This document shows, piece by piece, positions 1-64,000 of a stretch of DNA of 64,000 bases (its first letter is position 1; each line of letters starts with the position of its first letter). The notes below the pieces were generated by a model. It worked only from the letters and a program-made list of their open reading frames with translations. It did no database searches and was not told where the DNA came from. The stretch spans positions 62,001 to 126,000 of the forward strand of contig CDMY01000218.1 in assembly GCA_001179505.1 (NCBI GenBank), in the 5' to 3' direction. A program made the translations under genes and the position numbers. Source of the DNA: Vitrella brassicaformis CCMP3155. Taxonomy: Eukaryota > Protista > Chromerida.

Positions 1-954
1 AAGGCGGCCTTCAACTTCTCGTGGGACACCATCGCCCGCCAGACCCGTGACGTCTACTACGAGCAGATGAACCGCCACGACGCCCCGTACGCCAGCTACC
101 ACCTGGGCGACGCCACACTGGCCCACGTGCTGATGGGCTCGGCCATGTACAACAACATGGGTGTCTTCGACCCCAACGAGGGCGCCGCGCGCGGCCTGGC
201 CCTGCACAAGATGATCCGCCTGTTTGGCTGCGGGCTGGGCGGCGACGGGTACATGACCTTCATGGGCAACGAGTTCGGCCACCCGGAGTGGATCGACATG
301 CCGCGGGCGGGCAACGGGTGGTCGCACTCACACGCGCGCCGCCGATGGGACCTGGCGGACAACAAGGACCTCAAGTTCAAGAACTTCGAGTTCTTCGAGG
401 CGTGTTTGTTGCGCTGGGAGAGCAAGCTCCAGTGGATGGCCGCCCCCTCCGAGAAGCTCATCGTCTGCATGCCGAGCGACAAGGTCGTCGCCTTCGAGCG
501 GGGCCCCTGCCTCTTCCTCTTCAACTTCCACCCCACGGCCTGGTACAGCCAGTACCGAATCGGCACCTCATCCACCACTCCCCTCCTCGCAGCACTCGAC
601 ACCGACGAGGGCCGGTTCGGCGGCCTTGACCGCCACCAGGACGCGCACCTGAAGCCGTTCCCCATCGGGGAGGGCTGGAATGAGTGCGATGGGTCGATCT
701 TGGTCGACCTTCCAGCCCGCACCGGCCTGGTGCTGGCGCCGGTGGACGTGCTCGAGAAGGCGCGCCGGACGGCGGTCAAGGGCGAGGAGGTCCTGGCCAT
801 GGACGTGGACGACTTCGTGTCGTCCCTGCCGAGGTGGAAGATCAGGGCCAACGGGGCGGCGCCCGCCACCAGTGGCAGCGTCGGCACGGCCATCAAGGGC
901 GGCGTGTCGTCGATGCCTGTGGGGGGCGTACGGCCCATGAAGAATGGCTTCTGA
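1..954 (+). CDS. 3' part of a 1,4-alpha-glucan branching enzyme-like (GH13) protein, 5' end outside the window; preceded in frame by a GT-B glycosyltransferase-like terminal helix
   Basis: Frame 1 is open from base 1 (KAAFNFSWDTIARQTRDVYYEQMNRHD...). It contains branching-enzyme C-terminal motifs RGLALHKMIRL, GGDGYMTFMGNEFGHPEWIDMPRAGNGWS..ARRRWDL and VVAFERG.CLFLFNFHP, and RFGGLDR in the C-terminal beta domain. Confidence 0.85.
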   Translation, partial: KAAFNFSWDTIARQTRDVYYEQMNRHDAPYASYHLGDATLAHVLMGSAMYNNMGVFDPNEGAARGLALHKMIRLFGCGLGGDGYMTFMGNEFGHPEWIDMPRAGNGWSHSHARRRWDLADNKDLKFKNFEFFEACLLRWESKLQWMAAPSEKLIVCMPSDKVVAFERGPCLFLFNFHPTAWYSQYRIGTSSTTPLLAALDTDEGRFGGLDRHQDAHLKPFPIGEGWNECDGSILVDLPARTGLVLAPVDVLEKARRTAVKGEEVLAMDVDDFVSSLPRWKIRANGAAPATSGSVGTAIKGGVSSMPVGGVRPMKNGF

Positions 955-1226
955 GCGAATGAGGGAGGGAGGGATGGAGGTCGCCGTGCCGACCACACGA
1001 GCAGTCCGGCTAGCTCAGCTCGTTTTTCCTTCCTCGGTTGGCTTGGCTGCTGCCTGGATTGCTCGGCTGGCGTGACGTGGCCTGCCCTGCTGGTGCGCGT
1101 GGTCGGTAGGCTCCTGTTGCTCTCTGTCCGCGATGTGTTTGCTTATGCCCATACATGTGTGTGTGTGTGTGCGTGTCGATGTGGTCTGCATTTTTCTGGT
1201 TTGGGAGCGCGGGCACAGCAGCAGAG

Positions 1227-1261
<35 letters not shown>

Positions 1262-3702
1262 TGCGTGGTTTCTTTCTCTGTCTATCTACCTATCTTTTTT
1301 CTGACGGACAGACAGCCAGACGGGCGGGGATGCAGGCAGGCAGACACGCCGGCATGCCGGTAGGCAAGTTTCTGGGGTCTGCCTGCCTGCCTGTCTGTTT
1401 GGATGGGGCCCTTCTGTGTGTCACGTGCTGTGGTGTCATGTGTCCTGTGTCCTGTGTGGCCCATTGAGGGTGGGCTGGTGAGAGCCAGGGAGGTGGTCAC
1501 TTGACGATGCGTCAATGGTGTGAAAAAAATGAATGGATGGATGGATGGATGGTGCCGAAAGGTCATTGGACCTTATCCGCAGCCAGACGGACAGACAGAC
1601 AGACAGACACCAAGGTAGCGAGCCAGTGTGTAGAGAGAGATGCACCCCACCCTCAGATGCAATCAATGCCTGCAATGCCACTCACGCCACCCACCATGGG
1701 GCGTTTTGTAGTTCTCGCGGCCCCCTCTCTCTTGCCGGGCGGGCGGGCGGGGGTGCGATTGAACGGTTAAGTCCATCCACCGTGTGGCGCTGTGTGTGTG
1801 GCTGACGTGTATGATAGCCAGACAGACAGACTGACGGGTGTCGGTCGGTGGCTGCCTGTGTTGTGCTTGTGGGAGGCAGGCAGGTGTGCTTGTGGGAGGC
1901 AGGCAGGTGCGGAGCGGACACTTTCAAGAAAGAGGCGTCGATGTATGGATGGAGGGATGGATGGGTAAAATGGGTGCGTGAGTGAGTCTTTTATGGCGGG
2001 TGGTGACCTTGTCTTGTGTGCCGGGGCCACATCTGTCTGTCAAGATGTCTGTCTTGCTTTATCCAGTTCGTCCTAATGTTTCCCTCCCCTCCCTCCCTCG
2101 CTGCCACGTTTCTTGTGTACCATGGTGTGACCACCAGCCGGCCTGCCTGCCTGCCTGGGTGTCAACAGACAGACGGACAGACAGGCAGACAGACAGAGGT
2201 GTAAGTAAGCATGACGGCCGGCAGCACACGTCACGGTCCCTCCTTGGTCTGCAAATGCAGCGAGACGGCCCGGCCTTGCTTGCCTTCTTTCGCTTCCTTT
2301 CACTTCCCCTACTACCACTCACTTCACTCACTGCGTATTGTATGGCAGCGCAATTTTCAACAAGCTACCTCCCTCCCTGCCCATCCGATCCAAGCATTTT
2401 TCTTTTGCTTGCCTGAGAGTGATTTTTGATGACCTACCCTACCGAATTCTTCGCCTGCCTACCTGTTTCTCTCTCTCTCTCTCTCTCTGTGGGCCTGCCT
2501 GCCTGCCTGGTCTGTCTGCCTTGTCTGCCTTGTCTGTCATGCCTGTCAACACCAATTTTGAATCATCCTGGAGAGAGCTTCGGCTTGAGGTTTTGTCGTC
2601 TCGCTCACTCACTCAGTCGCTCGCCCGTCGTGTCGTCGCTCTCTGCTGCCTCTGCTGCCTAAGATCCTATCTTCATGCCTGGCTCCCTCCCTGTCTGCCT
2701 GTCTGCCATGTGTGCGTGCCTTCCTGCCTGCCTGCCTGCCGTGCTGTGCTGTGCTTTGCTGTGCTGCCTCACTCACTGACCACCGTCTTTTTCGGTCCTA
2801 TCTATCAATCCACTTTCCCCCACTCCCCAACGTGCCGTCAGTCAAGTCAGATTGAGCATCGATGCGTGGCTATTTAACACACGATGCCGACCTGCCTGCC
2901 TGACACTGCCTGCCTGCCTGTCTGCCTGCGATTATGTGACTGTTGTGCTGCTGCGAGAGAGCTTTTCAACGTGCGCGAGCTGAGTGTGTGAGCGAGTGGG
3001 TGCGTGAGCGTGCCGGCCGGCGATTTGTGGCGTGGCGTGGCGTGGCGCACGGCGCGGCGGTGGGCCTCTTTGTCAGACATGGATGGATCGATGCGATTGA
3101 TGGACGCGATGGATGGATGGATGACCTACCTGCCCGGTTGATTGATGCGTGTGTGTCTGTGGCTGTGGCTGAGGCTACGTGAGCGTCGGCGGTGTCTTGT
3201 CTGTCTGGTGTGGTGGATGTACGTGTCTGAGTGTGTGTGTGTGAGTTAAGACTTGTGATGATGGACTGACTGAAGCTTGCTTGAACTAACCCTTCACAAT
3301 GCAGGCCTGCATCACGCCACGCACTCACACACGGAGCACACGAGCAGCAGTCTGTCTGCCGTGTATGTGTGTGCCGAAAACTCGGCCAGCGCCCAACGAT
3401 GCACTCGGTCATGTCTATCGCACCCCCAGCCGCCCCTCTCTCTCGCTCTCTCTCTCTCTCAGCCAGCAGCAAGGAGGAGGAACCTGCAGATCCACCACCA
3501 GCAGCAGCAGCCAACCACGCACACGCACACACACACACACAGGGCACGTGCACGCTCACACAAAAAGGTGGTCGGTGGGTCGGTCGGTGAACTGATCTCT
3601 CTCCCCCCTCGCCCCCCCTCTGGCCGAATATATCCCTGCTATCAAATCCACCCATCCGCCGCGACAAACCCCTCCCTCCTCACTCTCTCTTTCACAAACC
3701 TC

Positions 3703-6700
3703 TCACTCAGCACCAGCACCACCACCACCAGCAGCAGGCACTGGCAGCGCATCAAAGATGTCCCGGCACGTGGGTGGCGGCCCCAGGTAGCCCACACACT
3801 CTCGTCTGATCTTGTTGGCCACCTCGCGGGCCGTCGCGATCAGCTCGGGCGTCCACCGGGCGTACTGGTACCGCGCTACGAGGGCGGCAGGGTCCTCCTT
3901 CAGCGACGCCAGGGCGCCGCTGAGGTCTGGCGGGAGCTCGCTCGTCGCCTCGTACACCTTCTTGCTGATGGGGTCGTACAGCGACAGGTAGTGGTTCTGC
4001 GAGGAGGAAAGAAACCGACCGAACCAATGGCGACGACCGAACCAATGGCGACTGACCTTCCATCTCTCTCTNNNNNNNNNNNNNNNNNNNNNNNNNNNNN
4101 NNNNNNNNNNNNNNNNNNNNNNNNNNNNNNNNNNNNNNNNNNNNNNNNNNNNNNNNNNNNNNNNNNNNNNNNNNNNNNNNNNNNNNNNNNNNNNNNNNNN
4201 NNNNNNNNNNNNNNNNNNNNNNNNNNNNNNNNNNNNNNNNNNNNNNNNNNNNNNNNNNNNNNNNNNNNNNNNNNNNNNNNNNNNNNNNNNNNNNNNNNNN
4301 NNNNNNNNNNNNNNNNNNNNNNNNNNNNNNNNNNNNNNNNNNNNNNNNNNNNNNNNNNNNNNNNNNNNNNNGGTTGTGCTCACGTGCAGGAAGAGTCGTG
4401 GGCACCAGTGCTTCTCGTCGTCTGTGTCTTCTTGGTGGTATCGGTACTTGGTGTCGTGGACCAAAGGGCACTGCAGGGCGTTCGCTACGTGTGACCGAAT
4501 CTGCACCCACCCCACACGACACGACACGACACGAGCAAGGCGTCCATTCCCCCGCCTCTCTCTCTCTCTCTCTTCTGTGTGTGTGTGTTGACCGTGTCGA
4601 CCAAGCTAAGCTGACCTGGTGTGTGCGCCCCGTGTCGATTTTGACATTTAGCAGCCCGTAGAACCTGTCGCCATGCCGCTCCTTGTACACCTGGCGTAAG
4701 ACAGACAGAGAGACAGACACACTGACAGTAACGCACCGGCACAACACAACAACAAGCCCCACCCACCACCCTCCCTCCCATCGACCAGCCCACCCACCTT
4801 CTGAAGGCTGTAGTGGGTGACGGCCTGCAGCCAGGACTCCGTCTCGCCCAGCTGCTGCTGCTGCCCGTCGTCCCACGGGGCTCTGGCGATTGTGTGGCTG
4901 TACATGCCCCGTCCCTGAATCGTCTTATGGTTCTTGGTCACCACCAGCTGCCAGTCGATCGTCCCGATGGGTGGCGTGGCGAAGGGCGGGTCGTTGCGGA
5001 AGCGAATCGCTCGGTTCAGCCCGATGTGGTCGTGGGGGTTGAGCCGCAGCATCGGCAGGCCTGAGAGGAGGCAGGTATACAGCTTGGTGAAGCCCCTGCC
5101 TCGGTCGCGCTCGGTCTTGAGGGCGGTGAAGGCGGCGTGCGTCTTGGCCGCCACGATGAGGCCGGACGTCTCATAGTCTAAACGCTGCAGGAATCCGCAC
5201 CGGCACTCGTCGTTGGCCTGAAGGAGGATGGGGTGAGCGAGGCCGTCTGAAGGCCGAGAGAGAGAAACAGAGAGAGACCCGTGAAAAGACCGGAGGGAAA
5301 AAGGGCCGGCCGCTGGTGTGTTCTGTGTGTGTGTCCGAGTGTGGTGGTTACCGAGTTCCTGCTGCGCCCATAGGTGAATCTCCCGCCTGAAGTGGAAGTC
5401 GCGCCTTCTCATGGCGTCGAGCGAGTAGAGGTGGAGTGATGAGCTGCCCCTGTCGTATTGGCAGATCCAGTTGGGCGGCTTGTAGATGATCCAAAAGTGG
5501 CCGAGGTCACGCACCACACGCGGCCACTCCCAATCGCTCAGAAACGCCCCACGGCCCGCACCAGCACCACCACCAGCAGCAGCAGCAGCACCCCGAGGAA
5601 CAGCCACGGCGGGTGCGGCGGCAGCTGCTGCCGATGCTGCTGCAGCAGGTCGCGCCGGTGCCGCCGGTTTCTGTGGCTTGGCCTTTCTCTTGATAGGGGC
5701 GGTGGGCATGCGCGACATGGGGGAAGGGGCGGGGCGCTTCTGGGGCAGACACGGGGGCGCGGGGGGCGCGATGGCCGCAGCGGCGGCGGCAGCTGATGCC
5801 GATCCAGACGCTTGGGGGCTCTCGGCAGAGGGCAGCACTTCTGACACACGCACAGACAGATGGCTGGCTCTTCGATGCGTCATGATGTCCTTCTTGTGGT
5901 GTGCTCATTGCTGCTGACGCACCNNNNNNNNNNNNNNNNNNNNNNNNNNNNNNNNNNNNNNNNNNNNNNNNNNNNNNNNNNNNNNNNNNNNNNNNNNNNN
6001 NNNNNNNNNNNNNNNNNNNNNNNNNNNNNNNNNNNNNNNNNNNNNNNNNNNNNNNNNNNNNNNNNNNNNNNNNNNNNNNNNNNNNNNNNNNNNNNNNNNN
6101 NNNNNNNNNNNNNNNNNNNNNNNNNNNNNNNNNNNNNNNNNNNNNNNNNNNNNNNNNNNNNNNNNNNNNNNNNNNNNNNNNNNNNNNNNNNNNNNNNNNN
6201 NNNNNNNNNNNNNNNNNNNNNNNGTATCGGTACTTGGTGTCGTGGACCAAAGGGCACTGCAGGGCGTTCGCTACGTGTGACCGAATCTGCACCCACCCCA
6301 CACGACACGACACGACACGAGCAAGGCGTCCATTCCCCCGCCTCTCTCTCTCTCTCTCTTCTGTGTGTGTGTGTTGACCGTGTCGACCAAGCTAAGCTGA
6401 CCTGGTGTGTGCGCCCCGTGTCGATTTTGACATTTAGCAGCCCGTAGAACCTGTCGCCATGCCGCTCCTTGTACACCTGGCGTAAGACAGACAGAGAGAC
6501 AGACACACTGACAGTAACGCACCGGCACAACACAACAACAAGCCCCACCCACCACCCTCCCTCCCATCGACCAGCCCACCCACCTTCTGAAGGCTGTAGT
6601 GGGTGACGGCCTGCAGCCAGGACTCCGTCTCGCCCAGCTGCTGCTGCTGCCCGTCGTCCCACGGGGCTCTGGCGATTGTGTGGCTGTACATGCCCCGTCC

Positions 6701-9700
6701 CTGAATCGTCTTATGGTTCTTGGTCACCACCAGCTGCCAGTCGATCGTCCCGATGGGTGGCGTGGCGAAGGGCGGGTCGTTGCGGAAGCGAATCGCTCGG
6801 TTCAGCCCGATGTGGTCGTGGGGGTTGAGCCGCAGCATCGGCAGGCCTGAGAGGAGGCAGGTATACAGCTTGGTGAAGCCCCTGCCTCGGTCGCGCTCGG
6901 TCTTGAGGGCGGTGAAGGCGGCGTGCGTCTTGGCCGCCACGATGAGGCCGGACGTCTCATAGTCTAAACGCTGCAGGAATCCGCACCGGCACTCGTCGTT
7001 GGCCTGAAGGAGGATGGGGTGAGCGAGGCCGTCTGAAGGCCGAGAGAGAGAAACAGAGAGAGACCCGTGAAAAGACCGGAGGGAAAAAGGGCCGGCCGCT
7101 GGTGTGTTCTGTGTGTGTGTCCGAGTGTGGTGGTTACCGAGTTCCTGCTGCGCCCATAGGTGAATCTCCCGCCTGAAGTGGAAGTCGCGCCTTCTCATGG
7201 CGTCGAGCGAGTAGAGGTGGAGTGATGAGCTGCCCCTGTCGTATTGGCAGATCCAGTTGGGCGGCTTGTAGATGATCCAAAAGTGGCCGAGGTCACGCAC
7301 CACACGCGGCCACTCCCAATCGCTCAGAAACGCCCCACGGCCCGCACCAGCACCACCACCAGCAGCAGCAGCAGCACCCCGAGGAACAGCCACGGCGGGT
7401 GCGGCGGCAGCTGCTGCCGATGCTGCTGCAGCAGGTCGCGCCGGTGCCGCCGGTTTCTGTGGCTTGGCCTTTCTCTTGATAGGGGCGGTGGGCATGCGCG
7501 ACATGGGGGAAGGGGCGGGGCGCTTCTGGGGCAGACACGGGGGCGCGGGGGGCGCGATGGCCGCAGCGGCGGCGGCAGCTGATGCCGATCCAGACGCTTG
7601 GGGGCTCTCGGCAGAGGGCAGCACTTCTGACACACGCACAGACAGATGGCTGGCTCTTCGATGCGTCATGATGTCCTTCTTGTGGTGTGCTCATTGCTGC
7701 TGACGCACCTCGGTCGTCTGGGGTATCTTCGTCGAAAAGCTGTGGGTCATCTCTGTGCTTGGCCCTCTTGTGGTGCTCCCTCTTGGCCTCCCGGAGCGCA
7801 CTGTCCACGCCGCCGTGCTCCTCGACGAGGAAAGTGACGGGCTTGGACAAGTGGTTGCTGTTGCTCACCACACGCACACACCAGGAACTATCAAACACAC
7901 ACACACACACACACATACAGACCGAGACAGAGGGGAGGGGGCGGAGGGCATCCACACACACATCCGTCTCTCTCTCTGCCTGTGTGTGTGGATGGATGTG
8001 ACCACCATACCAGTCGGAGCTCATCCAGTGTACTTCGTCAGGCACGACCCCCTCGGCAATGAGCTGGTGCGCCTCGCGCTCGTGCGTCTGCCGCGCCTTC
8101 TTGTCGATCCTCACCCCACCCGCCACCTCACTCTCGTCGCCCTCGTCGTCCATGTCGTCGTCACGATTCGACGGCAGCTCGCCAGACGGGTACTCGCTAG
8201 ACGCGTCGTCGCACCCCGCCACATCCATCGGCAATAGTGGTGCTGCCCCTGCACCTGCACTAGCTGGTGCTGCAGCAGAGACCGATGCCGCTGCTGCTGC
8301 TGCTGCCGCTGGTGGTGCTGGTGGTGGCTGCTGTTGCTGCTGCTTCTTGGGTTTGGCGAATCGGATGACGGCGTCGTCGTCACTCTCGTCACCAGCACCA
8401 GCAGGAGCCGGTGGTTTAGGTGGCTTGGGTGCGGTGGTGGGTGGTCTCTCGGATTTATCGATCTTCTTCTTGGAAGGCTCGGGGGGCCCGGGGAGCCGCT
8501 TGCGATCACGGTCACGGTCACGGTCACGATCACGGTCACGATCAGGCGGGGCGGCGCGTGCTGCCGAGCTCATGAGCTTCTGCCTGATTGACGGACGCAT
8601 GGAGGAGACCGGGACAGACAGGGAGAGAGCGCGTGACGGGTGGGAGGGAGCGTGGGTGTTGGTGTGAGCACTGACTGACCTCATTTCTCGCTTGCGCCTG
8701 AATTTCTCCACGGTCTCTTCGCAGCGATCGAGGCTGCAGGTGTCGGGAAAGGCACATTAGACAGACGTACGCACAGGGGCCCACAGACGATTGATGCTTA
8801 CAGACTTACTTCTCGAGAGGCTCCCAGGTGTTCTCGCTCTCGTCATAGCCCTGATACACAGAACAGAGAAGGGGAACAGGTGTGTGGGAGGTGCGGCTGG
8901 CTCGGTTCGCTGAGCCAGTCCGGTCAAATCGCGGACTGACCTTCCACTTGACGAGGAACTTCTCAACGCCGTCAATGACCATGAGATCACGAATGTCCTG
9001 AATGCGCCACAATGCATCGCACACCTCATCATATATCCGACCAGCAGGTACGTGTGTGTTGTGTTGCGCATCTTCCTTCCCCCACACACACCATTATCCC
9101 ACGATGCACCTACGTACCTGAACTTCGTACCGATCCTCAGACATGTCCGTGTCCGACCCGTCCGAGGCGCTGGCACCATCACCACCACCGCCACCGCCAC
9201 TCTCGCTACGCCCTCCATCACCCTCACCCTCACCCTCGCCCTCCTCGTCGCCAACCTTCTTGAGCCGACGGCGCTTCACAGGCGGACCAGCATCACGGGC
9301 CACACGGGGCGAGGGACGGTCAGGACGGTCGGAACGGTTGTCAGGCGTGGCCGGCTACACACACACACGACACACAGATAGGAGGGATGGGCTGTTGAGG
9401 GGTAGGGTGGGGTAGGGTGGGGTGGTCCCGTCAGTCGGTGATTTACCCGTTTCGTCGTCTTCTTCTTGGGCCCCTTGACGGCGTCGGCCTGGCCCTTGAG
9501 GAAGCTGGCCTTGCCCGCACCCGGCCCCACACCACTCGAGCCCTTCCGCACCAGCGACTTCTTGTCCCTCACACTCGCACCCGCGTCGCTGCGATTGTTT
9601 CTCTCCTCCTTGCTGATGAGAGGACGAGCCGGCACCGAAGACGCCTGCGATGTGGGAGTGAGCGCCACTTTCCGCCCAGACTTGTCAGCGGGAAGTTGTT

Positions 9701-11260
9701 TCGGCGCGAGTGTGGGAGGCCTCGCTGCTGCTGCTGCTGCAGATGGGCCAGAGGGCTGCTTTGACGAGGGGGAAAGAGCCAGAGGCCTCTCGCCGGTGGG
9801 CTGGCGAGGGCTGCCGGGCGACACCATGCGAACAGAGGGATGGGGTGGCGGGTGGGAGGAGAGGGGCACTTTGGGGAGCTTGGGCGAAGTGGACACCTTC
9901 TTGACAAGTGGCGGGGCAGCAGCAGCCGAGGCAGCCGCACTCCCAGTAGCACCAGCCGCCGCCGGTTTCTTCTGTGTTGGCTTGTTCTTGTTTTTGTTTT
10001 TCTTGGTCTTGTCTTTGACGTCTGCTGCCGCGCGGATGGACGCGTCGGCCTGGATGACGCCGGGGGGCAGGTCGGTCTCCTTGTAGGTGCCCTTGTCGAA
10101 GAGCTCGCGGACCTTCTTGCTCTTGGACTTCTTCCACTTGACCTCCTCCCTCTTGCTGCCACCCTTCGCCTCCAAGACGATCTTGGGCTCAGTCTTCATG
10201 CGCTCGAGCAGGGCAACGGCCTCGTCATAGGCAGCTGAGCACATACACACACACGGGGCACCCGCAGGTATAAAGACAGTGGGGGTGGGGGTGGGGGTGG
10301 GCGTGTGGGGGTGGAGGTGTTCGCACCTTTGAGGGAGCCGCGTTTCTGTGCGTTGATGAACTTGTACCGGAACCAGCCGCCGTTCTTGGCAACCTGAGTG
10401 TCGTCAGGGGGCCACTGACACACACAGAGGGGGGAGAGATCAAGGGGCCACAAGTGAGCAGAGCAGGCAGTCTAATCCGTATCCCTCACCTCACCTCCCC
10501 TCACCTTGGCATGGTAGCCCTGGGAGGACTCTTGGTTCTCGCCCTTCTTGGCCCAGTAGGCGACACCCGGCACCTTCGCAAACCCCTGCTTGTCCAGCCC
10601 GCCACCCTGCCTGGGCGGCCGACCTCCCTTCTTGCTCTTCTTGCCCTTCTTCTTGCCGGCTTCGCCAGCACCTGCTGCACCACTGCCACCAGCATCGGCA
10701 CCGGCACTCTCGTCTTGGTCGGTCTCGCTTCCTGATGAGTCGGACTCGCCGTCGGAGCTGCCCGACGAAGAGGAGCCAGAAGAGCCGCTCGAGCCGTCAG
10801 AGTCAGAGCCGGAGCTGCCACTGTCGCTGCTGTCATCACCACCACCACCACCACCCGCCTCTTCCTTTTTCTCAGCCTCCTTCTCCTTGCCTTTGCCGCC
10901 CCCGGCGCCCTTGGCCGCACTCTTGTTCTTCTGCTGCTGTTGCTGCTGTTGCTTGCTCTTGGTGGCACCACCACGGCCGCCACCACCGGTGGCGTCAGCA
11001 GGAGAGCCACTGGCGGCCGATGGGAGTGCCGGTGCTGAGGGCTCCTCTCGCTGGAGAGGGCCTTTTGACGCACTGCGCTTGGGGAACGGCTGGGGGGGCT
11101 GGTTTGTGTCTGTGTTCGTGGGGAGGAGAGACGGGGTGGGTGCTGCAGGGCGGCGAGGGGGGTCCTTGGCCGCTTCGCCGGCGTCGGATGGCTTCGGCTG
11201 GCTCTCGACGTCCACACCACCGAAGCCAAGCCAGATGGGCACTGACGCTGATGCACTCAT
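3703..11260 (-). CDS. AP2-like domain + chromodomain + RluA-family pseudouridine synthase multidomain protein (~1,388 aa, 14 exons)
   Basis: Exons 11260-10505, 10414-10327, 10234-9447, 9354-9118, 8997-8941, 8850-8810, 8733-8680, 8583-8011, 7857-7709, 7626-7138, 7032-6584, 6476-6402, 6286-(gap; =4500-4384 in the other copy), 3996-3703. All introns are GT-AG with compatible phases; total 4167 nt, divisible by 3. Chromodomain: YEVQDIRDLMVIDGVEKFLVKWKGYDESENTWEPLENLDRCEETVEKF. PUS: WIIYKPP, GFLQRLDYETSGLIVAAK, KLYTCLLSG, VKIDTGRTHQIRSH, PLVHDTKY, RLFLHNHYLSLYDP. The start codon is tentative. Confidence 0.85.
4072..4371. other. Assembly gap, 300 N (within an intron of the PUS gene)
   Basis: Run of exactly 300 N. 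Confidence 0.99.
4438..7709. repeat. Apparently identical 1,486-bp direct duplicate (4438-5923 = 6224-7709), probably a contig overlap left unmerged across a scaffold gap
   Basis: Offset is 1786 throughout, and the ORF track gives identical 411-aa ORFs at 4648-5883 and 6434-7669. The first copy ends exactly at the 5924 gap and the second starts exactly after it. No substitutions were noticed, even in introns. Confidence 0.85.
5924..6223. other. Assembly gap, 300 N
   Basis: Run of exactly 300 N between the two identical copies. Confidence 0.99.
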
Positions 11261-12359
11261 CCCTCAATCACACCGAACACCAAGCTAGAAGCACCGGCGG
11301 GAGCCGACGACTCGCCTGACGCACAAATCACACACACAGATCGCAGCCAGAGTCCAAAGTCGGGCATGCGTCGACGTCATGAGCTCGATCTCTCCCAGCC
11401 CTCGCTGAATCGGCTCTCTGCCTTTCGCTCCCTCCTCTGCCTGCCCCTGTGCGCCTGCCTTGTCCCTTACCAGTTCGCAGCGACGCCCAAAGGTCCTCAC
11501 AGCCCATCTGAAGGCATTGGGAGAGAATCAAGGCTGAAGTCGGGCCGCTAGAGGCAACTGGAAAACTGACAACTCACTCAATCAGCCAAATCAGTCCGAA
11601 CAACTCACCAGGTGCGATTGCCGACCGTCGAGAAAAGACTGGGGGTTGCGGGGGCCACTTGTTCCCCAGTCCACTGCCACACGGCTTCGTTTGCTGCACA
11701 TGGAAGGGCCAATAGCCTGGTGCGAGGACTCGTGACCATCGTGACACTGTCTGCCGCTCTGACATCATCTTGCTGTGCTGCAAATCGTGTGTGTGTCTGC
11801 AGGAACGCTCCTCTGTTCACGACCACCCGTCCATTGTCGGCGTGCCATCGACAGAGGCCGCTGCTCTTCATGTGCGACGACAGGGACCTGCACTTCGACT
11901 CAGGTGTGGGCGGGAACAGAACAATGAACAGGTAGGTGGATCCGGATGGTCTGATGTGTACATGGCTTCAGTGCCGGTGACGGTGGCCCTTCAGCTGAGG
12001 GGCATACACCTGAGGCAGCAGAAATATCACCTGCTGCACAGACGGAGCCATTCACTGGTCAATTAATCCTCACGGGGGGGTGTTTGTTCTCTTGTGGTCG
12101 ACGGGAGGATCCGTGTGGACCGTCTTGCAGCTGTACCGTATACGTACGTGCAGGCTGTATGTGTGCGTCTGTGTGTGTGTGTGTACTGTGCAGTACTGCC
12201 GTTCCGTCTTGGTGTCTGCCTCCGCCTTTCACCAAAGCAGGAAACAGACCTACGCGGGAGCGAGGGAGCTGCTGCAGGCCGTAAGGAGGCCGAACGGCAT
12301 CACGTGCAGCGACACCAACAACACGACCGTGCTCCCTTTCATCCGTTCAGCTTGAGAAC

Positions 12360-12710
12360 ATGGACAGTGCGAGGAAGAGAAGACGGCGGCAACGCCCAGT
12401 GACACAGCCGTCAGGGTCACCAGAGGAAAGACCAGGCCCCAGTGAATTTAAGGCGGCAGAAGAAGGGGAGAGCGAGGAAGGTAAGACACCGACTGAACAC
12501 ACCCACGCGCAGGCAGAGAATGGTCTCTCTTGTGTTGCGGACTTTTCAGGGGGGATGGAATCGTCTTTCTCCGAGTTCGAAGGGGACACAGCAAGAGAGG
12601 ACGAGCTGCCTGGAGAAAGGGGTGTGGTTGGCCGCGTGTCGTCGCCCGACCAGCCCCTCCCGCTCTCCAGTCGGTTTGAGCCGCTCGGCCCTCGTAGGCA
12701 CAAAATGTGA
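12360..12710 (+). CDS. Small hypothetical protein; its 3' exon lies in the left arm of the inverted duplication
   Basis: ORF MDSARKRRRRQ...HKM*. A possible phase-compatible intron runs 12481-12549 (gtaaga...ttttcag). The C-terminal ~35 aa are shared with the minus-strand ORF at 14905-15213. Confidence 0.3.
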   Translation: MDSARKRRRRQRPVTQPSGSPEERPGPSEFKAAEEGESEEGKTPTEHTHAQAENGLSCVADFSGGMESSFSEFEGDTAREDELPGERGVVGRVSSPDQPLPLSSRFEPLGPRRHKM

Positions 12711-15085
12711 CAAGGGGGTGCGAGGGCGAGACACAGACGGTACTTTGCTGGCACGTCAACCGTTCGTGTGTATACTCCTGTCGTTCCTTGTCGTGTCTCC
12801 ACGAACAACAGCACAGTGTAGCATAACACGCACAGCAGGCATTCTCGCACAAGGCGACACATGAGAATGTAACATCGCACGAATCCAAGAGCTAAGTGAT
12901 TGCAGCAACTCAGCTTAAAGTTTGTCGCGGGAGGGCCCGCAGCATAGCCCGCACACACACAGCAACCACAGCACATGACAAGACGGACGTCTGTGCACTG
13001 ACTGCGGCGAAGCCAGCAATACTCAAGCCGTCTATTGTGTGTGCTCACGTACATGTAGCTCCTGCAGCAGCCCCGTTGCTGCAGTCATTGTATGGGAGAC
13101 ATAGCCAACAAAGAGACGTGATTATTCGCTGGCTTTGTCAGGAATGCCCTCTCTGTATATGTGCGTATGTCTGTGTTCCGGCTCATTACGAGGGAGGAGA
13201 CGAATGGATTTACGGTGGGGGCCGTGTGGCAAAAGACGGCGTCTCCCAGGGGATGCCACCATGGGTAACGCCATCGCTCGGATGTGCCCTCCTTACGGCC
13301 GCAAGGGGAAGAAGCGCAGAAGGAGAGGCCACCGAGACTTGGCCAAAAAGGGAAAGTATGCAAAGGAGGCAACTCAGGCAGGAGTCGACGCCTCTCGGAG
13401 GGTCGGCGCGGCCGCAAGGAAGATGGGCGGGAAGCTCGGCAAGGCGGGGCTGCAGGCAAGCAGGCAGTTTGGCGCACTCGCAAGGTTATTCGGCTCCACC
13501 ACTGGCAATCTCATCCAAGAGTTCGTCACGCGGGGGTCAGTGCACACGGGAATTCAGGCAGGGGAGGGTGGGTATGCATCTCTGTCCGGCATTTTGTTTT
13601 CAGCTTCAAGGCTTACTTCTTCCTGACCTTTCTGATCTACTTCACTGGGGCCGTGGTCGCCCTGTCGACATACACCTACGTGCCCCGCCGCGAGGACGGG
13701 GAGATTGTGTGCCCGATGACGCTCAACGTCTACTTTCTCTGTGGGGCCTTCTTCATTCAGGTGTGGTCAGAAGCCTTTACGTGGGTCAGCATGACTGTCT
13801 GTCTGTCTGTCTGTTTGTCTTGATGTCTCTGGTCGTCGCGCAGGGCTTCTTGGCTGCATACACGGCTTGGGGGTACTCTTACATCGAAAAGTAAGTGTGT
13901 GCCGCGGGTGGGCCCATAGAGGAAGACAAAGCGGGTGATTTCTCTCCCTCCCTCCCGCTGGCCTGCATGCAGGCTGCCCGAGGGTTCGTTCACTGAGCTG
14001 TCGGCCTTTCAGTACTTGATCGGCTTCATGATCAAGGTGGTGCCTACCTGGAGCAGGCTGCTGCATGTCTTCAACTTCTTCCAGCTGCTCATAGCCGTCT
14101 TCTACGCACTTGTGCTGCCCGAGTGCAACCTCCACCTTGTGCGCGTCACCCTCTGTATGTGCACAGCAAGCAGAGGATGGATGGGCAGACGACTGAAGAA
14201 GTCCGTGTGTGTCCCCTCCGTTTTTTCTTCGCTTAGTTGTGTTGGGCATTGTGTGGTGGTGCATTATTCTTGTGGGCATCACGGCCAAGAGACACTTCCC
14301 CGTCCCGCCCACCATATTCGAGCCCGTCAGGCCTGGTGAGCCAGAACACACACACACACACACGCACACACGGACAGACAGACAGACAGACAGACAGACA
14401 GAGAGGCCATGCCTGACAAAGCCAGCAGATAATCATGTCTCTTTGTTGGCTATGCCCCCCATGCAATGCCTGCAGCAACGGGGCTGCTGCAGGAGCTGCA
14501 TGTACGTGAGCACACAAATAAATAGACGGCTTGAGTATTGCTGGCTTCGCCGCAGTCAGTGCACACACGTCCGTCTTGTCGTGTGCTGTGCTTGCTGTGC
14601 GTGTGTGTGTGTGTGTGCAGACTATGCTGCGTGCCCTCGGGCCGTGACAAAGCTGAGTTGCTGCTGGGGTTGATTGGATTTTGGACTCTGTGGGAATGTG
14701 ACATTAGTATTCTCTGTGAGCCGTCTTGGCGTCCAATGAGCTCACCTCAGCTCTGCACGATGTGTCGAGAGACCGCACTGCCTGTCCTTTCCAATGAACC
14801 GATGAGGAGAGAGGAGGCATGAAAGCCAAAGGCAGCAAGGAGCACCCACGGACCGTCAGTGTCTCAGCAAAGTAAGGTCTGTGTCGTTCCCTCGCCCTCC
14901 CTTGTCACATTTTGTGGGTATGGGCGCCGAGCGGCTCGAAGCGACTGGAGAGGGGGAGCGGCTGGTTAGGCGACAACACGCGGCCAACCACACCCCTCTC
15001 TCCAAGCACTTCGTCCGGTCCTGCCGTGTCCTCATCTGACTGGGACAGGGACGATTCTGCCCCCTGAACGGTCCGCAACACAACC
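12530..15085. repeat. Diverged inverted duplication: left arm ~12530-13150, right arm ~14400-15085
   Basis: Example: ggggtgtggttggccgcgtgtcgtcgcccgaccagcc (12618+) vs the reverse complement near 14965-15000. Also gacaagacggacgtctgtgcactgactgcggcgaagccagcaatactcaagccgtc (12978+) vs the reverse complement near 14525-14580. The middle of the arms aligns poorly. Confidence 0.85.
13261..14647 (+). CDS. Multi-pass membrane protein of unknown function with a possible N-myristoylation/palmitoylation start (MGNAIARMC)
   Basis: Spliced exons give a basic N-terminus, then hydrophobic segments (FKAYFFLTFLIYFTGAVVALS; VYFLCGAFFIQ; FQYLIGFMIKVVP; LLHVFNFFQLLIAVFYALVLPEC; VLGIVWWCIILVGITAK). The last exons (14476-14501, 14621-14647) give EPVRPATGLLQELHTMLRALGP*. 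Confidence 0.7.
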
Positions 15086-15254
15086 GATGGAACAAGTAGG
15101 CAAGAGTACATCGAATACGAATGAAGATCGGCGTGTCCTTCATGCATTCGTTCACTGATCCTTCTCTTCACATGAGTCCTGATGCACGCGACAAGCCAAA
15201 GTGAGAAAGACATGGACCTACAGCTCCACTGTCAGCGCCAAATGGATCCTGGCG

Positions 15255-16314
15255 TCACTTCTTCTTGCCCCCCTTGGCTCCCTTGCCCTTGTCGTCCTTC
15301 ACCTCCTCGGCCTCTTCCTTGGGGGCATCTGGGCTCGGCAGCGGAAACACGAGAGAAAAAGGTGATGTTGGCGGGCTCAGCAGTTCCTCTTGCTGCTCTT
15401 GGTCCGCCCCATCACCTCCAGCAATGGCTGTGGTCTCCTCCCTCTTCTTGCGTCCCGCCGCTTCCTTTGATCCGGGGCGGCTCGGTGGCCCTCCACTGGC
15501 TGGCGAGGATGGCGCTTCTGGGGGAATGGCAAGGAGGCTGTATGTCTTATGGAGGGCCACCATTGTTCTCGCCATCGCAGTGGGCGCCGCTCGCAAGTCG
15601 AGACACCGGCCGTCCTCTTCGATGTCGACCTTTGACACGTCTGACGCCAAGACAGAAGCGAAAACAGAGGTGGAGAGACACGTAGTGTCCAGGTGTGTCA
15701 TGGTCGCCTACAATTCATGACGTATTCATGTCTCTCCAGCTCCTTGAGAATGGCGCCTCTCCTCTTGACCGCCGCCTCCGCCTCCTCAAGAGTCTTCTTC
15801 TGGGCTTCAAGCTTAGTTCTCAGCTCTCCTCGTGGCGTGAGAGCTTCGGGCGGCTCTTCAGTGGGGGCCTCCTTCCCTCCTCCCTTCTTGGCATCTTTCT
15901 TGGCATCTTTGCCCTTGGCTGCCGCCGGTGGGGGTTGTGGTGGCTGCTCCTCTGCTTCAGCAGCGCTCGCAGGCCGACTGGCAGCTTTCTCTTCTAGCTC
16001 CTTGAGGGAAGATTCCACCTCTGCAGGCGGGATACAGAATGACATTCCATGCCCTTCCCTGTCTTGAGGGAGAATTGTATCTGTCTCCCCCTCCTGACCC
16101 GCGATTTGTTTTCTCTGCTTCTCCTGCAGGCGATTCAGTTTCAGGCTGGCGCTTTTGGTCTCCGCTTTTTTTGCTTCAAGCTGAAAAGCATTTCAAAGCA
16201 GAAAGATGAGTTTTGTGTGCTTGTTCCTCCCGCCAAGACCCCTCACCCGCCGCGCACCTACCTGCTTTGCCAGGTCAGTCATCGCCCTGGTCAAAAGAAA
16301 ATCCAGCAGAATGT
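15255..16314 (-). CDS. Lys/Glu/Ala-rich coiled-coil hypothetical protein (5' end unresolved)
   Basis: Exon-like blocks LEAKKAETKSASLKLNRLQEKQRKQ, EVESSLKELEEKAASR...LEAQKKTLEEAEAAVKRRGAILKELERH and ...KDDKGKGAKGGKKK*, separated by GT-AG introns. Confidence 0.5.
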
Positions 16315-16694
16315 CTGAAAGTGCACAGGGAGAGGGGGTGTCGGTACATATCTGCGCCTATGTGTGTGTGATGTGCGTGAAGGCCTCTAGGGAAGCACCA
16401 TTGGTCACATCAGCGTTGAGCAAGCGATGAAAGTTATCAATGCCATACTGCATACAAGGGAAGGAACACCGACACACAGCATGGGTCAATTGTGCTCAAT
16501 TGGGGAGGCTCAGCGAATCGCTGCCAACCTCCGTGCCTCATGATGGCGACGCTCTTACCTGCACGGAAAAGAACATGGTGCCAGTGGCAACTTGGCCAGA
16601 CTGAGTGGATCGTCATCTGGGGGCCCCCTCTGCATGCAGTTGTTCGCGCCACCGAGTTCAACTTGAAGTTAGCGCTAGCCTTCCCCGTTTGAGC

Positions 16695-18373
16695 ATGTCG
16701 AGGTTGTTCTTCCTTTCTCGGGCCCTCCTGGCCGCCCTCTTGCAGTGTGGGTCAGCCCTCCATGTCAACGTCGGTGCCAAGGAAGCCGCCACCCGCCTGG
16801 GCTCCGTCACCGCCCTGACCTCGAACCTGACGGCCCTCATGGCCGCCGGGCGTAAGACCTTTGGCTACACGACCACCGAATACAACGACGTATTCCTGAC
16901 GGGCTGCCCCGAGCGTAAAAAGCCGACGCGAAGGCGCGTCTCAGTGCGTGATGGATCATACGTTTGCAATGGCATGCAGGTGTGAGGAAGTATCTCTTCA
17001 TGGCGCCGAGCAAGGAGGTCAACACGAAGGAAAACGCGCGGCCGTGGAAGGGGAGGCAGGTGGCCGTTGGCAAGTCGGGAGGGAACGTCATCTGCGAGCG
17101 AGCAATCGCTACAATATATACGCATACAGGAGAGTTTTTCCTGTGGCTTTTTTCCAGACAAGAAGCTGACCTATCACCACACCATCAGCAAGTCCTTCCT
17201 CAAAATGTTCTGGTAAGCCGCTGGAGAGGCACGACGTATCAACACTGAGATGGCTAATGCATCTGGTGTGTGGCAGGAATACCTTGGTGTGCTCCGGCAA
17301 GTTCAACAACGAGCTCGCCCAGCTCCTCACCGTAATTAGTGGGGAGGCCCGAGAGTACGCCTTCAAGAAGCGCGTAACAGAGAAGACTGCGTCCCTGTGG
17401 CAAGTGTGGGCGACCCACTTTGACTCTTTCACGATCAAACACCGCAATGAGAAGAAGGCCTGGATGAGATTCAAAAAGAGCTTCCTCTGGATGCCTGTAA
17501 GTCACGGCATGCCCACATTGCTATACTCGACTAAGTCGACTTCCATCCCTTTTCTATTGTGGACTGACAGGGCGAGCTCGTGAAGGGACCACACCCGTCG
17601 ATGCGCGCGTCGGACCCCGGGGACGCCTTCGATGAAGAGACGTGCTGGTTTCACCGATGCGTCCAGCACGAAGATGGTACCGTCGAGCCTTCGTGTCCCT
17701 GGTACCATTACGTTGGAGCGGTACGAATCATCTATATGGCCACTTTGCGCACTCCTGCCGTATGTATGTCTGCACTGTCCACAATTATATTGACAGGTGG
17801 TCCAGCATGTCATCACCGGTGTGGCCGACGGCAGATACGATCCCCTTTACATCGACCAATATCCCGGCACTGACGAGGATGGACTGACGAAGACCACATT
17901 TCTCAGAGATCAGATCAAGTGGGCACTCTGGCACCTCCAGACGTTCATCAGCTTCAACGGTCAGTCTGAGACACACGCACAGATGGCGGATGTATTGACT
18001 CTTTCACATCACCTGCACATGCCACACAGGTGACAGCGAGGCGTGGATGCCTGCCTGGTGGGCTTGGGTGAACACCAAAAGGGGTCCCAGGTGGCAGGCC
18101 AAGACGGGCAAGCTGAAGCGCCTCGCCCAGGAGAACCCCGATCTCTACTGCCAGATCACCAATGGCTTCGTTCACGAGACGGACCCTTCCAGCGAAGAAG
18201 AGGAGAGTTGGGTGCCCGGCGACCTCTTCGAGCCAATCCCTGGCTTCCCCTACGTCGAACACGAGCCTGAGGAAATGGACAAGGTCGCCCACGAAAACAC
18301 GATTGTCGAGGCCACGGCATCCAGCGACGAGGAGAGCGAGGGAGACGAGGAGGAGGAGATGGACATCTGGTGA
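16695..18373 (+). CDS. Secreted hypothetical protein with a signal peptide and acidic tail
   Basis: MSRLFFLSRALLAALLQCGSALH signal-peptide-like start; several GT-AG-separated coding blocks with strong codon bias; ends SSDEESEGDEEEEMDIW*. Confidence 0.65.
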
Positions 18374-18919
18374 ACAGACACACTTGCATGCACACACAGA
18401 CGGCAGTCACGAGAGAGAGAGAGAGAGAGAGAGACATTCGACTGGGTGACTGACTGGGGGTCTGCCTCACCTTTCTTCTTTTGACCCTGGGTGGCTGGCT
18501 GGGGGAAACAAGGGCGAGGGGGAAGGCTGGTAGAAGTGACAGAAGTGAGAAGTGCTGCAAGCAATTGTGTCACCTACTCTACCACTGCGAAAGAAACAAG
18601 ACCGATGTTTTAGTGCAATTCAACCAAGCAACGTCTCACAAATGCCGTGACCCTCATGAACCGGACACTCAGAGGTCAACACCGACACATCCATCCACAT
18701 CTGTACACACAAAAATCGATTGCAACTGATTGATACGCCGGCGTACGCGTACACACTCATACACACAGAGATACTCGTACACACATATAACACGCACGCA
18801 TACATCGGTATACATGCCATCAAAACCCGCCCACGCCATCACTGCCTGCAGCCGCTGCCTCCCTCTCGGCCTTTGAATCAATCAATCGATCGACCAGCCA
18901 ATCGACATCAGCCGATCAA

Positions 18920-19568
18920 TCACAGGTGTGTCCAATCCCCGTCATCCTCCTCCTCATGATCATCATCCTCGGGCAGCGCCTCCTCGCTCAGGACACTGGG
19001 AGTGCTCTCGTCCGACTCGCTCACTCGGTGGTCGCCGTCACTCGGCAGGCGGGGCAGATGGATCACCGACGGCGGCAGGCAGGGACCGTCACCAAGCGAA
19101 TGCGATGTCGCTGAATGAGCCATGACGGGCGAGGAGGGCTTCACGGTCTCCCACTCATCCCCCTTTGTGTCGGTGGCAGTGTCGACCATGAGCCAGGCGT
19201 TGGCAGCCAGGTTCGCGCCTGGAGGACTGCGAGCAGCATCGAGGTCACGGCACCTGAATGGACGCAGCACACAAACGACGGCCATCGATTGACTGTGTCT
19301 GTTCGCCACCCAACCTCTTCTGCCCTACCTGCTCTGCTGGACATGAGTTGGCAGCGCTGCATCTTGGTCGCCGAGGGCGTCATGCGCTACATGAGTCCAC
19401 TGGGCTCCTCTGGCCGCCTTGTGCTGCCTCAGCTGCGACGTGCGGGATCGAACGAGAGAAGCAGCCTTTTTTGATGTGAACGAGAGAAGCTTGAAGCAGC
19501 TGATGCAGCCTGGGCTGCCATGCTCTCCACGCAGCTTCATCTTCGTGATCTCCCCTTCGCGGCTGCAA
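18920..19568 (-). CDS. Hypothetical low-complexity protein
   Basis: Two ORF blocks (19325-19582 and 18920-19309) with an intron-like segment between; acidic C-terminus; no recognisable domain. Confidence 0.35.
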
Positions 19569-19795
19569 GCTAAGCCGTGCAAAGAAGCTTGCGTTTTTGA
19601 TTCCTCGTTTTCCTCCTCCCCTTTTCCCTCAGCAGGCCTGCGCCGACAGCCCGACGCCCATCCGTCACCCTACTCTCTCAGATCTGCGCCAAGAGACGAC
19701 CCGCCACCTCCCTCTCCCTGGCGCACCTTCTGCGCCCCGACGCCGCCAGGACCCTCCCAACGTCATCCACACACCCTCCCAAGTGCCGCGCAGTG

Positions 19796-22646
19796 ATGGC
19801 CGAAGACCGCAAGCGACCGCCAGTGTCTGCACGGGGCGGTCTCTTTGTCCTGGGTGCTCCGGTGCTGGGCATGACGCCTCGCCTGATGGGGCTATTTCGA
19901 CAGCTCGACATCTCCCGCACTGATGCTGAGGATGAGTTCGTCGAGTGCATTGAGCCGCCATTGCCGACTTCCATTTCTGCAGCAGCCACGCCGCCCGCTG
20001 TTACCAACACGCCCGAGCCCATCCGGCTCGTTGGCACGTGCCAGCGTCTGATGTCGAAGCGAGTCGGCCGTCGACTCAAGGCCAAGAGATACAGCAGCAG
20101 CCTGGTGGTGGCCAACCGGGGCGGCAGTGCGACGCCGGTGTCGAGCAAGGCCTTGGACACGCTCCTGCAAATGCCTCCGCCCGATGTTGCCGCACTCAAT
20201 GGTGACGGCAAGAACGCATCGCTCATCAACCCGTATGCGGCTGGGGGCACGCTCAGTGAGAGCGAGGAGGGCAGCGACAACCACGACCCGTTCCCCTACG
20301 GCCAGGCGAACCACTTCACCCACCCATTCATCCCTGAGCGTGACAGCACCATCCCGCCCATGTGTCCGGGGCCTCTCAACACGCGGCACCGGGCACAGCC
20401 GACGACCAACAATGTCTACCCTACTGTGTGGGGGCGGGAGAAGCCGCTACCGAGGGAGGTGTTCGATCAGATCAACTTCCTCGAGAGAGAGGCCAAGCAG
20501 GCTGCGGAGGTGCGTCAGAAGATGGATGGGTGGGTCGGTAAATGGCGGCTGGTGCATTGTGAGTGTGTGTATGGGTGTGGTGTGTGTGTGCAGAAGGGAG
20601 ATTTCCAGAATGCACATCGGCTCCAGCAGCTCCGTCGTCACGTCATCGACGCGCAGCAGGCTGCGTTTGCCGAGATGGTGCGCATCGAGAGGGGCCTGCC
20701 ACTGCCGCACACCATGGGCAACGTCACCAACATCAGCGTGCAGCCACCTGGCCTTGTGACACTCAAACCAGCGGATAAGGTGAGCACTGCGCGCACATAC
20801 TCTCTCCCCTCTCCCTCTCGCTTTCCCTCTCACTGTGTGTGTCCGTGTGTGCAGGTGCAGCAGTTCCGCGATGCGCTGGCCTACATGGAGTCGGAGGCCA
20901 AGAAGCACTACAAACTCATTTACATGCCCGACCGGGCGGACACTGCCAGGGTGGAGCTCGCGGCCATCCACGGGCGGCTGAGGCAGCTACTCAACAGCTA
21001 CAAGCACTACGACCTGCCTGCAGAGCTCACTCATCAGGTACGTGTGTGTGGATTGGTGCGTGTGATAGGGGTGGGTGGGCAGGGAGTGCGTGTGCATTGT
21101 GTGTGTGCACAGGCGAATGTGCTGAAGCAGCAGCTGAGTGGCTTCAAGCAGGTGAGAACCAACACACGGTCGGCACACTCAGTACCTTCCTTCTCTCTCT
21201 CTCTCTCTCTCTCCCCTACAGTTCGGCAAGTCCCATTCGCCTCAGATGCCCAAGTGGCGCGACGCGTGTGAGAGCTCCCGACTGTTCCTCACCACCACAT
21301 ACACCGACACCGACACAGACGCTGACAATGCCGCCCCACAGATAGTCAAGGTACCCCCCTCCCTCCCTCTGTTCCTCCCACTCATCTCTCTCTCTCTCTC
21401 TCTGCCTGTGTGTGTGTGTGTGTGTGGCATGTCGGTTCAGCTGCAAGACAACCCTCTTTTGGTGGCCTTCGCCCGCTGCTCCAAGATCCCCTATGACAGC
21501 GACCTGCTTCTGGTGCAGCAGAGGGTGGCCAAGTGTGCCTGGCCGCTGGGCGAGATGACGCTCGTGGCCAAGCTGCACCTCAAGAAGACGCTCGAGGTGC
21601 TCATCGACATCGGCACAGCCGGCGGCAGCCAGAAACTGGCCGACCTGGCCAAGACGATCGGGTGTGCGGAGAGCGTGTGGCTGCTTGGGCCGCATGGCCC
21701 GCTCTTCAGTGACCAAATGGTGCGGTCGGAATTGATTGATGGATGGATGGATGGGCGGACACATGTGTCTGTTGTGTTGTGTGTGTGTGGCAGGTGTGTG
21801 AGTTGCGGGAGGTGTTGGGTGCGGTGGATGTGGAGATGGTCAAGGGAGGAGGCACAGAGGCCGACACGTCGAGCGGACGACCCGCGGTACGCTACGCGCA
21901 TCCCTCTCATGCGATGCGATCCGAACACACAGCGGATATCGTTTGTGTGGTTTACGGTGTTTGCAGGCTGATGTACTCGGTGATCTCATTGCGAAGATCA
22001 GTGGTACGCAACACACGCACAGCGACGGAAGGACGACAGGAAAAACCATCAGCCGCGTGTGTGTGTCGGCCTGTTCTGTAGATGTGGGTGGTGGTGGTGG
22101 TGGTGTGTCGATCCAGCCCCCCTCGCCCACGGCCGTGCCGCCCGCGGCTCTGGCATTCATACTCAACACCAATACCAATACCAACACCAACACCGACACG
22201 GCCAATGCAGGTCCGTTTGCGTCTACACACACACGTCAAGTCGACCACGAGTTGAGTGGCCATCTGTGTCTGTGTGTCGTGTGCATTTGGTAATGTTAGG
22301 CAATGGCGAGGCGGCGCCTCATGGGTCGTCCCCTCCTCTGACGGCCCAGGCGCTTCTGGAGTTCATCCAGCTCGGCGGCCACACCACCACTGCTACAAAC
22401 AATACCCACAACACCATTCAGGACATCAACAACACCGACACGGGTACGTCACGTCAGCACACTCGTCCATCCCTATGTGTGTGCCGGGGGTTGGGCACTC
22501 GTGAATGCCTGGCTGCGTGTGTGTGTGTGTGGACAGGTGGCAGCGACACGCCCAGCGGCCGGTGGAACCCCTGGACGTCGAATACCATACTCCCGACCGG
22601 TAAGGCCACTCGCACATCAAGGGTGCACGGAGCGGGTGACGCCATC

Positions 22647-22683
<37 letters not shown>

Positions 22684-22696
22684 TACAGGTGTCTGA
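19796..22696 (+). CDS. Hypothetical multi-exon protein with a UVR-like coiled-coil motif
   Basis: Long first exon (MAEDRKRPP...), many (TG)n-cag introns. The spliced sequence includes LEREAKQAAEKGDFQNAHRLQQLRRHV. A phase-1 last junction gives a stop at 22694-22696. Confidence 0.6.
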
Positions 22697-24108
22697 TGGG
22701 TGGCAAGTGGCGGTGTGGGCAAGTATGGTCGTGGTGGTGCCTGAGCCCCAGTGTGTGCGTGAATGTGATACTGATTCGGTCCTTCTCTCCTCCTCCGCGT
22801 GTGTGTGTGTGTGCGTGTGTGTGTGGTGCTCGGTGGCCTTTGTCTGACGCTGCGGCCTCGCCCACCTCGGTCCGGCAGCAGCATCATGTGAAGGGTACAG
22901 AGCGCACACGCACACACAAGGGGCACAGTTGAGAGGGCATGCCGTCAATGTGGCGGCATAGACGATGAGATAGCTTTTATCTGCCTTTCTGCCTTTGCGT
23001 GTGAATGTGGTTTAAGTGCTCATGCCGTGCCTGTGTGTGCATCTGTGGCGTGCTGGATGTGACGACATACGACGTACGACATATGGCCTTACGACTTACT
23101 TCCTCATGTTATTGGTGGTGCCATGGTGGTCGCTAGATGTTCCTGCCTGCCTGCCTGCCTGCGTGTCTGCCTTTCTCGCACTCATTTGCGTGTGCATGTG
23201 CTGCGTACGTCCGTAGGAATGTATCTGTCTGTGTATTTGTTGCTGACTGACTGACTCAGTCAGTGTATGTCTATATATCTATCCACCTATATGTATATAT
23301 ACATATGGACACCCATACGTATACATACACACAGACACACGTGTATACATACATATTTGTGTGCATTACGCGAACGTACACATACCGTGCAAGTGCCGTG
23401 CTGGCTTCCTGACGAACTGACTGACTGAATGTCCCCCCCCCCCTCTGCGTCATGGACGAATGGCGGCGGAGTTTTGGCTTTTCCCCCCTCCCTCCCTCCC
23501 TCCCTCTTCGTGACGACAGACGTGATGGCCTTTCTTTCTTGCTTTGACGGAGTTTTGTGTCTGGGTTTCCATGGTGGTCTGTGTGCATGGTGGTCTGATC
23601 TGGGTGGACGCCTGAATGTCGCTGGCTGGCTGGCTGGGTGTCTGTCTGTGTCTGTCTGTATCATACTACCCTCTCCCGCCCTTGCTTTCTCTGCGTGTGC
23701 GTGTCGTGTGTGTGTGTTTTGTGTGCGCGGGTGATGATGCGTGTGCCGTGGCTCGAATAAGTGAATGACGTGACCGACACTCATTCACCTGACACAGAGT
23801 GTTGAGTGAAAAACAGCAAATACACATACATAGGCACACAGATCAAGTCATCCATCCATCTGTCCGCCAGCCGATTAAAGTCAACCAGCCGCCGCCCACT
23901 GCCAGCCATTTCAGCCCCCCTTGACGCCATCCCCCCGTCCCACCCACCACCCCTTCCAGTCGGTCGACAGCCACCTTGCAACGCCTCTCGACGCAGACAG
24001 ACGGGGAGGTGCCTGATGCAGATACACCAAACAAGGAGAGGAAAGAGAAAAGGCAATAGACGTGTACAGACTTCCCCTTCCCCCATGTGTCGTGTCATCC
24101 GACCTCCG

Positions 24109-26242
24109 TCAGATGTCTGGCAGCAGCTTCAGGGAGGGGCCGTCCATCTTGCTGCGGGCGACGGACACCACCTGGGGGAAGGCAGCAGGACCACTGACGC
24201 CCCCCCGGGGCGCCGCGGTGGTGCGGAGCTCGATGGATGCCGACCCGTCATTGTACTTGGCCATCTCGATGTATGCCGCGAACTCGTCGCCCTCCTCGGC
24301 GCCACACAAGATGACGAATCGGTATGTGACGAATCCGCTCCAGCCGTAGTCGGTGGTGCTGTAGGCGATGGTGCGGCAGCCCCACAGGGGCGGCTGCTGG
24401 GCCATCAGGGCACCGATGCGACGACCGGAGTGACGCGTCACCTCACGCGACGACAACGCTGCCAACCTGCAAGAGCAGGGAGCGAAAAGGCAGACAACAC
24501 GACACATTGGTGTGTTGTGTTCTCTCATTTGTGTCGCTGCATACGTACCTCCTGATGATCAGTCCTCGGAAGCTGCTGTAGTCCAAACCAGCGTCTGCAG
24601 GCACACAGACACAGCGGCAGACAGCATCCATGTCAACTTGGCTCCCCTGTGGTGCTTTGCCCTCCCCTCTCTCTCTCTCACCTCCGTACGCGGGAAATTC
24701 TCTATATCGGCACGGGGGATCGGCCGCATCGAAGCGATGTCGATATATGGCCGGCGCCCTCTGCCGCGTGTGCACCCTCACCAAGCCCCCACCCAGCTCG
24801 TCCCGCCCGCCGGCATTGCGCGTCAGCCGCATCCTCTCGCCCAGTCGGTGGCTGTAGAGGCTGTACTGGCGGAGGGCCTTTCGCCGGCTGTCGATGACGG
24901 CTTTGCTGCCCGCAAGCCGCAGGTCATCATTGGTCAGCTCGACGGGCAGCTGCTGCACTCGTCCACAGCTCTTGGCCAGCCGCAGCAGCGGCACGGTGCC
25001 CCGCCAGTCGCCCCCCGTAACCATCATGTAGTGAAGCCGGATCAGTCGCAGCCGACGCACCAGACGACTGCCGTGGCTCGACTGGTTCAGCGGGGTGTAG
25101 CCGATGACGCCTGTGAGGCCGTCACGTTGGATGATGCTGTCCATGTCGGCGACCAGGGCGGCCTCGACTGTGCTGCTGACCGCCTCGGATGTGCGGCAGA
25201 GGGCAGTGGAGTCGTGGGGCGTGAGGAAGGGCAGGAAGATGTCGCGCATGACGTCGGTGGGCAGGGACAGGCCTGGGAGGAGGGGCGGAGCGGCAGCACC
25301 AGACGACTCTACGGGCGCGTCACCACGGGGGCGCTTCGAATTCACCTCAACCTGCACGCACACACCACACCACACCACACCACACACACTTGCCGTCAAG
25401 GTAATGGCGACCGGTGTGCCACAGCCGTACCTTCTTGTTTGTGCCAGTGGTCTCTGTGGTTTTCTCAGCGACGGCACTGGCCTGCTCGTCTGGAGTGACC
25501 AGCCCGAAGGTCTTGGAATGGCCCTCCAGCTGAAGCACACAGGAAGCTCCTCACATGCCTTCATTCGTCGAAGGATGGACAATAGGTGCGTGTGTGTGTG
25601 CGCACCAGCGCCGCGCCGTTCAGTCGTCTGAGTCCGTCCGTCAGGGGGCCGAGTGCGTCGGAGATGTCCGACACGGCGCCCTCCACCATCGGCAGACGAC
25701 TCTCACCAACATACCCCTGCACGCAGCCACAGATCACACAAATGTGTTCAGAGGCAGGGAGGGAGGGAAGACACACTGACCTTCGCAGCTAAGTATCTGA
25801 TCGTATCGCCCATCTGCACACACCGCACACACCCCACACACCCCACACACATGTCACACCACCACCCGCCAGTTCACTGCCTCCCGGCATGGCCCCTCAC
25901 CTGCGTCTGCAGCGCAACGACCTGCTCATGCAGGGTTAGCAGCCGCTCAAACGTCTCGCAGAACCTCTGCAAGGGCACACGCCACCACGAGATGATCATG
26001 AGAAGCCGACGAATGCATGACGGTCTTTGCATGTCTGTGTGTCCACATCATGGCTCACCGACTGCTCATCGTCTTGTGTGCCGCCATGATTGATCCACCC
26101 AAACACATTGCTAAAGAAACTACCTGACCAACATAAACACCACACCACCACACACGAGAATTCCCTTCTCCCTCGCCCTCTCCCCACCAGCAAGCCCACC
26201 TGCGGCAGCTGATGCCGATGCTGATGCCGATGGGCCGCTCAT
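24109..26242 (-). CDS. Paralog A of an expanded F-box-like family
   Basis: Start MSGPSASASASAAAG at 26242; LPTDVMRDIFLPFLTPHDSTALCRTSEAV; [34 protein letters not shown]; QQPPLWGCRTI...FVILCGAEEGDEFAAYIEM. Confidence 0.7.
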
Positions 26243-26811
26243 CCCGCCCGCTGCGGCTATGCTCACGGGAACCTCAAGCAATGCCTGAAGACCATCCACA
26301 CCATGAAGCGTTGAGAGCGGTGTTTGCGATGGATGAGTGTCATCTCTCGTGCTGTGCTTACCGGTGAGAAGGCAGCGACTGGACGAGAAAGCAAATCAGT
26401 CCAACGATGAGTGAATGGGCCAATCAATGGCGCCGCACACGTCAACCGCTGGAGCTGCAGACACACACGTGCAGAGGAGGTGAAATCATCAGTCAGGCCT
26501 CTCCTTCTCTCAATGTGCGCCATCAATGTCTGACCGTGTTCTTTCCGCGTGTGTCGATGCCATCCGAACGCTATAAAGGGGAGATCCGCCACACACAGCG
26601 CAGCACAGATACGATTGGGAGAATGAACCATCGCCGTCGCTTCATCTCAGTGTTTTCGCACCTTCGACGTCGCGAAGGCCACAGGACCGTGCCGCAGCCT
26701 GAAAGCCAAAGACGCAATCTTCTTCCCGTCAATTGCGAGCTTGAAGCCAAAGAGCTGAAAGAGGGAGAGAGCTGGCATCAGCTGAGTGAAGGGGATTCGC
26801 TCAAGGACGGC

Positions 26812-26978
26812 ATGCAGATCCATATCAAGACACTCACTGGTACGTCGGGCACCAGTGGGTCGGGCAGCACACGTGAGATGGCCATCCTGCACTGATAACC
26901 ATGGGTGTGGGTGTGTTGTTGTGTGCAGGCAAGACCATTACGCTGGACGTGGCGAGAGCGCTCGAGTACTTCCTGTGA
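26812..26978 (+). pseudogene. Truncated ubiquitin-like fragment (first ~17 residues only)
   Basis: MQIHIKTLT-G|intron 26840-26928|GKTITLDV, then diverges (ARALEYFL*). Matches ubiquitin MQIFVKTLTGKTITLEV. Confidence 0.6.
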
Positions 26979-27121
26979 GTGAACACACCTCCTGCCGGCG
27001 GAAACCGGTAAGCACAGCACGAGAGATGACAGGCGGGTTCACGACGCACTCACTGCGCCATTGTGTGTGTGGCGCTCTTCAGGCGTCGTGTGGGCTGCCG
27101 TGAGGCCAGCGGGCGGCAGCT

Positions 27122-29126
27122 ATGAGCAGCACATCGGCATCAGCAGCTGCTGCAGGTGGGCTGACTTACGGGCTTAAGAGAGAGGGAGGGGAGGATCCAC
27201 TTGTGTGGTGTGGTGTTTGTGTCGGTCAGGCGGCGAACATGGCAATGTGTTTGGAGTCGGCAATCGCAACGGCGCTCTCGTAGACCAGTCGGTGAGTGCG
27301 GTAGGCAGCACGTCTGTCGCCGGCAGCCTGCTCAACGCCCTCGGGAACCTCTGTGTGCTGCAATCGCGGGTAGGTATGCAGAACAGAACAGAGAAGAGCC
27401 ACAGCTACATCATCCCTATCTGTCGTGGCGCCCGCGTGTGTGTGTGAGTGATCACGGTCAAGCGGTTCTCGAATCGCTTTATGCAGTAAGGCACACAGGC
27501 AGCTGGCTGGCCCTCTGTGGCTCATTCTGGTGTGACGTGTGTCATTCACAGGGGTCGCCGATTAGCGCGGAGATGGCCAGCGGAGCCCTCGGATCTCGCA
27601 TCTCACACAGAAGGCTGCGGCTCGGCCATCGCACGGCTGGATAGCCTCGTGCAGGTAGGAACGATGCCGATATCCTCTCTGTGTGTGTATGCCTTCTCTC
27701 TCTGCATATAGTGCTCTGTGTGTATTCTTGTTTTCGGTCCAGGGCAGCAGTGGTGCGGGGGAGACGACTGAGGAGGCCTCCGACGCTGCACATGAGGGGG
27801 TACGTCTGTTTCGCTCTAATACTAACATGACGGCCTGTGAATCGCGTGATGTGTGTGCAGGGTGAGGGCGGTGCGAAGCGCCGCCGTGTTGACGCGCCGC
27901 CCGGAGAGTCGTCTGGCGCTGTCGGCCCGCCCGGGCTGCCCACTGATGTCCTCCGCTCCCTGCTGCCCTTCGTCTGCGGCCACCGTGACGATCCCGACAC
28001 CCTCACCCCACAGAACACGATCGCCCTCTGCCGCACATCCGAGGCGGTCGGCAGCGCCGTCGAGGCCGACCTGATCGCAGACATCGACAGCATCATCCGC
28101 CGCGACGGCCTCACTGGCGTCATCGGCTACACCCCGCTGCGCCAGTCGAGCGATTGCAGTCCTTTGGTGCGCCGAATGCGACTGATCCGCCTGCAGTACC
28201 TGATGGTGACGGGGGGCGACTGGCAGGGCAACGTGCCCGTTCTGCGCCTCGCCAAGAGCTGTGGACGAGTGCAGCAGCTGCCGATCGAGCTGACGGAGGA
28301 CGACCTGCACCACGTGGGCAGCAAGGCCGTCATCGACGGTCGTCCCGAGACCATCCGCCAGTACGCCCTCTTCAGCCACCGACTGGGGGACAACATGCAG
28401 CTGACGCGCAATGCCAACGGGCGGGACGAGCTGGGTGGGTTGGAGATGAGGGCGCGCTACGCGGGGACTCTGCAGGTTAGGTGTACAGCTCGATTCGGGA
28501 CGAACGACCGTGTGTGCGAATGTAAGAGAGGGAGGGCAAAGCCCACAAGAAAGGCAACTTGACCTGCATGGTATCCCTCCCTCCCTGTTTCCGTGTCTGC
28601 AGACGATGGTGGCCTGTACGATGGCTTCAGAGGACTGATCATCAAGAGGTGCGGCACCGCTCAAGGTGGAACGCACACACAAGACGGGAACCTGCTGTTT
28701 TGCTCTTGCCTTCCCAGCATGGCCTTCGGGTCATCGCGTTTGGTGTCGAACCGCTTCCACCGCCACGGGTCTGCCGAGTATCATCGCATCGGTGTCCTTT
28801 TCGACCAGAAGCCGCCCCTGTGGGATTGCCGCACCATCGGATATTACGTCCCATCGCCCTATGGCGACATCCCCCGCCGATTCGTCATACTCTGTGGCGA
28901 CGAGGAGGGCGATGACTTCCTGGCCTTCATCGAGATGACCAAGGACCCTTATGGGACGGCAGACATGTACCTCTACACCACCGAGGCGCCCCAGAGTGGC
29001 GTAGGCGGTGCTGGCTCCCCCCTGACAGTGTCCATTGCCCACAACAAGATGGGCGACGCCATCACACTTCTCCCAGACGTCGACGAGGCCTCCAATACAG
29101 GTACACGCGATCTGCAAGATGAATGA
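27122..29126 (+). CDS. Paralog B of the F-box-like family
   Basis: Start MSSTSASAAAAG; LPTDVLRSLLPFV...NTIALCRTSEAV; [34 protein letters not shown]; [11 protein letters not shown]...FVILCGDEEGDDFLAFIEM. The 3' end may splice further (cag|gtacac at 29100). Confidence 0.7.
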
Positions 29127-30056
29127 GACCCACAGAGGGGCGAAACTTTCTCTTCATGTGTGTGCACAGCTGTTGCGGCGGTGTAATCGTAGCTGATGTG
29201 AAGTGACGGGTGGACGACTCTGAGATGAGCATGTGTGGCGAGGCTGGTGTGGTGGATGCAATGGCTGCTTCTGTAGCCGTCCACTTTTTCTATGCGTTTT
29301 TTTCTTTTCTCTCACACAAATCCAATCCATACACACGCGATCATCATGCATGGATCCCGAGCCGTTTTTCAGCATATATGGCATGTATCCACCGCATCCA
29401 GTTTTGTGTACGAACATTGTCGTTGGATTCATATTCATGCAAGGCAGGCGAACGGGGTGGGCTCCTTGACTGACATTCAGGTGCCGCGTGGTCACATGCC
29501 AGCCATACCTCGTGTACAGTACAGGATCCGCAGTTGCATCACGAGACAGACACGCACACACACACACACACACACATCAACCAGACAGGCAGCCAGGCGC
29601 ATGTTTGTCATCCGACATACATACACACACCCTCGCTCAGTCTGCACCAACCCACTCACGCAATCCGCACGTCAGCGGCATGGTTTCGATCTCGCACGCT
29701 CAAAGCGAGCCCTTTCGATTCGGCAGTCAACGGCTTTTGCGCGCGTCCAGACGAAATCATCAGGCTCAGAGGACTCCCTCTCTGTCCCGCACGACAGAGA
29801 TCTCATCGCATTCTCTGCTGTGTTCGTCGTGAGCCCTCCCGTCTGGCGGAGTGCTGTGCGGCGTTCTTATTGATCGGCTTATCGACTCATCGGTGGAGTG
29901 ATTTGCTCGTCGACAGTCGCTGCCCTCTCGCCGGTAACCACATGCACGAGAGATGACAGACAGACGTCCGAACGACACACTCACTCACTGCGCCACTGTG
30001 TGTGTGGCGGTCTTCAGGCGCTTTGTGTTGGCTGCCGTAGCACAGCGGGCGGCACT

Positions 30057-32987
30057 ATGAACAGCACATCGGCAGCAGCTGCTGCAGGTGGGCTGACTGG
30101 TTGGGAGAGGGGAGGGAGGGGAGGACTCACTTTTGTATGGTGTGGTTTGTGTTGGCCAGGTGGTGGTGGACGTAGCAGTTTGTTCGGGTTCGTCAACCAG
30201 ATCGCCACACAACACGATGGGCAGTCGGTAAGCCAAGATGCGGCCACACAAACAGGCAGAGACCGTCATGCATTCGTCTGTTTCTCATGACGGTGATGTG
30301 CAGAAGTCGTCTGATCTGTTGGCGCGTCTGGTGAAGTTGCACCACCAGGTAGGTGGCTTGGCTCCAGACACAGACGAGAGGACATGTGGGCAGACAGGGA
30401 GATGGATGGATGGCGGGTGTGACATGTCGTGTGTGTCGTGCGTGCAGTGTGTGCAGATGGGCGACTCGATCAGATACCTCGCTGCCGAGGTCAGTCAGTG
30501 AGTCGACCAATGGCTGACTGAGCACACATCACATGGTGTGTCATTGCTCACTCCCTCCTCCGTTGCATGTGTGTGGTTTGTGGTTGTGTGCAGGGGTCTG
30601 TCGGTGAGAGTCGCCTGCCGATGCTGGAGAGAGCCATCGCTGACAGCTCTAGTGCACTTGACCGACTTGATGGCGTGGCACTGGTATCTGCATACACAGA
30701 CATGCATTATTCATCCGCCCTCCGGCTTTTCCTTTCTGTGATTTGGTGTGTGTGTGGCTCAGTTGGAGGGCCACTTCAAGACTTTCGCGCTCTCCCCTCC
30801 AGACGATGACGAGGAGGGGTGGGGAAGGATCGAGCCCCTCTTTGCAGAGGTACGTGGCCCCATCGATGCGATGGACGCACACCGACAGACATTGTGGCCG
30901 GGTGGACTGACTTGCCTTATCTGATCTGCAGGAGCCGTCCAGCAATGGGGATCTCTCTGACCACTCATCCAACACAGTCGCCACGCAGACAGAGATGGTG
31001 GCACAGGTAGGTACGCCGTATCTGTGTGTGTATCTTCTTTCGTACTGATTGCATCGCTGCTTTTGCTTCAGGGCCCTGGCAGCCGATTTGCCGACAAGGC
31101 CGTCACTGATGAGACCACTAGGGCCACAAAGACACAGAAGAAGGTACGACAGCTGTTGCACCGTGCTGCTGACATCATGACGGCCGACGTGTCATTCATT
31201 GTCTGTCAGGCTCACTTGATTGGGTTTGAGTTCGTGCGGCAGCTGCACGCCCTTCCCGAAGCCCTCATGCACTGCACACTCCTCCCCCTCATCGACCAGC
31301 AGGACCTGCAAACCGCACTCGCCAAGGTCAGCAGTGCCCTCTGCTGCACTTCACCGGCAGTCGGCAGCGCCGTGGCGGCCTTCCTCATCCCCCAAATCGA
31401 CAGCATCATCGAACGCGGTGGCCTCAAGGGACTCATCAGCTACACCCAGATCCGTCGGCACCTGCAGCGGCAGCCGGGTCGGTGTATGGATGTCCGTCGG
31501 CCATTCCGGCTGATCCAGCTGCACTACCTGATGGTGACGGGGGGCGACTGGCGGGGCAACATGCCGCTGCTGCGGCTGGCCAAGAGCTGTGGACGAGTGC
31601 AGCAGCTGCCAATCGAGCTGGCGGAGGACGACCTTCAGCACGTGGGCAGCAAGGCCGTCATCGACAGCCGCCCCGAGGCCATCCGCCAGTACAGCCTCTT
31701 CAGCCACCGACTGGGGGATTACATGCGGCTGACGCGCAATGCCAACGGGCTGGAGATGCTGGGCGGACGTGTGGTGACGGTGCACACACGACGGACGGTG
31801 CCGTATGGGTATCGAGATCGATTTGATCCAGACAATCCCCCGTTCGGATGTAAGAGAGAGGGGAGGGTCAAGCACCATAGGGGAGGCCATCTGACCTGGA
31901 TGGAATTCCTCCCTCCCTGTTTCCGTGTCGTGTCTGCAGACTGTGGTATCGTGTACGATGACTTCAGAGGAATGATCATCAAGATGTGCGATGCAGCACC
32001 GCTCAAAGTGGAAGGCACACACAAGACGGCAACCTGCTGTTTGCTGTTGCCTTCCCAGCATGGCCTTCGGGTCATCGCGTTTGGTGTCGAACCGTTTCCG
32101 TGAGTTGGTCATCAAGGAGTATGCAGCGACTCAAATGAGAGAACACAGCACAGCAATGTGTCGTGTACTCTGTCTTTCTTTCCCTCCCTGCTCTTTCAGG
32201 TTGGCATTGTGGTCGTCGCGTCCGCTGTCTGCTGAGGATGATAGCATCGCTGACCTGATGGACCAGCAGCCGCCCCTGTGGGACTGCCGCACCATCGACT
32301 ACAGCTACACCGACTACGGCTGCCGCGGCTCTAGCCGACTCGTCATACTGTGTGGCGACGAGAAGGACGACGACTTCGCGGCATACATCTGGATGAGAAA
32401 GGAGCGTGATGGGGCGGCAGACATCTCCCTCTACACCACCGAAGCGCCCCAGGGGGACGGCGATGGCCCTGCTGCCTTCCCCAAGGCAGTGGCCAAGGCC
32501 CGCAACAAGATGGGCGACGCCATCACACTGCTCCCAAAGGTAAGAGGCCATCAACACAGGTACATACACACGAATGAAAAGGGGCGGGAGACGCAGACAC
32601 GCACGCACATGGCATGGAGTGCGCCTTCGTGTCGCTCTGATGTTTAGGTGTGTCTGCGTGTTCGGCCACAGAGAGGCGACCGACCTTCCAGATCTTCTAC
32701 AAGAACCTCCAAGGTCACACACACACAGATGCTCACACACTAGTGCCCACATTCGCTTCCTGTGTCTCTTCTTTCTTTTTGCAGGCAAGACCAGAACACT
32801 GGACGTCCACCCCAGCGACACCGTCAGGACTGTCAAGGCCAAGATTCAGGCCGAGGAGGGTATACCCACCGACCGGCAGCGCCTCATCTTCAGCGGCAGG
32901 CAGCTCGAGGACGGCCGCACAGTGTCGGACTACCACATCCAGAAGGAGTCGACCCTCCACCTCGTCCTGCTGCTGCTCTTGCGGTGA
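30057..32987 (+). CDS. Paralog C of the F-box-like family, probably with a C-terminal ubiquitin-like domain
   Basis: Start [11 protein letters not shown]; [34 protein letters not shown]; [11 protein letters not shown]. Downstream exons 32692-32713 and 32785-32987 encode [74 protein letters not shown]. The link via the donor at 32540 is in phase but unproven. Confidence 0.65.
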
Positions 32988-33685
32988 GACACTCACTCAC
33001 TGGTGGGTCAGGCAACACACACGAGAAGTCTGACCAGCGGGACTCTGCAAACGTGTGACTTAGTCGTGCGTGGTGGGGGTGGCATGCATCGATCGAGAGA
33101 GACAGGGATGGATGGATGAGTAGATGCGTGTGTGTGTAGGTATGCGCATCGGACCAACCCTGGTTGGCTCCGTCCGTTGAATGTTCATTTGAGGTGTGTG
33201 TGATGTATACGCAGGGTCGCTTTTCAAAACTTCCCCTCTTTGCATCTATGTACTTGACGGATTCAATCCGTGTGTTGGTCGCTTCGGTCACATCATCCTT
33301 CACCCTTTACTGACCCCAGACACGCCAACTATACAGACACACAGACAGACAGATCAACCAGCCAGACAGCCAGGCGCATGTTTGTCATCCGTCATACACG
33401 CAGACACACACACACACATCCTCACCACCCCAATGAAAACTATGAAAGGACTAACTGATGTGGGGGGGCGGTGTGGATGGTGATGCGTGAATCCATCTGT
33501 CTGTCTGTTCCGCGTCGATAGAGTACACCAGACCAGATGGGCGGTGGAAATCTCACTAACCGAATGCACCGCACCAATCGGCCGCTCCTCTCCCTTTTCC
33601 CATCTGCCGTAACTAACGTACACGCCGATACAATGAGTGCGCTGCCCGGACACGCAATACGATACACTGCAGCAGAAATACAAAC

Positions 33686-33985
33686 NNNNNNNNNNNNNNN
33701 NNNNNNNNNNNNNNNNNNNNNNNNNNNNNNNNNNNNNNNNNNNNNNNNNNNNNNNNNNNNNNNNNNNNNNNNNNNNNNNNNNNNNNNNNNNNNNNNNNNN
33801 NNNNNNNNNNNNNNNNNNNNNNNNNNNNNNNNNNNNNNNNNNNNNNNNNNNNNNNNNNNNNNNNNNNNNNNNNNNNNNNNNNNNNNNNNNNNNNNNNNNN
33901 NNNNNNNNNNNNNNNNNNNNNNNNNNNNNNNNNNNNNNNNNNNNNNNNNNNNNNNNNNNNNNNNNNNNNNNNNNNNNNNNNNNNN
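33686..33985. other. Assembly gap, 300 N
   Basis: Run of exactly 300 N. Confidence 0.99.
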
Positions 33986-34046
33986 CCCCCCCAACCCCCA
34001 CATGAAGGAAGAACCCTCCCTCCCTCCCTCCGTCCCCTCTGTCATG

Positions 34047-36260
34047 TCAGCTCTTCTTGTACGCCTGCATGAGGTCGTCAGCGATAGAGTAGGCAATCAT
34101 GGCCGCCAGCACCAGCATCAGCCCCACCGTGGCCCAGAAGGGCCGCCGCTCGATACACGAGCAGCCCCACACACTTATGCGCTCATCCCAGTCCACATAC
34201 TGCCGCAGGAGCTGCTCCAGCCGCTCCGCTTCAGACGCCGAGTGGAGCGTGAACGCGTGTGAGCGGGGCGACTCCTCAGATTCCCCAGCCCCTTCATGCT
34301 CGTCTTTTGCCGGCGACGTGTCGTCAGGCAGGTAAGACGCCAGTTTGTGCCTCATCCGCCGCTTGCTGCCTTGGTGCCGCTCCTCCCTGCCACCCTCCTC
34401 AGTGCCGTTCATCTCAGCTGGTGGGTCGGATGACACAAGGCAGCTCGCCTTGGCCGACGACACGCGGGAGTTTTCCTGGGTGTCGTCCGCCACCGTCACT
34501 GCGTCGGACTGCCTGCCCGCATCGTTGTTGTAGGGCGACACCTCCGCGTCGACGAGCCGCACCAGAAGGTCTCTGGCACCTGAGCCGCCTTCCTCGTGTG
34601 CGTGTGGGAGTGGCTGTGTCCTGGTCTTCCGGGCGATGGCCAGCAGATACACCACAGCGGGGAGGAAGTAGTTGGCCAACACACCTGCCGTGATAGAACT
34701 GCACACACACAGAAAACAGAGAGACACACACACACAAATGGCAATGTGTGTGTCGCCCTCCCAGAGAAGCACAGACAGATAGAACTTACCTCCAGGCAAG
34801 CAGCCTGCCGAAGAGCCGCCCATTGGACAGGGCCCATGCTATCAGCCAGGGGGCACAGCAGCCGTAGAAGAACGCCCCCTGCTGACCGCACAGACCACTG
34901 TTGTAGAGGTTGTAGCGGCTCGCAATGGCCATGACAGGAATGCCCGGCAGCACGGTGGTGAACGAGAAGCTGAACATCGACAGCCGCGTGAGCATCCCCG
35001 TCGACGGCTCGTTGGTCATGTACACGAAGGCGTTGCTGCTGTTGAGCGCGGGGTACGCCACACACACCACCAGGGCGAAGCTGAAGTAGAGAAACGCCGA
35101 GAGGATGGCCGACATCCACACGACGGGGACCACACGAGTGGACGGCAGGATCTCGTTGCACCAGGAGGGGATCAGCACCACGTAGGAGTATGACGCGACC
35201 ATGATGCCGAAGACGGCGCCGTAGCCAGTGTCTCCGACTAGAGGGGGGAAGGTCATTGGGGAGTGGGTGCGCTCCTCCTGCTGGAATGACCGAATGATCG
35301 ACGAGATGATGATCAGGCCGATGGCGCCGAACTGCAGGAAAAACGTGACGATCTGAATGTACATGTTCTCATTCAGACTGACACACACATCGACACCGAC
35401 ACACGCACATAACTGAGTGCCGCTCTTCCGCCCGGTGTGCTGTCCTACTTGAGGTAGCTCATGGGCAGGCACAGCAGCGCCGTGAAGAGGTACCCCCCGG
35501 TGATGGCAAAGATCATCGTGTGTTGCCGGCCGTCGTGGTTCTCATAGCCGCCTCGATAGACCTTCTCCACGTTCGACCAGCCGCCCACATGAGCGTGTGG
35601 CCACACCTCGATTACGGGCACCTGCCCGAAGCAGCGGATGAAGCACCGGTCGAAGGCCTCGGCCGTCACGATGATGGCGGCGATGTTCATGGCCTGGATG
35701 GCCACCTGGTAGACCACCTGGATTAAGGTGGCCGACCGGTCGCCGAGGAAGTACTGGACCGTTGCGACGTACTCCTCCCGCTTCTCGAGGTGTTTATTTC
35801 CAGGCACCCGAACCATGCTCTACACCCACACACACACGGGGCAATCCACACGTGGCTCGTGCCTGTTGTGGTGCTCAGGGAAGAAAAAGTTACCTTGATG
35901 ACCATGAAGGTCGCGATGCAGCTGATCGCACAGATAGCGGCGTTGGCGAAGAACACGGTGAGCCATCCGGCGTGAAGCATGCACAGCGGCACACCCACAA
36001 AGCCCGCTCCGAATATCTGAGGAGCGACAGACATGAGAGTGTGGCCGGCTGGTCTGGTCGGCTCTTGCATGGCATGATGTGTGTAATACCTACCTGGTTG
36101 ACAAGAAACACGAATGACTGGAAGCTGCACCAAACACACACAACACAGCACGGCAGGCACACTTGCAAATGCGCCATCGTTGAGCATCCGGCTTTCTGTA
36201 CCTGCCGATGCTTTTGGCTCCGTAGGCCGTATGGTGGCCTATCAGCCGTGATATGAACAT
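34047..36260 (-). CDS. Amino acid/auxin permease (Aa_trans, AAAP) family transporter
   Basis: Spliced SFVFLVNQIFGAGFVGVP..LHAGWL (TM1 G/P motif); SLNENMYIQI; FGIMVASYSYVVLIPSWCNE; ~11 hydrophobic segments; polar loop before the last helix. Confidence 0.8.
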
Positions 36261-36640
36261 TGCGACGCTGCCAGCACACCCAGACCTACAGGAAACACAC
36301 CGCCACACACACACACCCCTGCTAGCGCTTGTCACTGCTTCCCACGCGATTCTTGCATGGCGTATTCATCCCACCTGTAGAGCCTCCTCACTACGCGGCA
36401 CTACGGTACGCGCCTCTTTCAATTGCGAGCTACTCTGCGAGCTACAGACGGTGCAGAAGATCTTTCGCATCCTTCGTGTGTTGTGGCACCTCACTCGTCA
36501 TCCTGTCGTCTCCTCGCGTCTTTCGTCTCGGCATCCTTCTGTCCTTTGCTCTCATCCGCATCCCAGCCCTTCGCTTAATCGGCAGCAGCAGCAGCGGCCG
36601 CAAACCAGCCTCCCTCTCATATTCGCATCAAAGATCAAAG

Positions 36641-37585
36641 ATGCCTCCCTCTCTCTCATCTGACGAGCGCGAGAGCCGGCCCTTCGACGTGATTGTCTGG
36701 GGAGCCACCGGCTTCACCGGCAAGCTGCTCTCGGCCTACTACGCCAAGACCTACGGGCCATCCGGGCATTCGGTCAAGTACGCCCTGGGCGGTCGGAGCA
36801 AGACCAAGCTCGACAAAGTAGTGGAAGACATAGCCGAGAAGTTGGGCGACAAGATGATCAAGAACACGCCGCTGGTCATCGGCGACGCGAGCGACAAGGC
36901 CTCGATGATCGAGGTGGCCAAGCAGACGAGGGCCGTCGCATCCGTCGTGGGACCCTTTGCCCAACACGGAGAGGTAAGGGACATGAGACAGACAGGAGCT
37001 CATGGCTGTTGAGGTTATGTATGTATGTATGTGTGTGTGGATGCAGCCGTTGGTGGCGGCGTGCGCCGAGGCGGGCACTCACTACGTGGACATCACCGGC
37101 GAGTTCACCTTCATGCGCAAGATGATTGTCAAGTACTCCTCGGTGGCCGAGCAGAATGGCGCCAAGATCGTCCACGCCTGCGGCTTCGACTCGGTGCCCT
37201 CGGACATGGGCGCATTCATGGTGGGTCACAGTGACTGCCACAGACACACACACACACACATATACCTCTCTGGCCGGCCACACACCTCTCTCGTGTCGGT
37301 GTATACGACTGACAGGTGCAATCCTTCGCCAAGGAGAAGTTCGGCCGTCCGTGTGAGTCCGTGCTGCTCTACATGATGGACGCTGCGGGGGGGTTCAGCG
37401 GCGGCACCCTCCACTCGCTCATGGGGATGTACGAGGCGCCCAAGGAGGAGCAGCAGCGGTACGCCTCCAAGGACTACCTTGTGGCACCCAAGACAGAAGA
37501 CGCACTCGATTTGCCGCCCAGCAAGTACGAAAGAGGCCCGAAGTGCGTGTGGGTGGATGGGCATTCATCCCTCGTCCTTGGCCTG

Positions 37586-37616
<31 letters not shown>

Positions 37617-38550
37617 GTCAGGGAATGGTTGCTGGCTGGCACCAAGTTCCAGTGGGACGATGACATGCAGGTCTACACCGCCCCATTCGTCATGGCAGGC
37701 GTCAACGTCAAAGTCGTGCGGTCAGAAACACGACGCACACCACATAAGACGACGACAGGCGAGCATCCACTCTGTGTGTGTGTGTGTGTGTGTGTGTGCA
37801 GACGCACGGCAAGTCTGCTCAAGGAGCTGTACGGTGAGGAGTTCAGCTACGACGAGTGCGCGGGCATCAAGAACCGCCTGGCGGCCAACGTGGCACTGGG
37901 CGCTTTCACGGCCATGGAGTACCTCAACAGCTTCACCATCGTCCGCTCCATAGCCAAGCGACTCGTGCCACAAGGTGACCTACAAGGCCTCCACCAGCAC
38001 ACACGTCGTCAATGAATGTCTCCCTCCTGTCTGTTGGTTGATGTGCAGGTTCTGGTCCGAGTGAGAAGGTCATGACCAGCGGCTATTTCGACGCCAGAGT
38101 CGTCGGCAAGACCAAAGACGAAAACGGGGTCATCCGCAAAGTCGTCGCCACAGGTCTGACAATGCACACACACAGAGAGAGAGACAGAGAGAGAGGGGGA
38201 CACCAGATCATCCGTCTGTGTGTGTGTGTGCGATGATCGATCAGTGGGCAGCAAGCTCGGCGACCCTGGGTACATGGAGACGGCCAAGATGGTGGGCGAG
38301 AGCGCCCTGTGCGCCGCACTGGACGGCTCCACCACCCCGTCCACCTACGGCGTGCTGACCCCCGCCACCGCATTCGGCGACGCACTCATCAAGCGGCTCA
38401 GGAACGCTGGCATGACATTCGACGTGGAAGAGCTGGGAGCAGGTAGACGAGACGGCGACACACACACCGTTCTGTTGTTGGCAACAATTTGATGGTGTCG
38501 GTCTGTTTGTGTGCGTGTGTGCAGCTGAGGCGCCCCCAACCAGCGCGTAA
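36641..38550 (+). CDS. Saccharopine dehydrogenase-like oxidoreductase (SCCPDH / trans-acting enoyl reductase family)
   Basis: FDVIVWGATGFTGK Rossmann motif, ALGGRS, VVGPFAQHGEPLVAACAEAGTHYVDITGE, HACGFDSVPSDMG, GGFSGGT, GDPGYMETAKMVGESALC, GVLTPATAFGDALIKRL. Confidence 0.9.
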
Positions 38551-39276
38551 ACGACCTGCGAGCGAGGGAGAGGGGAGAGTGTGTTAGTGGGGTGGACCAT
38601 GATGATGAAACTGGCGACCAAGAGCTTATCTGCGTGAGCGTTTGCTCTTGCTCTTGCTCTCGCGGCCATGGCCACTACATGGACACAATACAATGTATGT
38701 ATGTGTGTATGTATTGTATATGCCGTATGGTGACCGGGCTGTCTGTTCGATCCACTCTTTTCTTGAAGCCTGTTCGTCCCCTTCGTCCCTGCCTGCCTGC
38801 CTGCCTGCCTGCCTGATTGGCTGGTTGGCTGCCTGGCTGCATCCGGCTCGTGCGTGTGCATGTGTCTTGTACGTTTTGATTCATTCATTCATCTGTGTGT
38901 GTATGTGTGTGGTGCAATCAATTGATGTTTCTAGTGTGCGTTTGCCAGTGTACAGCTAGCGCGGCCGGTGGCTTGGGCATCCATCGATTTTCATGTGTGC
39001 ACCGGCACATGGCAGACGTCCAGAGAGAGCGGGTCCCGGCCGCGTCGATTCGTTCGAACACAGCAGGAGAGGGGGTGGAGGGGAGCTCGTGAGGGGTGAA
39101 CACACGCATGCAGAAAGACACACGGACATAGACAGACTGCTGCGTCATCCATGTCTGTGTGTCTGTGTGGGGGGGTCATGTGGACTCATTTAGGACTCAT
39201 TCATGTGTTGTGTCAGTGATTAGGCCTCTCAATCAATGCATTACTCTGTGCGCGTGTGCGTGTGTGTGTCATCTGT

Positions 39277-42200
39277 TCACCCGCAGGCGTCATCCACCTT
39301 CCGCAGCCGCCTGCGGGCTGTGGTCTTCGGCTTCACCTTCGCACGCACCTAAACCGCACAAACACACATACATGCAGTTCGACGCGTCGCATGTCGTGTG
39401 CACGTCTTTTCTCTCACCTTTGGCTTTGGCTTTGGCTTGGGTGCGTTCTCGTGGGCCGACGAAGAGTCCGATGAGGACGGCTCGCTGATGTCACTCTCGC
39501 TCACAGATGAGTCGGACGATGAACCACCATGACGATCATCCTCGTTCGTGCGCTTGGCAGGCCTGCGCTTCGGCTTGGCCTTGGCCTTGCCCCTCGCCGG
39601 CTGCACCCTCTTGGCCACACCGCGGTCCTGCAGAGGGACCTGCACACGCACACACACACACAGAGACACTGCATGAGCGAGACACGGCGTTTGGTATAAG
39701 AAATCTGCTGACCATTTCCTCATCCGAGGAGTCCATGATGTCGCCCCCATCGCTGTGGTGTCGTCCGATGTCCTCTCTATCTCGCTGCTGCTTCTTGATC
39801 TTGCTGGCAGCTCGGGTGGTGGCCGCCTGGCGTTTCTTGCTCTTGTTGGCTGCGGGTGCTGCAGGTCTGGGTGGTGGGAGTATGGCGCTGCCGATGGGGA
39901 TGTCGTTCATCGACTGGATGGTGTCGAGGAGCTTCACCAGCGCTGAGGCTTGCTGCTGGAGGGTAGACGCTGTGGCCTTGGGGGCGGCTGCTGCTGCTGC
40001 TGATCGGGTGAGGAGGGAGACACATCATGGATTCATTGTCGGTTTGTGCACTGGTTTATTCTGCTTCTCACTTCCGTCGTCATCTTGGTCGTCGTTTGCC
40101 CGTGCTTGCGGTCCAGCTGCCTTCTTGACGGCATTTTTCAACGCCGTAAGCACCTGAAACATACACCAAAGATGGAAGAGCGGCCTCTCGTGTGATGCCA
40201 TCCACAAAGAGGCACACACACACAGAGATACGGACCTGTTTGTGTTGCTGTATGATGCTCTTGAGCAAAGCTTTGTTTGCGTGGCTCTCGAGCTTGGCTT
40301 TTGTGGTTGCGATGAAGTCGTGAGTGACCTGGCAGCTGCTCAGCAGCTTCGCCAGCCGGTGCGCGTGCTCTGGGTGGGCCATCAACATCTCAAACAAGAC
40401 CTTATCCATACCGCACTCTGACACACACACAAACACGGACGAAAAGATATCCACTGGAGACACACACACACACGCCGGCAGACAGCGCCTGACTGACCAT
40501 TGCAGAACTTGCTGATGAAGGTCACGAGCCGTTCCCACTCGGAATCGTCGAGGTCGTCCATCGCAAGAGCAGTCGACAGCTGCGTGCACAGCACACGGAC
40601 AGCCAGAGTGTGTCGATATGTACCGCCTCCCGCATTCACATTCATTCATACCATTTGGTTGAGGTACACGAGCATGACGTTGCCGCCTCTTGCCCTGCCC
40701 CCGCCCGCTGCGGCCCGTCGGCTGAGTGGATTCTCCATGCTGCTGGTCTTGAGCTTGGACAGATACAGCGACAGCTGGTGCTCCGTCGCACTCCGCAGAC
40801 CGCCGTGGCTGCTCACCACACCACTCACCAACTGCACCAAGCCATGATTGTGCACTCATGTCGTGTCTGTGGGTGTGTGGGTGTGTGGGTGGGTGGGTGT
40901 GAGAATGGCTTTCTGCTTACCGCACAACAGACGCCCGAGTCGAGTCGCAGGTGTCCGCTTCTGAGCATGTGGATGAACACCGTCATGAGCTGGATCTTGA
41001 GCCGCGCAGGCGTGTCATCGGTCGACGCCAACTGGGAGAGCGAGGAATGACATATATGACCGTGTCTCACTCAACCCCCCCGGGACCCACCTCCAGCATT
41101 GACGGCAGCAGCGTCTCGAGGACCTGCCCATGCGACTGGCCGATGGTGAGCACGAGCCGCACACACATCATCTTGACATCCAGCAGGGCTGACGAGTCGG
41201 CCCGGCGCATCTTGTGGCTGGGGCGGGCACACAGCAGCGAAACAAAGAGGGGCACCACACGATCGGCGAAGTGCGATGACGGCAGGTGCATCAACTTGGC
41301 TGAGAAAGTGGGAAAAGAGACACAGCAGGGGAGGAGGATGGTGTGTTAGCATTTCTGTCCGTCCCTGTGTGCGTGACGGTACCTGTCGCGTAGATGGCTG
41401 CGTGAAGGATGGGCTGTGGGGGCATCTCGGCATTGATGGACTGGACGACGGTCGTCATGACACGGGCAACCAAATCGGCAAAGTGCGACAGCGGACCTGA
41501 CGGGGAAAACGATGTCACATCCGTGGCTTCTCTTCTTCTGCTGTCCCACTGACCTTGTTCGATGCACTCGGCCATGACCTTCTGCAGTGCCCTTTCTCGC
41601 ATCTGTCTGTGGTTGTCCTGTTCGATGGTGTCCATCTCCTGCTCGCCGTCTGCCGCCACATCACCCTGATCCTCGTTATCCTCCTCACCCAACACCTCAA
41701 GGGGGCAAAGGAGACAACACACACATGATGTGTGTGTGGTGTTGGTGGTGCGCTTGTAATATTTGTCCTGTCGGCTCCTTACTGTGACGGAGCATTTCTC
41801 GTAGTGGGCCTTGCTGGAGTGTGCGTAGAACAATACAGACTCGCCGATGAGGTCCAGAAGCGAGGGCAGCGATGCACTGCACTCGCCACCACCAAGAATG
41901 GCCTGTGCCAGGGGCAGTGGGGAGATCCCCCCCACATACACACATGAACAAAAGGGAGTTTCGCTCCTACCGAGATGTGTTGGCCGGCATCGATGAGCGT
42001 TTCCATGAGTTTCTGTCTCGGCCTCTTGTAGACGAATAGCAGTGACAGCACATCCCTCACCGCAGCACATGGCAACGAACCATCGACCGCACTCAACCTG
42101 ACACATAACACAATGTCATCCCATCAGCTCCCCTCTGTGTGCCCGTCTGTCATTGGCTTACTTGTTTCGGATCAGTGTGGGTATGTCTTGGTTTGCGAGA

Positions 42201-45200
42201 AGGTGTCTCCTGCAGGAGGGCAGCAGGCTCGCCAGGACGACCACACCCGTCACACAACACCTGCACACCAGTACGCAGATACACAACAGTACGCACCACA
42301 TCGTACACGCCTCTCTTAAGAATAGCTTGTGGTCGTCATATCGTCATCCCTTACCGCAGAGCGAACACAGATTGCGTCTCGGTATGCTTCAGCAACTTCA
42401 CGAGTCTGTCGACCATCTCGGCAAACACGTTCTGCATCGCCGCCTTGTGCCGGGCTGCGCGGCGCTGCACCTGTGCACACGCACACACACACACACAATA
42501 CAGACGCAGGGCCGGATATACTGACACGAGGCCGCCGGCCTGTGTGTGGTTGCCTACCTCCTTTGCGATTTCGTCCACAGATGCGGACGCGCTGGCTTGT
42601 GTCTCGGATGTGTTGCTGTTGGTCGTCTTCTTTCGGGTGAGGGCCTGCTGTGCGCCCGACACGAGTGATGTGACGAGGAGAAGGGTGTGCAGGGCGACGC
42701 CGTCGTGCTCGGGCGGCTCCTGGTCGTCGGGGGACGCTGGGGCGACGCCACTCTTGAAAAGAACCTGACACTCAAGACAAGGCAGGATGTCTTATTATGT
42801 GCACACGCGCGCGTGTGTGTGGTAACCCGCAGTTTGCTTCCACTGGCCTCCTCCTCTGTCTTGGCAGCCGCGTCGAGAGCCCCACCATCATCCTGCTGCA
42901 GAGAGGTGTGGGCATGGAGGATGATGCACAGAGGGAGGTCGTGCATGTGGGGGGGATTAGCTCACCTGTGCGGCGAGTCGTTTGAGTGCCTCGGCCGATG
43001 CTTTGTGTATGACGTCTCCGGGCAGCCCTTCATCGACTGTCGACAGCACGCGGATCAGCAGATCGCACGGCAGGACGCCATGGCCGCAGCCTGTCAGCAA
43101 CAACAATACACAGATTGGTCGCTAATCTATGTGCATTCTGTGTGTCTCGTGTGTGACCGCTGTGTGGTGCGATGTGGTCTAGGCAGATGTGAGGGGAATA
43201 CTGACACAGGCACCAAATTAAAGGCAGGCAGTGTGAGTGGCGAAGCGGTGGACGTCTGTGTGGAAACCGCGCATACGAATTCGCTGGACAGCAGAACTTC
43301 GGTGGCACTCCGGATCCCCCTGACACACAGAGACACGGATGTGCGTGGCACATAGAGTGTATGCACTCATTGTGCTAGTGGCTTACCACTGGTTGAGTAG
43401 AGTGATGACGCTGTCAGTGAACTGCCGCACGTTGCTCCACTTGGGCAGCAGACCGCTCATCAACAGCTGACCACACACACATCCATGAGACACACATGAC
43501 TTATGGCATCGGATCGGTGCGCCCACTTTGACGATGCGCCGCAGTGAGGGAGATCCGAACAGCTCGCCGATGAAGAAATCCAGCCCCAACTCACACGACA
43601 GCACACCTGCATTGAGGGCACACCCACACACGCATGGATGGATTTCCCTCTGTCTGAGGGTGTTGTGTCCCACTTGCGAATCCTTCAGATGCCTGGAAGA
43701 CCGCCAGCAGCTCCTGCTCGACGCCCTTGAGCAGCGTGACGTCCTCGGGGGCCGCTGCGACGGACTTGAGAAGCGACAAGAACCACATGTTACCCAAACT
43801 CGACAACTGCATATGCACACACACATATGCACATCGACAAGCGTCTTCATGACGGCCGCTCTCCCCGCTGCCCTTACCCTTTGTGTGTCCTCCTCTGCCC
43901 ATCCTTGCTGCCCATTGTCGATGGAGTGTATGGCGATGATGGTCTTGCGACACGCAGTCAGGGCGGTCATTTTGGCCTTCTTGGAAGTGTCGGCGCAGCC
44001 CCGCTCCAGCAGGGCCGACAGCATGTCGAGCACTGCCGATGGGGGCAGGTGGTGGACGACTGGCTCGATGGCTGATGAGAGTGTGGTGAATGCCTTGCTG
44101 CGGGTGAGGGCGTCGCCGTCGCAGCACAGCAACTCAACAAACGACTGAGGCAGAACAAGGAGGGAGGGAGGGAGGGAGGGAGGGAGGGGAGAGGGGAGAG
44201 GGCAGGTGCAATTCGTCCGTCCCATGGCGATTTACCAGGTCAGGTTCGGTCTCGTCATCGATGTCCTGCAGCTGAACACACACACAGGCGCGCGCGCGAT
44301 ACACATGCATGAATACCCTCATATTCTTTGGCCGACTTGTTGGATGAGTATGGGGATGCATCGCGCCACGAGCAGCTTCCGGCCGGCAGCCTGCTTGAAC
44401 AGCGAGGGATGTTTCGACAGCACACACGCCAGCGCCGTGGTGAGGTGCTCGCCATGCCGGCAGCGCTTCTCGAGGCCCGTCAGGAAATCAAACACAGCTG
44501 CAACGAACGGACGCACACTGCAGGATACGTGTAAGGGAAGGAGCGGTGTGTATGTTGGCCGACCTTTGTAGGACACGTCTGCGAGGCAAAGGGATGCGAT
44601 GATGGTGGCCGCGCGGGAGCCGTCGAGGATAGAGTTGGTCAGGGGCAGCAGTTGCTGGACAAGGCCGACCTTCTGCGCCACACTGAACGCTGTGGGCAAT
44701 CCGACACTGACCAACACGACCCCCCCCCCCGCCCCCCCACACAAAGGACACTGATGCAGGCGACCGATCCCTGCCTGTGCACATACGCGGGTACAGCTGT
44801 GCAGCATGCTTTGATGGCGGCCACTCCCATTTGGGAGTCCACGCCCACAACCGACAACACACGCACACACGAACTGCACACACCGACACCAACATAATGA
44901 CCAACGGAGAACCATCCTGTTGTCACGATACGTCGCCTGCATGCCTCGCCCACCTGACGCAGAGCGCCACGGCGGCCTCTCTCTCGTTGGGCACGAACCG
45001 CTCTGCCGCGAGTGCGAGGGAAGTGGACGTGATGGTTGAGATTGCCTTGAGGCAGTCCAGCAGTGCGCTTGGCGCGTTGGTGCCGTCGTCACCCTCCATG
45101 AGGTCGTCGTCGGCTGGCCGCTTCTTGCCCCTGCCCTTGGCCTTGGCCTTGGCGGCGCCGCCCTTCTTCTTGCCTAGTGCATTGGATGCAGACACGGCAC

Positions 45201-45797
45201 CATCTGCGGAGGAGAGGGCCGCAAGGAACACTGAATTGCGTCATTTGTCTGTGGCTTGTCGTGCTGCTCACCGCTGCATCTCTTGAGGGCCTCGTCGAGC
45301 AGCACCAACACACAAAACAACAGCTGCATCACACACACACGAAGGAGGAAACCAAGCTTGAGGTTCTGACTGTCTTGGAAGACACGAATCGAAGCTCAGC
45401 CACATAGATGACGGCGGGCTGTTCGGTCTCCCGACACATTGCACTGCAGCCGCCTTCGGTGAACCGACACACACGATGAGCCAACTGCAGCATAAAACAC
45501 AGAAACGGCGAATCCCTTGTCATAGCCTGCTGGAGTCATGAGGCGGGGACTTGCCTCGTAGATGCCGTCCATTCCCTCCTCCTCGCACCGCCTCACGATC
45601 AGCACATGTAGGGCAGCGAAGTCGGCGGCGCTCTTCTCCTTGCCGCTCCTGTTGCCCATGGCCGTCGTCACGTGATGGTTCAGCGCCGTCAGATCTTTGC
45701 TCATGAGGCTGGCGTGGGTTGAGGGGGAGATCCATTCTGGCGAAAGGCTGAGGTCACTGAAGATGACCACGCGCTCGCCCGGCTGCTCGCCCTCCAT
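39277..45797 (-). CDS. Large HEAT-repeat protein, probable condensin II subunit CAP-G2 (NCAPG2-like)
   Basis: More than 15 exons. Segments FKQAAGRKLL, CCDGDALTRSKA...LPPSAVLDMLSALLERGCADTS, WFLSLLKSV and SLRRIVKLLMSGLLP occur in the order remembered for conserved CAP-G2 blocks (EEGRRFL; DP.PMVRS...MPPTILIDLL...LAFDTS; FVDMLLKI; SRRLVSLIFNSFLP). Basic disordered C-tail. Recalled similarity, not a search result. Confidence 0.55.
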
Positions 45798-45989
45798 TTT
45801 TGTCGGGGAAGCGAGAGGTAGTGTTTACAGGTTTGTAAACACTGTGTGTCCAGAAAACATATACCATTATTTAGAATTCGTGATAAAGGAAGAAAGGACG
45901 AGTTTGCCTGATGTTGCCGGACCTTCCACCCACCGCTCCCTCCCTCCCGCCAGCTCGGACATCTACCTGCGCATCCGAGGGTACGTCAG

Positions 45990-48900
45990 TCATGTGATTG
46001 CCCGCGCGGCCCACTTCCGCACCTCCTCGCGCGACCCGGCGAAGACCACCCTCTCCTTGCAGTGCTCACACAGGTACTCCGGCTCGTCCAGCAGGTCCAC
46101 CAAAGCTATCCGGTCCTCCCTCTTGCGGCCCTGGTTCTGCCTCTCGATGTCCTCATTCTCCTTACCCCGCCGCACATTCTCAGCCCGCACTCTCTGGAGG
46201 TCCCGCTGCACCTTGCTGCATTGGTCGTCGTAGCACTGCCGGCACACCCGGAGGTGTCTGCAGGGCATGTACATGACCGACGGGGCCGCGTCGAAGCAGA
46301 TGGAGCACTCATGCCCATCTCCCTCTTGCTGGGCCGACGGCAGTTGCTGCTGCTGGTAGTGGGGCTGCTGTGGTGGTGGTGGGGCGGATGAGCTGCTGGA
46401 CGATGAAGGGGGCTGTTGTTGGACGCTGAGGGCAGCCAGCCTGAGGCAGACAGGACACCGTGCGTGACGATTAATTCGGATGTGACACTCGTGTCATTCC
46501 TACTTGCGATTGGTCTCCTCGAGTTGCTGTAGGTGGTGCAAGAGGGCCCTCTCGCGTTGCTGCTGCTCCTCCCGCTCCCTCCTCAGCGCGTCCCTCTCAC
46601 GCTGCACCTCACACTCAACAGAGGACGGCCCAACCGGCGACCTGCACACCACACCCACAGCACTAAGATATGGATGTGTGGAAGGATGCAGGCGTTGCTT
46701 CCTTCACCTACCCGTGAGCAGACGTGGCCGACTCGGTACCCTGTTGGTCGGCCGAGCAGCTGCGGTCTGCTGCGTAAGTCTCGTCCGCAGCGAACAGTGG
46801 GAAGGGAGGCGGCGGTGGTGAGGGAGGCCCAACTTCGCCGCCAAACTACTCACCATAGTCGCTCCCATCGTCAGCAGCGGTACACGGTCCCGCCGACCAG
46901 TCGCCACGTAATGCACTGCCGCTCGATGTTGTGGCAGCTGCAGCTGCGGCAGCCGCCATGGTGTGACGGGGGCTGGGAGTGCCATTGTAGTTGTGTGTGT
47001 GGTGGTGATGGCCGCCAGGTGGGCGGGGCGCGGGCAGCATTGGGGGAGGGGGTGGGGGGAACGGTGGGGGGGTGAGAAGCGCCAGAGGGCTGAGCAGGAA
47101 TGACACGTAGATGGTGGATGGAGAAGGTCCTCGTTTGCATACAAGCCCACCTGTGTTGTTTGGCTGACGGGGCTGCCATCGACACCGCTTGATGCTCACC
47201 AGCTAACCCATTCGATAGGGAGAACACATTGCTCCGACGACCCACAGAGCTGCAGGAACACGGAGAATGATTCATGGTCACGTCAGCGGTATGGTGCGGC
47301 GTGTGCGTGTCTTACGGGGAGGGCATGTTGGCTGCAGCCACTGCGGCAGGACCTTCTACCACACATGGGGATTGATAGGTGGCCTTGCCGAGGGCACTCG
47401 GTGGCGACGAAGTCGAAGAGAGTGGCAGGAGACGGCCATCCGGCGGCTGCTGGGTGGCCACGGGCTTGTTGATGGTCTCCTTTTTGGGGTTGAATGGTCC
47501 GCCGCCATCGTTGCCCTCGTCGCCAGAGACGATGTTTGACGGCACGCACGCCGTCAGCTGCCTGCACCAAGAGGGCAACAACGAATGATGTCGTGTGTAG
47601 TGTTGCCTGGCGTTTGTGTGTGTTGGTGTGTGTACCCCTGGTTGACAAGGTCATTGGATGGAGCGGCCGCAGATACCGAGGGCAGGGGTTGCTCATCGGC
47701 CGACCCACCGTCGCCCTCCTCCTTGGCCGGCATGGCGCCGTTCTCGTCATCAGACAACTCACCACTGAGAGAACAACAGGAAGGGGATGGCACACACTCC
47801 TCTATGCTCCTCAGACTTACCCTGATTGGTCTACAGGAGCGCTCGACGATGACGCAGCAGCGGGTGCACTGGCTTGCCCCCCTCCCCCTCTACCGCCCTT
47901 GTTCTTCTTTCTGTTGTGTCGCTTCTTCTTCTTTGCTGTGCCACTGCTGGCTGGGTGGGGCGCCTGCGGGTCGTCGTCGAAGGACATGTTGGCGATGGCT
48001 TTGTTGTAGCGTTCGGTCTCGGCTTTCTCGACGCCATCAAAGATATCGCGCAGCTGCATGGAATGTCAGCCACACCACGGACAGAGAGAATGACTTATCA
48101 TGACATCGGCGAAGGGGGCGTGGCGTGTCTGTCCTGGCTGACCTTTGTCAACACGTTGGTGTGTTTGCTCTTCTTGCCACGCCGCTGCATCTCGCGGAGC
48201 GACTTGACAGAATCGAGCTGACCACACGCGCACACAAAGAATACAGAACGCTCCACAGTTTCCTCAATTCCGTCGGCGCCGTCGACCACCGTCTCCACGG
48301 CGCTCTCAATACGAAGCAGCGGTGCAATGGATGCAGCGGCGCCAGTGAGCGAAGTGGTTGTCAACACGTGCACACGCAGCACGGCCCTGCATATGACAGA
48401 GGCGAACCCAGCCCTGTCGGCGACCTGACGAAGGCCCAAGCACCAACCAATACAGGCAGGGAGAGATTGTATGCCACGCAAAGGAAGGGCGCCGGCTCCC
48501 CACATGCCTACCTACCGGCGGTGAGACGGCCGCAATCCTAGCCATCAGGTCCGTCAGATTAGCGAGGATGGCCAGCCCCACTGAGGGTGTCCGTGTCAGT
48601 CTGTCGTCGTTGACGAGCTTGACACAGATGGCGGGCAGCCCAGAATCGATGAGCGAACCAATGTCATCTGCACACACAGAGACACAGCGGATGGCGTCCT
48701 TCCTTTCGCTCCCATCTCCCCTTCTCCCCGGCCACTCACCCGTTATGCAGCACTGGAATGGCGTCGCGAGGACGATGCTGATCTGCGCGGCTCTGTTTAC
48801 GTCTGGCATTGTGTGCCCGTCGACGAACAGCGGTGGAGGTCCGTCGTTGACGGATGCAAAGATACCCCTGAAGACCTCTGGACGGAGCACTCTCTCTACG

Positions 48901-50130
48901 AAGGGCCTGCAGTCGTCCGCTACACACGATGCACCTGCACTCACCACACGTTGGCGCCACACAGCCAGTCGGGTATGTACCGGCGCCCTATTTGTTGTCT
49001 ACGACTCACTCGTTCATAGGTATGCACCTGGGAGATCCTTGGCCGCGGCCATCGGTCGGGAGACGAGCTCGCTGATGAGGCCTAGCTTGAGCGATGCCGC
49101 CCACTTGTCTTCGGCTGTGGCACTCTTGGATCCGATGACGCCCACGAGCTGGTCTACATGGACAAAGGCGTGCTTCTGAAGCGCACCACACACGGCCGTC
49201 AGCGTCTCAACCGTCGGCACTGAACCACCAAGCATCACCACACACACACATTTGTATGCCTGACGATCTGGACCGACCGACTCGCGCTCACCGTTGCCGA
49301 GCACTGCCGATAGGAACGCGAGCATCGAAGCGCGGTGCGAGTGGTAGGGGTCCATCAAGTTGCTGTGCGACACCGCAAACAGTACGTGCAGCAAGGAGAG
49401 CCGCAGCCACACCAGGGCCGCCGACGGCTCCACGTCAGCCAGCAAAACCTCGACTAACGACTCCACCATGGTGGCAAGACTATCGAAGCCATCCCTGACG
49501 AGATCAACAACAATATGCAGGCAAGACAAAGAGCGACTCAGGCAGGGGTCACTCATTCTTTGCTGTATGTATTGTTCGTCCAGACCTGAGCGCGGCGATC
49601 CCAGCGTCCTCCATCATGCCCAGGCAGTCTCCGTGGTTGGCCACCAGATGCTCGTGGAAGTCTCGCGTGTTGCCGATGGCCTTGCCATATCGGAGGATGC
49701 CCAATAGGAGTATGCAGATGACCGAGATGGACTGACGACGCCCCTGGAGTGCCAGCATGAGGTCGACCAGAACGGTCACGAGTCCCTGCGGCGACCCCTG
49801 GCGGGCGATGAGCTCCTGGATGAACGCATCTCTCCTCGCGGCTGGCTCCATCAGCTGTGCCGCCATTGCCAGGCTCATCTCTCTGATGGCCCAGGGCGCT
49901 CCAGGGTCCGTGACGATCACCCAGAGAAATCTCGCGGCACGGGCGACGTTGCCGCACCGAAGGACGAAGCGGTTTAGAATCGCCAACTTGATGCCTTCTG
50001 AGCCGGAATAAGTGGCAAGGCAAACGAGGTGTGTTGCGAAGGCCTGGACATCACTTGCTGCCAGAAGAGCGTCGACTTCAGCCGCAACGTCATCAGGAAG
50101 GGTCAACAAGGGCACGGCCGGGGTGGTCAT
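45990..50130 (-). CDS. Helical-repeat (ARM/HEAT-like) protein with a C-terminal C3HC4-type RING interrupted by an insertion; putative E3 ligase
   Basis: Start MTTPAVPLLTLP; Leu-rich helical exons; C-terminus CSICFDAAPSVMYMPCRHLRVCRQC...(insert)...YLCEHCKERV. Confidence 0.7.
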
Positions 50131-50483
50131 CGCTACGGACGGGATCTACCAGGGGGCTGCTACAGGGGCTGCATCTGCGCCGCAAAGAAGAGGCCTGAAT
50201 GAATTGAATGCAAGATGCAGCCATGTGTGCATCAAATTTTCAATTTTCCTCTCAGCTCTTGCTCACCGCGACAGTGCCTCTTGCAAACAGCCACCACAGT
50301 CAAACGCTTCCGGATCCCTTTTGCTCGCCGCGAGCTTCAAGCTCGCATCCGTCGAGGAGGAACGCGAGGCGGTTTTTGGTTTTTCTGGAGCGGCGCAAGC
50401 GTCGGAAAGCCTCCTGCAAGTGTGTCGCTTGGCAGTGGCCAGTATTGCTGGAGATGCGCACAAGGCCTTGACACCAACTCACC

Positions 50484-52301
50484 ATGGAGGAGGACGGCGG
50501 CGGCCCTTCAGGTCAATACCGAACCACACGCACCGAGTCGCGCCGCATCTGGCGAAAACAGCCCTGTGATCCGTTGTGGTCTCTACCATCCTCTCCTCTG
50601 CTGGTGTGCTCAGGTCCGTCGACGAGTCGTTCTTCAGGGTTGGGCGATGGGGAGGAGACCGTGGCGGCTCTCAAGGAGAGATACGCCGCACAGATGGCAG
50701 AGATGCGCGAACGGCTCGCAGAGCTTCAAGCCGACTGGGAAAACCAGGTCAGGCAGGCGCGGGCGTGCACACGCCTCACTGACCAACGAGGAGAGATGAA
50801 GCACAGCACGGCCCCTGTGTTTGCTTCCCTCCCTCCTGTCTGTCGTTAGATCCGTATAGTCAACGACCTGCGTCGGCAGCTGGAGACAGCGTCGTCGATA
50901 TCGTCCTTCTCGCCCCGGTCCATGGTGGCCTTCCCGCCATCGCCACGCAGACGGCCGTCATTCTTCGGACTCTCCAACGGCGACGTCAGCGACCGCGACA
51001 GAGCTGACGCCGCCACGGACAATGGCAATGACGACCTGGGCACCGGCAGGGCCACCGACGATGGGGGGGCGACGGCAGCTGGTGGTGGTGCCATGGACGA
51101 GGCGCAGGCACAGCTCGTCGAGTCTCTGCAGCAGCAGTGAGTGTCGCCTTTCACGACACTAAAGGACATGGCTGGAGCGGCAGATGATGTGCTTCCTGTG
51201 TGGGTGTGTGGTGTGGTGTGCGGCTACTGTGTGTGTGTGTGTTCAGGATAGTGGAGGTGTCAACGGTTGTAGCGACTCGCGAGGCGGAGATCCAGAAGCT
51301 GCAGGACGGGCTGGACCAGCTGACGTGCGAGAGCCAGCAGCTGCGGGGCCAGCTGTCGGAGAAGGACCAGATGCTCATACGCCTGCAACACAAAATCATG
51401 TGCCTCGAGGTATGCAACACAGGCAGGCGCAATGGAAGCAACCACGCACTGTCTGTCTGTCTGTCTGTGCTGTGCTGTTTGTCAGGCGTCTAAGAACAGC
51501 GGTTCTCCGGTGACGTCTGACTGGTCCATCACTCACGCGTTCCCCCCGGCGCCCATCGGCCTCCCCGCCAAGACCTACCGGCCCCCATCCACCCCCTCCA
51601 TTGACCACCCCCTCCGCCCCATCTGCTCCGACCACGACCTCATGATGCGCGAGAACGCCACTCCCAATGTCATCCCCTGGTCGCCACAGCTCGTGCGCCC
51701 ATTCGCATGTCGCACCACAGCCAAGCGGAGCAGCCCCCCCTCGCCATCCGCGGCCCACCACCATCACACGTATCGGTCGTTCCACCGGGGGTATTCCCTC
51801 ACGCTGCCCCGGGAGCCGGAGCCGCTGGGCGAGCAGACGCCGCCCGGAATCAGCCGGGTATTTGCGGCCATCGAGAGGATAGAGGAGCCCGTCAGCCCCC
51901 CCATGCGCGGCTACGTCAAGAGGTCCTTCTCGATGCCCGTCAACCACCCTTCCATGATCGTCAGCCTCCCCCCGCTCTCCCAGGAACCGGACACCGTCTT
52001 CGTCCTCAGCAACATGCAGCACCAGCAGCAGGGCGAGGAGGGGGAGGGCGAGAGCAGCAAGCTCCACGCCACCACCAATGGCATTGACGGGGGGTGCGGT
52101 GGCGGTCTGCGGATGCGCGAGATGCCCACTCACCACCACCACCACCACCATACCGAGGCGACGTCGACCGAGGCCGAGTCGCGTGACAGCGGGGGGTCGC
52201 CATCGTTTTGCGTCAAGGTGGTGGATGAGGCCATCCCTGTGGTGGTGGATGCGGGCACCTCAGACCGACTGATGACGCCGCGGGGGGACCATGACATGTA
52301 A
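50484..52301 (+). CDS. Coiled-coil hypothetical protein with a Pro/Ser-rich C-terminus
   Basis: Exons encode ALKERYAAQMAEMRERLAELQADWENQ and EAEIQKLQDGLDQLTCESQQLRGQLSEKDQMLIRLQHKI; long last exon 51486-52301. Confidence 0.6.
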
Positions 52302-55300
52302 GCGCACAGGGGAGAGAGGCGAGAGCAAGGCGGCGCATGACATCGCTCGGTCATCCGCTGTGTTGTGTTGTCTCCGTTCATCCAGTGCGGTTTTGCCGTG
52401 CCCTCTGGTGGCCCTCGGAGATCAGGCGTCAGGAGGCAATTGATGGATCGGGGGAGGGAGGGAGGGAGGGAGCAGAGAGGAAGCTGTTGTGTCGGTCAGT
52501 GTATGGCTGGGGTCGGTCTGTCCGTATCAATCAACGAAGCGAGCCAATGGTCCGTCAGGTGGTGTGGTGTTACGCTATTTATTTGTCTAGCCATCCGATC
52601 CACTCATTCCATCACATACCATTACCCGTCCATCTCTGTCCCCCCACACACGCAATGAACACCCGCACCCACTTTTATGCACCATCCACAGCTGTGCACA
52701 CGGGCCGATTTGTCCCGCTGTGTCAGTGAGTGAGAGGGAGAGAGAGATGTTGGTTGGTCTTGCGTCACGGACCTCAAGCACACAGACAGAGCAACTCTTT
52801 CCCCTTCCCCTCACAGACAGACAGACAGACAGACAGCCAGGCGCACTATCGTTTACCCTTTCTCCCCCCCAGCCCATCCCTCCCTCCCTCCCTCCCTACT
52901 CGCTCCATTCATTTCTCTCTCTTTCTTTCTTGGTTCGTCTTTGACCTGCGTGGCTGGCTGGCTGGCTGGCTGCAATGGTCGATAGATCAGCAATTTTGTC
53001 GCCGGGGGCTGGGGGGTGGGGGTGTGGGGCTGACGGATGCCTGTTGGTTGGTTTGTTGGTTGGTTGAGGTTGTGGCGGGCCGATCGATCGGCTGCGTGCG
53101 CACTTTGAACAAGAGCAAGAGACGCACATCTATAGACACAAGGTACTTACGTATGGACACATACTCCGTGCCTGCCTGCCTGCCTGCCTGTGCGTAAGAT
53201 CGTTTCTCTTCTAATTCCTTTCTGGTGTGTGTACGATCGACCGACTGACCGACTGACTGACCGACCAAAGCAAGCCCAGCCAGGCCAATCACTGCTCTCC
53301 TTCGTGCGACTCTGCTCTGCCCGTGCCTGCATTGCATTCCATGACGCCTGTCTGTGTTTCTGTGCGTGCGCGTAGCCAGCTCGTGTACAGCAGCAGCAGC
53401 AGCAGCAGAGAAGGGAGGGATCATTATATATCGCTCCGGTCTCTCATGTGGCTGTGTGTGTGTGAGACTCCGTCTGTGTGAGGGTGGGCGGTGGCCTGTT
53501 GGTATGGGGTGTTGGGGTGTGTGCGTGTGGGGGTGGGTGGGGGGCACGTCTGTCTGTATAGCGCTTGTGGTCGGTCGCCTCTTCTGTCTCTCTCTTTCTT
53601 CTTTGCATGTCTACACGTGTGTGTGTGTGTGTTGCGTATATGGATGGTTTGTCCACATCCATTTTTTCGCACGTGAGAGCTGTGTGTTTTCATGTGAGTG
53701 ACCCACTCTCTCTCTGTGTTTTGATTGACTCCTCACTCACTCACTCACTCACTCACTGAACGAACGAACGAATGAACGAACGACTCCCTGACTCCTCCAT
53801 GGCTGCACTTGCATACAGCTGCATGTCATCGTGTCGGTCGGTGCGTGTGGGGGGAGGGGGGGAGGGTGTTGGGTGTTGGGGTGACTATGTATGGCTTAGT
53901 AAATAGATCCTGTTTATCTACCGGGACAACAAAGGGACGCCTGGCTATCCATGTTTGATCAATGAATGGTGGGTGAATGGGGAGACTTTTCTATCTCTCG
54001 GCGGCGGCGGCCTGGGAGGGATTTTGTGATGGCCATGGCGGTCGGTCGGTGAGTGAGTGTAGGGATGCGTATTTTTGTCATCTGCCGTGTTGTGTGCGTC
54101 GTGTGGGGTGCGGTGGGTTGCTTCTTCTCTCTCTATTGTCGCCATTCATTGCATGCCATCGATCAGCCAGTCAGCCCACCGACGACTACTGACTGCATAC
54201 GCTCCACGGCAGTTTCAGACAAACGCCGTTTGTTTGTTCGTTCGTTCGTTCCCCTCCCCTCTCCGCACACACACACACACACCCACGCCCTCATCCACCC
54301 ACTCACATCCACACACTGCATGCCATCGATGCCTGCATGGCTAGTATGAGTCCATGTGTGTCTACCGCCAGCGAGCGAAAGAAAAGTCGTCAGATGGCTG
54401 GCCGGCCGGCTCCTCCGTTTTCATACGTTTCATGATACGCTCTCGTGGGTGCGCGTGTGTGCCTGTGGGTGGATGGATGGATGCGTGTGTGTGGGGAAGT
54501 GCCCATGGATGCTGGTGCGTGCGCGTGCATTGCGTGTTGATGCCTCCTCACCTCACACCATGGCTGGCCGGCTGGCTTCGGCACTTACGAGGACCAAACG
54601 AACAAAGTATTTTTTGTATCCACCTACCGCTGCGAAATGGGACGGACACATGCACACACACACACACACACGAGAGGGAGGACACACGAGAGGGAGGACG
54701 ACTGATGGATGTCGCGGGGTGGGTGTCTATGCTCCGTGTCTGTTGGTGACGGAGGGGCCGAGTGGGTGGGGTGTGCGCGCGCGTGTTCATGGCTGCTCTC
54801 GCGTCTGCATGTCTGTCTGTCCGTGCCGCTCGCTTTTTACTCTGGGGTGCGATGATGCGTGCGTGATGCATACGGGCAGTGCACACGAGAGGCTGCTTTG
54901 AAAGAAAGAAACAAAGAACGAACGAACGGGGAGTATGTACGTATGTGATGGATCGATCGCTGTGTACGTGTACGCAACGTCCTGCTGCTGCTGTTTGGAG
55001 AGAGAGGGCGTGTATACGTAAGTCTGTCTGCATACTTATACAGTTCCACTACAGGCAGGGGCGTCGCGGTGTGTGTGTCGTATTACCTGCTATCTACTTT
55101 CTGCGGATGTCTATCTGCTACCTGCTGTCTACCTACTGCCTACTGATGGATGGATGGTCTTGTTTGAAAGTCCAATGCAATGGTGCGTACTACTCTCTCT
55201 GTCTGTAGGCCCGTACACACACATACGTCATGCGTCATGCGTTCGTCCGTAGAGACTGTCTGCCTGTGTGTTGCCCTGTGACCTTTGCCTTTATATTTAT

Positions 55301-55580
55301 GTGACATATCTATCAGCCTATCATTCAGCGAGCGGATTGGTCCATCCATCTCTGTCCCGTACGTATCTCGTGTGTCTCTGCGACTCGAGTTAACACATCC
55401 TTGGATGAAAGATGCTCATGCCCATTGCCCAATCGTCAACATCCCCTCACAACCATCTCACATGGCCCGACGCGAGCTGAGACGGCATTGGTCGCGACCT
55501 GCCCCCAAACTTGTAAAGATGATGTCGCTCGATTTTTTTCCGAGTCGTTTCCCCCGTCGCGTTCTGTGAGGAAGGCGTGA
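52302..55580. repeat. ~3.3-kb microsatellite-rich non-coding region upstream of the AP2 gene
   Basis: Mixed (GACA)n, (GGCT)n, (CACT)n, (GAAC)n, (TG)n, (CA)n tracts; ORFs here are repeat-derived. Confidence 0.7.
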
Positions 55581-55622
55581 ATGCATCATTTCCCTAGATT
55601 CGAAGATAGAAGGCCGGTCATC

Positions 55623-58600
55623 ATGTCCGACACACCGTTCCGTGACGGTCACAGTGACGCCGCCGAAGACGGCATGCGTCCGCACCCTCCCGCCCCTCCC
55701 GCACACCCCTCTGCGGCCGCATCGCTCCTCCTGGGCCGTCTGGCGGGTCAGGGCGGCTTTCCGGCGTCACTTATGGGTCAGTTGCCGTTGGGCTTCGGTC
55801 GGGTGCCGAGACGCTTCGTAGAGTATGATGACGCAATGGAGAAGTGGCTGGCTGTGGAGGAGGGAGGTGAGGGAGGCAGTGAGGGAGGCAGTGAGGGATG
55901 CAGCTAAGGGGGAAGGAAATGGCAAGGAGCGACTCGTTCATATATGGTGTCTGTTGTGTGTGTCTGTGTGTGTGTGTGTTGTTTGGCATGCAGGTGTGCC
56001 GTACGTTCGCAGCGCGAAGCCATTCGCTGACAGTCAATATGGCGGCAAGGAGCAGGTAAAGCATGGAAGAGAAAAACGATAAGAGTCACATTGTCTGTCC
56101 ACCCCTCTCTGTTTGCATTCCTGTGGCTGACGGATGGCTGCATTGCATTGCGCTGCATTGACAGGCGAAGGAGGCGGCCATCGCGTATTTGAAGCAGCTG
56201 CCCGCCCCTTCGCGTTTCATGTACCGCCCTCCCGCCGCCTACCACCACGCCAGTCATTTCCCCTACCATCACGCCCACCACCACCACCCCGCCATGTCGT
56301 CGAGTGTGAAGCAGCGCGTCATGACGGTGTCAGTGCCCACTGAGCTCGAGCTCAGGGCTGCGTTGGCTGACGGCAGAGTCGGATACGATCACAGGAAGGT
56401 CAGCAGGCCAAGTCAGACAGGGGGAGAAGGGTGTGAGTGGGTCGGATGGACGTCATGGTGTTGTTTGCCTATGGCGTTTCACCCATTTGCAGAAGTTGGT
56501 AGTTGGGACTTTGTTTCACGAAGGAGCACCCGTGCTTAGACAGTGGTTCGCCCCCGGCCAATACCGTAAGCAAGCCAAGAAGAAACGCCGAAACCCACAC
56601 ATGCAGCCGGAATGAGAAGCTTCGGATCACACCTTCCTCTGTCGTATTTCTTTGCCTCAGGTAACTTCGTCGCGGCGCAGCTGCGGGCTCTCATGTGGGT
56701 CAACGAGCAAGAGCAGCTACTGCAGCGGCCCCGCTCCACCCACAGACAGCGACGCCAGGCCAGCACCCCGCCCCAGCAGACCGAGACACAAGAGTCGCAC
56801 GAGGACAGGGAGGCCGCGTCGCTGCATGCCGTCATCGAGGCCAAGAGGCGGGTGCAGGAGATCCGCAAGAAGAAGGCCGACGCGACGGTTCCCAGGGTGG
56901 ATGTGGACCTCACCCTGACCAACGGGCATGACGCCGGTGTGCATGGCTACATCAGCAAGAAAGACGAGGAGCTGATGGACCTCCTCGACGAAGCCGACAG
57001 CCGGCAGCAGCACCAGCAGCAGCAGCAGCAGCAGCGTGAGCGTGAGCGTCCCCCCCGTCCGTACTCGTATGTGCCCCCCACCAACCCCACACCCTTCCCA
57101 CGGCGGCCGCTGCAGTTCCGCCCGTTCAGCTTCGTCCGCCACCCCAACAGCGGCGTGCCGATGCCCTTCAACGCCCCGTCACTCGTGCAGCGCTTCCACT
57201 ACCCCTTCAGTCCTCTCATGCCCATGAGTGACACAGGCGGCCGCAGACAGCAGCAGTCGACCAGGGGGCGCAAGGGCTCCTCTCCCCTCACCCCATCCCC
57301 CCCACCCACACCCACACCCCGTAGACACAAGAAATCCCACAACGACACAATCGACGACAGCGGGGTCGTCAGGCGCCAGACGCACGAGAGGAAGAGACGG
57401 AGCGCGGGGGCCAAGGCACCACATCAGCGCGGGAAGGTCGCCCTTAAGGGGCAGCCCCCGCACCCTCACACACATCGCTGCTACCGCACCGCCCGCTTTA
57501 GCAACCCCTGCGGCCGCGCATTCCTCCGCTTTCTCGGGCCCCCCACCGGCACGCGACCGGACGACGGTGAGAAGGACGGCGTGCGCGCCAAGGATGAGGG
57601 CGAGATGTGCAAGGAGATGACGGACGAGGTGCTGGCTGAGCTGCTGCTCTCTCTGCGCAAGGGCGGCTTCTACCAGCGTGCAGACAAGACAGAGGAGGGG
57701 GCGGAGGGGGCGGAGGGGGCGGAGGGGGCGGAGGGGGCGGAGGGGGGNNNNNNNNNNNNNNNNNNNNNNNNNNNNNNNNNNNNNNNNNNNNNNNNNNNNN
57801 NNNNNNNNNNNNNNNNNNNNNNNNNNNNNNNNNNNNNNNNNNNNNNNNNNNNNNNNNNNNNNNNNNNNNNNNNNNNNNNNNNNNNNNNNNNNNNNNNNNN
57901 NNNNNNNNNNNNNNNNNNNNNNNNNNNNNNNNNNNNNNNNNNNNNNNNNNNNNNNNNNNNNNNNNNNNNNNNNNNNNNNNNNNNNNNNNNNNNNNNNNNN
58001 NNNNNNNNNNNNNNNNNNNNNNNNNNNNNNNNNNNNNNNNNNNNNNNGGCGGAGGGGGCGGAGGGGGCGGAGGGGGCGGAGGGGGCGGAGGGGGGGGAGG
58101 GAGAGGGCAAGCGAGACGGGAGTGGCAATGACGACGACCACCAGAACGATGGCGACCGGCCCAAGGACGGCGGCCCGCAGCACTCGGCTCACCACCAGGA
58201 GACACCCAAGTGCGGCCACGCCCATCCGCCACCCACGCGGCCGGCCGATCAGCAGCAGGGCAGCACACCCACCAGCACCACAACGCAACAGCCCCACCAG
58301 CACGCTCCTACTCCCGTGATCCCCCTGAGCCATCTCACGACTCTTCCCCTCCCATCCTTCGACACACATGGCCGACCCAAGCGCAAGCGGGACAACATAA
58401 TGGTCTGCCACGCTGGACGGATTGGCGACCCCTTCCCGCCACAGCACACACCCATGGTCGCTCTCCCGCCCTTGATGCAGCCACAGGGGTGTGCAGGCGG
58501 CGAGACTGGCAGCGAGGGCCCGGCCCACAAGAAGAGGAAGGTTCGCGTCGTGCCGGTGCAGTCGGACCAGTATGTTTCTTCAGAGGGCAGCCATGAGCAG

Positions 58601-58777
58601 CAGGAGGGCATCGGCCGGCCGTTCGCAGGGCTGCTGCAGGACGGCTTGATCTTCAAGAGAGTGAACGGGTCGGAAGAGCTGGTTGCCATAGGCAGACGAA
58701 CGGCATTTCAACCTGTTTGTGTGTGTGCAGGTGAGGTGAACGGATTGGGGGACAGAGCCAAGGCAGTCGACCCATGA
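55623..58777 (+). CDS. ApiAP2-type transcription factor with two tandem AP2-like domains
   Basis: Phase-checked splicing gives VEYDDAMEKWLAVEEGGVPYVRSAKPFADSQYGGKEQAKEAAIAYLKQL and VGYDHRKKLVVGTLFHEGAPVLRQWFAPGQYRNFVAAQLRALMWVNEQ. Both fit the AP2 pattern (YD...W.A....G.....F....YG...A...A), followed by a long low-complexity tail. Confidence 0.75.
57693..58098 (+). repeat. Coding 9-bp tandem repeat (GGAGGGGGC)n encoding (AEG)n, interrupted by a 300-N gap at 57748-58047
   Basis: The repeat runs into the gap from both sides. Confidence 0.85.
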
Positions 58778-58961
58778 GTAGTGTTCTTTACACCACAGCA
58801 CGACAAGACATATCTTTTTGTGTGTCATGAGTGAGTCTGCACACCCACCCCATACGCACCCACTCGTTGACATGATCGAACCACACACAGTGTATGTGTG
58901 TGCGTGTGTGTGTGTGTGTGTGAGTGGAAGCGTATCTGTTTGTGTGTGCGTGACGGACGAC

Positions 58962-60331
58962 TCAGAATCCCTTCTCCCCTTTGATGCTGAAATGTTCTGG
59001 AAACTTGTTCCTCCGCCTCTTCTCCACTGCCATCCTGTCGGCAGAAGCCCTCGCGTCCTCCAACCTGATCGCATCACACGCAGCACACCACACACGTGTC
59101 TCGTGCCACTTGTTGGCCTTGTGCTGTGTGTCTGCTTACTGCCACTTCTTGGGATTGATCAGCCGGTCTCTGGCCTGCTCGCGAAGCCATATCTGCAGCC
59201 ATCCATCCATCCAGCCATCCATCCAGATAATCCCGGCCATGAGTGACAGTAGCCAAGAGTGACCTCTCTAGGATTGGGCAGCACCACCCCATAGCGTCCC
59301 TTGGTGGTCGTTCGCAGGAGTGCCGCCTCAATCTCTCCTGCCTCATCACCTTCCTGTTCTTCTTCTGCTGCATCCTCCCCCTCCTCGGCTGACGCAGCCA
59401 CTTCATCCGCCTGTGTGGGCGATGCCTCAGCGGCCTCAGGCTTGTGACGACGAATCGTCGAAGCGCCCATCACCCTGGCCACACAGAGACACGAGGTTGA
59501 GAGGGCGTCTTTGCTGTGTCATTTCTCTCTGCCTGCCTACGCGGCTTTGGCTGCCAGTGCGGCCAGCCCTCTCTCCGTCTTGGCCTCGCGGCATATGTCC
59601 ACGAGCTCGGTCATCCGGATGCCGCCCTCTGAAGATGTGGGCACCGGCAAGACATGGAGTGCTGTCGACAGGAGCTTGGGCGGCAGGGGGGCGGGGAGTG
59701 ATTGTGTCTGTCTCTGCAGGTGCCTCTTGGTCTGGCCATTGGTGTCCTCCTCTGCTGGTGGGGGCTTTCTCTTGTAAGCCGTCCTCTCCCTTTCAAGCAC
59801 CTTCCGTCGCTTCTCGAGCAGAATCGTGGCTGAAGTCGTTGATGATACAAACAGACACATGAGAAATGATGAGCCCATACAGATGCTTGTATGCCGCATT
59901 TGATTCATGTGGCTGGCTGACCGAAGTCAGGTGCGTCTTTCCTCTGTGTGGGCGGCAGCAGGTGTGCGGGGAGTGCAAGGGTGGACGGTGCGTCAGGTCT
60001 CGTCGACACCGGCGGCCGAGGGCAACTCGCATATCCCACAAACTTCTCTGCAGGGAAAAACGGTATCCATATGCACACCAATCGCTAGCGAAGAGGACAC
60101 AAAAAATGGCGTTCATGTGTGTGCGCACGGATGTACCTGGGAGCACGACATTGAAGAGGAATGAGTTGGCCGTCTCCTTTGCCTGGTGTTCGGCCTCTTC
60201 CTCGGGCGTGTAGAGCTGCGTGTATGCAACGAACATGACGCGACCAATCCATACGCAGGCACGTGAGTGCAGGTGTGCTTACGATGCCAAAGTGCCGTCG
60301 CATCTTCGTGTCGATGAAGCCTTCACGCACG

Positions 60332-60417
<86 letters not shown>

Positions 60418-60683
60418 GAGCGAGTGTGCCATACTGGATGCATGTCTAAGCGCCTGCTGACCTGACACGTCCGGAACGAAGCACGGCACTCGCCGCCCCC
60501 TGCGAGAAAGAATGAAGACACCGACACGCGAGAGTAGGAAGGAGGGGGCCGCTTTCAGAGCCTTGTCAGCGTGAGTGTCCTTCCTGACCTTGGGTCGCAT
60601 GTGATGCTCTTGCCCGTGCGCTGGTCTATCTTGTAGAAGCCACCCGTGAGGGCGTTCTCGCGAACTGACAACGCTGTCGCCAT
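58962..60683 (-). CDS. Hypothetical multi-exon protein
   Basis: Start MATALSVRENALTGGFYKIDQRTGKSITCDPR; internal exons YTQLYTPEEEAEHQAKETANSFLFNVVLPEKFVGYASCP and IWLREQARDRLINPKKWQLEDARASADRM; no family recognised. Confidence 0.55.
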
Positions 60684-61103
60684 AACGAGGACAACTGCAA
60701 GATAGCTGAGTCACGTGGGTGGATGTGGGTCTTGTTTCGTGGCGGCTGCTGCTGGAAAAACCCTTGGTTTCGTCCCTGATCCTGTCCGAGACGGTATGGC
60801 CATTACCGGCCCGGCCGGGATAGTGCAAGCTCAATTTTCCTTCCTTCGAGGAAAAGATCTTGGGACTTGAGAGTGCTTGGGAGCCTGATCTGTGTCGCAC
60901 GCGCTTTGGGGAGCTTGGGAAGGGAAAGAGGAAATTGCTCCTGCCTCCGACGAAAGCAAGCGGCGATGTCTGGTCCGTGCTCGCTTTGCGGCAAGTCGAC
61001 TTGAGGGTGCTTGTCGGAGGAGCTTTGGAGTGCTTTGGCCCGGCCGATCCGGGGAGGGGGGCGTTGAAAAAAGAAAGGGGGACGACCAGGGAAGCACGCG
61101 GCG

Positions 61104-61919
61104 ATGTCGACGTCGGGTCCGTGCTCGGTGTGCGGCAAATCGACGCAGTTTCGGTGCTCTCTCTGCAAGGTAGGTATATATAGAACGCACGGGGAGCGGT
61201 GATGTGGATGCTGCACGTGTCGGTTGCTTGCTGTCTGTCTGCAGTCACGATACTACTGCGGAAGCGCATGTCAGAGGCAGGATTGGCGGAGCGGCCACAA
61301 GGAGGAGTGTTCCCGCGATTGTGAGGGCTCACGGGAGACCCATGCCACGGAGATCAGGTCGACATCGGAGGGCGAGGTCTTCGGTCGCAGCTTCATGTCC
61401 TCCAAGCCACCACATGCTCAAGAGGCAATGGAGTACATCTGGGACGCCTTCGACTGTGGGGTGGACACACAAGGCTACATAGACAGACGCCGACTCGCCA
61501 AGAAGGCCCTCAAGATCGACCCCAACTGCGCCGATGCCCACTCGACACTGGGCTGGTGTCGAATGCAGCTGAAAAAGCTGTATGACGAGGCGCTTGTGCT
61601 GATGGACCGTTCGATTGAGGCGGCCTATGCGACGGAGCCCGGCCTCAGGGAGGCCTCGCAGAAGGAGGGCGTCCAGCTCCCTTGGGGCATCATGGAGAAC
61701 AGGCCGTTCCTGCGGGCGGTGCACGGCAAGGCGATGGTGCTGCACAAGCTGGGGCAGGTTGACCCCGCCATTGGTGAGTGCCGCAAGATCCTCAAGTGGA
61801 ACCCGAGCGACAACCAGGGGGTGCGGGTGCTCATCTATGACTGGCTGAAGGAAAAGGGCGCCCACCGAGAGGCCGAGGAGTTCAAGACGAGCTGGAAGAA
61901 CAGCTGGGGCGGCTTCTGA
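61104..61919 (+). CDS. MYND-type zinc finger fused to a TPR-like domain
   Basis: Exon 61104-61169 + 61245-61919: CSVCGKSTQFRCSLCKSRYYCGSACQRQDWRSGHKEEC (MYND), then AKKALKIDPNCADAH and ENRPFLRAVHGKAMVLHKLGQVDPAIGECRKILKWNPSDNQGVR. Confidence 0.85.
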
Positions 61920-62090
61920 AAGCAACAGAGCGGCCTCTCGGTGTGTGTGTGTGTCAGTCAGAGAGCGGTGCAATTAATGCTGTCTTCTGCCTAACAGAAA
62001 GGAGGATGGGATTGCCAGCTGATAATCGATCAGTGAACAATCGATTGAATGAATGGAACGGAATAAGTGAGTTCATATTCAGGGACAAAT

Positions 62091-62523
62091 GATGCTGCAA
62101 TACAGGATCGGTGTCAAGACAGACGACTGCACACAAGATGGCCACTTCTTAATTTCATCCAAGTGAGTGTAGCTGTCTGTCCGCATCCATCCATCCATCC
62201 ACCCATCCATCCACCAAGCGTGTCGTTTCGTCCAGTGGAGATGCACTCCCAGTCAGTATGTCATGCCGAGTGCCAAGTGAATGCCAAACGATATGGGCCC
62301 AACAAGATGCTGCACAGATACAGACAGGATTGGTGTCAAGACAGACGACTCAACACACATGCCTACACACGATGGCCACTTATTCATTCATCCAAGTGAG
62401 TGAAGCTGTCTGTCCGCATCCATCCATCCACCCATCAATCCATCAATCCATCGTATCCTTCACTCAATCCATCCATCCACCAAGCGTGTCGTTTCGTCCA
62501 GTGGAGATGCTAGTCCCAGTCAG
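62091..62523. repeat. Two-copy diverged direct repeat (~62091-62255 and ~62307-62523)
   Basis: Shared ggtgtcaagacagacgact, atccaagtgagtg.agctgtctgtccgcatcc and ccaccaagcgtgtcgtttcgtccagtggagatgc..tcccagtcag. Confidence 0.85.
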
Positions 62524-62529
62524 AACTAA

Positions 62530-63969
62530 CTAGTAAGAAGTGTATCTCTGCAGTGAGGGCGGCGGCAGGGTGATGCCGCACTCATGACGCAGCTCGTCCT
62601 GACACACACACCAACATGTATACGAGCGAAAGAAGGCCTCCTCGCCTCACTCACCAGTGGTCTGTCGAGCCACTTCTCAACATAGACTAAATGCAGCGGC
62701 CTCTTGACTTTCCTCGCAGCATCAAACGCCTGCAGCACATCACCAACAGGGAGCACCAAGCACGTGTGTGAACGTTGATCGAAGCCACCATCTTCTCATC
62801 GCTGCCTGCCTGCTTACCCATGGCAGCAGCTCATTGAGTAGTATCCTTCTGGGGTAGAAGACCTCCCTCTTCTGGTACTTGAGGCCCTCAGCGGGACGCA
62901 GCGGCACCTCCAGAGGAGACGAAGCCGCCTCACTACTGCTGCTGCTGGTGGTGCTGGCGGGGGATGTTGACGGCTGAGATGGCTCGCTCGGCTGGCCTCT
63001 GCTCGATGGCCCTGCAGCTGTGGTCTCCCCCTGAGGCGCATTGGTGCTGCTGTCGATTGGTTCTTGCCGCACCACTGGTGCTGTGAAGGCCCCGACAAAT
63101 GTGCTCAACACCGTCATCTGAGTGACGCAGGGGAGAAAGAGGTGGTATGCGTGTCTGTGTGCGCAGGTGTCCGTGTGTGGGCGTCACGCCACTCACCGGC
63201 AGCTTCGTTTGCGTCATTTCGATGGCCTTGAGGGCCACTTCGCACTCGACAGACGTGTTGAGGCTGAAGGCCACGTGCGCAAAGTCGTGGAGCTGAACCG
63301 CACAGACATCAACACGAACACCGCGACAGCCAGAGACGAAGTGGGTGAGTGCGTGTACTCAATGGATGGATAGCACCTACCCGACCTGTCTGTATCGTGT
63401 CATGACGTATGCCAGGTTCTCGTCGTCGACATACTTAACAGGGTCACGCTCATGCGGGTGGTACCCAAACGTGTCCAGGAAGCGGACGTACTCGCGACTG
63501 ACCACACACACACACAATGGCTGCTTATGACTGCCCAGCAACGAATCTGGTCATCTCACTCATATTAGTACCCCAGTGTGCCGCGTGGCAGCTCTCTAAG
63601 CCGGTCCAGCCTGATTTCTTCTTCCCTTATCAGCGGCCTGTCGTCCAAAACACGCCTGCCCTCTGAATCAGCACTACAACCACACACAGACAAGGAAACA
63701 CGCACCTACATAAATGCAGTGTACTTGCACCTTCTCCCCTTAGTGTTGCGTACGTACCTCATTTGTTTGTGCATTGCAATGAGGGCCTCCCTGCCAGTCA
63801 CCTCCCCCAGACAGGCCACCAGGTCGGCCCGCATGGGATCATTGAATGCGCCCAGTGCGGAGCTGACGGCCAGCGAGAGCTTGTCGAACACTGTTGTCTC
63901 GATGTGGTGGTGGCTGAATAGTGACGTGAACTCACGGGCGCTCCGGCAGGCGAGTGTCTGGCGCAGCAT
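62530..63969 (-). CDS. COQ4: Ubiquinone biosynthesis protein COQ4, mitochondrial
   Basis: LAVSSALGAFNDPMRADLVACLGEVTG; EYVRFLDTFGYHPHERDPVKYVDDENLAYVMTRY; metal motif LHDFAH..FSLNTSVECEVALK (HDxxH-x11-E); LLNELLPW; LVYVEKWLDRPL.DELRHECGI. The N-terminus resembles a mitochondrial presequence. Confidence 0.9.
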
Positions 63970-64000
63970 CGACGCTGAGGGCGGGATGATGAATCAGAGC

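What the first reader, a model, noticed from the sequence alone, without database searches (positions are those of the whole stretch)
3703..11260. AP2 DNA-binding + chromodomain + RluA pseudouridine synthase in one protein
Seen: the ORF track shows several unrelated-looking ORFs, but 13 canonical GT-AG introns join them without frame break (4167 nt coding). The key junction 7709|7626 (GAC GAC CGA G|AA GTG CTG) links the chromodomain half to the PUS half in frame. The product has an AP2-like domain (~10580-10190), a textbook chromodomain (9130-8690), an RD-repeat/low-complexity linker, and a complete RluA fold with the catalytic RLD Asp. Established: ApiAP2 domains bind DNA, chromodomains read methyl-lysine histones, RluA enzymes isomerise U to pseudouridine without a guide RNA, and a pseudouridine synthase is reported to be needed for Toxoplasma stage differentiation. 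Inference: this could be a chromatin-tethered RNA writer that pseudouridylates nascent transcripts at loci chosen by DNA sequence and histone mark. I do not know of this three-domain architecture having been described.
Basis: partly seen in the sequence, partly recalled or inferred. Interest (0 to 1): 0.9.

Follow-up and report, generated by a model that had tools for sequence, protein, structure and literature searches.

The report
Chromodomain fused to pseudouridine synthase
In the alga Vitrella brassicaformis, one intron-rich gene joins a histone-mark-reading chromodomain to an intact RNA pseudouridine synthase, a combination I could not find elsewhere and one the public annotation misses; the claimed third part, an AP2 DNA-binding domain, could not be verified.

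Summary
The locus is in Vitrella brassicaformis CCMP3155 (contig CDMY01000218.1).

- **Chromodomain:** real (Pfam 59.5 bits, full length, aromatic cage conserved).
- **RluA-type synthase:** complete, with the catalytic Asp, all family-invariant residues and an RluA/C/D-like fold. It has no S4 domain.
- **AP2-like segment:** unverified. It has no Pfam, PDB or database match, and the structure model was poor.
- **Gaps:** block 4372-5923 is a 100 % identical scaffolding duplicate of 6158-7709. DNA depth shows one copy and the cDNA passes once. Gap 4072-4371 lies inside an intron.
- **Annotation:** the public record holds only a 488-aa synthase (CEL94387.1) that starts inside intron 9 in the duplicate block. 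The 900-aa N-terminal half is unannotated.
- **Open points:** no RNA covers the exon 8-9 or exon 3-4 links. The chromatin-tethered RNA-writer function is inference.

I found no chromodomain-synthase protein in any search. Unchecked scan notes report similar genes on other pieces of this genome.

The parts
3640..11312 (-). Whole transcription unit as far as RNA shows it. The 5'UTR reaches at least 11312 and the 3'UTR at least 3640. The span includes the artefactual duplicate block and two N gaps.
   Evidence: RNA contig 11145-11312 crosses the ATG unspliced. cDNA contig L001 ends at 3640.
10505..11260 (-). Exon 1. ATG at 11260 with an in-frame TGA just upstream. Low-complexity G/S/K-rich N-terminus, plus the start of the AP2-like segment.
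   Evidence: RNA joint 10505|10414
10327..10414 (-). Exon 2, the middle of the AP2-like segment.
   Evidence: RNA contig record 6, 293 nt = 167+88+38; GT-AG sites
9447..10234 (-). Exon 3. End of the AP2-like segment (AAYDEAVALLERMK), then a basic low-complexity linker.
10191..10600 (-). AP2-like segment (model residues about 222-296, split over exons 1-3). Unverified as an AP2 domain.
   Evidence: No Pfam, PDB or database hit, and a poor structure model.
9118..9354 (-). Exon 4. Contains the KRRRLKK basic cluster, an acidic G/E stretch and the first chromodomain strand (DRYEVQ).
   Evidence: intron 3 (9446-9355) is predicted only
8941..8997 (-). Exon 5, chromodomain core (…FLVKWK).
8810..8850 (-). 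Exon 6, chromodomain (GYDESENTWEPLE).
8680..8733 (-). Exon 7, the C-terminal helix of the chromodomain.
   Evidence: RNA joint 8680|8583
8685..9141 (-). Chromodomain (model residues 616-672), rebuilt across introns 4-6. The HP1-type aromatic cage Y/W/Y is conserved.
   Evidence: PF00385 59.5 bits, E 3e-16, 1-53/53. Best PDB matches are CBX5 and HP1.
8011..8583 (-). Exon 8. RD dipeptide repeat (8549-8499), then a Pro/Ala/acidic linker.
   Evidence: RNA contig 8456-8582
7709..7887 (-). Exon 9. The acceptor at 7888 fits the RNA contig, which reaches 7871; the alternative acceptor at 7864 does not. Composition is strongly coding-like in the model frame (GC by codon position 0.67/0.35/0.81).
7627..7708 (-). 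Intron 9 (82 nt, GTGCGT…CAG), the junction between the chromodomain half and the synthase half. It contains ATG 7669, the counterpart of the annotated start codon.
   Evidence: RNA joint in X1, absent from the DNA runs
7138..7626 (-). Exon 10. Ala/Pro-rich linker and the start of the synthase core.
6584..7032 (-). Exon 11, the synthase catalytic core. The catalytic Asp codon (QRLD) is at 6964-6962.
6402..6476 (-). Exon 12 (…TGRTHQ).
6224..6286 (-). Exon 13, the part readable before gap 5924-6223. The rest of the exon is read only in the duplicate block (4437-4384).
4384..4500 (-). Exon 13 as read in full inside the duplicate block.
   Evidence: cDNA L001
3703..3996 (-). Exon 14, the synthase C-terminus and stop codon (3705-3703).
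   Evidence: cDNA L001 joins 4384 to 3996
4372..5923 (.). Redundant contig, an exact copy of 6158-7709 placed between two 300-N gaps. It is a scaffolding artefact, not a second gene copy. It carries the annotated start ATG at 5883.
4072..4371 (.). Assembly gap, lying inside intron 13.
5924..6223 (.). Assembly gap between the true locus and its redundant copy. The letters missing from exon 13 here are supplied by 4372-4437.

Best explanation
This is one nuclear gene of Vitrella brassicaformis. It encodes a protein of about 1390-1398 residues. The catalytic module is a stand-alone, guide-independent RluA-family pseudouridine synthase that has lost the S4 RNA-binding domain of its RluD/RluC-like relatives. 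In its place is a roughly 1000-residue, largely disordered, basic N-terminal arm. That arm contains an HP1-class chromodomain with an intact methyl-lysine cage, an RD dipeptide repeat and several NLS-like clusters. Shown: the gene structure, the in-frame splice joining the two halves, the two domains, and the catalytic residues. Inferred: the protein is nuclear, the chromodomain docks it on methylated histone tails (H3K9me or H3K27me type), and the synthase therefore isomerises uridines in RNAs made or held at such chromatin. The AP2-like segment may add DNA contact but is unproven. My odds are about 0.85 that a single fused protein is made, and about 0.4-0.5 for the chromatin-tethered mechanism given the fusion.
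For: All 13 introns are GT-AG and the ORF is unbroken. The RNA joint 7709|7626 links exon 9 in frame to the synthase N-terminus and removes the annotated ATG 7669; it is absent from the DNA runs. Exon 9 has no in-frame ATG and shows strong codon-position GC bias in the model frame. RNA contigs of similar depth (4.3-6.6) are scattered over the whole gene in X1. The RNA-supported 5'UTR has an upstream in-frame stop. The chromodomain scores 59.5 bits, and its cage residues align to HP1 Y24/W45/Y48. The synthase matches PF00849 over its full length and keeps every invariant residue of a 43-sequence RluA-family alignment, including the catalytic Asp. Its predicted fold matches RluC, RluA, RluD and RPUSD4. 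No S4 domain was found. There is no signal-peptide-like N-terminus, and there are nine NLS-like clusters. Human synthases, including an RluA-family member, act co-transcriptionally on chromatin-associated pre-mRNA (bioRxiv 10.1101/2020.08.29.273565).
Against: No single RNA contig runs from the chromodomain to the synthase. The exon 8-9 and exon 3-4 links have no RNA support, and 8024-8423 and 8824-9623 have no RNA coverage. Scans for spliced junctions in metagenome contigs found nothing. The key joint rests on one 217-nt contig from one run. The nearest relatives of the synthase are rRNA enzymes (RluD/RluC) and organellar PPR/FAST fusions, so the substrates could be classical. Chromodomains can also bind RNA or non-histone proteins. 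Localisation, histone binding and activity are all untested. No orthologue was found, so conservation cannot support a function.
Confidence: 0.5

Rival explanations
1. The fused protein is the same, but the chromodomain is not a histone reader. It acts as an RNA- or protein-binding adaptor replacing the lost S4 domain, and delivers the synthase to conventional substrates (rRNA, snRNA, tRNA), for example in the nucleolus.
For: The closest sequence and structure relatives are 23S rRNA synthases RluD, RluC and RluA. S4 is missing and needs a substitute. From established knowledge, some chromodomains (MOF, CBX7, cpSRP43) bind RNA or non-histone peptides. RD repeats and basic low-complexity arms are typical of RNA-processing proteins.
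Against: The chromodomain is of the canonical HP1/CDY/MPP8 class with all three cage aromatics, not a chromo-barrel. Nothing here points to a particular RNA substrate.
Confidence: 0.3
2. There are two products. The main synthase protein is the annotated 488-aa form or a shorter one, made from an internal promoter. The chromodomain protein is separate, and the spliced 7709|7626 RNA is a minor read-through form.
For: The public annotation has the 488-aa model starting at the ATG equivalent to 7669. In X2 the synthase exons have 2-3 times the depth of the few N-terminal contigs, and there is no coverage at 7624-8423. The exon 8-9 link is unverified.
Against: The annotated start lies in the artefactual duplicate block immediately after a gap, so the model was simply truncated there. 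The only RNA seen at 7626-7709 is spliced and removes that ATG. Frame 1 is open from 8756 to 7709 with or without intron 8. Exon 9 has no in-frame ATG, and its only ATG opens an out-of-frame ORF. A 3' bias in poly(A)-selected libraries would explain the X2 depth.
Confidence: 0.12
3. The protein is an organellar (plastid or mitochondrial) RNA-modifying enzyme like the PPR/FAST-synthase fusions, and the chromodomain works as a protein-interaction module as in cpSRP43.
For: The nearest eukaryote-type relatives in the 1.84-billion-protein library are PPR- or FAST-fused synthases. Vitrella is photosynthetic. From established knowledge, cpSRP43 uses chromodomains in the plastid.
Against: The N-terminus has no hydrophobic signal peptide (the highest 15-residue Kyte-Doolittle mean is 0.98), and chromerid plastid import needs one. 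The protein has many NLS-like clusters. No ankyrin, PPR or FAST repeats were found.
Confidence: 0.05

Closest known systems
Bacterial RluD / RluC / RluA (RluA-family 23S rRNA pseudouridine synthases)
   Same: The catalytic domain is the same: a full-length PF00849 match, the catalytic Asp in the (H/Q)RLD motif, the TGRTHQIR motif, about 30-36 % identity, and Foldseek target TM-scores of 0.7-0.78.
   Different: There is no N-terminal S4 domain. There are three lineage-specific insertions in the core, a roughly 1000-residue N-terminal arm with a chromodomain, and a eukaryotic nuclear gene structure with 13 introns.
Eukaryotic RluA-family enzymes RPUSD1-4 / yeast Pus5, Pus6, Pus8, Pus9
   Same: They are stand-alone, guide-independent synthases with the same fold (RPUSD4 5uba and RPUSD1 5vbb; Atlas clusters). 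An RluA-family member is reported to act co-transcriptionally on pre-mRNA.
   Different: To my knowledge none carries a histone-reader domain. This protein is not a close orthologue of any of them; the only hit above E 1e-10 in the representative library is itself.
HP1 / CBX5, CDY, MPP8, LHP1 chromodomains
   Same: It belongs to the same domain class (E 5e-13 to 1e-10), and the aromatic cage residues are conserved in the alignment.
   Different: There is no chromoshadow domain or other HP1 part. Here the chromodomain sits in the middle of an enzyme-bearing protein.
Chromodomain-enzyme fusions (SUV39H1/Clr4, CMT3, CHD, CDY, chromo-integrases)
   Same: The design principle is the same: a methyl-lysine reader delivers an enzyme to marked chromatin (established knowledge; SUV39H1, Clr4 and the plant chromomethylase appear among the chromodomain hits).
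   Different: In those fusions the enzyme acts on histones, DNA or nucleosomes. Here it is an RNA-modifying enzyme.
Myzozoan PPR- or FAST-fused RluA-type synthases (P0005, P0009, P0013)
   Same: An RluA-type catalytic domain has lost S4 and is fused to a different targeting module. These are the nearest non-self eukaryote-type hits.
   Different: Their targeting modules are helical-repeat RNA binders, presumably organellar. Identity to this protein is confined to about 50 residues around the catalytic motif.
AP2/ERF and ApiAP2 DNA-binding domains (PF00847)
   Same: Only a motif-level resemblance seen by eye: GV…W, an A-K-W stretch, GGWFRYKF, then a helix containing AYDEA, in the order of three strands plus a helix.
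   Different: No profile, PDB or homologue match was found and there is no confident fold. The loops would have to be about 6 residues longer than in canonical AP2 domains.

Membership tests
RluA-family pseudouridine synthase (PF00849) | Profile match above the curated threshold over the whole domain | tested here: met
   55.9 bits against a cut-off of 26.8, profile positions 1-151 of 152.
RluA-family pseudouridine synthase (PF00849) | Catalytic Asp in the xRLD motif, plus the conserved Arg, Tyr and TGRTHQIR motif | tested here: met
   QRLDYETSG aligns to RluD HRLDKDTTG. All 15 invariant columns of the 43-sequence alignment are kept, including R85, L86, D87, Y120, T233, G234, H237 and R240. 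The one deviation is H to Q before RLD.
RluA-family pseudouridine synthase (PF00849) | Pseudouridine synthase fold | tested here: met
   The AF2 model has pLDDT 72.8. The top Foldseek hits are RluC, RluA, RluD and RPUSD4, E 4e-14 to 1e-12, target TM-score 0.64-0.78.
RluA-family pseudouridine synthase (PF00849) | U-to-pseudouridine isomerase activity | not testable with these tools
   This needs an enzyme assay with an Asp mutant control.
RluD/RluC subgroup | N-terminal S4 RNA-binding domain | tested here: not met
   Pfam found no S4 on the spliced upstream segment at E<=10. An S4 HMM built from 37 relatives, run with filters off, scored -0.8 bits.
Chromodomain (PF00385), HP1/Polycomb class | Profile match above the curated threshold | tested here: met
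   59.5 bits against a cut-off of 25.1, profile positions 1-53 of 53, on the spliced peptide.
Chromodomain (PF00385), HP1/Polycomb class | Three-residue aromatic cage for methyl-lysine | tested here: met
   In the alignment to Drosophila HP1 (1kna) and CBX5, the Y of DRYEV and the W and Y of KWKGY align to the residues known as the cage; the Glu of ENTWEP is also kept.
Chromodomain (PF00385), HP1/Polycomb class | Binding of methylated histone tails | not testable with these tools
   This needs a peptide array or ITC.
HP1 proper | C-terminal chromoshadow domain | tested here: not met
   No chromoshadow hit on any ORF piece of the gene.
AP2/ERF - ApiAP2 (PF00847) | Profile match to PF00847 | tested here: not met
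   No family at E<=10 for the RNA-confirmed 78-aa spliced segment.
AP2/ERF - ApiAP2 (PF00847) | Sequence relatives that are AP2 domains | tested here: not met
   No AP2 chain among the PDB hits at E<=10. No database protein of 54-171 aa at E<=10; longer proteins could not be searched.
AP2/ERF - ApiAP2 (PF00847) | Three-stranded sheet packed on a C-terminal helix | tested here: inconclusive
   The single-sequence AF2 model has pLDDT 47.6, with two short strands and two helices at low confidence.
Single fused gene (one transcription unit) | mRNA continuity from the chromodomain exons to the catalytic exons | tested here: inconclusive
   The joints E7|E8 and E9|E10 through E13|E14 are seen in RNA. 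E8|E9 is not covered; the frame stays open across it either way.

The most novel reading that the evidence does not exclude
The protein is a triple-input RNA writer. A very divergent AP2-type module reads DNA sequence, the chromodomain reads a histone methyl mark, and the tethered RluA enzyme pseudouridylates nascent transcripts only at loci where both signals coincide. This would directly couple the chromatin code to the epitranscriptome.
Probability: 0.12. Interest if true: 0.9.

Novelty: new variant of a known kind. Interest (0 to 1): 0.6.

Why it matters
Pseudouridine synthases are known to act on chromatin-associated pre-mRNA, but how they are brought there is unclear. A natural protein that wires a canonical methyl-lysine reader directly to an RluA-type synthase would be a ready-made test case for chromatin-directed RNA modification. 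It would extend the familiar 'reader plus enzyme' design (SUV39, CMT3, CHD) from histone and DNA substrates to RNA.

It also corrects the public record. The annotated Vitrella protein (CEL94387.1 / A0A0G4EFX1, 488 aa) is an N-terminally truncated model created by a redundant contig and a gap, and about 900 residues, including the chromodomain, are missing from the databases.

The limits are that it is so far a single-species architecture with no detected orthologue, and its function is untested.

Tried and rejected
1. **AP2 domain.** Pfam, PDB sequences, a 5.8-billion-protein word search restricted to 54-171 aa, single-sequence AF2 and the scan's own index by sequence all came back blank or uninformative. 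No multiple alignment could be built because no homologue was found.
2. **Degenerate S4 domain in exons 8-9** (RIDKK…EAHQLIAEGVV looked S4-like by eye). Rejected by Pfam and by a custom S4 HMM with filters off.
3. **Database proteins covering the exon 8-9 linker.** None found.
4. **Spliced E9|E10 and E8|E9 junctions in JGI metagenome or metatranscriptome contigs.** No match.
5. **Real tandem duplication of the synthase part.** Rejected. Identity is 100 %, DNA k-mer depth equals the flanks, and the cDNA passes once.
6. **Other chromodomain-synthase proteins.** None among the 15 hits in the 1.84-billion-protein representative library, the 120 best of 564 hits of 268-854 aa, or the ESM Atlas clusters. 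Literature searches gave nothing.
7. **A Vitrella AP2 domain for comparison** in the part of the neighbouring 1784-aa 'AP2 (weak)' gene held in L002. Nothing usable.
8. **The joint 6512|11320 at depth 89.5 in X1.** Set aside as a low-complexity artefact (27-nt side, non-canonical ends, 8 foreign letters between the sides).

Full report
**Where this is.** The window is from Vitrella brassicaformis CCMP3155, contig CDMY01000218.1 of GCA_001179505.1. The annotated product of the synthase part is CEL94387.1 / A0A0G4EFX1. The public locus L002 is letter-for-letter the reverse of window 1-15883, with the same two gaps.

**Gaps first, as the scan's program asked.** The window has 300-N gaps at 4072-4371 and 5924-6223.
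- The block between them, 4372-5923, is identical to 6158-7709. Over the 1486 bases readable in both copies there are no mismatches.
- In two DNA runs, the contigs over 6224-7334 have the same k-mer depth as contigs over the flanking single-copy sequence: 18.4 against 18.7-21.4 in X3, and 10.2 against 9.7-11.5 in X4. The DNA contigs also run straight through 7709/7710.
- An independent 1255-nt cDNA contig (L001, JGI sample 3300017297) reads 7394-7138 | 7032-6584 | 6476-6402 | 4500-4384 | 3996-3640. The mRNA therefore passes the synthase part once.
- That cDNA takes its last 54 exon-13 bases from the block (4437-4384) and joins 4384 to 3996 across gap 4072-4371.

The block is therefore a redundant contig that overlaps its neighbour by 1486 bp and adds 66 new bases. 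Gap 4072-4371 lies inside intron 13 (donor CAC|GTGAGC, acceptor …CTCGCAG|AAC). Neither gap breaks the reading frame. Any model drawn across the window as it stands contains a false 1901-nt 'intron'. The true intron 12 is 115 nt and is seen in RNA.

**Gene model.** On the minus strand I obtain 14 exons and 13 GT-AG introns of 76-147 nt. The ORF runs unbroken from ATG 11260 to the stop at 3705-3703, giving 1390 aa. With the exon-9 acceptor at 7888 instead of 7864 it is 1398 aa.

RNA contigs from two transcriptome runs (X1, X2) show the following GT..AG joints, and none of them occurs in the DNA runs:
- 10505|10414
- 8680|8583
- 7709|7626
- 7138|7032
- 6584|6476
- 6402|6286

Contig record 6 is 293 nt, which equals 167+88+38. 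This also implies the joint 10327|10234. The cDNA adds 4384|3996.

Residues 917-1390 of the model are identical to residues 15-488 of the annotated protein. Introns 4-6 have no RNA, but only with them does the chromodomain reassemble into a full-length profile match. Introns 3 and 8 are predictions. Intron 8 is a multiple of three with no stop, so the frame is open from 8756 to 7709 whether or not it is removed. The RNA contig at exon 9 reaches 7871, which favours the acceptor at 7888. At the 5' end, an RNA contig (11145-11312) crosses the ATG unspliced, and a TGA lies in frame just upstream.

**The key junction.** Exon 9 ends …GAC GAC CGA G | GTGCGT. After 82 nt, …GTGTCAG | AA GTG CTG continues in frame. 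One 217-nt RNA contig in X1 carries exactly this joint, with 163 nt on one side and 54 nt on the other. The excised intron contains ATG 7669, the counterpart of ATG 5883 where the public 488-aa model starts.

That public model begins in the redundant block, 40 bases after a gap, so it was simply cut off there. Nothing is annotated between window 5883 and 11700. No database protein matches the exon 8-9 linker.

Exon 9 has no in-frame ATG. Its only ATG opens an out-of-frame ORF. Its GC content by codon position (0.67/0.35/0.81) is as coding-like as in the catalytic exons.

What is missing is a single molecule from the chromodomain to the catalytic core. There is no RNA coverage at 8024-8423 or 8824-9623. 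Two scans of metagenome contigs for spliced junctions found nothing. I put the probability of a single fused product at about 0.85.

**Domains.**
- *Chromodomain (model residues 616-672; 9141-8685).* The spliced peptide scores 59.5 bits, E 3e-16, over the whole of PF00385. The best solved relatives are CBX5/HP1α, Drosophila HP1, CDY, LHP1, CBX3 and MPP8. In those alignments the Tyr, Trp and Tyr that form the methyl-lysine cage in HP1 (established knowledge) are conserved. There is no chromoshadow domain.
- *Synthase (about residues 1023-1390).* It matches PF00849 over its full length at 55.9 bits. QRLDYETSG aligns to the RluD catalytic HRLDKDTTG. All 15 invariant columns of a 43-sequence family alignment are kept. 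An alignment-based AF2 model (pLDDT 72.8) matches RluC, RluA, RluD, RPUSD4 and RPUSD1, and shows three low-confidence lineage-specific insertions.
- *Synthase relatives.* The domain is divergent. In 1.84 billion representative proteins only 15 score E<1e-3, and only the protein itself scores below 1e-10. The best other relatives are S4-plus-synthase proteins at about 30-36 % identity. The S4 domain of those relatives is absent here.
- *AP2-like segment (residues about 222-296).* The peptide I tested is exactly what the RNA contig encodes. It has no Pfam family at E<=10, no AP2 chain among the PDB hits and no homologue of 54-171 aa. The single-sequence model has pLDDT 47.6. By eye it resembles AP2 (GV…W, a second strand, GGWFRYKF, then a helix with AYDEA), but it failed every membership feature I could test. 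I put the odds that it is a real, very divergent AP2-type fold at about 0.3.

**How it probably works.** The enzyme is a guide-independent RluA-type synthase that has lost its own RNA-binding S4 domain. It has gained a long basic arm with a canonical reader domain. There is no signal-peptide-like N-terminus, and there are nine NLS-like clusters, including KRRRLKK just before the chromodomain. The simplest reading is a nuclear enzyme docked by its chromodomain on methylated chromatin, acting on RNA made or retained there. The precedent is that human synthases modify pre-mRNA co-transcriptionally (bioRxiv 10.1101/2020.08.29.273565). All of this is inference.

There are three rival readings.
- The chromodomain serves as an RNA or protein adaptor for classical rRNA, snRNA or tRNA substrates (0.3).
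- A separate synthase-only product dominates (0.12).
- The protein goes to an organelle, like the PPR/FAST-fused relatives P0005, P0009 and P0013. The N-terminus argues against this (0.05).

**Comparison and novelty.** The two confirmed parts each belong to well-known families, and 'reader plus enzyme' is a known design (SUV39H1, Clr4 and chromomethylase appear among the chromodomain hits). The new element is the enzyme. I found no chromodomain-synthase protein in the representative library, in the 268-854-aa homologue list, in the Atlas or in the literature. Proteins longer than 854 aa could not be searched by word index, and the representative search used only part of the catalytic domain, so absence is not proven. 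I file it as a new variant of a known kind.

Unchecked notes of this scan report similar genes on other pieces of the same genome. Two describe a chromodomain, one with an AP2-like part, joined to a synthase (s1-212011, s1-218458). Others describe AP2-like-plus-chromodomain genes and divergent AP2 arrays fused to chromatin enzymes (s1-080128, s1-226915). I could not reach those sequences. They may be paralogues or a duplicate scaffold, and they suggest that the N-terminal half derives from a Vitrella AP2-like/chromodomain family. DNA contigs laid at 90 % likeness or more showed no diverged second copy of this locus.

It is correct as a citation (Anderson et al. 2009, listed in PMC9778586). To my knowledge that enzyme is a PUS1/TruA-type protein, so it is only a loose precedent.

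Noticed in passing
window 5923 (= 7709): The redundant contig 4372-5923 begins, in gene orientation, exactly at the last base of exon 9, right on the RNA-supported donor G|GTGCGT. This could be coincidence or a trace of transcript-guided scaffolding.
   Followed up: no
window 11700-12710 (+): A divergently transcribed neighbour gene (194-aa product in the NCBI record) has RNA-supported GT..AG introns at 11718|11802 and 11899|11968. Only about 300-400 bp separate it from this gene's 5'UTR, which suggests a bidirectional promoter.
   Followed up: partly
window 8213: The DNA run X4 (a differently labelled organism or strain) differs from the window by a single A>C in exon 8 over the 6 kb laid. 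X3 shows no difference.
   Followed up: no
window 1-954 and beyond the window start (L002 14930-20129): The end of a 1448-aa gene with CBM_48, Glyco_transf_5, GT4 and Alpha-amylase_C hits lies here. Other scan notes (s1-212010, s1-212176) describe it as a branching-enzyme/GT4 fusion.
   Followed up: no
L002 21013-22181 (about 5 kb outside the window start): This is the start of an annotated 1784-aa gene with a weak AP2 Pfam hit, two genes away from this locus. The part held in L002 showed no recognisable AP2 domain.
   Followed up: partly
window 33686-33985 and 57748-58047: Two further 300-N assembly gaps. Given what happened at this locus, the sequence next to them may also hide redundant contigs and truncated gene models.
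   Followed up: no
P0016:115-488 residues 60-74, 132-150, 170-199 (window about 7140-7180 and 6600-6830): Three lineage-specific insertions in the synthase core have low model confidence. The largest sits between the catalytic strand region and the TGRTHQIR motif.
   Followed up: no
introns throughout 3700-11300: Most introns carry GT/CA or GA microsatellite runs, which translate as THTHT or CVCVCV. These probably break the short-read RNA and DNA contigs at 7335-7386 and 7883-7932.
   Followed up: no
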